A DNA stretch of 64,000 nt. It comes from Candidatus Aminicenantes bacterium. GTDB taxonomy: Bacteria > Acidobacteriota > Aminicenantia > Aminicenantales > UBA4085. This document shows, in pieces, positions 1-64,000 of the stretch. Under the pieces are notes generated by a model. That model was not told the DNA's origin and ran no database searches. It saw only the letters and a list, made by a program, of their open reading frames with translations. Every line of letters begins with the position of its first letter. The first letter of the stretch is position 1. Made by a program: the position numbers and the translations under genes. The stretch spans positions 15,866 through 79,865 of the forward strand of contig CAWANZ010000004.1 of the NCBI GenBank assembly GCA_963783665.1, written 5' to 3'.

Positions 1-124
1 TTTCACCGTCGGCTTCCTGGAACGCCGGCGCCCCTACGATTTCGAATTCAAGGTCGATCGCTTATACGCGATCGGGTCGAAAACCTCTTAATCCGAATAG
101 ACGGTGCGGAAAAGGATGGAAAGT

Positions 125-1465
125 ATGAAAAAGATTGCGCTCATTCTTATCGTCTGCCTGGGACTGGCGGCCGTTCTGGTTTCCGCGGCCGGGCCGAAGC
201 ACCAGGCGGGAGCCGGTCCCCAGGACAAAGAAGAGCTCGGGCGGATCGAACAAGCCATCCGGGCATCGATCGGCTGGGCCAAGAACAAGGACCTCAAGCT
301 TCTGTATGACACGATCGCCAACGATGCGGACTTCCTCGAAGTCCATCCCGAGGGAGGCGTCGTCCGGGGATTCGACGAATTCAAGAAAGCGGAGCGGATC
401 TGGATGAGCCCGAACTTCAAAGCCGTCCGCTTCGAGATCCGCGACCTGCGGATCAAGCTCTCCAAGGCGGGGGACGTCGCCTGGTTTTTCTGCATCCTCG
501 ATGATATGAACGAGTGGAAGGGGCAGCCATCAAACTGGGAAAACACCCGTTGGACCGGCGTTCTCGAAAAAAGGGATGGCCGCTGGGTGACGGTCCAACA
601 GCATTTTTCCGCCGGCCCGGACGCCGGCCCGACGCCGCCGACCGGAGCCGCCTTTCCCGTCCTCTTCTATTCCGGCCGGAACGACAACAAGGACGTCTAC
701 ATCCTCCATCCCGGGGAAAAAGAGCCGCGCAACCTGACCAACAATCCGGCCCAGGATCTCTGCCCGGCGGCCTCGCCCGACGGGAAGTCGGTCCTGTTCC
801 TCAGCGACCGGGACGGCAACATGGAGATTTACAGCATGTCCGTCGACGGAAGCGGCGTCAAACGGCTCACCTCCACTCCCGAGAAAGAGTCACACGCCGA
901 ATTCACCCCCGATGGCAAACAGATCCTGTTTATCCGGGATCTCGAGAAAAAGACCGAGATCTGGATCATGAACGCCGATGGGTCGAACGCGCGGCGTCTG
1001 ACGAACAATGAGGCGCGCGACGAGCGGCCGTTCATGTCTCCCGACCGCTCGAAGATCGTCTTCATGTCCAACCGCGACGGCAATTATGATATTTATACGA
1101 TGGCCGCGGACGGAAGCGGGCAGACCCGACTCACAAACACTCTCGGGCTTGAGATCTTCCCCGCCTGGTCTCCGGACGGAACGAAAATCGCCTACGCGAG
1201 CAAGTTCCGGGCCGGCGGACGAATGGAGGGGATGATCCGGGTGATGAACGCCGACGGGAGCGGCGATTACGCGGTCACCGCGGTCGAGACGCGCGATGAG
1301 AATCCGATGTGGTCTCCCGACGGCCGTCATATCATCCTGCAAAGCGTCCGGGACGGAAACTTCGAAGTCTACCAGGTCAATCTGGACGGCAGCAATCCGG
1401 TCCGCCTTACGAACCACGCGGCCTGGGACGGCTGGGCCTGCTATGTCCCCGTTCCGAAGCGCTGA
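125..1465 (+). CDS. Exported NTF2/SnoaL-like domain fused to TolB-like PD40-repeat beta-propeller
   Basis: Signal peptide MKKIALILIVCLGLAAVLVSA (ATG at 125, in frame with ORF 104). NTF2-like domain ending WTGVLEKRDGRWVTVQQHFS, Pro/Ala linker, then repeated (W/F)SPDG...D.DG...RLT PD40 units. Confidence 0.85.
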   Translation: MKKIALILIVCLGLAAVLVSAAGPKHQAGAGPQDKEELGRIEQAIRASIGWAKNKDLKLLYDTIANDADFLEVHPEGGVVRGFDEFKKAERIWMSPNFKAVRFEIRDLRIKLSKAGDVAWFFCILDDMNEWKGQPSNWENTRWTGVLEKRDGRWVTVQQHFSAGPDAGPTPPTGAAFPVLFYSGRNDNKDVYILHPGEKEPRNLTNNPAQDLCPAASPDGKSVLFLSDRDGNMEIYSMSVDGSGVKRLTSTPEKESHAEFTPDGKQILFIRDLEKKTEIWIMNADGSNARRLTNNEARDERPFMSPDRSKIVFMSNRDGNYDIYTMAADGSGQTRLTNTLGLEIFPAWSPDGTKIAYASKFRAGGRMEGMIRVMNADGSGDYAVTAVETRDENPMWSPDGRHIILQSVRDGNFEVYQVNLDGSNPVRLTNHAAWDGWACYVPVPKR

Positions 1466-1540
1466 AAATGCGGGACCACGACATTCTCACGAACACCGTC
1501 AGGGCGATTCGGGAGCGGATCGCCGGAAAGTGAACCATCC

Positions 1541-2427
1541 ATGAGAGAAGTTTCAAAAAAAACGCGGCTGCCGTTCCGTTGGACGGCCGTTCTCACGCTC
1601 TCGGCGCGATTCTTCTGGCCGGGGAAGCATCGGGTCAAACGCAAGCAGCGATCGCGGGCAAAAAAGCGCCTCTCACCCTGACCTATGTCGCCAACATGGG
1701 AGTGCTGGTCGAAGCGGGCGGGACGAAAGTCCTGATCGACGCCCTGTTCGACAAGCCGAATCCGGCCTACCGGGCTCCGGAGCCTTCGGTTCTGGAAAAT
1801 ATCATCAAAGGCGAGCCCCCGTTCGACGGCGTGAAGCTCGTTTTCGTCACACACAACCATCCGGACCATCTTGCGCCGAGCGTCGCCGTCCGCTTCCTGG
1901 AAGCGCAAACGGAGGCGATGTTCATCGCCCCTGCGGATGCGGTCGCGGAGATGAAAAAAGCCTCAACCGACTGGGCAAAGATCGAGCCCCGGGTCGTTTC
2001 CCTCGATCTCGAGAACGGAGATTTCAGGCGATTGAAAGCGGCGGGAATCCCGATCACCGCCGTCCGCACGCTCCACGGCGGAAGTCCATCGCCGATGAAC
2101 CTGATGTACCTTTTCGAGATCAACGGCCGGAGGATTTTCCACGAGGGGGATTCCCCCGGCAAGCCTGAGATCTTTCGGGGTTTCGGCCTGGAATCGGCCC
2201 CCGTCGACCTGGCCGTTGTCCATTATTGGTTTCCGTTCCGGGCGGACAATGCGAGCTTTTTCCAGGAAGAATTGCGCCCGGATCACATCGCCCTGACCCA
2301 CCTCCCCCTAGAAAACGAAAGCGATTTGCCGGGGAAAGTCGATTTAATCAAACAGTATTACAAGGACATCTTCCTCCTGCTGCCTGGGATGCCGGAAAAA
2401 ACCTTTTTAAAGGCGCCGGTATCATAA
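1541..2427 (+). CDS. Exported MBL-fold metallo-hydrolase (UlaG-like); probable frameshift in the signal peptide
   Basis: LTLTYVANMGVLV...VLIDALF and THNHPDH (HxHxDH), later LHG and FHEGD motifs in ORF 1579-2427. ATG at 1541 gives MREVSKKTRLPFRWTAVLTL in another frame. Confidence 0.75.
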
Positions 2428-2446
2428 AGAAACAAGGCGATTCCAG

Positions 2447-2969
2447 ATGAAAAGACTTGCTCTCTTTGTTTTCATGGGACTGTTGCTGGCCGTACTGGCC
2501 TACTTTTTAATAAAATCGCCCGCACCTCCGGCGCCCAAGACGCGGCTTTCTCCGGTCCAAGCGCATGGAGGCGGAAAAAGACATCGTCGCCGAGACCATC
2601 AGCTCCGTCATCGGCTGGGCCAAGGACAAGGATCTCGATAAATTCTTCAGCTCGATCGCAAACGACGAGGATTACGTCTCCGTCACGCCGAGCGCGCGCA
2701 TCATCAAGCGCTTCGAGGACGTCAAGCAGAACGTCCCCTTCTGGATGAGCCCGGACTTCCAATACGTCCGACATGAGCTTAAAGACCTGGAGATCACCTT
2801 TTCCCGCGGCGGAGACGTGGCCTGGTTTTTCTGCGTCCTCGACGACATCAACACCTACAAGGGCGAGCCGGCCTCCTGGGAGAACGCCCGCTGGACCGGC
2901 GTTGTCGAGAAGCGCGACGGAAAATGGGTCATCGTTTCGCAGCATTTCTCGTTCGCCAAAACAGACTGA
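2447..2969 (+). CDS. Membrane-anchored/exported NTF2/SnoaL-like domain protein (frameshifted)
   Basis: Hydrophobic N-terminus in ORF 2447-2641. The domain in ORF 2565-2969 is closely similar to the N-terminal domain of the 125-1465 gene (IGWAK.KD, WMSP.F, GDVAWFFC.LDD, RWTGV.EKRDG.WV). Confidence 0.75.
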
Positions 2970-3023
2970 TCTCCGGCGGGACGCCGGAAAAATATATTTG
3001 GCCCATTCGGGCCAAGGGAGTTT

Positions 3024-4403
3024 ATGATGATGTTTTCCGGGTGGCGGAAGTTTCTTTTTCTCGCCGTTCTTCTCTCATACGGTTTCGCGGCCGGGGCGGG
3101 CGCCGTAAGCATGCAGAATCCCGGCACTCCCGTGGCCGACGTTTTCGAGGTCATGGCCCTGGCGACCGCCGGGCGGATGGATGCGCTCTGGCCGGGATTC
3201 AAACCTTCGGAAATTCCGGTTCTCGTGTTCGACGGCCGCGACACGTACCTCTTTCATTCGCCGAACATCCCCGACGGATTCATCCGGGTGGAAACACATC
3301 CCGGCGTCTCCCTGTTCAAGGGGCAACAACCTCAAGTCCGGGGCAATTCCATCGTCCGGTTGGGGGAAAACTGGACGGCCACGAGCGTTCTCAGCGCGTC
3401 TTCGCGGAGGACGGGCGAACAGTACGCATTGAAGGACATGGCCGGGATCATCGTCCACGAGCAGTTCCACATCTTTCAAAGAACGCGACATCCCCGCTGG
3501 CGGCAAAACGACGGCCTGCTGCTTCTCTATCCGGAAGAAACGGCCGAGGCGCTGTTGCTGCGGCGAAAAGAAAAAGAAGCCTTTCAACGAGCGGTCGTGT
3601 CCGAGACAAAAAAGGTAATCGTCGGTTGGGCGGCCGCGGCCCTGCTCTGCCGCGCGGAACGGCTGGCCGGACTGCCCGCGCCCTTCGTTCAATACGAGAA
3701 TGAGCTGCAGCGAACCGAAGGGTTGTCCGATTATATCGAGCGCATCGCTCGCGGGTTGGATCCTCTCAATGCCTCCAACATCACCAACGGCATCGCGCCG
3801 GCCGGGATTCGGGACCTCGGCTATGTGGAAGGCCGCTGGATCGCGATGATCCTGGACAATCTACGTCCGGATTGGAAAGCCGTCTTGGAGAAAGATGACA
3901 CCCTCTTTCTGGAAAACATTCTCAGAGAGACCGTGAACGCATCGCCCGGAGAGACACGGTCGTTCGAGGCGGCGGAAATCGAGGCGATGAAGGCGGCGGC
4001 CGAGACCGATTTTTCCGCCTGGCAACAAAAGAAAACGGCAGAGATCGAATCCTATTCCGCCCGGCCCGGATATCGCCTCGAGATCGACGCCTCGGCCCGA
4101 CCCCTGTCCATCAGGATATTCGAGCCCCTGGAAATCGAACTTCTCGAGGACGGCGGGGTCTTCCACCGGATGATCTTCGCGGCCGGAAACGAAACGGGAA
4201 GCCTGCGCATCGCCGATCATCCCTGCCTGACCTGGTTCGATAATTCCCTGAGGGTTACCCGATTGGCCGTCAACGGCTTGAAACAGGCGCCCGAAATCAT
4301 CGAAAGCGAAAAAAAGCTCATCCTGAAATCCGACGGGTGCACGATCGAATTGCCGTTCACGACGTTCAGCGTGAAAGACACGGCCTATCGGATTGTGCTG
4401 TGA
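3024..4403 (+). CDS. Exported hypothetical protein, putative HExxH zinc metallopeptidase
   Basis: Signal peptide; IVHEQFHIFQ followed about 85 aa later by TEGLSDY, a gluzincin-like third-ligand pattern. Confidence 0.55.
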   Translation: MMMFSGWRKFLFLAVLLSYGFAAGAGAVSMQNPGTPVADVFEVMALATAGRMDALWPGFKPSEIPVLVFDGRDTYLFHSPNIPDGFIRVETHPGVSLFKGQQPQVRGNSIVRLGENWTATSVLSASSRRTGEQYALKDMAGIIVHEQFHIFQRTRHPRWRQNDGLLLLYPEETAEALLLRRKEKEAFQRAVVSETKKVIVGWAAAALLCRAERLAGLPAPFVQYENELQRTEGLSDYIERIARGLDPLNASNITNGIAPAGIRDLGYVEGRWIAMILDNLRPDWKAVLEKDDTLFLENILRETVNASPGETRSFEAAEIEAMKAAAETDFSAWQQKKTAEIESYSARPGYRLEIDASARPLSIRIFEPLEIELLEDGGVFHRMIFAAGNETGSLRIADHPCLTWFDNSLRVTRLAVNGLKQAPEIIESEKKLILKSDGCTIELPFTTFSVKDTAYRIVL

Positions 4404-4455
4404 GCAGCCGAGCGATTCTTGTGATCAGGCTCATGGTGGATAAAAAGGAGGTGCG

Positions 4456-7079
4456 ATGAAAAAAACCGCGATCTTTACTGTCTGCCTGTTATTCGCCGCG
4501 ACGTCTGCCTCTCCATCCCTCAGCCAGAAGCCGCCGGGGATGACTCCGGAAGTCTTCGCCCCGGGAGTGGTCTCGCGGGAGGGGATCCAGGTGAAGCTGA
4601 CGATGTCGGCGGACGGGTCGCAGATCCTTTACACTGAGCGGGACCCGGCCACGACCGCCGTGTCATTCATCATCCGGCATCGCAAGGGGGATTCCTGGAG
4701 CGAGCCGGTCGTTCTTCCCTTGGCCCAGGATTACATGGACCTTGAGCCCAGCTTGTGTCCCGACGGGAAGACAATCTTCTTCACCTCCATCAGGCCGCCG
4801 AGCGGCAAAGGCGAGCCGGAAAAATTGCCGGACATCTGGATGACGGAAAAAACAGAAGATCAATGGGGATCACCGGTTCATTTAGGCCCCCCGGTCAATA
4901 CGGGAGCCGCCGACATCGAAGCCCATCCCTTCATCGGGCCCGACGGCGCGCTTTATTTCCTGCGGCAAGTCGAAAAGACGCGCCATCTCGTGCGAGCTGC
5001 GCGCCGGGGCGGCGGATTCGATGAGCCGCAATCTCTTCTCCTCAAGGAAGACTTGTTTGCGGAGCAGTTCAGCGGACCGTGCCTTTCGCCCGACGGCCGG
5101 ATCCTGCTGATGCATTCGCGAAAACCCGGGGGCTTCGGGAATTGGGACCTCTATGTTGCGTTCAAGGACGAATCGGGCGGCTGGAGCGAGTTCAAAAACC
5201 TCGGGCCCGTCATCAATACCGATAAGCAGGAGGCCCACCCTTCGTTTTCACCGGACGGCCGGTATCTGTTCTTCGATCGGGACGGGGACATCTTGTGGAT
5301 TTCGGCGAAGATTCTTTATGAGAAATCCTTCGCCCAAGCGGACATCTTTTTCGGAAAGGCCTCCCCCGGTCCCGAGCCGGTGAAGTTCCTTTCGGAAACC
5401 CTGCATCAAGGGCTTTGCCCCCATGGGCAACTGGCTTTCGCTCCCGATGGGTCGGGCGTTTTCTGGTCGGCGATCGCCCTGGAGGGCCGCCGGCAGACGA
5501 TTTACTGGAGCGCCTTCGACGGGAAAACATTTTCCCCGCCGGTCGTCGCCCCCTTCGCCGCCGCGTCCGGCAACGGCGGGCCCGCCTTCTCCCCCGACGG
5601 CCGGCGTCTATTTTTCAACGTTGAGATTCCCGGCCTTGACGCGACATCTCCGAAAACGATGGCCATCGCTTATGTCGAGAGATCCGGCTCCGGCTGGACC
5701 AAATCCGTGCAGATCGAGTCCACGTCGACACCACGATAACAAAAGGCCAAGTCTCCGTCGCCCGGAGCGGGAATATTTACTTCTCCGGCAGAATTCTCAC
5801 AGAACGGGCACCGGCGATCTTCATTTCCCGCTTCGCCGACGGCAAATATTCACCGCCGGAGAAGCTGACCGGCCCCATCGCCGAAGATGCCCTTTTGATC
5901 GTCGATCCCTGGATCGATCCCGACGAGCATTTCATGCTCCTCTCGTGTCCCCCGGCGGATGGGCCGCCGATGCTGAACGACATCGGAATCAGCCATCGCC
6001 AAACCGACGGAACGTGGGGCAAACCGATCCGACTCGGCGGGGCGGTCAACACCCAAACCTTCGAGCGGTTCGCCTCGCTTTCCCCGGATGGGAAATACCT
6101 CTTCTTCATCCGATCCTCCGGCCAGCAGTTCGTCGGCGACCAAGCTCGTTTTTACTGGGTCGAAACGAAGGATATCCCGGAATTGCAGACGCGAGCTCCC
6201 GAACAGAGCGAGGCAAAACGAGTTTTCCCCGCACTCTCCGGCCCCTACCTCGGCCAGAAGCCGCCGGGGATGACGCCGGAGATTTTCGCCCCGGGGATCG
6301 TCTCCACGAAATTCGGGGAGCTGAACTCGGTTTTCTCGCCGGACGGAAAGGAATTCTATTTCTCCCGCAGGGGAATTCCGGGCCGCCCATCCGTCCTGAT
6401 GGTCACGAAAATGGAAAGCGACCGATGGACCGAGCCGCAGCCGCTCCCCTTCTCCGGGACCTACAGCGATATCGACCTCTTCCTTTGCGCCGACAATGAA
6501 CGTCTGGTCTTTTGCTCTTCCCGCCCGCGCGCGGGCGGCAAGGAAGACCGGATGAATCACGACTTCTGGGTCTCGCGCCGGAACGGCTCCGGTTGGAGCG
6601 AACCGGAGCCCTTTGCCCCCGAAGCGGTCTCGCCCGCCGAGGATTACTTCCCCGTCGTGACCCTCAGTGGAACGCTCTATCTCAATTCCCAGCGCGAGGG
6701 GAGAGGCACGAACGACATTTACGCCTCGAAATATTCAGGCGGGAAATACCTGCCCCCCGAAAAGCTGCCGGCGCCGATCAATACCAGCTTCCGCGAATTC
6801 GACGCCTTCGTCTCCCTCGACGAACAAACGATCATTTTCTCTTCCGAGCGCCCGGGCGGATTCGGCGGAGCGGACATCTATATCAGCTTCCGGGACGGGC
6901 AGGGCAACTGGAGCGAGCCGGCGAACCTGGGACCGGAAGTCAATTCCGAACGTTCCGAATACGGCGCGACCATCTCTCCCGACGGCCGCTATCTCTTTTT
7001 CACCAGCAACAAGGCCGGCAACGAGGATATCTACTGGGTTTCGGCGGAAATCATCGAACGCCTCCGGCCGAAGAAATAA
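4456..7079 (+). CDS. Exported multi-module PD40 (TolB/WD40-like) beta-propeller protein; one frameshift near 5730
   Basis: ORFs 4456-5739 and 5895-7079 join through TKGQVSVARSGNIYFSG read in the second frame. Three modules each begin with a (GPYLG)QKPPGMTPE.FAPG-like leader; many SPDG(R/K)YLFF repeats. Confidence 0.8.
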
Positions 7080-7098
7080 ACGTGGGGAAAGCATTCAA

Positions 7099-7779
7099 AT
7101 GAAGCGGGCGAGGCCAAACATTTGGATGCTTGTATCGCTGGCGGCGCTCCTGTCGGCGGGGATGACGACTGAAGAATCTCAGTCCCTAACGGATTATGAT
7201 GGCAATATCTATCGAACGGTTCGAATCGGTCATCAGATATGGATGGCCGAGAATCTGAAAGTCACTCATTACCGGGATGGGACGCCTATTCCCAATGTCC
7301 CTGATAATGATATCTGGCCCCATCTGAGGACGGGCGCGCTATGCTGGCTGGAAAATGACCCCTCATCATTTAAGGATATCTATGGGGCGCTCTACAATTA
7401 TTTTGCCGTGGTTGATCCTCGAAAGCTATGCCCTTACGGCTGGCACATCCCGACAATCGATGAATGGCTGATCCTGGAAAACGAACTCGGCGGAAAAGAA
7501 GTCGCCGGAGGTAAGATGAAGGACATCGCTTCGAGTCTATGGGAAGCTATTCATCGTGGCGCAAATAACGCCAGCGGTTTTTCGGCCCGTCCCGCAGGCG
7601 GGCGAGGTCGTTTCGGCAGCCCTGGTGAGGCCGGACGCTATGCGACGTGGTGGGCGACGACCGAGCATGATTCCGGCTTCGCTTGGCACTGGGGACTATT
7701 CCCTGACCGTGGGAGTATCCGTCGCAATCCAGGCCACAAAAACAGCGGCTTCTCGGTAAGGTGCGTCAAAGATCAATAA
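7099..7779 (+). CDS. Fibrobacter succinogenes major paralogous (FISUMP) domain protein
   Basis: ATG at 7099 within ORF 6667-7779. Signal peptide, then LTDYDGNIYRTVRIGHQIWMAENLKV, YGALYNYFAV, LCPYGWHIPT and GFSVRCVKD. Confidence 0.9.
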   Translation: MKRARPNIWMLVSLAALLSAGMTTEESQSLTDYDGNIYRTVRIGHQIWMAENLKVTHYRDGTPIPNVPDNDIWPHLRTGALCWLENDPSSFKDIYGALYNYFAVVDPRKLCPYGWHIPTIDEWLILENELGGKEVAGGKMKDIASSLWEAIHRGANNASGFSARPAGGRGRFGSPGEAGRYATWWATTEHDSGFAWHWGLFPDRGSIRRNPGHKNSGFSVRCVKDQ

Positions 7780-7807
7780 GAGACAAGAGTCAGGAGAAGA
7801 AATCATA

Positions 7808-8528
7808 ATGAAAAAATTAATTCTATTTAGTTGTCTGCTGTTAACAACAATATCAATTTATCCCCAGCAAGCCGGATTTCAAAAACTTACCGGCCCTTAT
7901 CTAGGCCAGGAGCCGCCAGGCGTGACGCCGGAGATTTTCGCCGCGGCGTTCCCCCAGGATGCCAAGGACCGCGTCGCTCCGGAAAACGCCAACGAGGCCC
8001 GGCTCAACCGCCTCCAACCGCCCGACAAGGTCATGGACATCATCGGGGCCGCCCCCGGGATGACGATCGCCGAGATCGGTGCCGGCCAGGGACGCTATGT
8101 CGTCAACCTGGCCAACAGGGTCGGGCCGCAAGGCAAAGTCTACGCCGAGGACATCGACGAAGCATCCCTCCGCCATTGCGCCGAGCGCTGCCGGCGCAAC
8201 GGCTTCCATAACGTCGAGACGATTCTCGGCGGCTTCACCGATCCCAAGCTTCCGGCCGAAGCGTTGGACTTGATCTTCATTATCTCCTCCTACCACCATT
8301 TCGACGATCCGGTCGCTCTGATTGCGGAAAGCCCGGCTCGGCCTGAAGCCGACGGGGCGCCTGGCGATCGCCGAGTGGGTGAAGCGGCCGGGGGAAACGG
8401 GCGAAGGAACCACGCCGGAGGACATGAAATCCCGGATGGAGGAAGCCGGCTTCGTCCTTGAGCGCATCGACAAGACATTCGAGGGCAACCGCATGTATAT
8501 TTATCTCTTCCATCTTGGGACTTTATAA
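7808..8528 (+). CDS. Class I SAM-dependent methyltransferase with signal peptide and PD40-family leader; frameshift near 8330
   Basis: Motif I IAEIGAGQG, motif II YAEDID, LDLIFIISSYHHF. The C-terminus continues in ORF 8322-8528 (LKPTGRLAIAEW...MEEAGF). Confidence 0.8.
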
Positions 8529-8629
8529 GAAGGAACCGGGAAAGCGTCCTCCCTCCGGCGATCATAGAGCAGCCTCCGGCTTGAGCGCTCGAACCGCTTG
8601 GGATAACATATCGAACGGGACAACCGATC

Positions 8630-9571
8630 ATGACAATGGCGCGGCCGGGCGTGCGCGGTTCACAGCGAAAGACCTCCCGGATCAAACCCGCCATCTTCTC
8701 CGCCGCTTTCCTCCTGATGTCCCTTGGCCCCACCGTTGCCCAGGTCCCGAGCGACGGACCGGCCCTTTCTCCCCGGCAGCTTGCCGATAACCTCGCGGCC
8801 AAGAAATATTCCGGACACCGCATCGATCTGGTCTTTTCCAAGGCCGGGCTCCAGGAAGTCCTCGCTTATCTTGAGAAAGCCGGCGGAATTCCCCTCAAGC
8901 TGGATCCGGCGATCAACGACTCGGTGACCTACCGGATGCTCGACATCCCCTGGGACGAAGCCCTGGCGACCGTTCTTTCCGACAACGGCCTTAATTTCAT
9001 GATGAACCTGGACGAAAGCGGGCTCAAGATCGGCCGGGGAGATCGAATCGTCCTGGCCTTCCCGGATGGGAGCCGGGCGAAGGCGGCCCTTTTCCTCTAT
9101 AACAATCTGTTCCGCATCGCCATCGGGATCCTTATCCTGGCGATCATCGCCTCCGGGATTTGGATTTTCGTTCGCCGCCGGGCCCGGGCTGGGACGGCGG
9201 CCAAAAAGCCCCTGATGTCCGCCGAAGTCGCGGAACAGGTAAAAACTGCGCTGACCCGCCTGCTCGAGGAGGAACGGGTTTACCGGGATGACGCGCTCAC
9301 CCTCCAGTCGCTCGCCGGGATGCTGGGCGTCACGCCCCACCGGTTATCCTGGCTCCTCAACGAGGAACTCCGGGTCACTTTCACCTCGCTCATCAACGGC
9401 TATCGCATCGAAGAGGTGAAACGCCGTCTGGCCGATTCTTCATTAAACGGCGAGTCCATTCTCCAGACCGCCATGGAAGCGGGATTCAACTCGAAGGCCT
9501 CGTTCAATCGCGCTTTTAAGCTGAATACCGGGATGACCCCTTCGGAATACAAAAGAAATCTCACCCGCTAG
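8630..9571 (+). CDS. Transmembrane AraC-family regulator with N-terminal STN/secretin-N0-like domain
   Basis: Hydrophobic leader; KKYSGHRIDLVF...LDIPWDEALATVL (PilQ N0/STN-like); TM helix IAIGILILAIIASGIWIFV followed by RRR; AraC HTH LTLQSLA...F..LINGYRIEE...AGFNSKASFNRAFK..TGMTPSEY. Confidence 0.85.
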   Translation: MTMARPGVRGSQRKTSRIKPAIFSAAFLLMSLGPTVAQVPSDGPALSPRQLADNLAAKKYSGHRIDLVFSKAGLQEVLAYLEKAGGIPLKLDPAINDSVTYRMLDIPWDEALATVLSDNGLNFMMNLDESGLKIGRGDRIVLAFPDGSRAKAALFLYNNLFRIAIGILILAIIASGIWIFVRRRARAGTAAKKPLMSAEVAEQVKTALTRLLEEERVYRDDALTLQSLAGMLGVTPHRLSWLLNEELRVTFTSLINGYRIEEVKRRLADSSLNGESILQTAMEAGFNSKASFNRAFKLNTGMTPSEYKRNLTR

Positions 9572-9613
9572 TCCCCTTCTTCCAAAAATCCTCCATTTCC
9601 GCGCCAAGACGAC

Positions 9614-9690
9614 GTCTCAGATTATGAAATGCTACTCTGTTTATTTCTATTTATTATCTACTATTATATAATAATTTTGTCTCAGATTAT
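9614..9690 (+). promoter_or_regulatory. Two copies of direct repeat GTCTCAGATTAT (9614-9625, 9679-9690), candidate activator sites
   Basis: Exact 12-bp repeat, starts 65 bp apart, in AT-rich intergenic DNA; the second copy ends 8 bp before a predicted -35. Confidence 0.5.
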
Positions 9691-9698
9691 CGGCCTTG

Positions 9699-9727
9699 TC
9701 GACAAGCCGGAAAGCCCCCCGTATGAT
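9699..9727 (+). promoter_or_regulatory. sigma70-like promoter for the 9782 gene
   Basis: TCGACA (9699-9704), 17 bp, TATGAT (9722-9727). The -35 lies inside the perfect palindrome CTTGTCGACAAG (9695-9706). Confidence 0.5.
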
Positions 9728-9781
9728 GCCCGCCGTCGGAAATCAATCCGGCCAATTTCATCGAAAGGACTGGTTAAGAAC

Positions 9782-10917
9782 ATGTTAAAGTTGAACAAAA
9801 CGATTTGGCTTGTCGCCTGCTCGCTCGTCACGGTCTTGACGCTTTCCGGACAGGTAATCCTGAAAGACCAACCCGCGAAAGGCGAATGGCAATTTAGTCC
9901 CGAAAAGATCTGGGAAGTCGATAACGCCGGCGGCGAGGCGTTCGGCCGCGTCGCCGAGCTTCTCATAACGGACAAAAACGACGTCTTCCTCCGGGATTTT
10001 AAAGCGAACGTCAGTTATATCTTTGACGCGAACGGGCGGTTCGTAAAGTCATTCGCCCCCCAGGGCAACGGGGAAGGCCAATTGCCCTTCTACCTGAACC
10101 GCTTCCGAGCCGGGGACAAAGTCGTCCTGGCCGCCCCGGACAAGCTCCATTTCTTCACCCGGGACGGCGCGTTCGACCATGCCGCGGAAAACAACCTGAT
10201 GCTTCGCTTTCCCCTCCTTTTCCTCAACGAGAATGAGTTCGTCTACGCTCCCACTCTCCCCCGGTCTCCGATTCATCAGAAAAAGCTCGCGGTTTGGGAC
10301 CTTTCCTCCGGCAAGGAAAAAACGCTCGTGGATTTTTCGGGGTCGGGAGCCGAAGCCGCCACTCCCGCCACGCCTCCGGGCCTCATGTTGATGATCTTCG
10401 GTTTGACCCCGCAAGTTCGCTTGGCCGATGACGGGAATTCGCTCGTCTTCGGCCGCAGCGACGAATACACGATCTACCAGGCCGGCAGGGACGGAGCGAT
10501 CCGGTCGTCGTTCAGTCTCGAACGCAAGAAATCGGCCGCCTCAGCCCGAAGCCAAGCGCCGCCATATCGCCGACACGAGAATTCCCAAGGAACAACAAGA
10601 GCAAATAGTCGCCGCGCTGCCCGGCGAATTGACTCATTTCAGCCATATTGTCGATCAACCGAGGGCTTATTTATGTTTTCGCCGTATCCCAGATCGACGA
10701 AAAAACGACCGTCCAGGACATCGACGTCTTTTCGCCGCGGGGCGAATACCTCTATCGCGGGAAGATCTCTTTCGGCGACCATCTCAAGTTCGGCAGCCCC
10801 TCCAATTTTATCATCAAGGATGAATTCCTCTACGTCATCCTCGAAGACGAGCAGGGCAAGCAAACGCTGGCCAAGTACAGGATCCGGCTGCCGTCATTCG
10901 GGTCATCAAGGACATAA
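9782..10917 (+). CDS. Exported 6-bladed beta-propeller protein; two frameshifts at about 10540-10670
   Basis: ATG 9782 MLKLNKTIWLVACS signal peptide; FAPQGNGEGQLP motif; C-terminal DIDVFSPRGEYLYRG in ORF 10648-10917. Confidence 0.75.
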
Positions 10918-11031
10918 GAGAAATCGTACGCAGTTGAAGAGGGGTCGGCCGCTCCTATCTGTCCTTGAGATGCTTGTCGGCTACGCCGGCCGGATTAAGG
11001 CCTTCCACGGCGACCGATTCGCTCCCCTTCT

Positions 11032-12273
11032 TTAAGGAACCTCAGCCTGAAATTGTCGAATCCCCTCCAACGCGAAACAGCTGTCGGTGATAGGGATCAT
11101 CCTCCTCTTGGCCTGGTTCTCCCTCTGATAGAACAGGGAATCGCCTTCCAGCGTGATCGTCCGGGGACCATAGGTCCCAACATAGGATCGTAGCGCCTCC
11201 TTTGTGAGAACCGGCGGGTTTAGGGCAGCGTTGTAGGCGCCATATTGCCATTGATAATAAGACTTGAATTCGGAGTCCTTCTCCGCTTCCGCCAATCGTT
11301 TGCTGGCCATAGCCAGCGCCGTCTCCAGGGCTTTGTCTTGAGGGACTTTGACGTCGGGCTCGACTCCGATTCCTTCCCAGTTGGTTTTGGTCACAGGGTT
11401 GATGGCCCGGGCGAAGGGCAAGCTCATCTCAAAACGGTCGCTGAGGATGACGAACCTGTTGTCGTGGGCGCCGCCTCCCGTGGCCTCCCCAATGACGGTC
11501 GCCCGCTTCATAGTCTTGAGATTGTAAGCGAACTCCTCCGCCGCGGAGAAAGTATTTGCGCTGGTCAATAAGTAGACATCGACCTTGTCCAGCCTCTTGC
11601 CGGGAAGATACGTATAGGTCCAGTACTGAGTCAACTTTTCTGGATCCTTGTAGGAGAAGGAATTGAGATGTTTGCGCGGATTGTCCAGGAAATAGCTGCA
11701 GAGGAACTGGACCATTTCGGGGGAACCGCCGCTGTTCCTTTTGAGGTCGATGATGATGGCGTCGGCATTCGACAGGAAGCTCATAGCCCCGACGGCAGCA
11801 TCCTGGGCGCCTGTGTCATAGCTGAACGAGTCGAGCCTCAGGTACCCGATATTGCCCGGAAGGATCTTGATCTCGATGAATCCGTAGTTTGAGGTCCGGC
11901 TTCTTCTTTCCTGAAGCTTGATCGCCTGTTCGTCGAGCTCCTTCCTGTTCCTCTCTTCCTTCACCCAGGTCGGATTGAACCAGACGCGCAGGTGCTCGTC
12001 TCTGGATACGGCCATGAGGTCGTTGGTTACGGTGACCGCGAATTCCTCCGGCCGGACGATGCCATCGTATTTACCGGACCGGAGATTGTCCCGGAGCATG
12101 TGAACATACTTCTCCGTGACCTCGGGAAAGATATATTCGCGCTCCAGGTTCGTACAGAGAGCCTCGATGACCTCCTCCTTTTCGGCAGGATCGATGGCGG
12201 TCTGGGCGTTCTGCCCAAGAAGGACACAAATCGATGAAACGACCAAGATCATCAGGCAAGCCGATTTTCTCAT
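11032..12273 (-). CDS. S41 family peptidase (probable frameshift at extreme C-terminus)
   Basis: Signal peptide; NIGYLRLDSF, IIIDLKRNSGGSP, TFSAAEEF (catalytic Ser), IGEATGGGAH, WEGIGVEPD. Confidence 0.9.
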   Translation of the reverse strand: MRKSACLMILVVSSICVLLGQNAQTAIDPAEKEEVIEALCTNLEREYIFPEVTEKYVHMLRDNLRSGKYDGIVRPEEFAVTVTNDLMAVSRDEHLRVWFNPTWVKEERNRKELDEQAIKLQERRSRTSNYGFIEIKILPGNIGYLRLDSFSYDTGAQDAAVGAMSFLSNADAIIIDLKRNSGGSPEMVQFLCSYFLDNPRKHLNSFSYKDPEKLTQYWTYTYLPGKRLDKVDVYLLTSANTFSAAEEFAYNLKTMKRATVIGEATGGGAHDNRFVILSDRFEMSLPFARAINPVTKTNWEGIGVEPDVKVPQDKALETALAMASKRLAEAEKDSEFKSYYQWQYGAYNAALNPPVLTKEALRSYVGTYGPRTITLEGDSLFYQRENQAKRRMIPITDSCFALEGIRQFQAEVP

Positions 12274-12406
12274 AAAGATCCTCCTTTAGGATCTATTCTT
12301 TTTGTATTACGATGGAGGCGGCCTAAAAGTTACGGGCCTGAGACCGCGAAACATCCGCCTCACCATCATCCCCCCCGTCACTAATCCCCTGGACTTCTTT
12401 AAAGCC

Positions 12407-12435
12407 TTGATAATTGGATTCGAATTCATTAGGAT
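12407..12435 (+). promoter_or_regulatory. sigma70-like promoter of tRNA-Sec
   Basis: TTGATA (12407-12412), 17 bp, TAGGAT (12430-12435), ending 9 bp before the tRNA 5' end. Confidence 0.6.
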
Positions 12436-12444
12436 TGAAAAGCC

Positions 12445-12541
12445 GGGAGGGCATGGGGCCTGGTGGCTCCTCCGGACTTCAAATCCGGCATGGCTTCTGA
12501 CGAAGGGGCCAGGTAGGTTCGATTCCTACATCCTCCCGCCA
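12445..12541 (+). tRNA. selC: tRNA-Sec (anticodon UCA)
   Basis: GGGAGGGC AT GGGGCC-TGGT-GGCTCC (6-bp D stem), CCGGA-CTTCAAA-TCCGG (UCA anticodon), long variable arm, GTAGG-TTCGATT-CCTAC T arm, ATCCTCCC-G-CCA with encoded CCA. Confidence 0.95.
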
Positions 12542-12749
12542 CCCCATATCATCATCATTCTAAAGCAATTATCACATTTCCGGGAGAGCTTTGACCACAT
12601 CCGGAATGAATTCTTTCCACTTACCGGCTAAACCGGCAATATTTGCTGCAGATCATTGATCTAACCGGAAATAATGGTTACCGGCCGGCCGCGGATGATG
12701 GTCCAAGTTAGCGAATCCCTGCCGGATGCGATGGAATAGACAAACGAAA

Positions 12750-13319
12750 TCAGCCGAAAATCTCCTCCGCCAGCTCCTTTTGCCCGATCTTCTTCTCCGA
12801 GGAGTAGAGGACGATTTTATGGGCCCCGACCCGGGCCTGGATCTCCCGCATCCTCAGGCTGAATCGCGCGGGTTTGACCTTATCGGTTTTATTGGCCACG
12901 ATGAGAACCGGCTTCCTCTTCGCCTCCAAAGCCTGGAGCATCTCCAAGTCGCTGTCCGTGGGCCCGACCGCGGCATCGATGATGAAGACGACCCTCTTCG
13001 GGCGGTACGGCGATTGGAACAAGTACCAATCGATCAAGCGGTGCAGGCGCCGCTGGGCCTCCAGTGAATGCTTGGAATACCCGAAGCCCGGAAGGTCCAA
13101 CAGGTAGAGGCGGTTGTCGATCCGGAAGACATTGATCTCCTGCGTCCGGCCGGGAAATGAGCTCGTCCGGGCCAGCCCTTTCTGTCCGGTCAGGGAGTTG
13201 ATGACGCTCGATTTTCCGCTGTTCGAGCGGCCGATGAAAGCGATTTGCGGAGTCCCGTCCTCCAAGACGGGATCGAGGCCGACGAGGCCCTTGATGAATT
13301 GGGCGGTCCGCGACTTCAT
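12750..13319 (-). CDS. engB: Ribosome biogenesis GTP-binding protein YihA/YsxC
   Basis: G1 GRSNSGKSS, G2 PGRT, G3 DLPGFGY, G4 NKTD. Confidence 0.93.
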   Translation of the reverse strand: MKSRTAQFIKGLVGLDPVLEDGTPQIAFIGRSNSGKSSVINSLTGQKGLARTSSFPGRTQEINVFRIDNRLYLLDLPGFGYSKHSLEAQRRLHRLIDWYLFQSPYRPKRVVFIIDAAVGPTDSDLEMLQALEAKRKPVLIVANKTDKVKPARFSLRMREIQARVGAHKIVLYSSEKKIGQKELAEEIFG

Positions 13320-13382
13320 GGTCCCATCATATCAGATGCGGGGCTGGAAGCCGAAGACGGCTGGGCCGTCAACTGTAGAAAT

Positions 13383-13423
13383 GGTAAATAGAAATCCCAG
13401 GGGGACGGTAAACAGAAATCCCA
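13383..13423. repeat. Tandem imperfect 17-bp direct repeat GGTAAA(T/C)AGAAATCCCA
   Basis: Copies at 13383-13399 and 13407-13423 (16/17 identical) in the divergent intergenic region. Confidence 0.6.
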
Positions 13424-13560
13424 CCCCCGTCTATATAGGATTCCCGGGGACCCTTCAAAATAACATCCCGCGCTGAAACGATTTCGCTCCGGAAAACGTT
13501 TGGGAAATGAACCGCAAATTCCGCCCGGGTGAATCCGAGGCATCGGAAGGGAGAACCGAT

Positions 13561-14586
13561 ATGGCTAAGAGAAGATTATTTGGAATCGCCGCCTTCGGTG
13601 CGATTATCTTTACGGCCGCGTTCGGATTTTCGCGGCAGGCGCCGATTGTCGCTCCCAAGCTCCGGTTCGGGAATGACCGATTGCTCACTCCGACCGACAT
13701 CCGGATTTCGGGCCAGGAGATCATCGTCCTGGACGAAGTCGCGCCCATGAATCCAGGAGACAACGTCTTCGTCGTTTTCGACATGGCCGGGCGTTTCAAA
13801 TCGCAATTCGGCCGTAGCGGCCAGGGGCCCGGCGAGTTCGGTCAGGCCCATGCCTTCGAAATCAGGGGAAACATCCTTTATGTTCTTGACAGCTACAAGC
13901 AGTGTCTCCAGCTGTTTTCCGCTTCGGACAAGAGCTTCCTCAAAACCATCCGTTACGGATCCGAAATGGTCTTCACCACGCCCCACGATTTCGCTGTTCT
14001 CGACGACGGGGGGTTCGTTCTGGCCCGGCCGCACGGAGTTCGCGGCAACAAGACGCTGTTTCCGTTCGGCCCGGACGGCAAACCCGGAAGGCCGTTTCTC
14101 GACGTCCTTCCAGTCTATGAGAATGAGGCGGAATTTCTGGCCAAGGCTAAACAAAAAATCCCGGAGCTGATCCGCAAGGACTATGGCAATCTCGGATACC
14201 TGGAGTCGTCCGGCCGGAACATTTATTACCTTCCCTGGCTGAAAAACGAGATTCTCGCATTCGACAAAGACGGGAAAGCCGTCGGGCGGATCGCCCTTCC
14301 CCTCAAGTCCCTGGAGAATACCGTCCGGATCGTCGAGTTGGGCGGGTTTCTGACCATTGAGCGGCGTCTCAACTACGGCATGTCCTGCGACGGCGACCGG
14401 CTCTGGGTGCTGTCCCGCGACGAAGACGGAACGTCGATTCTTTACGAAATCACCGCGGGGCGGGCGGCCGAGCGTCTCCGGGCCAAGGAAGAGCTTGAGG
14501 ATTTCGCCGTCTCGGGGCAGACCTTGTACGCGACCGAACAGGAATCCGGAGAAGTGCTGGTTTATTCCATTCCCCCCGTCCGATGA
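13561..14586 (+). CDS. Exported 6-bladed beta-propeller protein
   Basis: Signal peptide MAKRRLFGIAAFGAIIFTAAFG after an AGGAG-like RBS; FGRSGQGPGEF motif. Confidence 0.75.
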   Translation: MAKRRLFGIAAFGAIIFTAAFGFSRQAPIVAPKLRFGNDRLLTPTDIRISGQEIIVLDEVAPMNPGDNVFVVFDMAGRFKSQFGRSGQGPGEFGQAHAFEIRGNILYVLDSYKQCLQLFSASDKSFLKTIRYGSEMVFTTPHDFAVLDDGGFVLARPHGVRGNKTLFPFGPDGKPGRPFLDVLPVYENEAEFLAKAKQKIPELIRKDYGNLGYLESSGRNIYYLPWLKNEILAFDKDGKAVGRIALPLKSLENTVRIVELGGFLTIERRLNYGMSCDGDRLWVLSRDEDGTSILYEITAGRAAERLRAKEELEDFAVSGQTLYATEQESGEVLVYSIPPVR

Positions 14587-14603
14587 GGCAATGCGGGTGA
14601 AAG

Positions 14604-16956
14604 CTAAATCCCTTCCGCGAGCGTGAGGGGATAGGACTTCCCGGCCGTGGTGTTGAATTCCCAGCTCTGGTCACCGCAAACGACCTTGCAGGGGAGGCCG
14701 GACTTGGAATGGATCACGGCCTTGGTCAAGCGGCCGTCGTCCCAGCTCATGTCCACCTCGAATCCGCCCCGCGCGCAAAGGCCGGTGACCTTGCCGGTCG
14801 GCCACGCCTTGGGCAGCGCGGGCAGCAGATGGATCCGGCCCGTGTGGCTTTGCACCAGCATCTCGCAGTAGCCGGCCGTCGCGCCGAAATTGCCGTCAAT
14901 CTGGAACGGCGGATGGGAGTCGAACAGGTTCGGATAGACGCCGCCGCCGCTCTCGCCGTAGATGGTTTTCGTCTCGCGGACCACGTTCAGCAGGCTGCGC
15001 AGCATGGTGTAGGCGTGATCGCCGTCCCACAGCCTGGCCCAGAAATTGATCTTCCAGGCGCGGCTCCAGCCGGTGCTCTTGTCGCCGCGGGCCTGCAAGG
15101 AAACCCGGGCGGCCTCGGCCAGTTCGGGTGTGGCGGCCCGGGTGATCTGGCGGCCGGGATACAAGGCGAACAGATGGGAGACGTGGCGATGATCATCCTT
15201 GGGATCGTCCTTGTCGGCTTCCCACTCCTGCAATTGCCCCCAGCGCCCGATCTTCGGCTTGAGCAGCTTGTCCCGCAGGCCGGCGATGTGATCGCGGAAT
15301 TCCTTGTCATCGCCCAGCACATCGGCGGCCTCGATCGTGTTGGTGAACAGGTCGTAAATGATCTCCTGATCGTAGGTCACGCCTTCTTCGGCGGGGCCGT
15401 GCTCGGGCGACCAGCCGTCGGGGGTGACGAGCGTGCCGTCCGGCCGCCGTTTCAGGTGGTCGTCCCAGAACTGGCAGACTTCCTTGAGCACGGGATAGGC
15501 GGTCTTGCGGAGATAGGCCTTGTCGCGGCCGAAGGCGAAATGCTCCCACAGATGCTGCGCATACCACGCGCTGCCGGGCGGGTTCCATTTCCAAAACGAA
15601 ACGCCGCAGGCGTTGTTCATCGTCTGGACGGTCCAGCCCCGGACCTTGCCGTATTTTCTCCGCGTGTTCTTCGCGCTGACCTCGCGGATGCTCGTGACGT
15701 AGTCGATGAACGGCCGGTGGCATTCGGCGAGGTTGGCCGGCTCGGCCGGCCAGTAGTTCATCTCGACGTTGATGTTCGAGTGGTAGTCGCCGGCCCAGGC
15801 GGGTTCGTTGCTGTCGTTCCAGACTCCCTGGAGATTGGCGGGCAAAGATCCCGGGCGCGAGCAACTGATCAGCAGATACCGGCCAAACTGGCAGAACAAG
15901 GCTTCGAGATCCGGATCGGCCGTCGTGTTCTTTGCATAGTCCTCCAGCCGCGCCAGCGTGGTCTTGGCCAGCAGGTCCGGCGCGGTGGTTCCCACATCGA
16001 GCGAAAACCGGCGGAAGAGGGATTGATAATCTTTCACATGCCGCGCCAGCAGCTTCGCCACGCTCTGCCTGGCGGCGGAATCCACCCGCTTCGTGACGGC
16101 GGCGTGGGGATGCGCGCCCAGCCACTGCTTGGTGTGATCCTGGAGGAAGTTCGTGCCCGCCCCGAGGATCAGGGTCACGCTGTCGCATTGGTCGAAGGCC
16201 AGGCTGGTGCCGGGCACGGCAATGTTCCATGGGTTCTTGGCGCAGGCATCGTCATTCTTGACCGCGACGGCGCCGTTTTTATTCAGCACGAGCAACTGGG
16301 CTTCATATTCAAAACCGTTCTCCAGCTTGCCCACCGAGCTGAGCTTGTTGCCATCGGCGGCAATCCGGGCCTGGTGCATGTCCGCAAGCTGAACGCGGCC
16401 GGTGTAGGCGGCGGGCTTGTTCGCCGTCAGGTGGATGACGATGACTCCGTCGGGATGGCTGGCGAAGGCGGTGCGTTGATAGCGCACGCCGTTGTATTCG
16501 TAGGTCACCTGATGAACGGCGCGATCGATGTCGAGTTCCTGCCGGTAATCGGTCACCTTGGAGAAGTCATGGCCGAGATGGATGAGGATGTCGCCGAACG
16601 CCTGATAGGCGCCCAGGTCCTGGCCCTCGTCATCGAGGCCCTCGACGGCCATGCGGGTTCCGGACCAGAGACTGATCTCATTGAACTGGACCCGCTCGAT
16701 CTCGGTGCCGCCAAAGAGCATCGCCCCCATGGGTCCATTGCCGATCGGCAGGGCTTCCGTCATCCACGCTTCCGCCGGCCGGTCAGACCACAGGCACAAT
16801 TTCCCCGGAGCGTCCGCCCGGGCAGGGTTTTCCTGCGCCGGCGCCCCCATGCCCGTCAGTGGTTTCAAAGCCCAGCGCGGTCGTCGCCAGGGAGGTGGAG
16901 AGCAAGAAGTGACGCCGCGAAATGGCATTCTCTGTCGGATTTAATTCTTTTGTCAT
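14604..16956 (-). CDS. GH95 alpha-L-fucosidase with Tat signal; frameshift near 16870
   Basis: ALPIGNG.MGAM, FGRYLLIS.SRPG.LPANLQG.WN, YH.NIN.EMNYW, HRHVSHL.ALYPG, HPPFQIDGNFG. ATG at 16956 in another frame gives MTKELNPTENAISRRHFL. Confidence 0.92.
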
Positions 16957-16986
16957 GATTATTGCCCTTAACTCATGACATACGAT

Positions 16987-18360
16987 TTAAATATTTCGTT
17001 TTTCGCCGATGAGGATGAATTTCGTCTGGCGGCCGTCGATGAACCGGCATCCCCCGTCAGCGGTAAAGATCGCATCTTCTTCGTATCCGATATAAACATC
17101 CTCATTGTCCCATTCGGGGGCCGGAGTCTTGCAGTTGAACTCGATGGAATAAGCCGTATCGGGAAAAAGCGGATAGCTCCATTTCGGGACGTTGACTTCG
17201 TCGATCGTCTTGGGGTCGCGGGCGTCCGGCGTGCAGCCGGCGGCATGGCCGTTAAATCCAATGGGATGAGAATAAATCGCCGCATTCAACCCCGCGGCCT
17301 TGGCCCGGGCCATGGCCGCGCCGGCGATTTCCGAACCCGTCCGGCCCGTTTTGAATTCGGCCATCAAAATGTCGGCCATCCGGTTGGCGTTGTCCAAGGC
17401 CTTTTGGAGGCCGGCCGGGGCATCGGTTTCTCCCGGCCTCAGGACATAGGCCTGCCACTGCATATCCGTGCATAGGCCGAGGTACCGGACCCCGACATCG
17501 CAATGCAGCAGGTCCCCGGGCTGGATGATCTTGTTGTCGCCATATTTCGCAGCCGCGGCCTTGGACCGGTGGATGTCGATCGAAGGCTGGAACCAGCTTT
17601 CCAGGCCGAGGGAGGCGATCCGCTGCCGGATCCACCAGACGACGTCGTCTTCCGTCGTCTTTCCGGGAGTGATGACCGCGTTGGAGAAAAACTCGCGGAT
17701 GAGGGAATGGGCCGCGGCGCAGATGTCTTGATAGGTTTTCATTTCCGCGGCCGTCCGGGTTTCGAGCCAACCGACGGCCAAGTCCTCGGCCGAAACGAGG
17801 CGCTTGGACAGCTCCGGCCCAAGGGCCTTTTCCAACTTCTCTTTCAGGGCGACGCTCAACCCGTCGGCCAGCGGCCATTTCGCCGAAACGCTGATCCCGA
17901 TTTTTTTCGGATCGGCCTGCTTGATGAAATCGGCGAGGTTTTCAAATTGGGATTTGATCCGGGGCCGCCAAATATTCCGGTAGCCGCCGTCGACGCCGTG
18001 GGGTGCGCTGCAAAGACGCTCGACGCCTCCGGCCGCGCCCTTGTCGTGGAAAAGAAGAATCGCCGTTCCCGAGGAATACAGGGCCGGGCGCGGGACCATG
18101 GTGAAATACAGCGGATCCTCGTTGTATTCCCGATTGAGAATCAGCCACATGTCGATTCCGGTTCGGCGCATGAGGGACGGAAGAAGCGTGGTCAGCCGCG
18201 CTTCCATCCAGGCGTTGATCTGATCGGCCTGCTCCCGGAGCGACAGGACCTTGAGTTCGGAGGCCGGGGCCGGGTTATTCCCGTTCAAAGGAGAAATCCC
18301 CATTCCAAGCGCGGCGAAAAAGAGCATGCCCAAAGCGAACGAATTCGATTTCCGGGTCAT
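16987..18360 (-). CDS. M24 family (Xaa-Pro-like) metallopeptidase, exported
   Basis: Signal peptide; pita-bread ligands HCDVG, TDMQW, SHPIG, SIE, YEED. Confidence 0.85.
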   Translation of the reverse strand: MTRKSNSFALGMLFFAALGMGISPLNGNNPAPASELKVLSLREQADQINAWMEARLTTLLPSLMRRTGIDMWLILNREYNEDPLYFTMVPRPALYSSGTAILLFHDKGAAGGVERLCSAPHGVDGGYRNIWRPRIKSQFENLADFIKQADPKKIGISVSAKWPLADGLSVALKEKLEKALGPELSKRLVSAEDLAVGWLETRTAAEMKTYQDICAAAHSLIREFFSNAVITPGKTTEDDVVWWIRQRIASLGLESWFQPSIDIHRSKAAAAKYGDNKIIQPGDLLHCDVGVRYLGLCTDMQWQAYVLRPGETDAPAGLQKALDNANRMADILMAEFKTGRTGSEIAGAAMARAKAAGLNAAIYSHPIGFNGHAAGCTPDARDPKTIDEVNVPKWSYPLFPDTAYSIEFNCKTPAPEWDNEDVYIGYEEDAIFTADGGCRFIDGRQTKFILIGEKRNI

Positions 18361-18444
18361 CCTGAGTCCTCCTCGCTATGAATCCTCGGTCCCGATGCGA
18401 CGTCAACGATCATCATATCCGCCTCTTTTCGATTTGCCAAGAAC

Positions 18445-20497
18445 CTAAAACATATAGGCGATCTTCAGAAAGAGGGTGTTCGTTCGCTTCCCCGCCACGC
18501 CGAAAATCATCGAGCCCCGCTGATAGGCAAACTGGATGAGCCCGAAGGGAGGCTGGAAGCGATAAACAAAGAGCGCCTGGATGCTCGTTTTATCGATGGA
18601 CGAGTTGACCTGATAATAGAGCTTCAGGAAAAGGTCTTTCGTGAAATTGTAAGTCGTCCTGAGGGAATGGATCCAGGTGCTGTCTCCGTCGGGGTCCGGA
18701 TTGAACACCAGGCGCGTCAGCCCGTATTCAATGGACAAGTCACCCGCCGGCCGGACGTTGACGGCTCCCTCGACGAGGTCGAAGGTAAGCCCGAAATTCC
18801 GGCCGAAGGCATAAGCGACCTTGACCGACTGCCACTCGCGCGTGTTGTATCCCAGGGCGAATTTAAACTGGCGGTTACGGAATTCCTCTTCGAAAAGCTT
18901 GTACTCCTCCGTGAAGTCCGCTTCCAGAGCCAGCTTGTTTTTAAGCTCGAAGCTCAGGGTTTCATCGATTTGCCAGGATCTCAGCGTTCCGTTGATCCCC
19001 CAGTAGATATTGTAGTTTGACCCGTACCTGATCTTCTCCAGGAAGCTCCGTTGGATCCAAAAAGTCTTTTCCAAGGCGGAGTCAAGCTCCCGCCGATTAT
19101 CGTCGCGAATGAATCCAACGGCATTGGCGTTGTCGCCGAATGTCTCCCCCAGCTGGGTGTATCTCACATGAAAGTGGAAGGTGGGCGTATCGATCGTCGG
19201 GCGCAGGAAGAAGGCGACGTTGCCGCCCTTGGCGTCGCCATAGCTCATGGCCAACTGGCCGGTTAAGTGGAAGGTATTGGAGAAATTGATGGACGCATCG
19301 AGGCCGGCCGTGCCGGTATTCCGGCCGCCCACCAGTCTGTTGGCCGCGAGGAATCCGATAAAAGAATCCTTAAAAATGTCCTTTTTCAGCCGAAAAACGG
19401 AAAAGTTGGCCGATTCCGTCTCCCAATCCTTCATCCGGCCTCATCTGCACGGTCAATACGGAAAATTCAAAGCCCCCGGCTTTCCCATAACCTTTCGCCC
19501 CGCCGTAGATATCCCCGATCCGGCGCGAATAGAAGAGCGGGATGCGCTGGTTATAAATCTCTTTTCCCTCGAGGAAGAAATTCCTTTTCTCCGGGAGGCT
19601 CAACTCGAACCGGGTCAGGTTGATCTGCTCCTGGTCGGCTTCGACGGTGGCAAAATCGGGATTGTAGGTGAGATTGGCCGAGACGGCCTGGGTGATGGCA
19701 TACCGGGCGTCCGCGCCGATTTCGGCCTCCGGATCTCTCCCGTTTTCGAGCTTGGCTACAATATGGGGGATGACCTGGAGCTTCTTGGAAGCCCCTTCGA
19801 GGTTTAAACCCTCAAGAAGCCCGAATTGCGACACGCGGGTCGGAGAATCCACAAGCCCCTGCCAGCAGCTCTTTTCCAATCGGCGGGGAAAGGTTCGAGA
19901 CAAGCCGAGCCCCCATGTCCTTTCGGCGCCCGGCCGATACTTCAGGCTCGTCAGATCGATCGCGATCTCGACGGTCCAACCCGTCTCCGTTTTCACGGCC
20001 GCCGACTTCCAAACTCCATCCCAGGTCGTGTCGGTCGTCAAGCCGTTATCGGCGATCCTCCCATCATACTGGGTCCCGAGGAGATTGGTCATGAAAAAAT
20101 ATGCCGCCCGCCGATCGGCAAAGGTATCAAGATAGATGGCGACAGCGTCGTCCTCACTCAGGTCGGCATCGCGCTTCGAGATGCGGGCGGCGATTTTATC
20201 CATCTCGGGGTCCGTGTTCTCGAAGCCGAAGTAAATGGCCGAATTGTCGTAAAGAATTCTGACCGAAGTTCGGACGGTTGCGGAGGCCCCCCGCTCCGGT
20301 TGGAATTGCATGAAATCGGAGACGACCTCCGCCCGGGACCAGGCGGCCTCGTTCAACAGGCCGTCGATTTGGATGGGGCCTTCGATTTTTACGGCTTTCG
20401 CGACGCCGCTCGTTTGGGCCGCCGCAAGCGAAGATCCCAACGCCACTGATAGGGCAAAAATGAAAAACCATTTTCCAAAGGACGCTCGGAGACGCAT
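18445..20497 (-). CDS. CBM9-like + DUF5916 outer-membrane beta-barrel protein; frameshift near 19420
   Basis: IQIDGLLNEAAW...T.VRILYD CBM9-like start; TYNPDFATVEAD...NLTRFELSLPEKRNFFLEG (DUF5916); amphipathic strands ending LFLKIAYMF. Confidence 0.85.
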
Positions 20498-20795
20498 CGG
20501 CGGCGATTATAGCGGTTTGACCCCGAAATTAGAATTCTCGCTAATACCGGTTACAGATCGGATATCGAGACGGTTCGCCGGAGCTTGATCGATTGTCGGA
20601 AATAAAGGGCGTGTCCGACTTCCATCAGGCGGTTTTGCGGGGCGCCGTCGAGCGCCTATCCCCCGTCCAGATGACGGCCCTGGCCGCGGGCCTGTCCCTG
20701 ATTCCGTTCCCGCGAAAGGAGTTGATGCGTAGGAGTAAAAAGTTGCGCCGGGCGGTCGTTCGTGATAATTGTTCGTTTAAGGGGAGGGAAATCAA

Positions 20796-21005
20796 ATGAA
20801 AAAGTCGGTTTTACGCTACCTCGCAATGCTTTTCAGTATTGCCGCAGGGATACTCCTTTGGGAAAGCATGCGAGGTCTGTTCACCCGGATTACTTTGAAG
20901 GACCTGCTGGGAGATCATCAATTATATCTTGGCCTTGCTTTCCTGATTGCTGCGGTAATCGTTACAAACCTAGATCTCAATAAGCGTAACTTGCCGAGGC
21001 TTTAA
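20796..21005 (+). CDS. Small two-helix membrane protein
   Basis: Strong RBS (AAGGGGAGG) and two hydrophobic segments; no family recognised. Confidence 0.5.
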   Translation: MKKSVLRYLAMLFSIAAGILLWESMRGLFTRITLKDLLGDHQLYLGLAFLIAAVIVTNLDLNKRNLPRL

Positions 21006-21015
21006 AACGGAGTCG

Positions 21016-21174
21016 TTAAATAAAGGTCAAGTTGCGAGCGATCTTCTTTTTCTCCGCCAGTTCTTCCTTTTCAACGACTTCATCCCAGATCGATTTTACG
21101 GGGATTCGAATCGGGCTTTTAGTAATGACGACTTTCTTCCCGGTCTTGCCCTTCCCTCTCTCTTTGGCCGTCAT
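21016..21174 (-). CDS. Small Lys-rich hypothetical protein (52 aa), absent from the ORF track
   Basis: MTAKERGKGKTGKKVVITKSPIRIPVKSIWDEVVEKEELAEKKKIARNLTFI*; its ATG overlaps the upstream TGA (ATGA). Confidence 0.45.
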   Translation of the reverse strand: MTAKERGKGKTGKKVVITKSPIRIPVKSIWDEVVEKEELAEKKKIARNLTFI

Positions 21175-21317
21175 TTCCGACCCTTGCCAACGCCATAAAC
21201 CCGAGCCGCTACCTTCTCTCTCTCCCGAGCTTCGGCCCGGGCCGCCCGAGCATCCGCTTGCTTCCTCCCCCGCACCGTAACTTTCGCCGTTGCGGTCTCA
21301 CCTTTTGTATCCTTCAT
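21171..21317 (-). CDS. Small Arg/Lys/Ala-rich hypothetical protein (48 aa)
   Basis: AAGGAG RBS before ATG 21317; MKDTKGETATAKVTVRGRKQADARAARAEAREREKVAARVYGVGKGRK*. Confidence 0.5.
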   Translation of the reverse strand: MKDTKGETATAKVTVRGRKQADARAARAEAREREKVAARVYGVGKGRK

Positions 21318-21571
21318 TTTTTCTCCTTGGATTCGATTTGGAGCGTTGAACACCCAGAAAAAAGCGATCCGCCCTGCCCCCCCAATCAGTGCATCGCCTA
21401 GCCTATATTATATACAAAAATTCAATAGATTTCCACATTTCTTTTATTATCATTAGGATATAAATTCAGCCCAAGGTCACCGGCAGGGCCAAATCGCGCT
21501 CGGTCAAACGGAACGGCTTCTTTTTCCTTGATTTCCAACCATGTGATGGTCAATTATCGATGAATAGTGTT

Positions 21572-24351
21572 TTATCTCCCATAATCGGCAACTGCAAAGA
21601 CGTAGTTCCCCGACCCGACGTCATAAACGGCGAATCCGTCTTCAAAACGAAGGAACTTAACGCCGGTCGCTTGATTGATCGGCTCGCCGCCTTCCCTGAC
21701 GCTTGCCGGATCGGCCGCGGGCACGTAAACCGTTGCCGTGCAATTGGCCGGAATCGATATCTCGAGGCGCAATCCGGCCGCGTCAATTTTCCACCCGCTT
21801 TCGATCCGACCGCGAATCGAGTCATAGGAACCGCGAGCCGAGGTCAGTCCCTTCCCCGCAGCCACGGCCTCCGCAGACGGCAGCACGGGATGGATCGTGA
21901 TCCGCCCGAAGCTCGGGCCGTCTGTATCGAGGCCGGCCGCCGTGGTCATCAGCCATTCCCCTACGCAACCCAGCCAATAATGATTGAACGAGTTCATGCC
22001 GGGATCCTGAAACCCTTTGTCCGGCAGCCAGCCGTCCCACCGTTCCCACATGGTCGTCGAACCCAGTTTCACCTGCAGCAGCCAGGACGGATAGGTGTCG
22101 TTCAAGAGCAGCCGATAGGCCAGGTCGGATTGCCCCGCCTTCACCAGCGCGGAGAGGGCGAAAGGCGTGCCGAGAAACCCTGTGGCTAAATGTCCATCCT
22201 GCTTCTCGATCTCCTCGACGAACCGCTCCGCAACCTGGGCCCGGCGTTCCGACGGCACCAGGTCCAGACCGAAGGCCAGGGCATAAAAAGTCTGGCCCGT
22301 TGCGTTCTTCGCGTCCACGATCCGGCCGTCATCCTTAAGGAAATTTTGGACGAACGCGGCCCGGATGCTCTCCGCTTGAGCCCGGTATTTCCGGACATCA
22401 TCGGTCTTGCCCAGGGTTTCGGCCAATTCGGCCATCAGGCGCGTCGCGTAGAAATAATAAGCCGTGCCGATCGTCTCGGAATGTTGCGGCCCGGCCAGCC
22501 GCAGCCAATCCCCGTAAGCGCCTGTTCCGCGCTTGAAGTCCCGGCTGGTTCCGGCCAGATAATCCATATAACGAACCAGGGCCGGATAATGCCGTTCAAC
22601 GACCCGGGTGTCTCCATACATTTGGACCATCTGCCAGTTGCAGACCAGGCCGGCGTCGCCCCATCCGGTGTTGCCGAAGCCCACGATACTGATATGCGGG
22701 GCTACGTCGCCCAGGGCGCCATCCGCCCGCTGGGAATCCTGGCAGAGATCCGTCAGCCACTTGGTGAAAAAGGCCGGCGAATCCATGTTCAAGCCGGCGG
22801 TCTTCATGAACACCTGGGCGTCGCCCGTCCACCCCGCCCGCTCGTCGCGCTGCGGGCAATCGGTGGGGACGTCCAGGAAGTTGCCCTTCTGGCCCCAGAC
22901 CGTGTTTTCCATCAGCTTGTTGACGAGCGGATTCGAGGATTCGAAGGCGCCGACGCGGGCGAGGTCCGAATGCACGACGATTCCGGTCACGTCGCCGGGC
23001 GCGGGCCGTTCTTCGAGCCCCGTCACTTCCACATACTGGAATCCGTGGAAGGTGAAATAGGGTTCGTAGTCCCTCTTCGCCCCGCCGGCCAGGTAGTAGG
23101 TATCGGTCGCCTTGGCCGCCCGCAGGTTGGCCGTATAGATCGTTCCGTCGGGATTGAGCATCTCCGCGTGGCGAACGGTCACTTTCCGGCCCGGGCTCCC
23201 CGCCGCTTTCAGCCGCGCCCAGCCGACGATGTTCTGCCCCAAGTCGAACACATAAACCCCCGGTTTGGGTTCGGTGATTTTCGCGGCCGGCATTTCCTGG
23301 ATCCGCCGGATGGGTGTCGAGGGATGGGCTTCGAGGTTCGCCTTCACATCCCGATCCTCCGTCGCCGGGATGCCAGCCGGATTCATCGAATCCCGCCGCG
23401 TTCCAACCGGGCATCTCCAGGCGGGCATCATAGACGCAGCCCATCAGGAGATCGGCCTCGCGGATCGGACCGTGAGCGGCTTTCCAAGTGCCGTCGGTGG
23501 CGATGACCCGGCTTGTCCCGTCCGCAAAATCCAAGCGCAGATGGGCGATGAATCGCGGCTTGTCTCCGTAGTAATGCCGCTTGCCGGTAAAGGCCAGATA
23601 CCCCGCGTACCATCCGTCGCCCAGGATCGCGCCGAGCACATTGTCTCCGGATTTCAACCGGCTGGTGACGTCGTAGGCGAAGTAATGAACCCGCTTGCGG
23701 TAATCCGTCCAACCGGGCGACAGGACGTCCGTATTCAACGGTTCTCCATTCACATGCAGCTCGTAAACGCCCAAGGCCGAGGCAAACAACACGGCCCGGC
23801 GAAGGGGTTTGTCCAAAGGAAAAGACTTTCGGAGGAAAGCCGCCGGGGGCATGATTTTAGGGTCCAACACTCCCGGGACGGTATCGAATCCGATCCAACG
23901 GGCCTGCCAATCCTCGGCTTTAAGCAAACCCATCGTCCATCGGGCCGCCGGGACTCCAAACGGAGGGGTTGCCGTCTTGGTCCCAGACCTGGACTTTCCA
24001 AAAGCAGTCCCGGGTCGAATCGAGAGCCAAGCCGGCGTATTCGATTTGGGATTGCCGATCGGAGACGACTTTGCCGCTGTCCCAGAGATCGCCCCGGCCC
24101 GCATCCAGCGCCTGAAGGGAACCGGCTACAAGGATCCGATAAGCGGACTGTTTGAGGGCTCGCCGGGAGGATTCGGTCGGAACCATCACCCAGCTCAGGC
24201 GGGGTTGAACGACATCGATTCCGACCGGGTCGGTTTTGTACTCGCACCGCAGGTTTTCCACCCGGAGGGTTCCCGCGGCCGAGCAGGCCGAGGCCGCCAG
24301 GGCCGCAAGAAGGACGATTCCCCACAGGACTCGGGACGATGTTTTGGGCAT
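21572..24351 (-). CDS. GH78 alpha-L-rhamnosidase; frameshifts near 24000 and 23430
   Basis: LRCEY...P.GID...PRLSW N-terminus; ASALGVYEL..NG, LSPGWTDYRKR; PTDCPQRDERAGWTGD; TTMWERWD; SFNHY. Confidence 0.92.
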
Positions 24352-24453
24352 AGGTTTGATCCTCGCCGATTTGGAGTCGTTGCGGGAAGCGTACACTCGG
24401 CCGCGGGATGATGTCAACGGAAACCCACGGTAAGACCGGATTCCTCGAGGCGA

Positions 24454-25421
24454 TTACTTTATCCCGTGGCTTTGAAGCTGGGCGGCGACGAAATCCACCG
24501 TCGCATTGACCTCGGTCATATAATCGCCGGCGCAGATGTTCATGGCGATGGCGATCCCGTTGGAAACGAGGGCGGCCAATGTCTCGGCGGGGGGCGTCGG
24601 GAGGCCATAAGCGGCCAAAAACGCTCCGGCCAGGGAGCAATATCCGGCGACGATATTCTCGATCAACGTCGCCTCGTCCCCCGAAGCAGATAGCCATAGC
24701 CGATCGCGCCCATCCGGAATTCATTCTCCGCCTGGGCGATCAATCCGGCCGCTTCGTCCGAAGACAGCGGATAGGGTGTCGACGCCGAGAACAAGGAAAG
24801 CTCGGCGGCATAGGCATCGATCATCAATTTTTGGACGTTCGCGTTCGGCCGGGAAACGAGCGCAACCAGTTTGCCGCCCAGCTCCGGGTCATAGCCCTTG
24901 AGAATGACGTCGCCCGCCGCTTCGACGAGATTGTGGCAGATCTCGATCGCCACGGCTTGCGCCTCCTCGGAACCGAACAGGGCGGCATAGCTTTCATCGC
25001 CCATCAATATCGAATGCAATATTTTCGCCTTCGTAATGATGTACCCCTCGCTCGGATCGAGGGTCAGGGAGCCGGTATGGGCCGTCACATCCGCGCCCCA
25101 AACATTGTTGTGGGAAAGAAATCCGGCCGCGGCCGATTTCTCGCTCCCGGTCCGGGCGGCGTTCCAGACTTTCATGAACTCGAAATGGGTCTGCTCATAG
25201 AGCCATCCCTGGTAGGCGATGCCCGGCGCCGTGAAAAGCGTGTTGAACGCGTCGGGGGCCATCGCTCCGTACATCTCTTCGATGTTCTGGGCTCCGGCTT
25301 TTTTCCGGAGAAGGTCGGCGATATAAGCGTGGGTTCCCTTATCCCAGGCAAACGACGTCGCCGAAACCGACATCCAGAGCACCGCCGCGATCATCAATCC
25401 CCATCCCATTTTTTTCATCAC
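24454..25421 (-). CDS. Exported phospholipase C / P1-nuclease-fold protein; frameshift near 24690
   Basis: Mature N-terminus WDKGTHAY; GAMAPD, THFE, GFLSH...ADVTAH, CHNLVEAAGD; C-terminus in ORF 24454-24666. Confidence 0.6.
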
Positions 25422-25531
25422 TGTCCTCCTAATGGAAATTTTTTAGGTCAAATGCAGACTAACGCCTGCCGCAGGAAGAGTTGTGATAAAGATGTTAAGA
25501 TTTCGTCAGTTTTTTATGATGCTGAAGGAAT

Positions 25532-26668
25532 CTAACCCAAAGACTCCGTATACACCCGAACCCAATTGCCGCCCATGATCTTTTCCACTTCGGAGGCCGA
25601 ATGGCCTCTCTTCTCCAGGGCGGCCTGAATCGTGAAAAGCCGCCGGATGTTGTTGAGCTCGGGGATGACGATATGGCGCGGCAGCTCGTCGAATCCGAGG
25701 ATCCCGGCCTGCGACTTCCACCAGGGGAAGTAGCCTTTGACCGCTTCTTCGTTGTTGTTATTGAGCTTGAGGGCGTTGGGTTCGCCGAGAAGGTCGTAAT
25801 CGTTGGAGATCCCGACAGCTTCGATGCCCCCGACCTTGATCACATGCTCGAGCTGGCGGATATAGTCATCGACCGTCGGCACGGGATTCATGGTGATCCA
25901 GAAGCTCATCGAGAAGATGCCGACCACGCCGCCGGTATCGGCCACCGCCTTGATCACGGAATCGGGAACGCAGCGGGCATTATTGACCAGGGCGCGGCAG
26001 CAGGTATGGGAAACGATGACCGGCTTCTTGCTGGCTTTTGTCGTGTCCATGGCCATGACTTCATTGCCGTGGGAGATGTCGGGAATGACGCCGAGGGCAT
26101 TCATTTTTTCCAGGGCTTTAAATCCCAGGGGCGTCAGTCCCGTCCACGTTTTCTCCAGTCCTCCGCCGGAATAAGCATTCGAGTGGTGATGCGTATACTG
26201 CAGGACGCGCAATCCCAGCTCGTAAGCGACGTCCAACATGTCGACGTCTTCGGAGATCGCCTCGGCACTCTGGAACTCGAAGAAAACGGCGGTCCTTCCG
26301 GAGGCCTTGGCTTCGAGGATCTGGCTGCCTTTGGTCGCGACAAAAAGCCCTTGATCGCTCCGGCTGATGGCCTTCCGGGCTTCCGTAAGCGACTTCAGCG
26401 ACAAATTCATCTGACGGACATATTTATCCCCGACCATTTGACCGGCGGAAACATCGCAGAGAACACCGCTGATCCCGGCCCGGGTGAAATCGTCGCCGGC
26501 AAAGTTTAAGTAGGACATCCCGTCGAAGTAGAGGGGGTGGGAAGCCCGTTCGCGGGCGATTTCGTCGAGCCGGGTCTGCTCTTGAGCCAGGACGGAAATC
26601 GGCATACGCCCAAGGGACGCCGCGCCCAAGGCCGCCGCGCTTCCGCACAAAAAATTGCGTCTTTTCAT
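25532..26668 (-). CDS. M19 (membrane/renal dipeptidase-like) protein with Tat signal
   Basis: MKRRNFL; LGLRVLQYTH, IPDISHG, VSHT, NARCVPDS.IKAVA..GGVVG, VGISND, IMGGNW. Confidence 0.85.
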   Translation of the reverse strand: MKRRNFLCGSAAALGAASLGRMPISVLAQEQTRLDEIARERASHPLYFDGMSYLNFAGDDFTRAGISGVLCDVSAGQMVGDKYVRQMNLSLKSLTEARKAISRSDQGLFVATKGSQILEAKASGRTAVFFEFQSAEAISEDVDMLDVAYELGLRVLQYTHHHSNAYSGGGLEKTWTGLTPLGFKALEKMNALGVIPDISHGNEVMAMDTTKASKKPVIVSHTCCRALVNNARCVPDSVIKAVADTGGVVGIFSMSFWITMNPVPTVDDYIRQLEHVIKVGGIEAVGISNDYDLLGEPNALKLNNNNEEAVKGYFPWWKSQAGILGFDELPRHIVIPELNNIRRLFTIQAALEKRGHSASEVEKIMGGNWVRVYTESLG

Positions 26669-26769
26669 CGGCGCGCCCTCCTTGGATATGATGGGGGATC
26701 ATATTCCCCGCCGAGAATTTATGTCAAGGAGATGCCGGCGATAAAAGGGAAGAGACGAAGCGCGCGCCG

Positions 26770-27327
26770 ATGACGTTCGTCGAGGACGCCGCGGCCGGGA
26801 CGACGACCCTCCGGGACGGCGGGAAAGATGTTTTGACATATCGATACGGCGACCAGCTCAAGCCCGGCGCCTCCGCCGTATACACCCGCGCCTCCTATAT
26901 TCATCCGCTCTACGGGCTTGACGGCCGGGTCCTGACCGAAGATTCGCCTCCCGATCACCTCCATCACCACGGCCTGTTCTGGGCCTGGCCGGTGGTCAAG
27001 GTTCGCGACATGGCCACATCCAACTGGGAGCCGGGGCGGCCCCCTCTTCGCCAGGTTTTTTTCCGCTGGGCGGCCAAATCCGCCTCATCCCAGGGGGCGG
27101 AGCTGGAGGCAGAGAATGACTGGGTCCTGGATGGGAAGGAGACGGTCGCCAGGGAAATCGTCCTCGAAGCCGTCGGCGGGCCCCTGGCTCATCCGAAACA
27201 GCTACGGGGGGATTCTCAATCCCTCCTGACCGGGCCTGCAACCCGCGATCCTGCGCCCGGGAGAGCCTATTCGGCTGAATTACAAGATCACGATCGCCCG
27301 CTGACTCTGTCTCGGCCTCCAAAATAA
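26770..27327 (+). pseudogene. DUF6807 (PmoA-like) remnant, N-terminally truncated with an internal deletion
   Basis: SYIHPLYGLDGRVLTEDSPPDHLHHHGLFWAW core. No signal peptide. The typical C-terminal PWLIRNSYGG.LNP and PGEPIRLNYKITI pieces follow almost immediately in shifted frames. Confidence 0.6.
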
Positions 27328-27343
27328 TCGCCGAAATATATCC

Positions 27344-27372
27344 TTGACATTCCTTCCGATTGGCTTTTTAAT
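27344..27372 (+). promoter_or_regulatory. sigma70-like promoter of the LVIVD gene
   Basis: TTGACA (27344-27349), 17 bp, TTTAAT (27367-27372). Confidence 0.6.
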
Positions 27373-27447
27373 CGAAGTCAATAAGCTCCAAGCAGACGGG
27401 ATATCGTTAAAAAAGCATTTTTTCTTTCTTTTTTAAGGAGACGGCCA

Positions 27448-30063
27448 ATGAGGATCCCGCGCTTGTCGGCGAACTTGAAAGGTTGGCTTCTGTTCGGGCG
27501 AGGAAAGCAACGGTGGGCGGCGGCGTTTTTATTTTTAGCACTTTTTCCAGGCTCGAATCAGTCGATTATTCAGGATAACGCGGCGCCCAGAGTTAAAAGC
27601 ATATCGATCGCCTCTCCCGAACAGATCGAAATGGTCGGCGTCTGGCCTTATGGGAAATGCGAGGCTTCGGCGATCGATGCGTCACGGAATATCGCCTTGA
27701 TCGGCAACGGTGAAACCTTGCAGGTGCTTGACATCTCCAATCCTTCCTCGCTTTCGCAAATCGGCGAAGTCAGGATCAAAGGGAACCCCCAGGATATCGT
27801 CCTGGCCGGGAATTATGCTTACCTGGTCACGAAGAGCTATTTTGTCATCGTCGATCTATCCGACCCTCAGGCGCCGAGGGAAACCGGTTCCGTATTTATT
27901 TCCGCTCCCCGGGCTATAGCCTACTCGCCAAATCACGTCTTCCTGGCTACCATGGTCGGGTTATTGATCTATGATGTGTCGAATCCGTATCAACCGGTTT
28001 TTAAAGTTCAATACAGGCACGATAATATCGATTACATCGATGTCGCGCTTTGGAACGGATATGCGTTGTGCCTGGGCAAGTACTGGTCGTATTCGGAGAA
28101 CCAGATACTGAATAATGCCCTGGACGTGATCGACATTTCCAATCCCGCAGCTCCCTCTCTATATGGAACCCTTGATCTGGGAAGGGATTACCAGCTTCGG
28201 GCCATCGACGCGAGCCCCGCCGGTCAGGCTTATGTCTGTCAATCCACCGAGAACAATGGGGCCGGGCGGCTCGTGGTCATCGATGTCGCCTCCGATCCCT
28301 CTCATCCAACGGAAGTCGGCCGCTATTCGGAAACAGGCCGGGGATTTGAACGAATCGGCCTGACCGGAAATTATGCCTGCCTCACAAAAGCTTGGCCCGG
28401 TTCTTTGACCATCATCGACGTGAGCATTCCGCAATCACCGATCCAAATCGGAGAATGTGAAATTGCCTGGCTGGGGAACGTGCATGTCTCCGGAAACCTG
28501 GCAGCGATTTCCACCGGCGGCTACGGTTTCTCGCTCTATAGCTTCGCGAATCCGGCCGATCCGTACGAACTGGGCAACTTTGATACTCCGGACACGGGCG
28601 GGGTGCGCGGCAACGGGGTTGTGGCCCGCGAGAATTATGCCTTTTTGGCCGGTGGTTCGGACGGTTTGCGCATCATGGACGTCTCCGAACCGGCAAATCC
28701 TCTTGAAGCCGGCCTCTTTAATGAAACGTCCGTTGGGATGGGATTGGCGGTCTCGGGTAACTATGCTTATGGCCTTGGCGACAGTTTCGAAGGCTGGCGG
28801 TTGCACGTCATCGATATCGCCTCTCCCCGGAGCCCATCGCTGGTGGCGAGCTGCGTCCTTCCATGTCCCGAACCGGTCAGCGACAGGTATGACTTTTGGG
28901 GAATTACGGTCCGCGCATCCTATGCCTATATCCTGGGAACGAACTGGGGGTCAAATCCCCAACGGGCATTCCTCTTGATCGTCGATGTCTCGGAGCCATT
29001 CAGTCCGCGGTTAGCCGGCTCGTTGACTTGCGCTTATCAGGCCCGGTGTATCGGGAGACCGGCCCTTCTTGACGACTATCTCTATATGGGGGTTGAAGAT
29101 TATTCCCAGGGGGCAAATGACCCTCGCGCCGGATTGCGGGTGATTGATGTCTCAGACGCCAAAAATCCCAGAGAGGTATTTATCGGCGTCTTGGATATTC
29201 CGTCAATCGGAGTCAACGTCGCCGTCAGAGATCATTACGCGTTTCTCACCGGCGACATGTTGAGAATATTCGACCTCTCGAATCCCAGATTGCCCCGCCT
29301 TTTGGTTTCCTACGTCTTGTATTGCGATGGGATCGCCTTTTCTGGGAATTTTATCTATCTCAACGCCGACAAACTCTGGGCGATCGATATCTCCAACCTC
29401 TATTATCCAACGGGATTTTATTTTCGAGGCGAATCGGGGACCGGTATCGACGTTTCCGGTAATCTCGCCTTCGTGTCCGGAAGCCTTTCCGTCCTGAAGA
29501 ACACGTCGGCTCCGGACGTGTCCCTCGTCGCTCCTTCGGGCTCGTCGACCCTCCTCGGCTCCGTCACGGTCGAAGCCCAAGCCGCTCACGATTCAGGAAT
29601 TGAACGTGTGGAATTCTTTATCGATGATATCCTGAATGCCTCTGATACGAGCGCTCCGTATTCCTTCACCTGGGATACGACTCTGGTCGAAGATGGTCTC
29701 CACGCGATCCGGGCCCGGGCTCATAACACCCTTGGAAATTCATCCGACGCGGAGCGGGAGGTGTTTACCCGGCTCGTATATGCGCCCCTGAATTTTTCCG
29801 GGACAAGAGTGGCCCATGGCTCTCCGGCGGCCTACGACGCTCTCACATGGCAAGCTCACCCCGAAAATGTGAACATCGCAAAATACCTTCTTTTCCAGGT
29901 CAGGGAAGGAAGACGGATCCCCCTGATCGAACTCGATGCCGATATCTTTCAATATCAAAATCCAAGGATTTTCGAAAATATTACGAACACATATGCTCTG
30001 GTCGTCGTGAATGACGCCGGGAGAGAGAGCGAACCCGTTACCGTGACCGTCCGGATCCCTTGA
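27448..30063 (+). CDS. Exported LVIVD-repeat protein with C-terminal bacterial Ig-like and FN3-like domains
   Basis: Many L.I.D(V/I)S.P..P..(V/L)G repeats; VEFFID...D.SAPYSFTWDTT..DG.H.I.ARA.N Ig domain; C-terminal YAPLNF...LTWQ..P.N..I.KY domain. Confidence 0.88.
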   Translation: MRIPRLSANLKGWLLFGRGKQRWAAAFLFLALFPGSNQSIIQDNAAPRVKSISIASPEQIEMVGVWPYGKCEASAIDASRNIALIGNGETLQVLDISNPSSLSQIGEVRIKGNPQDIVLAGNYAYLVTKSYFVIVDLSDPQAPRETGSVFISAPRAIAYSPNHVFLATMVGLLIYDVSNPYQPVFKVQYRHDNIDYIDVALWNGYALCLGKYWSYSENQILNNALDVIDISNPAAPSLYGTLDLGRDYQLRAIDASPAGQAYVCQSTENNGAGRLVVIDVASDPSHPTEVGRYSETGRGFERIGLTGNYACLTKAWPGSLTIIDVSIPQSPIQIGECEIAWLGNVHVSGNLAAISTGGYGFSLYSFANPADPYELGNFDTPDTGGVRGNGVVARENYAFLAGGSDGLRIMDVSEPANPLEAGLFNETSVGMGLAVSGNYAYGLGDSFEGWRLHVIDIASPRSPSLVASCVLPCPEPVSDRYDFWGITVRASYAYILGTNWGSNPQRAFLLIVDVSEPFSPRLAGSLTCAYQARCIGRPALLDDYLYMGVEDYSQGANDPRAGLRVIDVSDAKNPREVFIGVLDIPSIGVNVAVRDHYAFLTGDMLRIFDLSNPRLPRLLVSYVLYCDGIAFSGNFIYLNADKLWAIDISNLYYPTGFYFRGESGTGIDVSGNLAFVSGSLSVLKNTSAPDVSLVAPSGSSTLLGSVTVEAQAAHDSGIERVEFFIDDILNASDTSAPYSFTWDTTLVEDGLHAIRARAHNTLGNSSDAEREVFTRLVYAPLNFSGTRVAHGSPAAYDALTWQAHPENVNIAKYLLFQVREGRRIPLIELDADIFQYQNPRIFENITNTYALVVVNDAGRESEPVTVTVRIP

Positions 30064-30112
30064 CCTTCATCCGGTCCCGGCATATCCTTTTTCCAGCGAG
30101 GAGGCCCGACCC

Positions 30113-31244
30113 ATGCCCAAGTTTCAACCTTTCGTGATGGAACGGATGATGTCCAAGTTCGAGAAGGCGGTCGACTACAACCTCTCGGAAAGCGGGGTCC
30201 ACCCCCTGACTTTGAAAGAGCTCATCCGGGACGATCCGGACGGCCTGGACCGCCTGCTTTCGCTCGAGTTGGACTACGCCCACGCCAACGGCATTCCGGA
30301 GCTGCGGCAGAACATCGCCGCCCTTTATCCCGGGGCGGGCCCGGAAAACGTCCTTGTGACCATCGGGGCCATCGAAGCCAACTACGACATCATCTGGGGC
30401 CTGCTCGCGGCCGGGGACGAGATCGCGGTCATGCTGCCCAATTACATGCAGATCTGGGGGCTGGCAAAAAACCGGGATCTCCGTTTAAAGACCTTCTCCC
30501 TGGATGAGAAAACGCGGCTGGGCCCTCGACGTCGAGGGAATGAAGAAAGCCGTGACCTCAAAAACAATCTTGATCGCGGTTTGCAATCCGAACAATCCGA
30601 CGGGCTATATCTTCACGAACGAGGAGATGGAAGCCGTCATCGAAACGGCCCGTGAAGCCGGGGCCTGGATCCTGGCCGACGAGGTATACGCCGGGGCGGA
30701 GCGGCTGGTCGAGGAGCAAACGCCGTCGTTTTTCGGAAGATACGAAAAGGTCCTGGCCGTCGGCAGCCTGAGCAAAGCCTATGGGCTGCCGGGCCTTCGA
30801 ATCGGCTGGGCCGTCGGACCGGCCGGAATCATCGAAGAGCTCTGGGCCAGGCACGAATATCTGACATTGAGCGCCTCGATGCTCTCCAACCACCTGGCCG
30901 CTTATGCCCTGTCCCCCGCCGTCCGGCCCCGCATCATCCAACGCTCCCGCGACTACATCCGCCGCGGCTACCCGGTCCTTCAAAGATGGATGAACGAACA
31001 CCGGGAGATCCTGAGCGCTACCCCGCCCCAGGCGGCGGCAATCGCCTTCGTCAAGTACCGCCTCGACATCAACTCCACACAATTTGCGGACCGGCTGCGC
31101 GAGGACAAGCGGGTGCTCATCGTGCCGGGCGACCATTTCGGCCTGGATCGCTTCGTCCGCATCAGCTACGGACTGCCGCACGACTACCTGACGCCGGCCC
31201 TCGGCCGGATCAGCGACCTGATCACGGAAATCGGAAAATCATGA
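30113..31244 (+). CDS. PLP-dependent aminotransferase class I/II; frameshift near 30505
   Basis: CNPNNPTG, ILADEVY, GSLSKAYGLPGLRIGW (PLP lysine). Confidence 0.9.
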
Positions 31245-32180
31245 AGATCGCGACGAAGGCCCAGATTCAGGGAATCCTCCCCACCCTGGACCTGATCCCG
31301 GCCATCGAGGAGGGCTTCGTCGCCTATTCCGAAGGCCGGGCCGTCGTCCCCCCGGTCGGCGAGTTGATCCTGGACAAGGGAGAGGTCCACATCAAGTCCG
31401 GATTCATCAAGGGTGACGATCTCTACGTCATCAAGATCGCCTCCGGCTTCTACGGGAATTCCGCTCTTGGACTTCCATCGGGCAACGGCTGCATGCTCCT
31501 ATTCAATCAAAACACCGGAGAGAGCGCGGCCGTCCTGCTGGACGAAGGGCTTCTGACCGATGTCCGGACGGCGGTCGCGGGCGCCGTGGCGGCCAAGTAT
31601 TTCGCTCCCCGGAAAGTCGAGCGGATCGGCATCGTCGGAGCCGGCGTTCAAGCCCGTCTCCAGCTCGCATGGCTCAGGCGGGTCACCGATTGCCGGGACG
31701 TTTTAGCCTGGGGGCCGATTCCGGACGAGCTCGAGGCGTACAAGCGGGAAATGGAATCCCGAGGCTTTAAGGTCGAGACCACGCCGAATACTCCGGCCAT
31801 CCTCACAGACCTGCAACCTGGTCGTTACGGCCACGCCCTCGAAGACACCGCTCCTTTCAGCCGCCGACCTTCGGCCCGGTACCCATATCACCGCCGTTGG
31901 TTCGGACACGCCGGACAAACAAGAGCTCGATTCGGAGATCCTGGCCCGGGCCGACGTCGTCGTGGCCGACAGCCTCCCTCAATGCCGCCTTCGGGGCGAG
32001 ATCCACAAGGCCCTCGAAGCGGGTAAGATCAAGGAAGACGGGATTGTTGAGCTGGGGGCGGTCATCGCCGGCCGGGAAAAAGGCCGGACATCGGAGAGCC
32101 AGATCACCGTCGTCGACTTGACCGGAGTGGCCGTTCAGGACATCAAAATCGCTGAGGCCGTATACCAAGCGCTCTCGTAA
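31241..32180 (+). CDS. Ornithine cyclodeaminase / mu-crystallin family protein; frameshift near 31810
   Basis: ATGA overlap with the aminotransferase; VIKIASGFYGN, LTDVRTAVAGAVAA, GIVGAGVQAR, HITAVGSD, ITVVDLTGVAVQD. Confidence 0.9.
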
Positions 32181-32197
32181 TTATCCCCTTTGCCCGT

Positions 32198-33181
32198 TCA
32201 GATTAAGTCAGCCGCGTAGAGTGTCTTGCCGGAGATGAAATACATCCGGTTGCCGAAAATCCTGACCACGGTTCGGGTGGCGTCGAATTCTGCTTTGACC
32301 GGATAGAAGCCTTTAGCCTTCCCTTCCTTGGTATAGCGGAGAAAACCGGTCTTCTCGACGCTCTGCACATACATCCAAAGGTCGCCCTCCAGCCCGACGG
32401 CGAGGTGACAGACCAGGGGGAAGCGATCCGGGACGTAAGCGAAGAACGGCGGCTTGGCTTTTTCCTTCCGGCTCAGAAGCCTCGCCCTGTCCGCCTCGGG
32501 GAGAGGAACGGGAGTCAGGGTTTCGGAGGCCACGGCGTCAGACTTGCTGTCCTCGTAGCGGAAGATGCGGACAGCGTCGCTCGCCGCCCAGAAGACATCC
32601 CCGCCGGGGCCGAGGGCGTAAAAGTAATTACGGGCATATTCATCCGACAGGTAGAATTCCTCGCCCGCTTTGAGCTCGGGGAAGAATTCCTTCAAGTCGT
32701 GGGATGCCAGGCGGTCCAGCTCGTGGCCCTGGGGCGAGCGGAGGGACACAACGGCCTTTAGCTCCGGAGCGACGATCAACTCCCCCACATACCGTCCGTC
32801 CTCGAAGACGCGGGAATAATTCGGCGTCACCTCTTCGGGGAAGGCGGTTTTGCCCAGGAAACGGCCGTTCAGGTCGAATGTCAGCAGGCCGAGGGAATCG
32901 ACGGCCAAGAGCTTGCCGCCGAACGCCCCGATCCCGGTCAAGTGGGTGAATTGCCCTTCGCCCGTTCCGGGGCCGCCAAATTCGAGGAGAAATTTACCGG
33001 CCGGGTCGAATTTCTTGATCCGGTACTCAGAGTAGTCGAAAGTAAAGATCGAACCATCCGCGGAAACGGCGATATCGCGGATCGGTTTATCAGGGGTTTC
33101 CAGAATACGAACGGGCGTAAGCGCCGTATCGTCCAGCCCGGAGGCAAGAAACGCCAGGCAAAGGAGCGCATGGAAGATCAT
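32198..33181 (-). CDS. Exported 6-bladed (NHL-like) beta-propeller protein
   Basis: Short signal peptide; DIAVSADGSIF, KFDPAGKFLLEFGGPGTGEGQF. Confidence 0.75.
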   Translation of the reverse strand: MIFHALLCLAFLASGLDDTALTPVRILETPDKPIRDIAVSADGSIFTFDYSEYRIKKFDPAGKFLLEFGGPGTGEGQFTHLTGIGAFGGKLLAVDSLGLLTFDLNGRFLGKTAFPEEVTPNYSRVFEDGRYVGELIVAPELKAVVSLRSPQGHELDRLASHDLKEFFPELKAGEEFYLSDEYARNYFYALGPGGDVFWAASDAVRIFRYEDSKSDAVASETLTPVPLPEADRARLLSRKEKAKPPFFAYVPDRFPLVCHLAVGLEGDLWMYVQSVEKTGFLRYTKEGKAKGFYPVKAEFDATRTVVRIFGNRMYFISGKTLYAADLI

Positions 33182-33373
33182 TCGATTTCTCCAACGAGGG
33201 GATATGCCCTAATAATACGACCGGTTCAGGGAATTGTTGCATAAATCCTCTTCATCATTCCGGCGGCCGCCACGAATCGGGGATTTCCGCCCGCCTCGAT
33301 TTCCAGCCCGCCTGGGAGTACACTGATCGAAGACAGGCGGGCGAAAGCGAAGCGCCCGGAGGAGGCACGGAAG

Positions 33374-35055
33374 ATGAACAAAGCGTTTTTGAGGTGGTCG
33401 CTCGGCATCCTGATGGTTCTAGCCGGACGTCTTGTCGAGGGCCAAGCCGGCCTCCCCTTACCGAAGTTTGATGACCATTGCACCTCGATCGCGGTCGGAC
33501 GGCTGGCCTCGACGGACGGCTCCGTCATCGCCTCGCATGACGGGTGCTGCACAAACAGCCGCCTGCATGTCGTCCCCGCCAAGGATTGGCCGGCGGGTTC
33601 CACGGCCCCGGTTTATTTCGGCCTCCAGGACGTTCCTCCGGGGAGCACCTACGAGCATCGCGGGGAAATCCTGGGGCAAATCCCCCAGGTGCCTCACACC
33701 TTCGCCTACCTCCACACCGGGTACCCGCAGATGAACGAACACCAGCTGATGATCGCCGAATCGACGCTCTACCAGCGGCCCGAGCTGGCCCGGTTCGCCG
33801 ACACAGGCGAGCAGATCATGACGATCGAGCAAGCCCAGCTTTTCGCCCTGCAACGCTGCAAAACCGCGCGCGAGGCGGTGAAGCTCATCGGCTCGCTTCT
33901 GGAAGAGTACGGGTTTCACACTTCCTGCGGTCCGGCCAGCGAAGGACTGCTCGTCACCGATCCCCAAGAAGTATGGCTGCTCGAGGTCGTCAGCCTTCCC
34001 CTGAAGAATTGGAAACGGGGCAGCGGGGTTCCCGGCGCGGTCTGGGTCGCCCAACGCATTCCGGACGACCACATCGTCGTCCTGGCCAACACCCATATCA
34101 TGCGCGATATCGACCTGTCGAAGCCGGACTGGTACATGGGATCGGCCAATTACAAGCAGGCCGCGATCGACATGGGGTGGTACGATCCGGCCGGAGGGGA
34201 GCCGTTCCGCTTCCACGAGGCGTACGGCAGCTACCCGAGCGACGGGCAGATGTCGCGCCTGTGGCTCTTCTACAAGACATTCGTCCCGAGCTATAGAAAC
34301 GCGAATGGCCGCGATCTCGACATGGGCCCTTCCGATTTCTACGATCCTTACCATACCCGCCGCTTTCCCGACGAATTACCTGCCGCTTTCCGCCAAGCCG
34401 GACAAGCCCCTTTCGGTCCAGGACGTCATGACCTTCCAGCGCTCCGTCTTCGAGGGAACGCCGTATGACATGACGGCCGACCATGACTGGATCGTTCCGG
34501 ACGGAAAGGGCGGCTTCGTGAAGAGCCCGCTGACGACGCCCTTCCCCAGCAAGGACTGGCGGGACCTGCTCGACATCCCCCACAACCGCCAAGTCGCGAG
34601 ATCGACCGGGGACGTACGGTTTCGTCGGGCAGGTCAGAAGCTGGCTGCCGGGATGGATCGGCGGGAAGTACTGGTTCTATGTCTGCAATCAGTACGTCAG
34701 CACGTTCACTCCCGTCTACGCGGGCGTGAGCGAGATTTCGCCTCTCTATTCCACCTACAACAGCGAAGCCTATCAGCCCGACTCGGCCTGGTGGGCGGTA
34801 CGCGCCGTTTTCAACGTCATGCACCTCAAATTCAAGGCCTTCACCGAGGAGCTCCGGGCCTGGCGCGATCCGCTCGAGCGGCGGTTTTTCAGCGAAGAGA
34901 AGGACATCGAAGCCAAGGCGCTCGACCTTTACAAAAAGAGCCCGGCCGAGGCCCAACGCTTTCTGACCGAATACAGCCCGGAGGCCATGAAGGAAATCGT
35001 CGACCGGTACCACAAGTTCTTCTGGCAATGCGTGGCGAAGGGGTATTCGGATTAG
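33374..35055 (+). CDS. C69 family dipeptidase (Ntn Cys nucleophile); frameshifts near 34370 and 34610
   Basis: Signal peptide then HCTSIAVGRLASTDGS; MNEHQL.IAEST; WVAQRIPDD; C-terminal parts in ORFs 34305 and 34726-35055. Confidence 0.88.
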
Positions 35056-35136
35056 CGGAGAGCAAGACTTTCCGCGGAGAAAACGGTCCGAATAAAATCA
35101 AGCCTCCAAGCGGGAAAGGATCGATCCTGGGATGCC

Positions 35137-38103
35137 TCAGAGAATCGTAACATAGACCGTTTTCCTGGTTTTACCCAACGAATCGACGATCACGAAACGA
35201 AATTCCCCGCGGAATCCCGGCCCGGGCTGCCAGTAAAACGCGCCGGCTTCCGGGTCGAAGGATGAGCCGATCGGAAGCGGACGAAGCTCTTCGCCGACGA
35301 GCTGGAAGGCCTCGTAGCGGGGGGCTTTCTCGCGCATTTGCCTCCCGCGTTCGATCATCTCCGTTTCCGTTTCTCACGCATCGCGCTCATTCAGATAAAT
35401 CGCCAAGCGCGTGACTTCGGGAATCGAAATCCGGATCGTTCCATCGGGATCGGGAAGGACGATTTCGGCAGGGACATCCGCCGCCATTCCCCGTTTCACG
35501 AATACGGGCGTTTGGATATCATCAGGCATTCCTAGGATCCCGGAAACCCGGCGGTTAATCGAATGGGGAAAGTCCGGCGTGCCCGCACTATTTGAGTGTT
35601 CGGCCTTTTTTCCGATCCCCCTTCGCTTGGCGGCATTCTTTAGGTTGAATCCTGCCGTCTCTTCGACAACCGTGTTTTGAGATTTTTCATTTGCCTGCAT
35701 ACCGGCCGCAGCTGCGTTTTCCAGCGCCGGGCCCAGGTTCTGAATCGTAAAGTACCGGCTTCCGATTCCGTCCGTGTTCCCGCCGGTGTCCGTCGCGCTC
35801 CACTCGATCGTGTGGACGCCGTTGGCGTAGCCCGTCGTGTCCAGGGAGAAGAGGCCGACCGCGCCGTTGGAATTGGCGTAGCCCGGGAAGAGAGTGGCGA
35901 TATCGGCCCGATAGTTGTTATAAACCGGATGGCCCAGCGGAAAGCCGTCCACCCAAACGTTGATCGTCGATCCGTCGACCGGGATGGAATTGGGCTGTGG
36001 CGTCAGCGCCCAGCCGAAGTTGAGATAGGCATTTCCCGACGCCGTCCCGCCCTGCACGGGCGTATCGATCGCCCCAAACGGCTTGACCGCATTGAGCGTT
36101 GTTGCAGACGATGGTTTTACTCCCGAGAAGCACTTCCTGCCCTTCCAAGTCCATCGCATAAGCGAGAAGGTTGAACGTCCCGTTCCCGCCGTTGGGAAGA
36201 AAGTTGGTGAGCAGCATGTAACCCCAGCCGGCCCTGTCGTTTTGCGGATAGCTCGGATAAGCCGCCTCAACATCAGGTCGGGCTCCTTCGACAAAAACCG
36301 CATCGCCGATGTAAATTCGGTCCGTTTCGTCCGTTCCGCGGTAAATTTTGACGGATTGGACACCGATATCGTCCAACGCCCAGCCGGTCACCGGAATCGA
36401 AGAAGAAACCGTTTCTCCGCCGGCCGGCGTGTCAATTGTCCCGAACGGCGGGACGTTTGTCCCTGTTTCAAGAATATGCAAATGCACCAAAATCGATGCA
36501 CCCGAGTAAGCGGCGGCGGGATCCAAAATCGTGATCCAGGCGGAGTGAAAGCCGACGGGAAGATCCGTCCTCGCGATTCCCACCGAAATGGTAGCGTTTC
36601 CAACCCCGCTTGTCGGCGAAAACGTGAGCCAATCGACCGGAGCCGAAACCGTCCAATTCAACGTCCCGGGTCCCGAATTCCACAGGAGCGTTGATCCGAG
36701 GGGGGTCACGGGACCTCCCGGTAAACCGTAAAACCGGAAAAAGCTTTTCGAAAGGTTCATGATCGGTCTTTGGGCGAGCTGAGCGTTGATATTCGGCGTC
36801 AGGCTTCCCGAAATCACCGTCACGTCCTGGGCGGTTTCGATGGATGTTTTGTTATCGTACCATTCCGTAGAATGCAGTTGATCTTCAAAGCATATCTTAT
36901 ATTGACCCGGGGCAAGATTCGATAAGACATAGTCTCCGTTCGAATCCGACGGAGTCGATTTGACCGCGCCACCGGAACCGTCGGCGCGGTACGCGGTTAT
37001 CCAAGCCGAGGCGATCCCGCCCCCGGACTCCTGGGTGACCCGGCCCCCGATTTTCCCGGTCATCACGAGTTGGGCATTGATGTTCTGGACGACGCTTTCG
37101 GCACCCACCGCAACAGGATCAGCGGTCTCAGAGGAATTTTTGTCGTTGTACCATTCCGTGACATACCCGGGCTCGTCCTCTTCCTCAAACTTCAGCTTAT
37201 ACTGTCCGGGCATCAGCCCCGTTATCGTGTAGTATCCCGAACTGTTCGTAAACGCGTTTCTTGACCAATCCACATCAATACCGCCGGCGGTGACGTTTAC
37301 CCCCCCGATTCCTATTCCCCGAAAGATCTGTCACCCGGCCTGTGATTTGTCCGCCTTTCGAAAGCTGGGCGTCGATCGAAGTCAATCCGCCGGCCGTCAC
37401 GGAGACGACATCGGCCGCTGCACGCGTGCTTTTGTCGTTATACCATTCGGACAAATACCCCTCGGGATTCGAATATGGGTGGAAAGAGACGAGCAAATCT
37501 TTGACGGGCACGCCTGTAATCAGATAGTATCCATTGTCGTCGGTGGCAGAGGATAATCTGATGACATTCATATAGAAGCCCGTCACGTCGAATACCTGCA
37601 CTACGATGTTCGACACGCCCAGGCCGGCTTGATTCGTGACCCGTCCAGAAATTCGGCCGGCCGGCGCCGAATTGGGCGTCGATATTTGAGGTGTTCAGAC
37701 CGTCGGTTACGGAGATCCGTTGACGGTAAAAATTTAAAAAGTCCAAGTTGTCATATTGTTCTGAAACATAATCCAGGCCGGCGCTGTTAAAATCGATCGA
37801 ATAGTAGTTCGTCGCCAAACCGGAAAACGCATAAGATCCTCCCCCGTCCGTCCAGGCTTCACCGCATTTCGTCCATGTGGCGTGCCAGCCCGAGGAATAT
37901 GAATATATGACGACTTTGATGTTTTGGATTCCAGCGCCGGCCTCGTCCGTCACCCGGCCGGAGATTCCGCCCGTGGCCTGTCCAGCCGATAGATCGGGCG
38001 GGAGATTCCCGAAAGCCCGACGGTCGCTCCCGGATAGAAAGCAGGCCAGAAAAACGATAAAGACCGCCCTTATCGCGCAAGATCCGCCGTACTCTTTTTT
38101 CAT
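35137..38103 (-). CDS. Large surface protein A: 4 carboxypeptidase-regulatory-like repeats, BACON-like domain, conserved C-terminal module; several frameshifts
   Basis: Repeats of G.I.GRVT...G.GI...GYY.I..L..G.Y....EWY.DK....A..V.V..G.....I.AQL; LNWTVS...DWL..SPTSG.G; PPFGTIDTP...GWALDD; ends RKTVYVTIL. Confidence 0.8.
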
Positions 38104-38209
38104 TTCCCATTCCCTCGCCGCACGAAAGGCTTTTATCGATTATAAATCAACATTAACGGCCCTTCAAACGCGTCCCGCGGCAAGAGAAATCTCTCGAATT
38201 ACGAATGAT

Positions 38210-40803
38210 TCATCTCGGAATAATTTTAATATTTATCGTCTTTTTTACGGGAGAGGCCGGCGCGTTTCCTATTAATATGATCGTATAGTCACCGATGAAT
38301 CCCGGGCCAGGCTGCCAATAGAAAGTGCCGGTTTCCGGATCGAAGGACGCGCCGATAGGAAGCGGACGGAGCTCCCCGCCGACGAGCTGATAGGCCTCAT
38401 AGCGGGGGGCATCATCGGCATCACGAACCGAGATCCCCGCGCGGCGCTCGGCGCTCCTGGTCCGGCGGTTCTGGATTTCCAAGACCGTCTCAGTCGCGTT
38501 TTCTTCATTCTGATATATCGCCAGGCGGGTGACTTCCGGAATTGTAATCCTGGTTGTCCCATCGCTTCCGGGCAAAACCGCCTCGACCGGAGCATTTGAG
38601 GTCAATCCACGCCTCACAGATACGGGCGTCCAGACATCTTCGGGCATGGCGAGGATCTCTTCCACTGAACGTCCTCGCTGACCGAAACCAGCAGCCGCAC
38701 CAACGACACGGGAATCCGTCGCCAGTCCGTCTCGGGCTATATCCAAATTGGCTTTTTCCGTGTCCTGATTCGCCGTCGGCGTCGGGCTCAGGTTCTGAAC
38801 CGTAAAGTACCGACTTCCGATCCCGTCCGTGTTCCCTCCGGTGTCCGTCGCGCTCCATTCGATGGTATGGACGCCGTTGGCGTAACCGGTCGTATCCAGG
38901 GAGAAGAAGCCGACCGCCCCGTTGGAATTGGCATATCCGGGAAAATTGAGTCGCGACATCCGCCCGGTAGTTATTGTAAACAGGATGCCCCAGAGGCAAG
39001 CCGTCGACCCAAACGTTGATCGTCGAACCGTCGACCGGGATGGAATTGGGCTGTGGCGTCAGCACCCAGCCGAAATTGAAGATAAGCGCTGCCGGATGCC
39101 GTCCCGCCCTGGGCGGGCGTATCGATCGCCCCGAACGGCTTGACCGCATTGGCGTTGTCGCACATGATTATTTTCGTCCCGAGGAGGGTTTCATGTCCCT
39201 CCATATCCGTCGCATAAGCCAAGAGCGTAAATATTCCGTTCCCACCATTGGGAAGGAAGTTGGTGAGCAGCATATATCCCCAACCGGCTCGGTCACGTTG
39301 CGGGTAATCCCAATAAGAATTCGCAATATCCGGACGAGCCCCCTCCACAAACGTCGCGTCTCCGATATAAGACCGGCTGCCGTCCATCCACCCGGTATAG
39401 ATTTTCACCGAAACGACGCCGATATCATCCAGCGCCCAGCCGGTCACCGGGACGGTAGAAGACAACCATCCGGCGTTATCGGGCGTATCAAAGGAACCGA
39501 AAGGCGCGGCATCGGCCCCATCATCCAGCACGGTGTACGTAACCGAGATAACCTCAGGGGAATTCCAGGCGTTTGGGTCGGAGATAACGACCGTTCCATA
39601 GTATGTCCCGGGAGTTAAATCGGTTCGGGTGATTCCGATCGAAAGGACGGAATCTCCGATTCCGCTCGTTGGAAAAACGGAGAGCCAATCATCCCAGGAT
39701 GACGCCGTCCAGTTCAAGGTTCCGTTCCCGGAATTCGATAAAACCGTCGAACCGGCAGGCGTGATCGAACCGTTAGGAATCGCGGAAAAGTAAAAGGCCG
39801 TTTTCGACAAATCGATCGTCGTCATCTTGACGATCTGGGCATTGATGTTCGCGGTCGTACTTCCTGCGGCGACACTCACCGAATCGGCTGATTGGTAGCT
39901 GGCTTTGTCGTTGAACCACTCCACATAAAATCCATTCCGATAGAACCGGATTTTATAAGAACCCGGAGGCAGATCATTCGTAACGTAGTTGCCGCTTGAA
40001 TCCGAATAGGCAAAACCGACTGGGTTTTGCGAATTGTTGATATTATAAGCATCCAAAGAGACGCCTGGAATTCCAACTCCCCCAAGATCAATGATTCGTC
40101 CCGATATCTTCCCGTTCATCACCAATTGAGCGTTGATATTCGGCGTGAGGTTTTCGACGGTGACGGCCACCGCATTCGCCGTTCCGAAACCCGATTGATT
40201 GTCATACCATTCCGGAACAAAACTTGGAACACTCGAAGCCGAAAAAAATACTTTGTAATTGTCTGTCGGCAGCTTGGAAATTAAATAATATCCATTCGCA
40301 TCCGTTTCGGAGCTGCCGGCCCAGTTATAATCGGGAAAATATGCCCGGACATATCCTCCTTGGATTCCATCCCCATTCGCATCCGTTACCCGGCCGGAAA
40401 TCTGTCCGCCTTTTGTCAATTGAGCATCGACGTTTGATGTCGTGCCGCTTTCCAGCACTTCAACGGGGTCCGCGGTCGCAGGACTCATTTTGTCGCTGTA
40501 CCATTCGGAAAAATACACTTCGCTGTAACTTCCGAAATACGCGATATACGAACCGCTCGACAAACCGGAGATCGTATACCGGCCGTCGGCATCGGTCCAT
40601 GTTTCACGTCGAAAATCATAGTTTAATCCATAGATCTCGACTTCAATCCCGGCAATCCCCCCGCCAACGGAATTCGTCACCCGCCCCGAAATGCTCCCGG
40701 TCGCCTGAACCGCGTTCGGTCTGCTCCCCGATATCGCTCCAGAAAAGCAAACCGCCAGCAGCAAACCCGCCAGAAACACAATAACGCCTTTTAGATTTTT
40801 CAT
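38210..40803 (-). CDS. Large surface protein B, paralog of A with 3 repeats; frameshifts near 38960-39110
   Basis: Same architecture; signal peptide MKNLKGVIVFLAGLLLAVCFS; ends KKTINIKIIPR. Confidence 0.82.
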
Positions 40804-40958
40804 ACCCCCGCCTTTCGCTTCATTCCCGACAATTTCAAGCTAATTCCCTATTCCGCGTTCAGTTCGGAGGGCTCTCCTCGTTTCCGCGGAGAAGAGCAAC
40901 CCCGACCGCAATTTTATTCGAAAGCTTTTTCCGGAGCAATACCTCTAAGAAGATTCCT

Positions 40959-42824
40959 TCACTCCATCTTCAGCGTGATCTTCTTGGCCGCGGCGCCGCC
41001 CATCTTCGACTTGACGGCAAACTCCACCGTCCCCTGCGAGCCGTTCAGCTTGACCAGGGCGCAGAACTTCTTCGTCTCGTGGCCTTTGAGCCGGAACTCC
41101 GATCCGCCGGAGGCGACGACTTCGCTCGGGGCGGCCCGGTTCCAGGGATCGACCGCGGTCTGGGCTTTCGGGATGGCGACGATCTCGCAGCTGCCGCCGG
41201 CGCCGACCGTGATCTTATCCATGACCGCCCGCCGCAAGGCGACGGCCCGGTCCGAAGATGTCGGGTAGGCCTTGTCGTTCTTGACTTCGACTTCGACCCA
41301 GTACAGATCGTCGGTCGCCGGCGTCACCTTGATCTCGCCGAACTCGACCTTGGGGAACTGGGAGGCCGCGTACATGACGAAGTTGGCGTTGCGGAGGGCT
41401 TCGGTCTCGATATAGCGGGCCGGCGGAGTGCGGCCGATGTGCTTGCGCGACGTTCCGCCGATCCAGACTTCGCCCAGGTCGGGGTGGGTGGCCTTGTGCG
41501 GCAGCACCCAACCCTCGCCCATGAGCTCCAGGTCGATCCACTTCATCATCTCTTCGTCGTCGACCTCGCCGTCGTCGTTGATGTCCGCTTCGGATGTCGG
41601 ATCTCCCCAGAGCTCGATGAGATAGCTGTAGGCTCCGAACATGTAATAGGTGGCCGCGTGGGCCTGGCCGCTGAGTCCGCCGATCGTCGGCGTGTATTCC
41701 TTGAGCAGCCGCGCGCCCGTGCTCACGATCTCGTTCTGGACATCCAGGTCATGCTGGTATTCGGGGGCCACTTGGCGCGGAGCCCGGTAGATGTACTTAT
41801 CGGTTTTGCGCAGCTCGGCCAGCTGTTGCTGAGCCATTTGTTGCGCCCGCTGGGCGTATTCACCCGCCTGCCCCCCGGCCGGGGCTTGCGTCTGGACGGC
41901 CGGCGGAGCCTGGAACATGATCAACCGGCCGGTGTTGTGATAGTGGAAGGAGGCGAAGATATTGGACAACCCGAGCTGGAATTCGAAAACATTCCGGGTT
42001 TCCGCCTCGCTCATCGGGTAGGGAAAGCCGTCCGCGATCGTCCAGCCGTAGGGGAAATTCCGGTTCGGATCGGGCCCGCCGATATCGTCCTCGTTGATCT
42101 GCCCGTCGCCGTCGTTGTCGAAGCCCTCCCCGCCGATTCTCCGGAAGCGTTTCACTTCCTCACGGGGATCTTCCACCGGGATGAAGCGCCGCTTGTCCGG
42201 GGAAAGCTTGAAGCTTCCGTCCGGGTCCTCGACATACATCATCGAGAGCTCCATGTCGCCGTCGACGTCCTCGGTCTGGTCTTCGTCGAAGAGACCGTCG
42301 CCGTCGTCGTCGGTCGGACGGTAGGGTTCGCGCGGATTGTTCTCGGTGTTGGGGAAACGGACATAGGAATCGTTGGCGTCGACGTTGAGGCCGGGAAGAA
42401 TATAGAAGGTCGTCGCATCGACCAATCCGTGGACAAACGGATCATAGTCGTAGCGGGTCAGGAGATACCAGGCCAGATAGAGCGAGCAGGTGACGCCGTT
42501 GACCTCGTTGCCGTGGATGGCCCCATCGACCCACATCGCCCGCTTCGTTTCGGGTTTTCCGGTCGTCTTGGACGTGATGGTCAGGAGGAGCTGATCGCGG
42601 CCCATCCGGCTTTTGCCGATGGACTGGATATCGGCAAGCTGCGGGTATCTCTGCTGGAGCTCGCGCATGATCCGGGTCCATTCCTCGTAGGCGTAATAGC
42701 GCTTCCAGCTGATCGGATAATCGAGCTCGCCGTGATAGCCGCCGGGATTCTGCTGCAGCTTGGTCTGAGCCAGGAGTGTGCCGGCCAGGAGGATCGCCAG
42801 GATGAGGGTGACATGCTTTTTCAT
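40959..42824 (-). CDS. M14 zinc carboxypeptidase-like protein
   Basis: DGAIHGNE (HxxE), NRNF, FHYHNTG, LIELW; DxDGDG inserts. Confidence 0.88.
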   Translation of the reverse strand: MKKHVTLILAILLAGTLLAQTKLQQNPGGYHGELDYPISWKRYYAYEEWTRIMRELQQRYPQLADIQSIGKSRMGRDQLLLTITSKTTGKPETKRAMWVDGAIHGNEVNGVTCSLYLAWYLLTRYDYDPFVHGLVDATTFYILPGLNVDANDSYVRFPNTENNPREPYRPTDDDGDGLFDEDQTEDVDGDMELSMMYVEDPDGSFKLSPDKRRFIPVEDPREEVKRFRRIGGEGFDNDGDGQINEDDIGGPDPNRNFPYGWTIADGFPYPMSEAETRNVFEFQLGLSNIFASFHYHNTGRLIMFQAPPAVQTQAPAGGQAGEYAQRAQQMAQQQLAELRKTDKYIYRAPRQVAPEYQHDLDVQNEIVSTGARLLKEYTPTIGGLSGQAHAATYYMFGAYSYLIELWGDPTSEADINDDGEVDDEEMMKWIDLELMGEGWVLPHKATHPDLGEVWIGGTSRKHIGRTPPARYIETEALRNANFVMYAASQFPKVEFGEIKVTPATDDLYWVEVEVKNDKAYPTSSDRAVALRRAVMDKITVGAGGSCEIVAIPKAQTAVDPWNRAAPSEVVASGGSEFRLKGHETKKFCALVKLNGSQGTVEFAVKSKMGGAAAKKITLKME

Positions 42825-42834
42825 GGCGGGCCTC

Positions 42835-44965
42835 CTATTTTACCTTCAGAATTTCGATTTTCGTCCCGCCCTTCTGGGAGGAGAGGACGAGCTTGAGGGG
42901 CGAGTCGCCTTCGACGGCCACCAACCAGCGGACTTCCCGCCGGGCGCCGCCATTCCGGATCTGGGTCGGACCGGCCGCCGCGCCCCGCCGCTGCATCTGG
43001 GGCGGCGCCGCGGGCGTTTGCGCCGGGGCGGCTCCCCCGCCGCCTCTCATCCCCTGGTCCTCCGCCCGGCCGCTCGGTTCCGGGGATTCTCATCGCCCCG
43101 TCGAGAACGCCGAGTCGGACGTAGGGCGTGCTTTGGAGATACGTGACTTTGTCCCGGTCGCCGACCAGCCAGATGATATCCTCGCGATTGCCGCGAAGGG
43201 TCGAGCCGCGGGCGGTATGAGTGGCCAGGGGGCCCTTATTCTCGATGGTTGCCGTGACTTCGACGATCCGGTAGCGGCCCTTTCCGGCACCCTTCTTTAT
43301 TTTAACCTCGTCGCCGGAAACCGCGGCCGCGGCTTCCCGGGCGCTATTGGTCGTGTAGAGGGTCTTGGCTTCGGCCCCGGTGATAACGACCTCGGGGAGC
43401 AAGCCGGCCCGGAACATCTCGAAACGGTAATGCTTGTCGCAGACCCCGATGAGCGGCTCGCCCGGCCAGGCGTTGTTCCCGTAGTTGGTCTTCCAACCGC
43501 CGATTTCTCCGTCGCCGAGCTCGGGGTGCTTATACGGTTTCCAGGCGAGGAAGGCCTTGCCGCCGTATTTTTGGTCCTGGTATTGAAGTAGGGCCCGGTC
43601 ATAGGCCTGCCGGTCGGCCGGAGCGGACAGACCGGGAAGGTCCTTGGCCGGGTTCCAGAGCTCGGTCGTTATGGACCAGATCCCGAAGTGGAGGAATTCC
43701 CAATCCGTGGTCATGCCGAAACCGTAGCGGCGATCGGCTTCCTCGTCGTAGCTGACTTTCCAGCCGTAGGGCAGCTCGTAGCCGCGGTCAATGGCATATT
43801 TATTCTTCGAGGTTTTACGCAGCTCTTCGCGAAGGGCGGGAATTTTCGTCGGGTCTTTCCAAGCCTCGGGGACTTCCTCGCCGAGGATCTCGAGGTATTT
43901 CTTCCCCATGACGAAATCGAGGATGGCCACGTCCTTGGGATCGAGCCGCGAATGCGGGGCCGTTCCCAGCGGCCGGTAGGTGAAGCCGCCTGACGTATGG
44001 AACCACTGGGCCATGAAGATATTGGGAGTCGTGACAATGAATTCCGCCACGGCCCTCGTCTCCGGGGCCGAGGTCGGATAATCGCCCGTGCCGCCGGCGA
44101 ATCCCTGGTCGTTCCACCAGCCCTCGGGGAAATTGCGATTCAGGTCGATCCCGGCTTCCGCGTCTTCTCCCCGGCGCTTGTCGCCGTCATTGTCCTTGTC
44201 CTCGGGGACGACCGTCCAGCGCGGCTTGTCGGTTTTCGCGTTCGGCGCAATCCGGACCATGATGCGAGGATCGGCGTCGTCGATGACGAACATTCCGTTG
44301 GGATCTTTGTAACGGAACTGGGTGACGAAGCCGTCGCCGTTGAGGTCGTCGGGCCCGTCCTCGTTGACCTTCCCGTCGCCGTCGTCGTCGCGGAGCATGA
44401 TGTTGGCCCGCTGGGAAATCCCTTTCTCGAGGCTGTTATATACGCCGTCGGGATTGAGGATGGGCAGGATGTAGAAGGTTTTGGCGTCAACCAGGGCCGT
44501 CGTCTCCTTGTCCGTCCCATAGCCCGAGACGAGCTTGTCGATCGTGTAGAGGCAGACTTCGGTCCCGGTGAACTCGTTGCCGTGGGTTGAGCCGCAGATG
44601 AAGTGGCCCGGCTTGCCCATGTACGGCTTCATTGGGACGACGTTTTTCACGCCCTCGGCCCGGGGATTGCGGCGCGGCACCTGGGCGTCGACCGTCGTTC
44701 CCGTTTTCATATTCGAAACGACGAGGACATAAATCGGGCGACTTGAAGTGCTTCGGCCGATCTCGACAAGAGACGTGATCTCGGGATAGGCCGCGGCGAC
44801 GTCCTTGAGATATTTCACCGTTGCCGTGTACCCGTGGTAAGCGTCAAACGAGATGGGGACTTTGGAAGCGGCTGCCAGTGGCGCCGCGATGATAAGAGCG
44901 GCCGCAGCCGCGGCCAGGGAAACCCGGAGCGTCCGGGCGATCTTCGATCCGCAATGAGAGCTCAT
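42835..44965 (-). CDS. M14 zinc carboxypeptidase-like protein (second); frameshift near 43080
   Basis: GGAGG RBS before ATG 44965; STHGNEF, LNRNF, WFHTSG, TTELW; true C-terminus in ORF 42835-43050. Confidence 0.88.
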
Positions 44966-45064
44966 CGTTCCTCCTCCCAACGGGCGAAGTCCAGGCCGTC
45001 CGAGCGGACGGCGAAAATCACTATAATCCATTTGGAGATAAAGAAAAAGCGAGGAAACCGCGCC

Positions 45065-45382
45065 TTACGAAGCCATGCCCTCCCGCTTCAGCGCTTCGAC
45101 GGCGATCCGGCTGGAAGGGCCGTCGCCCCGGGCCGGGCAAACGGCGACTTTTCCTTCGGTGAGGGCGATGATCTCGGCGACATCCTTGTGGGTGAAGCCG
45201 GGACAGACGATGATCGAATCGAGCTTTTTCAACTTGTGCAGGTTGCCGATGACGGCCAGGGCTTCGGCCTGGTTTTTCACCATCACCGTGTCCAGGTGGT
45301 ATTTCCCCGTGTCGATAAAAGACTGGTGCTTGTTCAGGTCCGCATCGGGGGCTTTAGCCAGAAAGAGGGCTTGGAAAGGCAT
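45065..45382 (-). CDS. DUF6506 family protein
   Basis: ALFLAKAPDAD..KH...IDT, IIVCPGFTHKDVAEI, V..ARGDGP pattern. Confidence 0.65.
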   Translation of the reverse strand: MPFQALFLAKAPDADLNKHQSFIDTGKYHLDTVMVKNQAEALAVIGNLHKLKKLDSIIVCPGFTHKDVAEIIALTEGKVAVCPARGDGPSSRIAVEALKREGMAS

Positions 45383-45389
45383 GGTCGGG

Positions 45390-45875
<486 letters not shown>

Positions 45876-45951
45876 GGGAGCTCCTTTAATCAGGGATTCA
45901 GGCTCCCAAGATACCAGATTTTCCCGGCTTTTCCCAATTCATAAGCGGCGA

Positions 45952-46056
45952 AAATCGGTGCCAGGTATACCATTCCCCCATTTCGCCCGTTCTCAGGAGT
46001 CCTGCACGGATTTTCTTGTCTCGGAAATCGGGGAATAGATAACCTGGCACCGATTT
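45952..46056. repeat. Intergenic inverted-repeat element, copy 1 (GGTGCCAGGT type)
   Basis: AAATCGGTGCCAGGTATACCATTCCCC ... GGGGAATAGATAACCTGGCACCGATTT. Confidence 0.85.
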
Positions 46057-46069
46057 ATCAGCCCTCGGG

Positions 46070-47302
46070 TCATCGGACCGTCGCGCCCGGGACGACGCGG
46101 AAGAGGACGGGGAGCTGGTCGGCGTCGTCTTTCAGGACAGCCAATCCGATCAAGCCCGACTTGGCGAATCTCAGGAGGCGGAAACGGGAATCGATACTCA
46201 TCTCAAACGGGCCGGGGTCGAGGCGCGTTTCGGCGATGAATTGCCCCTGGGGTGAATAAACCGAAAAAGACAGGCTCGGTTCACCGGGATCGTCCGCCAA
46301 ATGGAAAAACAGGAAATTGCCGTCGGCATCCGTCATAATCTCGATAAAATGACGGAAGCTTCGCGTTGAAGAGCTGGGAGTAGTCGAGTCGTTCCAGCTC
46401 ATTGATACGCCGTTTTTGGCGGAGGGGCTCTTTTTCAGCCGGTCCAAGCATGGGCGCGAGCTTGACGCTTTTATAGCGGGCGAGGTATTCGGGCGTCACC
46501 GGCCGGGGCGGATTTTTCAATTCAAAAGAGCGCAGAAGCTTGCCGTCGTTGCCATAGATTTCGATTTGAGGAGAATTCGTGTCTCCCACGGCCAGGTTCC
46601 CGTCGGCGGTTCGGGCGAGATAAGACGTTTCCGACCATATTATCCCCGAACGACATGGCGCCTCCGGAAGAAAGCATGATCATCTTCTGCGTGACCGTTC
46701 GAGAGAAGACGACTTGTTCGATTCCGGTATCGATGTCCTTGAGGACAACCCGAATGGTCTTGGGCATCGATCGCACTCCGGGATTCCGGTCCTTGGCTCT
46801 CCTGTCTCGAACTGTTTGGCAAGATAAGCGATTTTCGTCCCGGTCAGGGCGACGACGTCATACACCGGGCGTTGGGCCTTGAGGAGCTTGAAAAACTTTC
46901 CGTTGAGGTCGAAAATGCTGATCCGGTGATTCAGGGCATATTCGCTCGACAACCAGATACTTTTCGTCGAGGATGCTCGGAGAGCTCGGGGTCTCGAGGT
47001 CTCCGGGCCCCTGGCCTTTCTGGCCGAACGTGAGGACCTTCTTCCCCGAAGGATCGAATTTATGGATCGTGTGTTCCCGGCCGTTGACCATGAAAATCGT
47101 CCCATCGGCGGCGACGGCGATGTCCTTGAAGCTTTCGAACAGGAAGCTCCCCCAATCCACGCCCTTCCCGAAAGTCGGGTCGGGGCTGAGCTTGAGGGGG
47201 CCGGCCTTGTAGACGTCGGCCCAGCGGACTTCAGCGGCGGCGAAAGAGCCGGGGCGAGAAGAGAAAGAAGAGAAAGAGACTGACGAGCGCGATTTTTTTC
47301 AT
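46070..47302 (-). CDS. Exported 6-bladed beta-propeller protein; multiple frameshifts
   Basis: ATG 47302; DIAVAADG, KFDPSGKKVLTFGQKGQGPGDL; EIYGNDGKLL and SVYSPQGQFIAE pieces in successive frames. Confidence 0.7.
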
Positions 47303-47418
47303 GCGATTGATCCTCTTTCGGTATATACGCCCAAGAGGTAAATTGTGTTTAGCATGAGGATCGGGAGCCGCATCCGGTCGGCCGGGGCTCCCGAAACAAC
47401 ACGAAGCCGTTTGCCGAC

Positions 47419-47698
47419 TTACTCATCCTTCCGGATCTTCCGGAGCTCGAAGATCACCGGCTTGGCCGCGTCCGGGCAGGCGTGAGTCTTGACGTCCTTG
47501 TCGGCTAGCCAGGGGAATTCCGCGTCGTAAAGCATGGCGAAAGCGCCCGGAAGCAGGCTGTAGAGAGCATGGATGCAGATGCGGCCTTCGACGCCATGCT
47601 GCGGTGATCATTGCCGAATCGCCGGACTTATATCCGAGCGAACACTCGTCCTTCACCTCGAGGACCGTGGCCTTGACGCCGACGACTTTTTTCTTCAT
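47419..47698 (-). CDS. TIGR04076 family protein; frameshift near 47600
   Basis: Reconstructed MKKKVVGVKATVLEVKDECSLGYKSGD...GRICIHALYSLLPGAFAMLYDAEFPWL...HACPDAAKPVIFELRKIRKDE*. Confidence 0.75.
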
Positions 47699-47762
47699 GG
47701 CAGCCCTCCGGTTCGCCTCGGATGGTATGCCCGGCCGAATGCGTCGTCAAGCGGTCTCTTTG

Positions 47763-47849
47763 AAATCGGTGCCAGGTTATCCATTCCCCAATTTGGGGGG
47801 GGCGATCAATTATGGAATTCGGGGAATGGATTTTACCTGGCACTAATTT
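47763..47849. repeat. Intergenic inverted-repeat element, copy 2
   Basis: AAATCGGTGCCAGGTTATCCATTCCCC ... GGGGAATGGATTTTACCTGGCACTAATTT. Confidence 0.85.
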
Positions 47850-47910
47850 CTTACTAATTTCTTGACGTCGTTGCATGACGCGGTTATCCTGGACGAAGGG
47901 GGCACCGAGT

Positions 47911-49026
47911 ATGCGACATCATTCCTTTATCTTGACGACCTATATTTTTATGGCGGCGGCCGTCCTTACGGCATTCCCGGCCCGTATTCAAAATCGAATC
48001 GACGAGAAGCCAATGAAAGCCGAGCTGATCTGGAGAATCGGCTCGGACGAGAAAAACGAAGATTTCTACAAGCCGAAATCATTCGCCGTCGACTCCCAAG
48101 GGAGATTTTTCATCCTCGACAGCGGAAACAGCCGGGTCCAATGCTTTTCGCCGGAAGGGAAGTTTCTCTTCTCTTTCGGCCGAGCCGGACAAGGCCCGGG
48201 AGAACTGTCCAAAGAGGCCGAAAAAATCAGGATCCTCGAGGACGGAAATATTTATATCATCGACAACCGCCAGCGTCGGATTAATATTTATAATATGAAC
48301 GGGAAATTCCTCTTTTCGAGAAAAACCGAGGGGGCGAATTTAATGATATTCTTTTAATCGACGGCTGGTACTATTTATCCAACCTGATCCTGAATAAAAA
48401 TCATCTCCCCATTCACGTCACGAAGACGCTAGAGAAAATCGACCATTCATTCGGGATTTTCATCGACCCCGATATTGATTTGGCCGAACGAGCTTCTTCA
48501 ACTGAATAAGCCCGGACTCTTCGAAGTCGTCCTTCAACAGCGCGGGAGGAACGCACCTGTTCGTTAACAAAAAAAAAGAGATCATCTACTCTCAAGTCTT
48601 CCCCTACCGCTTGATTAAATACAATACCGAAGGACGAATTCTTTGCGATATTGAAGCCTGACACCGGCTTCGGCACCGGTTCGCGGACGGTTGTCAGCAT
48701 CGACAAAGATAAAGATCAAGCATCCATTGGATTCAAGACGCCGCCTGCCCGACTTTTTCAGCCGTATCTCATGGACGACGATCATCTCGCCTATTTTTAC
48801 TTTAGTCCCGAAAAAGACACCGCTTTCCTTGACCTCTATGACCGCGACCTGAAGCTTATTTCCCGGCATAAAATGCCGAACCATATTCATGGATTTCCGG
48901 CTGGAGGATTATCGGCCGAAAGAATATTTGGGCGAGGTCTTTATCGATCGCAATAATAATCTTTATGCTTTATCTCATTCGCAAGAAGATCCGCCGCGGC
49001 TCGTCAAATATAAGCTGATTTATTAA
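47911..49026 (+). CDS. Exported 6-bladed beta-propeller protein; multiple frameshifts
   Basis: FYKPKSFAVDSQGRFFILDSGNSRVQCFS..GKFLFSFGRAGQGPGEL; later pieces in shifted frames, ending PRLVKYKLIY*. Confidence 0.72.
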
Positions 49027-49034
49027 AACCGGGC

Positions 49035-50599
49035 TCACTTGGCCCGGTATGCGAAATTCCGGAACTCCGCTTCGGCGCCGGGCGCCCCGCAAGCGAAGAG
49101 AGCAATCCGGAGACTTCGAAACCCGCGGAGCAGATTGGTCTGGAACGGCGAGACGTCGACCGCGTCCTCGATCCGTTTCCAGGTCGAGCCGTCCGGGCTG
49201 TAGTAAAGACCCACCGTCTGGTCGTCGTTAATGATTTTAAAGTGGACGGAAGCGCCGGCCGGAAGATCGGCGATTTTTTCCCGGCGGTTCGCACGAAAGT
49301 GATAAATCCCGTCCTGGCCGAGGCCGCAGCCGTAATAGTACCGAGCTCCGTAGTAAAGCATCAGTCCGGAAAAACCGGAGGCGCCGGATTTGATTTCGAC
49401 ACTCGCTTCATAGCGGTCATGATGAGCCTGGAAGAGAAGCGGATGCGATTCTTCGGGCTTCTCGCCAAACGATTTCATCTTGAGGACATTTCCGGAGAAA
49501 ACGTATCGGGCCGGGTCGAAGGAGCCGGCCGCCTGCCAACGGTGATTGCGAAACAGCGTTTCGAAGTCGCCCTGAAGGTCAATCGTCGAGCCGAGATTAT
49601 CCCCCTTCGGCATCGGAATCGGGCGAGCCGGGTCCACTCCATCCTTGAGCCGGGGCCAGCCGTCGGCCGTCCATTCGACCGGCTCGAGCAAGGTCATCCG
49701 GCCGCGGGTTCGTCGGTTGTTTTTGGCCGCATGATAGACGACGTACCAGTCTCCGGCCGGCGTATCGATGAAACTGGCGTGGCCTTTGGACCACCAGGCC
49801 TCGGACGAGGCGAACGTATGAAGGAGCGGATTATGCGGCGAATTCTCCCAGGGCCCGAGGACGGTTTTCGACCGGGCGACAACAGCCATATGGCCCGTCG
49901 CCGGGCCGGACGTGCCGCCCTGGGCGGAGACGAGATAGAAATATTCTCCCCGGCGGAAAAGCTTGGGCGATTCCAGGCAAAAGCATTCGACCAGCCAGTC
50001 CTCCGGATAAGCCCAGCCGTCATACACTTTGCGCGCTTCCCCGACGGTCGAAAGGCCGTCGGGAGCCAGGCGAATCATGTGCCCGTCGGAGAAATAGAGA
50101 TAGCGGTTTCCATCCTCGCCGACGATATGGCCGGGGTCGATGTTCCCGATTTTCAGGTCGACCGGGGCAGACCATGGGCCGGCCGGGGAATCGGCCGTCA
50201 CAACGCAGTTCGAATGGGTCGTCTGGTTGGGATAGTAGATGTAGATATTTTCCGTCGTGCTTGACCAGCTCGGGCGCCCAGATTTCGCCCGCACCTTCGG
50301 TCAAAGCCGCACCGATCGCCTTCCAGTTCACCAGGTCCCGGGAGTGCCAGACAATAAGCCCCGGCTTGTTGTCGTGGGGCGTATGGGTCATGTAATAGTC
50401 CCGGCCCGTCGCGGAGGATGGTTGGGTCTGGATAGTCGCCGGGAAAAATCGGGTTAAGGTAGAAACCGTTGCCGAGGTCGCCGAACGCCCCAGGAGGAAT
50501 GGTCGCGGAAGCGGAGGCCGGAGGGGTCGGCGCTTCCGGCCGGCAGGACATCGCCGCGAAAAGAGCCAGGCAAAGGAAAGCGGGAGGAATTCTCTTCAT
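49035..50599 (-). CDS. GH43 glycoside hydrolase with C-terminal beta-sandwich, probable lipoprotein; frameshifts
   Basis: Lipobox-like AMSC; NPIFPGDYPDPTILR, IWAPEL, IDPGH, LESPKL, GHASF, GRMTLLEPVEW. Confidence 0.88.
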
Positions 50600-50602
50600 A
50601 AT

Positions 50603-51763
50603 TCACTTCCAGACTTGGCCGAAGATCCGGAGGAAATTCCCCCCCAGGATTTTCCGGATGTCGGCGTCGCCATAGCCGCGCTTTCCCAAGCGGTCAACGA
50701 AATTGACGACTTCAGCATATTGACTGAATCCCTCGGCCATCCGAAGCGGCGAGCGGAAATTGGCGGTGATATGCTTGTCGTAAGCCCCGGCCACGTCCTT
50801 GAGGGTTGGAGCGCCCCAGGGATCGGCGACATGCTCCGGATATGTCCCCAGGCTCATGTCCGTCCCGATGCCGATGTGGTCGACGTTTCCAATCAGCTGG
50901 GCGGTGTGGTCGATGTGATCGATGAAATCATCGACGGTCGGACGCGTCGTCCGGCCTTTCTTCAGGATCATCGGCCCCCAAGGGCACAATCCGACGACCC
51001 CGCCCTTGGCCGCGCAGGCCTTGATCCGGGCATCATCCACGTTGCGCGGATTGGGCGCAACGGCGTCCGCACCAGAGTGGCTGAAAACGACCGGTTGGCG
51101 GCTGCGCTCGATGATCTCCATCCCCGAGCGGGCCCCGACATGGGAGCAGTCCAGGAGCAGGCCGAGGCGGTTGCATTCGTCCACGGCCAGCTCGCCCAGC
51201 GAGGTCAATCCTCCATCGGCTTTGTCGAGGCAGCCGCCGCAGAGCTGGTTGGTCTGGCTGTAGGCGAAAATCAACATCCTCAAACCCAGGCGGTAGAAGG
51301 CCTCGAGCCGGTGGAGCTTGTCGCCGATGAAGTCCCCGCACTGAGAGGCCAGGAGCAGTCCGGTCCGGCCGGATTTTTTTAGCTCGGGGATTTCCGCAGC
51401 CCTGGTGACGATGACAAGGTTCGGATGTTTCCTGACCACGGCAGGCCAAAACATCAAGCCTTCCAAGGCCCGGTCGATGTCCAGGTGCGGATCCCAAGCC
51501 GTGACGCCGTAAACCGTAGCTCCGTAGCGGTGGGCGTCGGCAAACGGCGCATCGGGCCACATCTGCATGCAGGAGTCGATAAAAATATAGGAATGGTCTT
51601 TTTCCAAGATCGGATGGATGCCCCGTTCTGCAGGGCTCAATCCCCCGGAGGCCGCCTTTTGTCCCGGTTTGCCCGTCCCGGCCGATGCCGGCGCGATCCC
51701 CGCGGCCGCCGCCGTCGCCCCGATTCCCGCCCAGCGAACGAAATCCCTTCGGGTTATGCTCAT
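50603..51763 (-). CDS. M19 dipeptidase-like protein with Tat signal
   Basis: MSITRRDFVRW; LGLRML, LDCSHVG, FSHSG, NPRNVDD..IKA.A..GGVVG, IGIGTD, ILGGNF. Confidence 0.85.
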   Translation of the reverse strand: MSITRRDFVRWAGIGATAAAAGIAPASAGTGKPGQKAASGGLSPAERGIHPILEKDHSYIFIDSCMQMWPDAPFADAHRYGATVYGVTAWDPHLDIDRALEGLMFWPAVVRKHPNLVIVTRAAEIPELKKSGRTGLLLASQCGDFIGDKLHRLEAFYRLGLRMLIFAYSQTNQLCGGCLDKADGGLTSLGELAVDECNRLGLLLDCSHVGARSGMEIIERSRQPVVFSHSGADAVAPNPRNVDDARIKACAAKGGVVGLCPWGPMILKKGRTTRPTVDDFIDHIDHTAQLIGNVDHIGIGTDMSLGTYPEHVADPWGAPTLKDVAGAYDKHITANFRSPLRMAEGFSQYAEVVNFVDRLGKRGYGDADIRKILGGNFLRIFGQVWK

Positions 51764-51803
51764 GCGCCGTGATCCTTTCATCGGGAATTGAGCCGTAGGA
51801 AAA

Positions 51804-51832
51804 GTTATATGCGACGCCGGCAGGGTTGTCAA
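51804..51832 (-). promoter_or_regulatory. sigma70-like promoter of the Tat dipeptidase
   Basis: Minus strand TTGACA (51832-51827), 17 bp, TATAAC (51809-51804). Confidence 0.7.
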
Positions 51833-51848
51833 AATCCGGAGTCGAGTG

Positions 51849-51934
51849 AGTTCGGGGCCAGGTTACTCAACCCCCGAACTCAGTAAAATCCCCGGCGCGA
51901 ATAATTCGGGGGTTGAGTAACCTGGCCCCGAACT
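51849..51934. repeat. Intergenic inverted-repeat element, copy 3 (GGGGCCAGGT type), perfect 30-bp arms
   Basis: AGTTCGGGGCCAGGTTACTCAACCCCCGAA (51849-51878) and its exact reverse complement (51905-51934). Confidence 0.92.
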
Positions 51935-51976
51935 ATGATATAAAGAGTTCGATTTGAGACCATCGGAGTGAGCGCC

Positions 51977-52570
51977 ATGTCCGACATCCGAATCATTAAA
52001 ACAACGCCGAGAATCTTATGCGGGGTGTTCCTCGTCACCCTCGCCCTCGCCCAGGCGGCCACGGCTCAACAGCAAGACACCCAGCTGGCCCGCATCCGGG
52101 CGCTCTGGGCCGAGGTTCAGGAGAGGATCGCCCTGGCCCTCAAGGAAGCCGAAAGCGGCAGTCCGCCGGGATTTTACGCCTCGGAAATCGTCGTTAACCG
52201 GCACAACGGCTCCTGGCGGGCGTCCGGGACCTATTTTAAAAAGACCGTCTTCTGGTACACGGACCATCCGGAATTCGCCGGCGAAGAGCCGGGCGGGCCC
52301 GCCTCCGTCCTGGTGAAGATCGAAATCCAGGAAATCGTCGCCGCCCGGACGCTCTACCGGGAATTCCTCTTCGACAAGGGCCAGCTCGTCTTTGCTTTCG
52401 TCCAAAGCCCCGGAGATACCGGGGCGGCCGAGGAGCTCCGGTATTATTTCGAAAACGGCAATCTGTTCCGCTATATGGAAGGCCAGAAGGTCGTCGCGAC
52501 CAAGCCCGACATCAAGGCCATCCTGGCCGAAGTGAAAGAGCTTCAAGAGCTCTTCCTCGCGACTTTTTAA
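51977..52570 (+). CDS. Exported hypothetical protein
   Basis: Signal peptide ending AQAATA; open frame with host-like codon usage; no family recognised. Confidence 0.6.
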   Translation: MSDIRIIKTTPRILCGVFLVTLALAQAATAQQQDTQLARIRALWAEVQERIALALKEAESGSPPGFYASEIVVNRHNGSWRASGTYFKKTVFWYTDHPEFAGEEPGGPASVLVKIEIQEIVAARTLYREFLFDKGQLVFAFVQSPGDTGAAEELRYYFENGNLFRYMEGQKVVATKPDIKAILAEVKELQELFLATF

Positions 52571-52593
52571 CATCCTTCGTCCTGGAGGACATC

Positions 52594-55500
52594 ATGAAAA
52601 AGACCGCCGTACTCATCCTCTCCCTCTGCTCCTCTCCCCGCTTGTCTCCTTCGGCCAAAAAGCTAAGGCCGGGGACCAGCCGGCCGCGCCCGAAAAGCCC
52701 GGCCTTCTCACGTCCGGGCTTCTCTCCGGCCTGGCCTTCCGCAACATCGGGCCGGCAATCATGTCCGGCCGGATCAGCGACATCGTCATCCACCCCAAAC
52801 GAAAATCGACCTGGTATGTGGCCGTCGGTTCGGGCGGCGTCTGGAAAACGGAAAACGCCGGGACGACCTGGACGCCGATCTTCGACGGCCAGCCGTCGTA
52901 TTCCATCGGCTGCCTGGCGCTGGACCCCATCAATCCCGAGATCGTCTGGGTCGGGACGGGCGAAAACGTCAGCGGCCGTCACGTCGGATACGGCGACGGC
53001 GTCTATAAAAGCCTCAACGGCGGAAAGACCTGGACGAATATGGGTTTGAAAAAGTCCGAGCATATCGCCCGGATCCTCATCGATCCCCGCAATCCGGCGG
53101 TCGTCTACGCCGCGGCCGAAGGGCCGCTCTGGTCGGCCGGCGGCGAGCGAGGACTTTATAAATCCTCCGACGGCGGAAAGACCTGGGCCCTCTCCCTCGA
53201 AATTTCCAAGGACACCGGGGTCACCTCGGCCGAATTCGATCCCGTCCGATCCCGACGTTCTCTACGCCGCGGCCTATCAGCGGCGGCGTTCGGTCGCCGC
53301 GTTCATCGGCGGCGGACCGGAGTCGGGCATTTACAAAAGCGAGGACGCCGGGAAGACCTGGCGCAAGCTGACCGTCGGTCTGCCGAAGGGCGACGTGGGG
53401 AAAATCGGGCTGGCCGTATCGCCCCTCGACCCGCGCGTCGTTTATGCCACGGTCGAGGCCTCCCCCGAAGAGCGCGGCTTCTTCCGCTCGGCCGACCGGG
53501 GCGAAAGCTTCGAAAAGCGCAATCCCTACATCAGCGGCGGCACCGGCCCGCATTATTACCAGGAGATCTTCGCCGACCCGACCGTCTTCGACCGCGTCTA
53601 TCAGATGGACCCCGGCCTGACCGTCACCAACGACGGCGGCAAGACCTTCGCCCGCGTCCCGGAGAACAACAAGCACGGCGACAACCACGCCATGGCCTTC
53701 CTCCCCGGCGACCCGGACTACATCCTCAACGGCAGCGACGGCGGGCTGTACGAGACCTATGACGGCGGGAAGACCTGGCGGTTCTTCGAGAACCTGCCCG
53801 TGACCCAGTTCTACAAGATCGCCCTGGACAACGCCCTGCCCTTCTACAACGTCCACGGCGGGACTCAGGACAACGGCAGCCAGCTCGGCCCCTCCCGGAC
53901 GCTCAACGGCAACGGAATCACGAACGCCGACTGGACGATCACCTACGGAGCCGACGGCTACGCCAGCGCCGTCGATCCGGCCGATCCGAACACGATTTAC
54001 CTCGAATGGCAGGAAGGCAATCTCCTCCGCTACGACCGCAAGAGCCATGAGACCATCTATGTCAGCCCGAGGCCGGAGCCCGGAGAGCCGCCGCTTCGGT
54101 TCAACTGGGACTCGCCGGTCCTGGTCAGCCCCCACGCCCACACCCGGATCTATTACGCCTCCCAATATGTCTGGAAGAGCGAGGACCGGGGCGATTCCTG
54201 GACCCGGATAAGCCCCGATCTGACCCGGAACATCTTCCGCCTGGCCCAGCCGATCATGGGCCGGACCTGGAGCGTGGACGCCCTCTGGGACCACGGGGCG
54301 ATGTCCCAGTTCTCGACGATCTCGACGATCAGCGAATCGCCGCTCGTCGAGGGATTGATTTACGCCGGGACGGATGACGGCTTGATCCAGGCGACCGAGG
54401 ACGGCGGGAAATCCTGGCGGAAGATCGACCGCCTGCCCGGCGTCCCCGAAAATTTCTTCGTCAACGAGATCAAAGCTTCGCCGGCCGAGCCGGACGTCGT
54501 TTTCGCCGCCGTCGATGCCCATAAAACCGGCGATTACAAGCCGTATTTGCTCCGGAGCGGCGACCGCGGCAAAACCTGGTCGTCAATTTCCGGAGACCTC
54601 CCCGACCGGACGATCGTCTGGGCCGTCGCCCAGGATGCGGTCGCGAAAAACCTCATCTTCGCCGGAACCGAATTCGGCATCTACGCGACCATCGACGGAG
54701 GGAAGCGCTGGCTGAAGATGTCCGGCGGCCTGCCGACGATCTCCTTCCGCGACCTCGAAATCCATGCGCGGGAAACCGACCTCGTCGGCGCTTCGTTCGG
54801 TCGCGGCGTCTACATCCTGGACGATTTTTCTCCCCTGCGGAAAATCGACGAAGCGGCCATGGCCCGCCCGGCCGTCCTTTTCCCGGTTAAAAAAGCGTTG
54901 TCATACATTCCGATGAGGCCGATCGATTCTTCGAGCAAAGGCTGTCTCGGGGACACATTCTTCCTCGCCCCCAATCCTCCCTTCGGCGCCGTCTTCACCT
55001 ACTATCTCAAAGAAGGCTTGCAGCCGGCGGCCAAGGCCCGACAAGAGGCGGAAGCCAAGCTTCTCAAAGAAGGGAAAGCCGTGGCGTTCCCCGGCTGGGA
55101 CGCCCTTCGGAAGGAAGACCTGGAGGAAAAACCGGAGATCGTCCTGACCGTCGCGGCCGAGGACGGCTCGGTCGTTCGGCGAATGACCGTCCCGAGCGGA
55201 TCCGGTCTGCATCGCGTCGCCTGGGACCTGCGTTATCCGGCGGTTAATCCAACCCGGTTGGACGATCCGTTCCGCGAATCCTGGCAATGGGCGCCGCAAG
55301 GACCGCTCGTCGTCCCGGGAAGCTTCACCGTTTCCCTGGCCAAAAAGGTCGACGGAGAGCTGATTTCCCTGGACGGTCCCGTTCCGTTTACGGTCGAATC
55401 GATCGGCCTGGCCTCGCTTCCTGAAAAGGACAAAGCGGCGCTCCTGGCCTTCCAGAAGAAATCCGGCGAGCTCCAGCGGGCGATGCTCGGAGCCTCGGCC

Positions 55501-55893
55501 GCGGCCCAGGAAGCCCTGCGGTCGCTGGCCTTCGTCCGGAAAGCCCTTCTCGACACGCCCAAGGCCGACCCGAAGCTTGGAGAACAGGCCCGGGCGATCG
55601 AACGCGGGATCAAGGACGCGCTCCTGATTCTGACCGGGGACGAGACGAAGTACCGCCTTTATGAAGTCCAGCCGCCGTCGTTGATGGACCGGGTCACCCT
55701 TCAGACGGACGCGACCGGGCCGATCACAGCAAGCGCGAAGCGGGAATACGAGATTGCGGCCGCCGGTTTCGGCGACATCCTGGAGAAGCTCCGCGGCTTG
55801 ATCGAGGGCGACCTGCGCAAGCTCGGCGCGGCCTTGGAAGCGGCCGGGGCCCCGTGGACTCCCGGCCGCGGCCTTCCGGTCTGGAAGAAGTAG
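52594..55893 (+). CDS. BNR/Asp-box (sortilin/VPS10-like) glycosyl hydrolase-like protein; frameshifts near 52620 and 53250
   Basis: FRNIGPAIMSGRISDI, repeated S.DGG.TW / SEDRGDSW, GGTQDNGS, GTEFG.Y, SFGRGVYILDD. Confidence 0.88.
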
Positions 55894-55903
55894 GGCTTTT
55901 TTT

Positions 55904-57503
55904 ATGCGTTGGATTACGGGATTCCTGATCCTGGCGGCGGGCTTGGCCTTGTTGCCCGGTCTCTCGTCGGGTCCGACGCTCCCTCTGGATCGATACTACG
56001 GGGCGGCGGATAACGGCCTGCTTCTGCGGGTCGAGGATGATGAGGGCCGGGCTCTTTATCTCCAGGTGAGTGTCGTGGATGATCGAGGACGCTCCCGGCA
56101 ATTGCTCCGGCCTCTGCGCCTGGAGCCTGCCGTCGGGGACGGCCGGGTTTATGAGGAAGCCGGCCCGGCCGGCGGGACTTCGGTGAAGGTGCGCGTTCTT
56201 TTCGATAAAGATGGAACGGCCCTCCGGTGGCTGCAGCCGGCGCAATTGAAGCTTGCCGACGGAGTCCCCATCCAAATCGCCGGCCGCCACCTGCTCCTTT
56301 CCGAAGCGAATCGAAAAGCGGCGACGGAACGCCATTTCGCCCTGGCGGACAAGGGCCTCAACGATGCATACAACCGGCTCCGACGGGAAATGACGCCCAG
56401 GGATTTCGCCGAGCTTCGCACCAACCAGCTGCAATGGCTGAAATACCGTGATCGCTTCATCGCCGACGGCGACGATAGCGAGATCAACGGGCCCGGGTCC
56501 ATCCCCTTCCGGCAAGCACAGACGACGCGCACCCTCGAGCGGACGGCCTTTCTGCAATCTTTCGGGCGGCCTTCAACCGCCGCCGAAGGTCTCGGCGGCC
56601 GCTATAGCGACGGGATCGATTGGGAGATTCGCCTGGGTGAAGATCCGCGAGATCGAGGAACACCTGTTTTATGCGCTTCAGTACAGTCTCTCGCAGCGAC
56701 GAGGCCCGGAATGGCCGTTGCCCGTCCTGGTTTCCGGATGCGGATCAAGGAAGTCGGACGGACATTCCTGGACGCTGACCGGAAAAGCAGTGGCGGAGGG
56801 CTCGGCAAACGCCGAGAAAGAGCTCCTGCTCACGCCGGCCGCCGATCGCCGAAGCCTGGAAATTTCCGGCTCGACTCCCAAATCCTTCAGCGTCCGGCTG
56901 TACCGGGTGGCTGATGTCGGCCCGGCCGATGAACCCATGCGGGCCGTTCTGGCGCGGCTGCCGGCCGCGATTTTTGATGATACCACCGAGGGCCTGAGCG
57001 AGCCCGACAAGAGAACGCTGCTTCTGACCGGGGCCTCGGATTTCTTTCAACTTGAGGAGCCGGCCACAGACTTTGTACGCGTCCGATATCGCGACGGCCA
57101 GGTTGACCTGCGCCGATTTTCGCGGGCCGACGGCGGCGCCGTAATCGCCGTGGCCACCGCCAACCTGCGGGCCCGCAGCTTCGGGCTCTGGCGGATATCG
57201 GCCGCGGATAAGACGCCGCAATCCTGGCCGCTTGAACAGGCGCTGCCGCCGCTTGGGGCGTCCGATTTCTATCAAGATCCCGATGACGCGGCGGCCGCAT
57301 CCCGGGGCTTGCTGGAATTCAGCCTGCGCCCCAACCTGGCGGAGATTCACGCAGACTGGACGAGGTTGAAAGACGGGCCGGAACCCGATATCGACATCGA
57401 CCTGGTCTGGAACGGCGTCGGATTCGACGTGATCCGGAGCGGGCGATTCACTTCTTCGCCGGGGGCGGCTCGGGCTTGTTCCAGTCCGGCGGCTCGACCT
57501 TGA
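55904..57503 (+). CDS. Exported multidomain protein containing an LprI/DUF1311-like helical domain; frameshift near 56640
   Basis: [12 protein letters not shown]...[13 protein letters not shown]; C-terminal part in ORF 56448-57503. Confidence 0.6.
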
Positions 57504-59741
57504 GGAGATGGCGAACAAAGAAGTCGTTCCGCTTGCGCTCACCGAACGCCCCGCCGCTCGTATGATCGGCGTTGGGGACGACGGCCAGCTCGAAATCCTT
57601 GTTGGCTTTGATCAAGGCGTTGACGACCTGCATCGTGCTGGCCGGATCGACGTTCGTGTCCATTTCGCCCACCAGGAGAAGGAGCTTCCCCTCGAGGCGA
57701 TAGGCGTTGTCGACGTTGGAGGAGGCGGCATATTCGGGACCGAGCGGCCAGCCCATCCAGGCCTCGTTCCACCAGATCTTGTCCATCCGGTTATCGTGGC
57801 AGCCGCAGGCGGAGAAGGCGACTTTGTAGAATTCGGGATGGAAGAGGAGGGCGCCAAGGGAGTTCTGCCCGCCGGCCGACGTGCCGTAAATGCCGACGCG
57901 GGTGATGTCATAATAAGGATACTTGGCCGCGATCGCCTTGTGCCAAAGGATCCGGTCGGGGAAACCGGCGTCGCCGATGTTCTTCCAGCTGTAGTCGTGA
58001 AACTCTTTGGACCGGTTGGAGGTTCCCATCCCGTCGACCTGGACGACGATGAAACCCAGCTCGGCCAGGGCCTGCATCCCGCTGAAACCGCTGAAGGCCT
58101 TGGGGACGAAGGAGTCGTGCGGCCCGGCGTAGATGTTTTCAACGACCGGGTATTTTTTATTCGGGTTGAAGGTCGAGGGGCCGGAAAATCACACCCCAGA
58201 TGTCCGTTTTGCCATCGCGGGCCTTGGCCGTGAACACTTCGGGCGATTTCCACCCGGCTTTGACGAGAGCGGAGATGTCGGTTTGTTCGGCCCGGAGAAC
58301 GAGTGACCGGTCGGCGGATTTGCGGACATCGAGGACGGGAGGCAGGTCGACCCGCGAGTACAGGTCGGTGTAATACATCCGATCCGAGGATAAAGCGGCG
58401 GAATGGGTCGCGTTTTCCTCGGTGAGTGCGGTCAAGCCGGTGCCGTCGAAGTTGATCGTATAACAGTGAATGAAGTAGGGGTCCTGGCCGGAATTCATGC
58501 CGCTGGCCCGGAACCAGATCTTGCGGGCCTCCTCATCGACTTTGTCCACGCCCCGGACGACCCAGGCGCCCTTGGTAATTTGGTTTTTCACCCGCCCGGT
58601 CGCGCCATCGTAAAGGTAGAGGTGGTTCCAGCCGTCGCGCTCGGACATCCAGACGATTTCCTTGCCGTCGGCGAGATCAGAGCGATACATCTTCCCGGAA
58701 TACGTGAAAAAGGTTTTCGGTTCTTCGCTGATGACGGCCCGGGGCTTGCCGGTCGCGGCCTCCACCTCGATGATCCGATAGACCTGGTGGCCCCGCTGGT
58801 TGTACTCGAAGGTGAAGGCCCGGCTGTCTTTCCGCCACTCGGGATCGGAGAGCTCGAATTGGCTCGCAAACAGAGCGTTGTTGATTTCGATTGATTTGCG
58901 GTCGTCGAGAAGCAAGAGGACCGGCTGGTTGAAGTCGATGACATCGCCCGGCTTAGTGTAGCCGATCGAGGAATATTCCGGCTGGAGTTGGCCGGCCGGA
59001 GAGGAGCGGACGTATTGGATGCGGCGATGGAGGCCCCGACGGACCCGATAGGCGACCAGCTTTTTCGAGTCGGGAGACCAGGCGATCGAACGGAAGCTGT
59101 AATAATTTCCCTCCGCCCCGTCATAGGTCAGGGCGAATTCCTCTTTCTTCTGGTCGTCCTTGGACCGGACATAGACGTTGAAGTTGCGAACGAAGGCTTC
59201 CCATTTGGCGTCGGGCGAGGCTTTCGCTCCGACGGAGGCGGCCGGTTCGGCCGGGCCGCCGAAGTCCTGCCAGTTGCCCTGGCCCTCGCGCCGTTCGACC
59301 GGGCCGGTTTTCTCGAGCGCGCCCGTAGCCAGAATGAACTTCCATTTGAAGTCCCTCATCTCGAAGGTGATCGCCTTCGTCTCGTCGACGAATTCGAGGC
59401 GCTGGAGGAGGATGCGTTTCGGGTCGATTTTATCTTTAAGGGCTTCGGCGAGCGCGGCGGCAAGCTTGTCATGATCGAAAGCGGGGGCCTTGGAAGCCGC
59501 GTCGGCATCGATCAGGACGTATTCGCCGCCTTCACCGACGGCTTTGCGGTACCAGAATTTATGCGTTTTCTCGATCCAGGTCGGCCGCTCGGGCTGATTG
59601 ACAATCAGCGGCCGCCACTGGTCCCTGAGCTTGGTTGAACGGTCATAGTCGGCCCGGGTGCCTTGGGCGGAGAGGAAAACCGGGAGGATGAAGAGTCGCA
59701 ACGAGAAGAAGGTTAAAAGTGGTTTTCAGCGTGTTTTTCAT
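57448..59741 (-). CDS. S9 family peptidase (DPP IV N-terminal propeller + alpha/beta hydrolase); frameshifts near 59700 and 58170
   Basis: [29 protein letters not shown] (Ser), DTNVD (Asp), ADH (His). Confidence 0.9.
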
Positions 59742-59786
59742 ATTCCCTCCATAGAAGCGAGCCGCCGTAATATACTACATATCATA

Positions 59787-59873
59787 AATTGGTGCCAGGT
59801 TAACTCATTCCCATATTTCGGCGATTATTTTCGTTGGAAAGAAATCGGGGAATGAGTAACCTGGCACCCAATT
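59787..59873. repeat. Intergenic inverted-repeat element, copy 4
   Basis: AATTGGTGCCAGGTTAACTCATTCCC ... GGGGAATGAGTAACCTGGCACCCAATT. Confidence 0.85.
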
Positions 59874-62392
59874 ACTTAATCGAGCCGATGGGGCGCCGGG
59901 CGGCAGGGCCGAAACCGCCGGGCGCTTGAACGCCTCGGGATTCTTCTCGAACTGCTCGATCTGAAAGATTCCGAATTTCAAGTGGGCCTTTCTCGTCCAT
60001 GCCGGCCGGCCTTCCCCATTCTCGTCGGCCAGGGCTGTTTTTCAAATCATCGACCTTCAGCAGGGCGATCGCCCGGGCTTGAGCCGATGCTTCGTCGCTT
60101 GCGGCCAAGGCCAGAATCTGGGCCAGGGCGGCTTTATCGGCCACGCGTTTGACTTCGGCCCGGTAAGGACGAAAGCGGAGATTTCGTCGCGGCTTCCCAG
60201 GTCGACGGCCAGGAGCTTATCGATGACTTCATCCAGCCCCGGATTATCGGCGTTTCGGGAATGATACTCGACAAGCCGGGAAGCCCGGGCCGGATTCAAA
60301 ATCAATCCCGGCCGTCATCCCCGCGGCCTCTTCCACCGGGATGAACGGATCGAACGGTCCCCGGTCCGCCCGCCGAACAGTTCCACCGTTTCGCCGTAAT
60401 CGGAGGCCCGCGGCGGGATCATCGCTACGATCCGTTCGTCAAGGGCCAGGAACTCCGGAGTGAGAGTTTTCAGAACGACATCCAGCGCCCGGCGTTGCTC
60501 GGCCGGCGAGACGATTTCGGACGGCTTCTGGGCATCGCCCCGAAGCCGGTGGAAATACATCATCCCGCCGATCGAAGCGGCCGCGGCCTCGGTCTGGTAC
60601 CGATGGAAAAGATAGGCGGTGACCAGCGGCTCTTCGAGGGGGGCCATAGGAGCTGCCCGGACGAATCCGCTTTTCCGAGAACGTTTTCAGGGCGATGTCC
60701 CGGACCCGGATAACCCGCTCGAGCTCGTCGACCAGGTTGCGGCCGTTGTCCCAGGCGGCGGTCAAAGGATGGGCGCCGTGAGGGACCGGAATCCGAATCG
60801 GCCAGAAAAACCAAGTCCGGAGGCGAACGCTTTTTCGAGCACGGCCCGGGAAGCCGCGTCGGCATCGACGCCGGCGGGATAATCCCGGTAGGCATAATCG
60901 ACGGCGGCTTTGTCGAACGCTCCGATACCGACGGCATAAGCCTCAGACAAATCGAGCGTGCCGTCGGCTTTAATATCGACAAACGGGTGGGGATAATCCA
61001 TGACCGAGGCCCGATCGTTTGTGCTGGCCGCGAAATTGTGCCCCATCCCCAGGGTGTGGCCGACTTCGTGGGCGGAAAGCTGGCGGATTCGAGCCAGGGC
61101 CATCTCCCGGATCTCTTCGGAGTTGTCGCCGCCCTCCTCATACGCTCCCAGCAGCGATTCGGCGATGAGATAATCCTGGCGGATGCGGAGCGAGCCCAGC
61201 GAGACATGGCCCTTGATGATCTCGCCCGTCCGCGGATCGGACAGGCCGCCGCCGTAGGACCAGCCCCGGGTCGAGCGGTTGATCCAGTTGATCATGTTGT
61301 ACCGGGCGTCCATCGGGTCGGCGCCCTTCGGGCAGGAGCTTGACTTGGAACGCGTTGATATAGCCCGCGGCCTCGAAGGCCTGGTTCCACCACGAGGCCC
61401 CTTCGAGGACGGCCGTCCGGATCGGTTCGGGAATCCCCCGGTCGACATAATAGACGATAGGCTTGACCGCTTCCGACCGGGCCGCGGCCGGGTCCTTTTT
61501 TTCCAGCCGGAACCGGCTGACGAATCTCTTTTCCATCGGCTCGCCGACCGGCAGTGGCGAAATCCATGTAGGAATGGGCGAAGAAATTCGACCGGGGGTC
61601 GAAGACCCGGAGCTTGTATCCGGGGTCGGGAAGCTTGACGAAGGAATGATGCACCCGGAAGGTCAAGGCCCCGGCGTCGGGGGCGACCATGCGGAGGAAC
61701 ATCCCGGGATTCGAGCCGGTCAGGGTGAGGAGGACGTCGATTTCGGTGTTATGCGGGAAGTTGCGGGCCGCGGGCAAGTCGATCGCCGACCGGGTTTCAT
61801 CCACCCGGAATTGGCCCTGGTTCGCGACGGCCGATCGATCCGGCGAGATTCATGGCGTCGCGGAGGAGAAAAGCCGTCGCATCGACCAGAAGACGGCCGT
61901 CTTCCTCGGCCGGCGATGTCGAATCCCCAGATGACGGATTGGACAAAGGAGTCTTCGACGTTGCGGCGGACATCGGCGTCGTCCGTCTCCGCCCGGAAGC
62001 CATTGGTTAGGCTCGATCAGAAGGACGCGCGGGCCGGCTTTCCGGAAACGGACGACCTTCTCCCGGCCGAGCGAGGCCCGGTCGAGGCCGACGTCGTTGC
62101 TGCCGAGCCCATCCGGAAGCGAGGGATAATAGAGGAATTCGGTCGTCGAGCTTGTCGATTTCCAGCCAGAGTTTCCCGGCCTTTTCGTCTTTATAAATCG
62201 GGAACCATCCCGGGATCTTTTCGAAACCGTGGCCCGGTCGGTGATCGAAAGGAGTGACGGTTGCGGGATAAACACCCGGCTGGAGCTCCGACCCGCGACC
62301 GACTGGGGCGAATCAGGCCGAAAAGCCCAGCGGAAGAAGAGCGGCAAGCGACCAGGGAAGAAGACAAGAATTTTTTGAAGGATTTTTTTCAT
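59872..62392 (-). CDS. EcxA-like zinc metalloprotease (DUF5117/DUF4953 type); many frameshifts
   Basis: [15 protein letters not shown] (HExxHxxGxxH) and ASVMDY Met-turn; PIVYYVD...[13 protein letters not shown]. Confidence 0.88.
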
Positions 62393-62435
62393 GAAATCCT
62401 CCGCGACGGATCATGGCGATGAACCATCATACCAA

Positions 62436-62500
62436 AATCGGGGCCAGGTTACTCAATCCCGAATTCGAATTCGGGAGTTGAGTAACGCTGGCCCCGAATT
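62436..62500. repeat. Intergenic inverted-repeat element, copy 5 (short spacer)
   Basis: AATCGGGGCCAGGTTACTCAATCCCGAA-TTCGAA-TTCGGGAGTTGAGTAACGCTGGCCCCGAATT. Confidence 0.85.
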
Positions 62501-62540
62501 ATTATAATGGCGACGGCATCCCGCGGGAAAGGAGACGCCC

Positions 62541-62960
62541 ATGGCCGAAGAGCTGAGCGCCGTCGTCGTGTGGAAGGGAAAGCTGGAATTCGAGGGCCGG
62601 GCGGTTTTCGATCAGGCCATTCACATCGACGTCTCGCCTCCCCTGGGCGAGGATCACGGCGCCAAGCCCATGGAGCTCCTGTTGATCAGCCTGGCTTCCT
62701 GCGCCGGGCAGATCGTCGTCTCCCTCCTCCAGAAAATGCGCCAGGACGTCCGGGCGTTCACCGTCAAGGCGAGCGGCCCCAAGCAGCCGGATCATCCGCG
62801 GGTGTTCACCTCCATCCGCTTGGACATGGAGATTTCCGGACAGGGGATCGATCCGGCCGCCGCGGAAAAGGCCCTTCAAATGGCTGAAGAAAAATATTGC
62901 CCCGTCTTCGCCATGCTGAAAAACAGCGTCCCCATCCAAACGTCCATTACGATCAAATAA
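62541..62960 (+). CDS. OsmC family protein
   Basis: PMELLL.SLASC and AEEKYCPV with both conserved Cys. Confidence 0.88.
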   Translation: MAEELSAVVVWKGKLEFEGRAVFDQAIHIDVSPPLGEDHGAKPMELLLISLASCAGQIVVSLLQKMRQDVRAFTVKASGPKQPDHPRVFTSIRLDMEISGQGIDPAAAEKALQMAEEKYCPVFAMLKNSVPIQTSITIK

Positions 62961-62975
62961 GCGACGAGGTCTCTC

Positions 62976-63863
62976 GTGAAAAAATCCGCTCCCGTCCTCC
63001 TTTGGGCCGCCTTCGTTCTCGCCGCCCTTCCCCTTGCCGCCGCTCAACCTTCCCGCCATCCGGCCGGCTCGCTCCTGATCATCGGCGGCGGGGATCGGCC
63101 CGACGGCCTGACGTCGAAATTCGTCGAGCTCGCCCGGGGATTCAGCTCGGGAAAAATCATCATCTTCACAACGGCCAGCGGCGTCCCGGAAGAGGTCGGG
63201 CCGGAGATGATCGCCGAGGTGAAAGCGGCCGGGGCAACCGAGGCCGCCGTATACCATCTCACCCGGGAGGAGGCCCTCAAGCCGGACAGCGCGAAAATCC
63301 TGGACGGGGCCGGGGGCATTTATTTCTGCGGGGGCGTTCAATCACGGCTCACCGATGTCCTCCTCGACACGCCGATTCATCGACGGCTTCTCGAGCTCTA
63401 CGCCGAAGGGCTGGTGCTGGCCGGGACAAGCGCCGGGGCCGCGGTCATGAGTGAAGTCATGATCACCGGAGACGAAAAACGGACAACCGACGAGAACGCC
63501 AATTGGCAGACCATCGAGGCCGAAAACGTCATCACCACCCGCGGATTCGGCTTCCTGACCACGGCCATCGTCGACCAGCATTTCGTCCGGCGCCGCCGCC
63601 ACAACCGGCTGATCAGCCTGGTCCTGGAACGCCCCGCCCTCGTCGGCCTCGGCATCGACGAGTCGACGGCCGTCTGGGTCCGGCCCGACGGCCGGTACGA
63701 AATCGTCGGGATCGGCCAAGTCATTGTCTACGACGCCCGGGCCGCGGCCGTGTCCCACACGCCCGACAGTCTCCTTGGCGCCGCCGGAATGACCGTCCAC
63801 GTTCTCCTTCCCGGCGATGTCTACGATCCGGCGACCGGCAAGGTCGAGGGAGCCCGCCGGTGA
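62976..63863 (+). CDS. Cyanophycinase (S51) with signal peptide
   Basis: LLIIGGG, IYFCGGVQSRL, AGTSAGAA (Ser), VDQHF.RR.R.NRL, GLGIDESTA. Confidence 0.88.
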   Translation: MKKSAPVLLWAAFVLAALPLAAAQPSRHPAGSLLIIGGGDRPDGLTSKFVELARGFSSGKIIIFTTASGVPEEVGPEMIAEVKAAGATEAAVYHLTREEALKPDSAKILDGAGGIYFCGGVQSRLTDVLLDTPIHRRLLELYAEGLVLAGTSAGAAVMSEVMITGDEKRTTDENANWQTIEAENVITTRGFGFLTTAIVDQHFVRRRRHNRLISLVLERPALVGLGIDESTAVWVRPDGRYEIVGIGQVIVYDARAAAVSHTPDSLLGAAGMTVHVLLPGDVYDPATGKVEGARR

Positions 63864-64000
63864 AAAAGCTCCGTCTCCCCCACACCCTCATCCTGATTTA
63901 CGCCATGGTCGTCCTGACCGTGATCCTGACCTGGATCATCCCCGGCGGCGAATACCAACGGGTGGAGAAGGACGGCCGAGAGGTTCCGGTAGCCGGATCC
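63860..64000 (+). CDS. YfcC-family (DcuC/TIGR00366-like) transporter, partial at window edge
   Basis: GTGA overlap with the cyanophycinase; MKKLRLPHTLILIYAMVVLTVILTWIIPGGEYQR. Confidence 0.75.
   Translation, partial: MKKLRLPHTLILIYAMVVLTVILTWIIPGGEYQRVEKDGREVPVAGS

Follow-up and report, generated by a model that had tools for sequence, protein, structure and literature searches.

The locus described here raises the question of whether one bacterial protein joins an envelope-side secretin-N0/STN domain to a cytoplasmic AraC-type DNA-binding domain and, if so, which promoter and which partner such a protein might serve. The window, which is the whole stretch of 64,000 nucleotides that was analysed, contains at 8630..9571 of the forward strand an intact open reading frame of 313 amino acids. 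The initial annotation had proposed that its product consists of a leader, an N0-like segment, one transmembrane (TM) helix followed by RRR, and an intact AraC domain; our analysis confirmed these parts in this order. Taking the evidence together, we consider it reasonably probable that the product is a single-pass, membrane-anchored one-component regulator, with an N-terminal part predicted to be exported, that would activate a linked promoter. The gene and the parts of its product were located as follows.

8630..9571, forward strand: complete gene of the N0/STN-TM-AraC regulator (open reading frame; full-length homologs; AlphaFold model with a mean pLDDT of 77)
8630..8746, forward strand: probable leader, residues 1-39, with a basic n-region and a hydrophobic segment ending in TVAQ (hydropathy, low conservation, model pLDDT <50)
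8798..9049, forward strand: predicted periplasmic secretin-N0/STN domain, residues 57-140 (PDB 4ar0, TIGR02515, domain model, Foldseek, invariant columns)
9104..9175, forward strand: predicted TM helix, residues 159-182, followed by the basic stop-transfer sequence RRRARAGTAAKK (hydropathy, positive-inside count, model secondary structure, invariant columns)
9275..9565, forward strand: AraC/XylS-type DNA-binding domain with two helix-turn-helix motifs, predicted to be cytoplasmic, residues 216-312 (PF12833, PF00165, PDB AraC-family domains)

An unusual arrangement of this kind could arise if an indel error, in an assembly prone to such errors, had joined a small exported STN gene to an unrelated short AraC gene. 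The existence of small free-standing STN proteins (P0190, P0240) and the frameshifts seen in several neighbouring genes, a methyltransferase gene and the propeller gene described below among them, which indicate that either the assembly or the genome is rich in indels, would be compatible with such an artefact. Approximately 60 full-length metagenomic homologs with the whole architecture were found, however, and 57 of them, ~300-313 amino acids long and 42-90% identical, were aligned end to end. The same length and uninterrupted architecture recur in metagenomes and MAGs from independent JGI, ENA, Logan and NCBI assemblies, and four homologs are 79-90% identical across 100% of the query. The chimeric reading was rejected on the basis of these end-to-end homologs, and we attach practically no weight to it.

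The DNA-binding domain was identified by two Pfam models, both above their gathering scores, which places the 313-residue protein in the AraC/XylS family. HTH_18 (PF12833) matched residues 228-309 with 68.2 bits (cut-off 33.6), covering profile positions 1-79 of 80, and HTH_AraC (PF00165) matched residues 274-307 with 31.2 bits (cut-off 26.6). AraC-family DNA-binding domains in the PDB were also matched (6swi, E=2.7e-8; 2k9s, E=5e-5; 3oou). The cytoplasmic ligand-binding/dimerisation domain that is usual in AraC proteins is absent from the regulator, and its place is most likely taken by the periplasmic N0/STN domain and the TM helix.

The N-terminal leader, MTMARPGVRGSQRKTSRIKPAIFSAAFLLMSLGPTVAQV, shows a basic n-region and, by hydropathy, a hydrophobic stretch at residues 18-40. 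Residues 1-39 are probably a Sec signal peptide and possibly an uncleaved signal anchor. Conservation within the family is lowest in the leader, with 16% identity to the query compared to 65% each in the N0 core and the DNA-binding domain, as is expected of signal peptides. A single strong TM segment was identified at residues ~159-182, with a Kyte-Doolittle 19-residue mean of up to 2.8, and is followed by RRRAR within the stop-transfer sequence. Averaged over the 57 family members, the 18 residues that follow the helix contain 5.9 lysines and arginines, compared to 2.6 in the 18 residues that precede it. In the AlphaFold model, residues 147-187 form one continuous helix, which takes in the invariant FLY motif at 155-157. 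The topology, derived from hydropathy and charge rules only, predicts that the N0/STN domain is extracytoplasmic (periplasmic) and not cytoplasmic. This agrees with the earlier proposal and reflects the strong TM helix leading to the DNA-binding domain, the positive-inside bias and the fast-evolving, signal-like leader.

The assignment of the segment between leader and helix was based on sequence profiles, a predicted fold and its relatives in other proteins. The pattern Y(S/T)G..I.L.F...V.WD.AL, which the initial annotation had regarded as characteristic of PilQ N0, is indeed shared with PilQ N0 domains (YSG..I.L.F....V.WD.AL). The segment KKYSGHRIDLVF...VTYRMLDIPWDEALATVL aligned residue for residue to the PilQ N0 domain of PDB 4ar0 (FTGRKISLDF...LKDVPWDQALDLV), the E value being 2e-5 when the single sequence was used and 1.3e-10 with the family profile, and positions 1-61 of TIGR02515 (PilQ) were matched with E=2.4e-4. 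All seven PDB matches of the family profile were PilQ N0 domains, with no other kind of PDB protein among them. PWDEAL is invariant in the domain, as is a family-specific hairpin, G(F/L)K.xRG.

The AlphaFold model of the domain (pLDDT 88, pTM 0.78) has the order beta-alpha-beta-beta-alpha-beta-beta (E-H-E-E-H-E-E), so that the two beta-alpha-beta repeats of the N0 fold are predicted within residues ~57-140. The top Foldseek matches of this model were the PilQ N0 structures 4av2 and 4ar0, with an rmsd of 1.6 Å to 4ar0 over 75 columns, and a Foldseek probability of 1.00 was obtained for 4av2, 4ar0, 4jtm, 5ngi and 6ovk. Lower in the ranking were the FecR-like 4m0h, T2SS N0 domains, PupR 6ovk and the signalling domains of TonB transducers (FoxA, PupB, FpvA).

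The Pfam STN model did not match the query at E<=10, and neither STN nor GspD-N0 (PF07660, PF21305) reached its gathering score. Among the 57 family members, 25 gave Pfam STN matches, all of them sub-threshold (best E=6.6e-4). The bona fide PilQ N0 of the same genome is itself sub-threshold on this model (22.7 bits against a cut-off of 28.4), which demonstrates that Pfam STN under-detects this lineage. Sequence relatives of the domain in other proteins reached 77-125 bits on Pfam STN and 45-96 on GspD-N0. Residues ~57-140 thus match N0/STN, as had been proposed, by profile against PDB N0 domains, by predicted fold and through relatives that lie far above the cut-offs of both Pfam models.

These relatives occur on BlaR1-type M56, M23, TonB_C, TPR and PD40 proteins. 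When scored per domain on the family profile, the STN domains of BlaR1-type M56 proteins reached 46-58 bits, small secreted proteins up to 71 and secretin N0 domains up to 50. With M56 and small secreted proteins at least as close, a derivation of the domain specifically from PilQ is weakened, and the PilQ-only picture obtained from the PDB is explained by what the PDB contains. The same scores bear on a reading in which the regulator senses the type IV pilus, its N0 domain mimicking that of PilQ and binding a PilP-type partner or inserting beside PilQ. In this way, gene expression would reflect how far the pilus machine has been assembled. Its closest solved relatives being exclusively PilQ N0 domains would fit such coupling, and the source genome has a pilM-N-O-P(weak)-Q operon, the weak PilP match being the open reading frame upstream of pilQ. 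The N0 domain of the genome's own PilQ is 35% identical to residues 57-125 of the regulator, and PilQ proteins of related genomes reach 44-52 bits on the family profile. In addition to the per-domain scores, however, the 11 loci examined show no linkage between the regulator and a pil gene, the conserved downstream genes being propellers rather than pilus genes, and the regulator is missing from most PilQ-bearing relatives. We therefore consider the coupling unlikely, and the reporting of pilus assembly equally so.

Following the analysis of the protein, the surroundings of the gene were examined. Two promoter-like sites, a pair of repeated boxes and a downstream gene were located.

8581..8609, forward strand: promoter-like site of the regulator gene, TTGAGC, 17-nt spacer, TAACAT (sequence reading and conservation)
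9614..9625, forward strand: distal box GTCTCAGATTAT (exact 12-nt direct repeat; position conserved in 7 loci)
9679..9690, forward strand: proximal box GTCTCAGATTAT (repeat; conserved as G.C.C-N3-TTAT in 7 loci)
9699..9727, forward strand: sigma-70-like promoter for the propeller gene, TCGACA, 17-nt spacer, TATGAT (consensus scan, conservation)
9782..10917, forward strand: probable target gene, encoding an exported NHL/DUF5128-type six-bladed beta-propeller with the leader MLKLNKTIWLVAC... (tblastn of the L088 and L090 orthologs)

The site at 8581..8609 falls below the threshold of a simple consensus scan, and the predicted leader from it to the ATG is only ~13-20 nt. In four loci, the regulators of which are 79-100% identical, the block CCGGCTTGAGCGC.CGA.C.GC.TGGGATA.CATATCG hardly varies, and from this conservation we infer that the site is the promoter of the regulator gene.

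Downstream of the regulator, the 12-nt direct repeat formed by the two boxes is exact, with a spacing of 65 nt and the half-site GTCTC-N3-TTAT. The distal box lies inside a conserved block of ~25 nt, CGTCTC-N5-ATGAAATGCTACTC, and the proximal box ends 8 nt upstream of the -35 hexamer. Activator sites of the AraC/XylS type typically sit just upstream of the -35 element, as the proximal box does. The sigma-70-like site that follows is the best promoter-like match in 8300-9900 (10/12 positions); its hexamers and 17-nt spacing are kept in L088, L090 and L103, and a homologous form is present in L084, L086 and L105. The whole cis-module, comprising two G.C.C-N3-TTAT boxes followed by the -35 hexamer, the 17-nt spacer and the -10 hexamer, is conserved in seven loci with two types of downstream gene, the distal box being weak in L103. 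As it is kept although the type of downstream gene differs, the cis-module appears to travel with the regulator, and it is probably the regulator's operator. Searched for in both the window and the genome, the box was found only at this locus and, with 1 mismatch, at one site on contig C5. The box is thus essentially confined to this locus, and no regulon can be defined from the motif.

The propeller gene of this genome is broken by two frameshifts, near 10545-10555 and 10650-10660, which indicate either a decaying system or indel errors of the assembly. Its intact orthologs in L088 and L090 aligned to 9782..10917 by tblastn at 63-69% identity across three reading frames, and propeller orthologs match DUF5128 (24.0 bits, cut-off 22.9) and the NHL repeats of PDB 6d69. 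An exported propeller gene follows the regulator on the same strand in 9 of the 11 distinct loci (five of the NHL/DUF5128 type and four of the PD40 type) and is not found downstream in the other two; an ortholog of the 9782..10917 gene is the one that follows in five loci. From this linkage, the adjacent exported beta-propeller gene is the probable target of the regulator. An S41 peptidase gene is located 1.5 kb downstream in the window. It was considered as the source of a site-1 protease for the regulator and rejected, as the gene is not conserved at the other loci.

The way in which the regulator may work was considered next. N0/STN domains are protein-docking modules: secretin N0 domains pair with PilP or with the HR domains of GspC, and the signalling domains of TonB transducers pair with FecR/PupR. 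In the proposed mechanism, the Sec-type leader would export the N-terminal part, placing the ~85-residue N0/STN domain in the periplasm, and the TM helix with its basic stop-transfer sequence would keep the C-terminal AraC domain anchored on the cytoplasmic side of the membrane. If a periplasmic or outer-membrane partner docked, or if N0 domains associated with one another, the oligomeric state or the stability of the regulator would be altered. This may change the occupancy of the two direct-repeat boxes, of which the proximal one abuts the -35 hexamer, and would thereby activate the adjacent exported beta-propeller gene.

The strong conservation of the N0 core, which equals that of the DNA-binding domain, and the invariant G(F/L)K.xRG hairpin point to a partner that is specific and conserved, more than to a generic dimeriser. 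They count against a constitutive tether without ligand sensing, in which the N0 domain would be a mere periplasmic dimerisation or stabilisation module and activity would depend on how much of the protein is present or on its regulated proteolysis. Such a tether would fit the behaviour of N0 domains, which associate with one another in secretin rings and form dimers in crystals (XcpQ N0 4ec5 and 4e9j, both among the Foldseek matches), and the need of AraC-type domains for a dimerisation module on two repeats, a cytoplasmic one being absent here. Proteolysis might release or destroy the AraC domain, as in CadC, TcpP and anti-sigma factors; the S41 peptidase gene nearby would suit this, but it is not conserved in other loci. 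Anti-sigma factors are reported to be protected from proteolysis by TonB transducers (PMC11637429). We judge a tether without sensing to be improbable, and control by proteolysis to be improbable to the same degree.

The distribution of the regulator was then considered. Distant members with the same layout were recognised (P0127, P0129, P0151, P0153, P0168, P0192 and L095), and weaker homology matches included many Bacteroidota proteins of 370-400 amino acids in which an extracytoplasmic N-terminal part and a TM helix are combined with HTH_18. A scan of genome contigs by full-length alignment, in which one pattern was the generic AraC motif FNRAFKxxTG, gave no full-length members among the matches listed; these matched in the HTH part only (residues ~160-313) and came from Bradyrhizobium, Bacteroidota and others, Acidobacteriota MAGs giving the best of the partial matches listed. 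None of the 6 other genomes of the genus and none of the 20 genomes of the family that were searched contains the regulator gene, which is therefore dispensable. The family has few members, is patchily distributed and occurs in uncultured bacteria only.

The content of the source genome also bears on the choice of partner. The initial annotation had named a TonB-type protein among the possible partners, and a cell-surface signalling route free of sigma factors can be envisaged in which the regulator's STN domain pairs with that of a TonB transducer and passes transporter occupancy straight to the promoter. The genome encodes eight TonB-dependent transporters, recognised as Plug-containing frames. 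Searches of the genome, which is 77.5% complete, with Pfam STN and the family profile found no STN/N0 domain beyond PilQ and the regulator family, and none on any of the eight Plug-containing frames. Since the searched genome yielded no TonB-dependent transporter that carries an STN domain, such a partner is disfavoured here. Furthermore, no TonB-dependent transporter gene adjoins the regulator in any of the 11 loci, and the sequence matches of the domain in the PDB are all PilQ N0, with no transducer signalling domain among them. Even with the FecR-like, PupR and transducer domains listed by the fold search, and with STN-STN pairing documented for PupR and PupB (PMC7186176), we regard this route as very unlikely.

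A further reading, which we put forward tentatively as a possibility, is that of a self-contained, mobile 'dock-and-transcribe' cassette, in which the N0/STN domain would read the presence or assembly of an envelope protein and signal to its own linked promoter without a kinase, a sigma factor or a protease. The two unrelated propeller families found downstream suggest that the regulator and its operator-promoter move as a unit in front of different cargo genes. The most plausible docking candidate would be the downstream exported beta-propeller, and a PilP/secretin-type partner is another candidate. If the cassette reading is true, cell-surface signalling has been collapsed into one 313-residue protein. 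The compact, conserved operator-promoter would make the system easy to test and possibly a minimal scaffold for transmembrane biosensors. The biological stakes are moderate, given a small and patchy family of uncultured bacteria.

Characterised STN/N0 signalling reaches DNA through a pair of an anti-sigma factor and an ECF sigma factor. A regulator that carries both the N0/STN domain and the DNA-binding domain would, if the predictions hold, represent the shortest conceivable route from a protein-protein contact in the envelope to a promoter. The earlier view that STN domains of signalling systems sit on the outer-membrane protein proved too narrow, as inner-membrane regulators such as PupR/FecR and BlaR1-type M56 proteins carry them as well. 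PupR is an inner-membrane sigma regulator with a periplasmic STN subdomain (PMC7186176), and FecR/PupR share with the present regulator the form of a single-pass inner-membrane transducer with a periplasmic STN fold (4m0h, 6ovk). PupR, however, is built of an N-terminal cytoplasmic anti-sigma domain, a juxtamembrane CJM and a C-terminal STN domain and acts via an ECF sigma factor, whereas the regulator described here is predicted to bind DNA itself, has no FecR/CJM domain and runs in the reverse orientation. The FecR, FecR_C and anti-sigma models were unmatched in the query, and it is only the STN fold that the two have in common.

The best sequence and structure match of the domain is the N0 domain of PilQ (4ar0, 4av2, 6ve2). 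In contrast to PilQ, the regulator has no AMIN, N1 or secretin domains and forms no outer-membrane channel, and its N0 domain would be tethered to the inner membrane. The query lacks PF00263 and PF03958, which the PilQ of its genome does contain, and it is thus not a secretin. The M56 sensors of the BlaR1 type, which are likewise uncharacterised, carry the same type of STN domain on an inner-membrane signal transducer, with a periplasmic STN (and TonB_C). Their output differs, being a membrane metalloprotease that presumably acts on a separate repressor, whereas here the DNA-binding domain is fused to the sensor.

Regulators of the ToxR/CadC/TcpP type are bitopic proteins in which one TM helix links a periplasmic sensor to a DNA-binding domain in the cytoplasm, and their activity is modulated by periplasmic protein contacts (PMC5936718). 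The present regulator is likewise predicted to be bitopic, with a periplasmic sensor and a DNA-binding domain acting from the membrane. The two are arranged with opposite polarity: in ToxR-like proteins the winged-helix domain (OmpR-type/Trans_reg_C) is N-terminal and cytoplasmic and the sensor is C-terminal, whereas here an exported N-terminal sensor, which needs a signal peptide, precedes a C-terminal AraC-type domain, and there is no sequence relationship. By the published definition (PMC5936718), the regulator is not a member of the ToxR-like group, although its working would be similar.

The closest known class is that of the transmembrane transcription regulators with HTH_18. The regulator falls under their definition, combining a Pfam DNA-binding domain and at least one predicted TM segment in one protein (PMC10269533). 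HTH_18 is the commonest DNA-binding domain in that census, found in 16,725 of 50,302 proteins or 33% (PMC10269533, Demey et al. 2023), and the regulator shares with this class the common DNA-binding domain, placed C-terminally, and at least one TM segment. It differs in its secretin-N0/STN sensor, in having no histidine-kinase/receiver part, TPR or 7TMR-DISM, and in being very compact, at 313 amino acids. STN is absent from the complete table of non-DNA-binding (sensor) domains of the 50,302 transmembrane regulators (PMC10269533), and a literature search pairing the STN domain with AraC returned no linking paper, only an unrelated bacteriocin paper; both results agree with the earlier remark that the architecture is uncharacterised. 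As the STN model stays below its threshold in this lineage, the architecture escapes censuses built on Pfam. The class of membrane-bound AraC regulators is therefore already known and the STN sensor on such a regulator is new, which adds a sensor type to a large and almost uncharacterised class of transmembrane regulators.

The 313-residue product of one uninterrupted reading frame contained all of the features that the initial annotation had listed for it, which are laid out below.

Layout of the regulator
8630-9571 (+): regulator ORF, 313 aa, uninterrupted
Residues 1-39: leader, basic and then hydrophobic
N0-like stretch: KKYSGHRIDLVF...VTYRMLDIPWDEALATVL
Residues ~159-182: single, very hydrophobic TM segment (Kyte-Doolittle 19-residue mean up to 2.8), then RRRARAGTAAKK
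C-terminal part: AraC-type domain (HTH_18 68.2 bits, cut-off 33.6; HTH_AraC 31.2 bits, cut-off 26.6)

When 5.8 billion clustered proteins were searched, ~60 homologs (289-344 aa) covered the regulator from end to end at 42-90% identity; they originate in JGI, ENA, Logan and NCBI assemblies. A chance frame or a chimera was ruled out by these homologs, and the architecture as described is held with high confidence.

Four independent lines agreed that the N-terminal domain is of the N0/STN type, as first proposed. In a phmmer search of PDB sequences, residues 57-123 matched 4ar0, an isolated Neisseria PilQ N0 domain, at E=2e-5, and the first 61 positions of the NCBIfam PilQ model TIGR02515 aligned to residues 62-122. 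A profile built from the N-terminal regions of 31 family members (A2) recovered 4ar0 at E=1.3e-10, and PilQ N0 domains were the sole matches in the whole PDB. Residues 44-170 were also compared by phmmer with 1.84 billion representative proteins; this exhaustive search gave 727 relatives, and for those sampled the scores were 77-125 bits with Pfam STN and 45-96 bits with GspD-like N0. Finally, AlphaFold2 on A2 produced a confident N0 domain model (pLDDT 88, pTM 0.78, order E-H-E-E-H-E-E), for which Foldseek against the PDB placed PilQ N0 first (4av2, 4ar0; rmsd 1.6 Å over 75 columns), followed by the FecR-like anti-sigma 4m0h, T2SS/T3SS secretin N0, DotD and PupR 6ovk; the signalling domains of FoxA, PupB and FpvA were also returned, ranked below PilQ N0. 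Pfam STN itself gave no match in the regulator. The same model was sub-threshold in 25 of 57 family members and also on the true PilQ of this genome (22.7 bits), which points to insensitivity of the STN model in this lineage.

The family profile was then scored on representative matches, domain by domain.

Per-domain bit scores of the family profile
More distant N0-TM-AraC proteins: 55-123 bits
TonB_C+N0 protein: 75 bits
Small exported single-domain proteins: up to 71 bits
BlaR1-type M56 membrane proteins: 46-58 bits
Secretins: at most 50 bits

The PilQ-only picture in the PDB is thus partly a sampling effect. The same domain type accompanied TPR, M23 peptidase, FecR_C and TonB_C domains, often in 2-7 tandem copies, and was inserted in one PD40 propeller (P0263); this variety of partner domains marks it as a promiscuous periplasmic docking module. 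Across the protein matches P0121-P0269, STN/N0 domains of this type were widespread beyond secretins and TonB transducers: 2-7 tandem copies stood behind TPR, and others were seen on BlaR1-type M56 membrane proteases (in many cases together with TonB_C), M23 peptidases and TonB_C proteins, and as free-standing exported proteins of ~105-140 aa. The premise that STN domains sit on outer-membrane proteins was too narrow, as the published structure of PupR, a sigma regulator that crosses the inner membrane once, includes an STN subdomain (PMC7186176).

In the 57 family members, K+R averaged 5.9 in the 18-residue stretch following the TM helix and 2.6 in the 18-residue stretch preceding it. In distant members the leader, by far the least conserved region, was 16% identical to the query, while conservation reached 65% for the N0 core and likewise 65% for the AraC domain; the leader resembles a Sec signal peptide. 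In the full-length model, the N0 domain was followed by a single long helix (147-187) and then by the AraC helices. The DNA-binding domain is necessarily cytoplasmic. Together with the single strong TM helix, the charge bias, the signal-like leader and the full-length model, this led us to retain the extracytoplasmic placement of the N0/STN domain: we take it as predicted periplasmic, whether the leader is cleaved or kept as a second anchor.

Eleven distinct regulator loci were compared. An exported beta-propeller was the next same-strand gene in nine of them, usually after a gap of ~190-290 nt. This was a six-bladed NHL/DUF5128-type propeller of ~370 aa in five loci (the window, L088/L089, L090, L091 and L103; 59-79% identical between loci). 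In the other four it was a PD40 propeller, either free-standing or joined to an alpha/beta-hydrolase or ankyrin repeats, with homology to the PD40 genes that lie just upstream in the window. PD40, SnoaL-like, MBL-fold hydrolase, ankyrin and ~210-aa SAM methyltransferase genes recurred around the regulators, the last directly upstream in the window and L085.

Genes flanking the regulator
7808-8528: SAM methyltransferase, apparently split into overlapping frames 7808-8461 and 8322-8528, the second with the expected C-terminus
9782-10917 (+): NHL/DUF5128 propeller gene, in three reading frames, 63-69% identical to intact orthologs

In L104 and L106 a methyltransferase ortholog of ~210-220 aa was separated from the regulator by one gene on the upstream side, and L085 has a second copy downstream. 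The regulators were found in recurring islands of paralogous exported proteins (window 104-7079; L084-L090, L103-L106), which also hold alpha/beta-hydrolases and whose PD40 propellers have the leader motif PGMTPE(I/V)FAPG in common; the window island additionally contains a Fib_succ_major protein (7084-7779), an S41 peptidase and GH95. The propeller gene, the presumed target, carries two frameshifts in the assembly (near 10545-10555 and 10650-10660). PilQ of the same genome was read as two overlapping frames (297-aa AMIN-like and 553-aa N0-N1-secretin), which may be another frameshift. The frameshifted propeller gene, split methyltransferase and split PilQ suggest assembly indel errors or gene decay.

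Candidate control elements between the regulator and propeller genes
9614 and 9679: two exact copies of GTCTCAGATTAT
9699-9727: sigma-70-like TCGACA-17-TATGAT, the best such match within 8300-9900

The proximal box ends 8 nt before TCGACA. Conservation of the intergenic DNA behind the regulator gene was striking. Seven loci, among them the PD40-type loci, whose regulators are only 54-56% identical, showed recognisable versions of the whole module in the same positions: the two boxes (half-site G.C.C-N3-TTAT), then the -35, 17-nt spacer and -10. As this module stays constant with the regulator while the downstream gene varies, it provides good indirect evidence for a putative operator-promoter of the regulator. 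AraC/XylS monomers (MarA/SoxS/XylS) bind a bipartite half-site, two short elements about one helical turn apart, beside the -35, and the layout and position of the boxes would fit such sites. The motif was essentially unique to the regulator locus in the genome. Elsewhere in the genome the proximal box had a single near-match, TTATCTCAGATTATC (contig C5:188760-188774), ~32 kb from a decayed second regulator copy. The ~50-nt inter-box spacer (9626-9678; TTTATTTCTATTTATTATCTACTATTATATAATAATTTT) is extremely AT-rich in a genome of 55-60% GC, as it is in all NHL-type loci and less so in PD40-type loci; it may be a bend or UP-like element. ORF callers start the propeller gene at ATG 9629, through this spacer, which is probably not the real start. 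In L091 (1478-1520), the distal box region runs straight into the propeller gene at about codon 100, a deletion having removed the 5' third of that gene together with the promoter and proximal box. Upstream of the regulator gene itself, a conserved TTGAGC-17-TAACAT was found, with a very short leader.

The regulator family is rare, with a patchy distribution. Of 301 genomes sampled across the phylum, only the window's own (4.1 Mb, 10 contigs, 77.5% complete) contained it; it was missing from 6 further genomes of the genus and from 20 of the family, with the exception of a divergent branch that is intact in a related genome, G325 (L095, 306 aa, same layout).

Other N0/STN-bearing loci of the window's genome
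Contig C5, ~220.3-221.1 kb (L102 1764-2547): second regulator-family copy, divergent branch, broken by several frameshifts/stops (2 TGA and 2 TAA in the read-through)
Contig C7, L101 2287-7443 (-): pilM-pilN-pilO-pilP (weak, 19 bits)-pilQ operon

We propose that the regulator would act as a membrane-anchored AraC-type activator, in which a periplasmic N0/STN docking domain and TM helix replace the dimerisation/ligand domain. Its oligomeric state or stability would depend on partner docking or on self-association of N0, and would in turn set the occupancy of the two boxes and so control the adjacent propeller gene. That the adjacent promoter is the target appears somewhat favoured by the sequence comparison, and switching by a partner is put forward more tentatively. 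Among the candidate partners, genetic linkage to the regulator speaks for the downstream propeller and the neighbouring exported proteins. PilQ holds the only other N0/STN domain of this genome outside the regulator family; likeness to solved structures is the sole point in favour of PilP/PilQ as partner. The TonB-type partner suggested in the initial annotation is disfavoured, as none of the eight TonB-dependent transporter frames in this 77.5% complete genome has an STN extension and no such transducer occurred in any neighbourhood examined.

A census of 50,302 transmembrane transcription regulators found HTH_18 to be the commonest DNA-binding domain (16,725 proteins, 33%; PMC10269533), so that membrane-anchored AraC-type regulators are a common, almost uncharacterised class. 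Its complete table of non-DNA-binding domains includes PD40, TPR, dCache and even TonB_C; STN is absent from it (PMC10269533), and our literature search found no paper linking STN with AraC, in keeping with the early view that this architecture had not been characterised. ToxR/CadC-type regulators work similarly, although with opposite polarity and a winged-helix domain (PMC5936718). FecR/PupR have a periplasmic STN in common with the regulator but act through an ECF sigma factor (PMC7186176). What is known, therefore, is the class of membrane-anchored AraC-type regulators; what is new is an STN sensor on one of them.

Follow-up and report, generated by a model that had tools for sequence, protein, structure and literature searches.

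REPIN-like palindromic repeats associated with a single-copy TIRYT-type transposase gene in Candidatus Aminicenantes

The five long inverted repeats found in a 64,000-nt stretch of the genome of a Candidatus Aminicenantes bacterium (GCA_963783665.1 CAWANZ010000004.1:15866-79865; hereafter the window) are, in our confident judgement, REPIN-like doublets of a genus-specific repeat family, which is associated with a single-copy TIRYT-type transposase and most probably mobilised by it in trans. The whole is a TIRtron / REPIN-like system, of a kind already known, to which it adds a new example. The palindromes can thus be explained as ordinary selfish or domesticated DNA, which removes the false lead of a promoter-specific element or cruciform operator. 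The association of transposase and repeats and their turnover are correlative.

The five elements of the window

An inverted-repeat scan combined with direct reading of the sequence located the following elements (positions are those of the window):

e1, 45952-46056, 105 bp: type-A doublet, two inverted units of ~33 nt with a 39-nt spacer
e2, 47763-47850, 88 bp: type-A doublet, 20-nt spacer
e3, 51849-51934, 86 bp: type-B doublet, 26-nt spacer, arms of 30 nt
e4, 59786-59874, 89 bp: doublet of intermediate subtype GGTGCC...CTCATTCCC, 21-nt spacer
e5, 62435-62502, 68 bp: type-B doublet, spacer nearly nil, 1-nt insertion in the right arm

A preliminary description of these elements, based on the window, had reported all five, and they are real: the core GCCAGGT-N4-5-CA-NN-CCC occurs seven times in the window and not once in 100 shuffles. 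Its observation that the third copy has perfect 30-bp arms is confirmed (30 nt, 100% complementary), as is the absence of copies from the first 45 kb, since the genome-wide arm profile has no match on the contig (C4) before window position 45952. The right end of e2 is prolonged by an 11-nt tandem duplication, ACTAATTTCTT x2 (47842-47863).

The elements had been described as lying shortly upstream of minus-strand start codons. This holds for e1 (76 bp from the cyclophilin start at 45875), e2 (64 bp), e4 (~42-44 bp from the start of a DPP-IV-like gene on the minus strand), e5 (~42-44 bp) and e3 (16 bp or more), but e1 and e4 are 3'-proximal as well: e1 ends 13 bp beyond the stop of the minus-strand ORF 46070-46447, and e4 overlaps the stop codon of the minus-strand ORF 59872-60144. 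The site of e3 is a divergent region between an M19 dipeptidase gene and ORF 51968-52570, and the longest-ORF start of the adjacent minus-strand gene is probably placed too far upstream. The label TIGR04076 given to one neighbouring gene could not be reproduced, as the 91-aa ORF 47423-47698 matches no Pfam or NCBIfam entry. Several of the genes adjoining the elements encode peptidases.

Anatomy and folding of the repeat unit

The palindromes are organised on two levels. Each element consists of two inverted copies of a self-complementary unit of ~33-35 nt, A(T)AAWTCGGKGCCAGGTTAYYCAWYCCCCGAWTT(C), with a variable spacer between them, and each arm is itself palindromic; solo arms are common. The unit consensus spans -10 to +24 around GCCAGG, beyond which conservation falls off, and contains neither a GTAG nor a CGTC tag on either strand. 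Canonical REPs, palindromes of 20-40 bp, carry one of these tags unpaired at one end. The two subtypes recognised earlier, A (GGTGCC...TTATCCATTCCCC) and B (GGGGCC...TTACTCAACCCCC), are genuine, but e4 (GGTGCC...TTACTCATTCCCC) stands between them. Most doublets are homotypic (29 of 33). Their spacers measure 0-73 bp and have no internal sequence in common, and the two arms of a doublet resemble each other hardly more than arms paired at random within the subtype do (p~0.02 for B, p~0.25 for A).

Folded as DNA, single type-B units are predicted to form hairpins of -9.0 kcal/mol and type-A units of -5.1 kcal/mol, whereas doublets reach -20 to -38 kcal/mol and no shuffle folded as well. The values are -26.3 kcal/mol for e1 (z -6.6), -20.4 for e2 (z -4.6), -38.3 for e3 (z -12.2), -27.9 for e4 (z -7.8) and -29.7 for e5 (z -10.5). 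Covariation, one of the checks proposed in the preliminary description, is weak: the most variable pair of the unit stem is paired in 50 of 83 units versus 41 expected, no covariation beyond the palindrome itself is significant in these 83 units, and the impression of compensatory changes gained from a few copies failed over the full set. The small hairpin is therefore a property of the consensus, unproven by compensatory change.

Where tandem repeats are present at copies, they duplicate the outer 11-15 nt of the element itself. The truncation points of these partial terminal duplications fall most often at +2 to +4 but extend from -1 to +15, a spread which rules out one precise junction and leaves the idea of an enzyme footprint speculative.

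A TIRYT-type transposase gene flanked by the repeats

The same repeats flank a transposase gene, which accords with the earlier suggestion that the element is non-autonomous, of REP/BIME/MITE-like form, and depends for its spread on a Y1 (RAYT-type) enzyme acting in trans, and with the advice to look for copies beside a Y1/RAYT or DDE transposase. This single-copy HUH/Y1 gene is located outside the window, on another contig of the same genome (G000 C3:27641-28309). A type-A doublet (C3:27456-27561) lies 79 bp upstream of it and an inverted solo type-A unit (C3:28307-28338) overlaps its stop codon. A PF01797 profile search found three Y1 genes in the genome, which are mutually 25-45% identical and have different flanking repeats, and so depart from the several near-identical copies typical of autonomous IS200/IS605 elements.

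The encoded protein possesses the HUH motif NHIHLVV and the Y---NP motif YVENNP, and its residues H59, H61, Y118, N122 and P123 do not vary across 21 homologues. It thereby conforms to class 2 of TnpA-Y1, in which the HuH and Y---NP motifs are about 58-67 residues apart (Quentin et al. 2018, PMC6006769). In BLASTP against two TIRYT sequences published in supplement 5 of PMC3733652, residues 1-216 of 222 align both with sml4509 (E 6e-39) and with dau2153 (E 2e-38); the alignment with the E. coli b228 RAYT covers 95 residues only (E 3e-7, ~25% identity). The best PDB match of a 21-homologue profile is 4ER8 (TnpA-REP; E 3e-7). Against the NCBIfam equivalog NF047646 (REP_Tyr_transpos) the protein scores 68.3 bits, under the curated cut-off of 80, and its C-terminal extension, a part which is HTH-like in subclass 2.1 / RAYT group 1, contains no HTH domain at Pfam E<=1. 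These similarities point to a transposase of TIRYT type, RAYT group 1 / TnpA-Y1 subclass 2.1-like, the subclass being suggested by resemblance to TIRYTs, of which subclass 2.1 includes 20 out of 26 (Quentin et al. 2018, PMC6006769).

Distribution in the genome

An arm-profile scan of the 4.1-Mb genome yielded 85 half-sites (about 85 units) at 46 loci, comprising 34 doublets and about 12 solo units. Twenty-two loci lie between tandem, 10 between convergent and 10 between divergent genes, and 3 are intragenic, against an intergenic background of 1018 tandem, 234 convergent and 399 divergent regions; 27 of the 46 are within 35 bp of a stop codon versus 3.9 expected. The placement is 3'-proximal, without a general preference for promoters. 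The promoter-region bias proposed from the window consequently falls, as the lack of a genome-wide 5' bias is the very outcome that its authors had named as speaking against it.

The loci are strongly clustered, being confined to 12 of 87 50-kb bins. Clusters occur around the transposase gene itself, in two species. Regional clustering is not a described REPIN property and as such counts against the REPIN-like reading; no relation to replication landmarks was seen with the weak GC skew of this genome.

Rfam returned only miRNA-hairpin models far below their thresholds, and plasmid and phage collections gave no match to the repeats, a sequence family which is thus uncatalogued in all three. The word "undescribed" used for it earlier is correct for the sequence family, but not for the kind, known since 2013 as TIRYT-associated TIR repeats.

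Co-variation and turnover among relatives

The repeat is restricted to the genus, in which it occurs in 4 of 6 congeners; among genomes from the rest of the family or order, 0 of 34 contain it. Orthologues of the transposase, 62-71% identical, occupy a syntenic lpxD-RAYT-trxB site and each is flanked by the repeat variant of its own species. The G002 variant GGTACCTGTTTAWCCATTTCC, for instance, has 74 copies in G002 and 0 in G000. Likewise, G005 possesses neither a transposase orthologue nor repeats. No orthologue of the transposase gene (RAYT-1) was detected in G001, which has 34 units; with its assembly 89% complete and in 360 contigs, the gene may be missing from the assembly.

Species differ by copies that have been gained, lost or rebuilt, and so do two strains that are 97-99% identical. 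The orthologous copy of e1 is degenerate in G001 and that of e5 decayed there, e2 is missing from the orthologous site in G003, the site of e3 is occupied in G001 and empty in G002 and G003, and the e4 site in G001 holds a type-B doublet with a 183-nt spacer. The strain contig L034 (97-99% identical) departs from the genome studied here mainly at repeat loci, with ragged junctions which replication slippage or deletion fits as well as enzyme action does. A search for closer empty sites among 80 metagenome loci of dipeptidase relatives (<=80% identical) found no unit, and exact-protein look-ups of cyclophilin and OsmC yielded no closer empty site. Target duplications, which had also been proposed as a check, did not appear: no direct repeat brackets the copies read.

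A putative osmC promoter

The right arm of e5 may supply the -35 box and spacer of a promoter:

62478-62508, plus strand: putative osmC promoter, -35 TTGAGT at 62478-62483, 19-nt arm-derived spacer, -10 TATAAT at 62503-62508

The osmC ATG is at 62541. Upstream of osmC in G001, G002 and G004 both hexamers are kept at a spacing of 18-19 nt; in G001 and G002 the repeat-specific sequence of the spacer between them has decayed. The retention of the hexamers in four species suggests a function. In type-B arms generally, TTGAGT stands about 17 bp away from the outer end of the arm. Of 83 arms, four have a perfect TATAAT at a distance of 18-19 nt from the arm hexamer, and e5 has one too, versus a null of 0.1%; by our own gene calls those four arms face gene starts, and direct reading shows e5 facing that of osmC. 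To this extent the promoter idea survives, in a few arms and not as a general bias. The outward TGGCAC of type-A arms had suggested a sigma-54 promoter, which was rejected as no copy read has TTGC at -12 spacing.

The ends of insertion sequences (IS1, IS2, IS10 and others) carry outward-facing -35 boxes, from which hybrid promoters arise. The pairing of the type-B TTGAGT with a TATAAT of the flank at osmC would be similar. The carrier, however, is a non-autonomous Y1-type repeat, and the putative promoter appears old and cross-species rather than a recent activating insertion.

Alternative explanations

The repeats could be kept mainly for the benefit of the host, as 3' hairpins acting in transcript stability or termination and as portable promoters, with the transposase as a domesticated maintenance enzyme (a REPIN-RAYT "symbiosis"). 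The excess of loci near stop codons, the four-species retention of the e5-arm promoter, the enrichment of TATAAT beside arms and the single-copy, syntenic, housekeeping-like RAYT gene are all in line with this. Nevertheless, orthologous copies decay (e1, e5) or are missing (e2, e3) with no visible consequence, no T-run follows the hairpins, which are therefore not classical intrinsic terminators, and stop-adjacent placement may reflect where insertions are tolerated. We consider host benefit as the main cause rather unlikely.

It is highly improbable that the elements are host regulatory sites, i.e. operators or cruciforms to which a transcription factor binds and so controls a peptidase or stress regulon from promoters. 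All five window elements are upstream of minus-strand starts, three of them in divergent regions, and several neighbours are peptidase genes, but genome-wide the convergent and intra-ORF loci and the abundance of loci abutting stops do not fit, and the neighbouring genes have no function in common. The native dipeptidase promoter TTGACA-17-TATAAC is kept in G002 and G003, both without e3. Partial terminal duplications, copies differing between nearly identical strains and a transposase gene flanked by the repeats argue in the same direction; the large cruciform regulatory site considered in the preliminary description is not supported.

Equally improbable is a classical MITE, which as the deletion derivative of a DDE-type IS would have target-site duplications around terminal inverted repeats. 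The elements recall a MITE in their inverted arms of 26-33 bp, unrelated spacers, small size and intergenic position, yet neither e3, e5 nor the other copies read are flanked by direct duplications, the arms are palindromes that often occur alone, spacers as short as 0 and as long as 73 bp share nothing internal, the sole arm-flanked gene encodes a Y1/HUH transposase, and plasmid and phage collections contain no match. Integron attC and Xer/dif modules were likewise rejected, as the core sequences are wrong, gene orientation is mixed and the only associated recombinase-like gene is the Y1 transposase. A structured small RNA or cis-regulatory RNA, which the very stable predicted hairpins might suggest, can be dismissed almost entirely given spurious sub-threshold Rfam matches to miRNA hairpins only, a structure symmetric on both strands, would-be loops unrelated in sequence and length, inconsistent gene-relative location and no significant covariation beyond the palindrome.

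Mechanism and relation to known systems

For a REPIN-like family mobilised in trans, E. coli TnpA-REP and IS200/IS605 offer a model by analogy. The enzyme would recognise the hairpin which the unit forms in single-stranded DNA, e.g. at replication forks, and would cut and rejoin it, so that copies of units or doublets could arise at other sites, often close by, and leave no target duplications. The majority of copies are probably passengers of neutral or mildly useful effect, and a few, such as the e5 right arm in the osmC promoter, may have been co-opted. A more elaborate scenario is doubtful in our view: that the TIRYT-type transposase maintains a REPIN-style population spreading mainly nearby, that type-B arms are portable half-promoters (TTGAGT plus a 17-19-bp spacer), one or more of which became fixed as the osmC promoter before the genus diversified, and that the outer 11-15-nt partial copies ending near GCCA|GG are cut-and-rejoin footprints in the hairpin loop.

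Among known systems, TIRtrons, described in 2013 (Di Nocera, De Gregorio & Rocco, PMC3733652) with examples such as S. maltophilia K279a ORF1152/4509 and Koribacter versatilis ORF1552, share with ours a Y1/HUH gene flanked by inverted repeats, the 3' one overlapping the gene end, a protein alignable over its full length including the C-terminal extension (sml4509, dau2153) and distinct from GTAG-REP RAYTs, and self-complementary, moderately abundant repeats, mostly in close inverted dimers and clusters. The terminal repeat recurs elsewhere as singles, dimers or groups, which applies to the 85 half-sites with their 34 doublets and solos. The motif GGGGWSAS, found in most, not all, TIRs (PMC3733652), is exact in G004 (GGGGACAG) and has one or two mismatches in G000 (GGGGCCAG or GGTGCCAG). 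In contrast to described TIRtrons, the repeats here form a new sequence family and the lineage (Aminicenantes) is new, one gene serves two to three subtypes that exist side by side, clustering of the 85 units is strong, also around the transposase gene, and the C-terminal extension is without HTH at the above threshold.

TIRYT-type (group 1 / subclass 2.1-like) transposases were earlier reported without REP-like partners or with small repeat families only, and large surveys tied the class poorly or not at all to such repeats. Our data add a well-resolved TIRYT-type transposase with a sizeable hairpin-repeat population from an uncultured phylum. The kind of system is not new, but species-by-species co-variation, strain turnover and a likely promoter-fixed arm make it useful for studying REPIN-RAYT evolution. 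On the practical side, short-read assemblies of these genomes break at repeats of this sort, which also confuse the calling of gene starts.

The E. coli REP/BIME elements with TnpA-REP (Ton-Hoang 2012; Messing 2012; PDB 4ER8) resemble our family in the best profile match, the HUH and Y---NP motifs, and palindromic units in inverted pairs with variable linkers, mostly 3' of genes. They differ in that the transposase has 165 residues against 222 here, with ~25% identity over 95 of them, and in the unit, which in our family combines a conserved loop of 13-14 nt with a foot that is A/T-rich where theirs is GTAG.

REPINs in the sense of Bertels & Rainey (2011, PMC3116915) are extragenic hairpins of inverted units that also flank a RAYT, as do our 34 doublets, one of which is directly upstream of the Y1 gene. 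Their replicating entity is the doublet and not the single unit; in our family 29 of 33 doublets are homotypic, with partner arms hardly more similar than random ones. Large REPIN populations belong to RAYT groups 2 and 3 (Bertels et al. 2017, PMC5581495), and the RAYT here is outside both. Further differences are the lack of a GTAG tag, copies in tens rather than hundreds, spacers of up to 73 bp, and partner arms only marginally more alike than random ones of the same subtype. Common to both are doublets forming one long hairpin, a single-copy, vertically inherited, syntenic and repeat-flanked transposase, a repeat "quasispecies" of each species' own, and several independent repeat/transposase pairs per genome: the other two Y1 genes of this genome are each flanked by their own repeat family, of 17 and 38 half-sites.

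Anatomy and genome-wide extent of the repeat family

The five inverted-repeat elements of the window are REPIN-like doublets of a repeat associated with a TIRYT, i.e. a tyrosine transposase flanked by inverted repeats of a non-GTAG type. This kind of element is already known from the TIRYT repeats (Di Nocera et al. 2013, PMC3733652) and from published work on REPINs and RAYTs; what is new is the sequence family, together with its lineage. An inverted-repeat scan of window positions 45000-64000, together with direct reading of each element, found all five where the preliminary description had placed them:

e1, 45952-46056
e2, 47763-47850
e3, 51849-51934
e4, 59786-59874
e5, 62435-62502

The observation was confirmed overall: one element has 30-nt arms with 100% complementarity, the window contains seven matches to the proposed core GCCAGGT-N4-5-CA-NN-CCC, compared to none in 100 dinucleotide-preserving shuffles, and no copy lies in the window's first 45 kb. 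Alignment of the ten arms reveals that every arm is a small palindrome in itself (e.g. AATTCGGGG, CCAGGTTACTCAA and CCCCGAATT), so that each element consists of two hairpin units in inverted orientation with a spacer between them.

In the whole source genome (4.12 Mb in ten contigs, with the window at C4:15866-79865) a profile of the arms detects 85 half-sites at E<0.1, which resolve into 34 doublets, whose spacers measure 0-73 bp, and about 12 solo units, 46 loci in total. When all units are anchored on GCCAGG, the conserved unit reads A(T)AAWTCGGKGCCAGGTTAYYCAWYCCCCGAWTT(C), and conservation ends sharply on both sides. The two subtypes noticed in the window are the main ones genome-wide, A (GGTGCC...TTATCCATT) and B (GGGGCC...TTACTCAAC), with intermediates, e4 among them, and both units belong to the same subtype in 29 of 33 doublets. 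Folded as single-stranded DNA, the B unit reaches -9.0 kcal/mol (z -4.3), the A unit -5.1 kcal/mol (z -2.5) and the five whole elements -20 to -38 kcal/mol (z -4.6 to -12). Compensatory covariation in the unit stem is weak, and the small hairpin is thus a property of the consensus rather than a covariation-proven structure. Rfam has no family for the elements, and its only matches, to miRNA hairpins of eukaryotes, are below threshold; plasmid and phage collections yielded no match to the repeat.

A transposase flanked by the repeat

A Pfam Y1_Tnp search of the source genome found three Y1 genes:

C3:27641-28309, RAYT-1, 222 aa
C5:114978-115637, RAYT-2, 45% identity to RAYT-1, own flanking repeat GGAGACACAATACCAATTAACCTA with ~17 half-sites
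C2:499258-500043, RAYT-3, 25% identity to RAYT-1, own flanking repeat GGGGTCGGACCTCAGGA with ~38 half-sites

Copies of the repeat do flank a Y1 transposase, a situation the preliminary description had thought worth looking for: a type-A doublet lies 79 bp upstream of RAYT-1, and an inverted solo type-A unit overlaps its stop codon. The HUH motif of RAYT-1 (NHIHLVV) and its class-2 tyrosine motif Y---NP (YVENNP) are invariant in 21 homologues. The names of homologues confirm an Aminicenantes origin. Against the NCBIfam model 'REP-associated tyrosine transposase' RAYT-1 scores 68 bits, under the cut-off of 80, and the best match of a profile of its homologues is the E. coli TnpA-REP structure 4ER8 (E 3e-7), with IS200-family transposases scoring lower. 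Among the TIRYT reference sequences in the supplement of Di Nocera et al. 2013 (PMC3733652), sml4509 (32% identity, E 6e-39) and dau2153 (36% identity, E 2e-38) align over the full length including the C-terminal extension, compared to 95 residues at about 25% identity (E 3e-7) for the E. coli RAYT. By homology, the Y1 enzyme would recognise the hairpin in single-stranded DNA, cut it and rejoin it, and this one enzyme would serve two or three subtypes of the repeat.

RAYTs with GTAG REPs have been kept apart from TIRYTs with other flanking inverted repeats, which are sometimes self-complementary and arranged in dimers and clusters (Di Nocera et al. 2013, PMC3733652). Most TIRYTs fall into subclass 2.1, equivalent to Bertels' group 1, for which no REP-like partners were reported (Quentin et al. 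2018, PMC6006769); the 16-mers flanking group 1 genes had only about 12 occurrences (Bertels et al. 2017, PMC5581495). The GGAGACACAATACCAATTAACCTA and GGGGTCGGACCTCAGGA families likewise form close inverted pairs in small clusters, and other genera of the family have conserved the GGAGACACAATACCAATTAACCTA repeat beside their orthologues of the gene.

Repeat and transposase in related genomes

Of six other species in the genus (G001-G006), four have the repeat pattern, with 10-25 matches per strand; 34 further genomes from the family or order essentially lack it. G002, G003, G004 and G006 have orthologues of RAYT-1 (62-71% identity), and each is flanked by the variant of its own species: type A in the source genome, type B in G003, GGGGACAG... 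in G004, and in G002 the strongly diverged TCGGTACCTGTTTATCCATTTCC, which has 74 copies in G002, many of them no more than 13 kb from the transposase gene, and none in the source genome. In at least the source genome and G003, lpxD and trxB are its neighbours on either side. In G006 (L014, G006:C76) the orthologue abuts trxB in an orientation opposite to that in the source genome (L013, G000:C3), which suggests that the repeat-transposase-repeat cassette may have been inverted between its flanking inverted units. G005 has neither orthologue nor repeats; in G001 repeats are present and no orthologue was detected in a fragmented, 89% complete assembly.

Turnover between species and strains

At orthologous sites, e1 is present in decayed form in G001, e2 is absent from G003, e3 is present in G001 and absent from G002 and G003, and e4 corresponds in G001 to a type-B doublet whose spacer measures 183 nt. 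Between the source genome (C3:17634-38274) and a 97-99% identical contig of another strain (L034, ENA ERZ25039462 contig_3759), structural differences are found mainly at repeat loci. An 83-nt indel comprises a whole doublet, of which the source genome retains the outer 10 nt alone; a solo unit, full in L034, is reduced to its outer 16 nt in the source genome; where one strain has a doublet, the other has a different unit, a solo one, instead; and a 13-nt partial copy of an arm end is single in one of them and doubled in the other. These differences have their junctions near ACC|TGGCAC. Genome-wide, about 13 arms carry direct partial copies of their own outer 11-15 nt just outside, e2 among them (ACTAATTTCTT x2), with scattered end points whose mode is just past GCC/GCCA/GCCAG. 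These partial copies may be enzyme footprints or may result from slippage at hairpins.

The loci are strongly clustered, with a median of 1.8 kb to the nearest neighbour where random placement gives 33.5 kb, and 12 of 87 50-kb bins contain all 46 loci (e.g. C7:803040-868454, C3:15156-30732 and C2:1003806-1047397). Clusters are located at the end of C2, at the start of C3, on C4, and on C7 both at 800-870 kb and at its end. Nine loci lie within ~13 kb of the RAYT-1 gene, with similar crowding round the transposase gene of G002; no link was found between cluster positions and GC skew in the source genome. At two distant sites, C7 (minus strand, near 12.8 kb) and C8:113195, an identical truncated unit is followed by identical foreign sequence (AATTCGGGGCCAGGT, then ACGGAATTCA), which may point to duplication of a segment or to a composite repeat.

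Position relative to genes and the promoter hypothesis

The preliminary description had proposed a bias towards promoter regions. Gene calls from our own dicodon-score ORF picker, a crude tool that overlooks some short genes, do not bear this out; convergent gaps are over-represented, if anything.

Gene context of the 46 repeat loci and of all intergenic gaps at least 90 bp long
Context; repeat loci; background gaps
Tandem (same-direction) genes; 22; 1018
Convergent genes; 10; 234
Divergent genes; 10; 399
Inside an ORF; 3
Contig edge; 1

Instead, 27 of 46 loci lie at most 35 bp from a stop codon (expectation 3.9, with no more than 12 in any of 1000 trials), and several overlap the TAA of the stop itself. 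Since e1 ends 13 bp past a stop and e4 overlaps one, two of the five elements even within the window are both 3'-proximal and 5'-proximal. The M19 dipeptidase gene beside e3 has its own near-consensus sigma-70-type promoter, TTGACA-17-TATAAC (window 51804-51832, minus strand), which is kept in G001, G002 and G003, including relatives that lack e3. Its position implies a true start codon further downstream than the TTG at 51832 that opens the longest ORF.

The promoter idea survives in small part, as the putative exaptation of a few copies, and does not hold for the family as a whole. The right arm of e5 contributes the -35 hexamer and the 19-nt spacer of a putative osmC promoter:

62478-62483, -35 hexamer TTGAGT
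62503-62508, -10 hexamer TATAAT
62541, osmC ATG

TTGAG(T/G/C)-18-TATAAT is also found upstream of osmC in G001, G002 and G004. In G001 and G002 the hexamers are kept, the spacer bases specific to the repeat show decay, and the left arm is either degenerate or missing, a pattern that indicates selection on two hexamers of an old insertion. Genome-wide, a perfect TATAAT lies 18-19 nt from the arm hexamer in 4 of 83 arms, besides e5 (null 0.1%), and all of these arms face gene starts (four by our own gene calls, e5 by direct reading).

Surrounding sequence

Two peptidase genes within window positions 57448-62392, both on the minus strand, are apparently in pieces:

57448-58077 (-), separate 209-aa ORF
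58157-59701 (-), DPP-IV N-terminal domain ORF
59872-60144, 60315-60647, 60762-61448 and 61850-62392 (-), ORFs of a split Met-zincin (DUF4953) gene

The split ORFs represent either assembly frameshift errors or pseudogenes; the CheckM-type completeness of the source genome is only 77.5%, although it comprises ten contigs, which points to indel errors. Window positions 46000-49000 have a lower G+C content (0.53-0.56 vs about 0.60), weak coding scores and only short ORFs without family matches, except for an NHL/beta-propeller fragment at 47875-48357, and may be degraded or foreign DNA.
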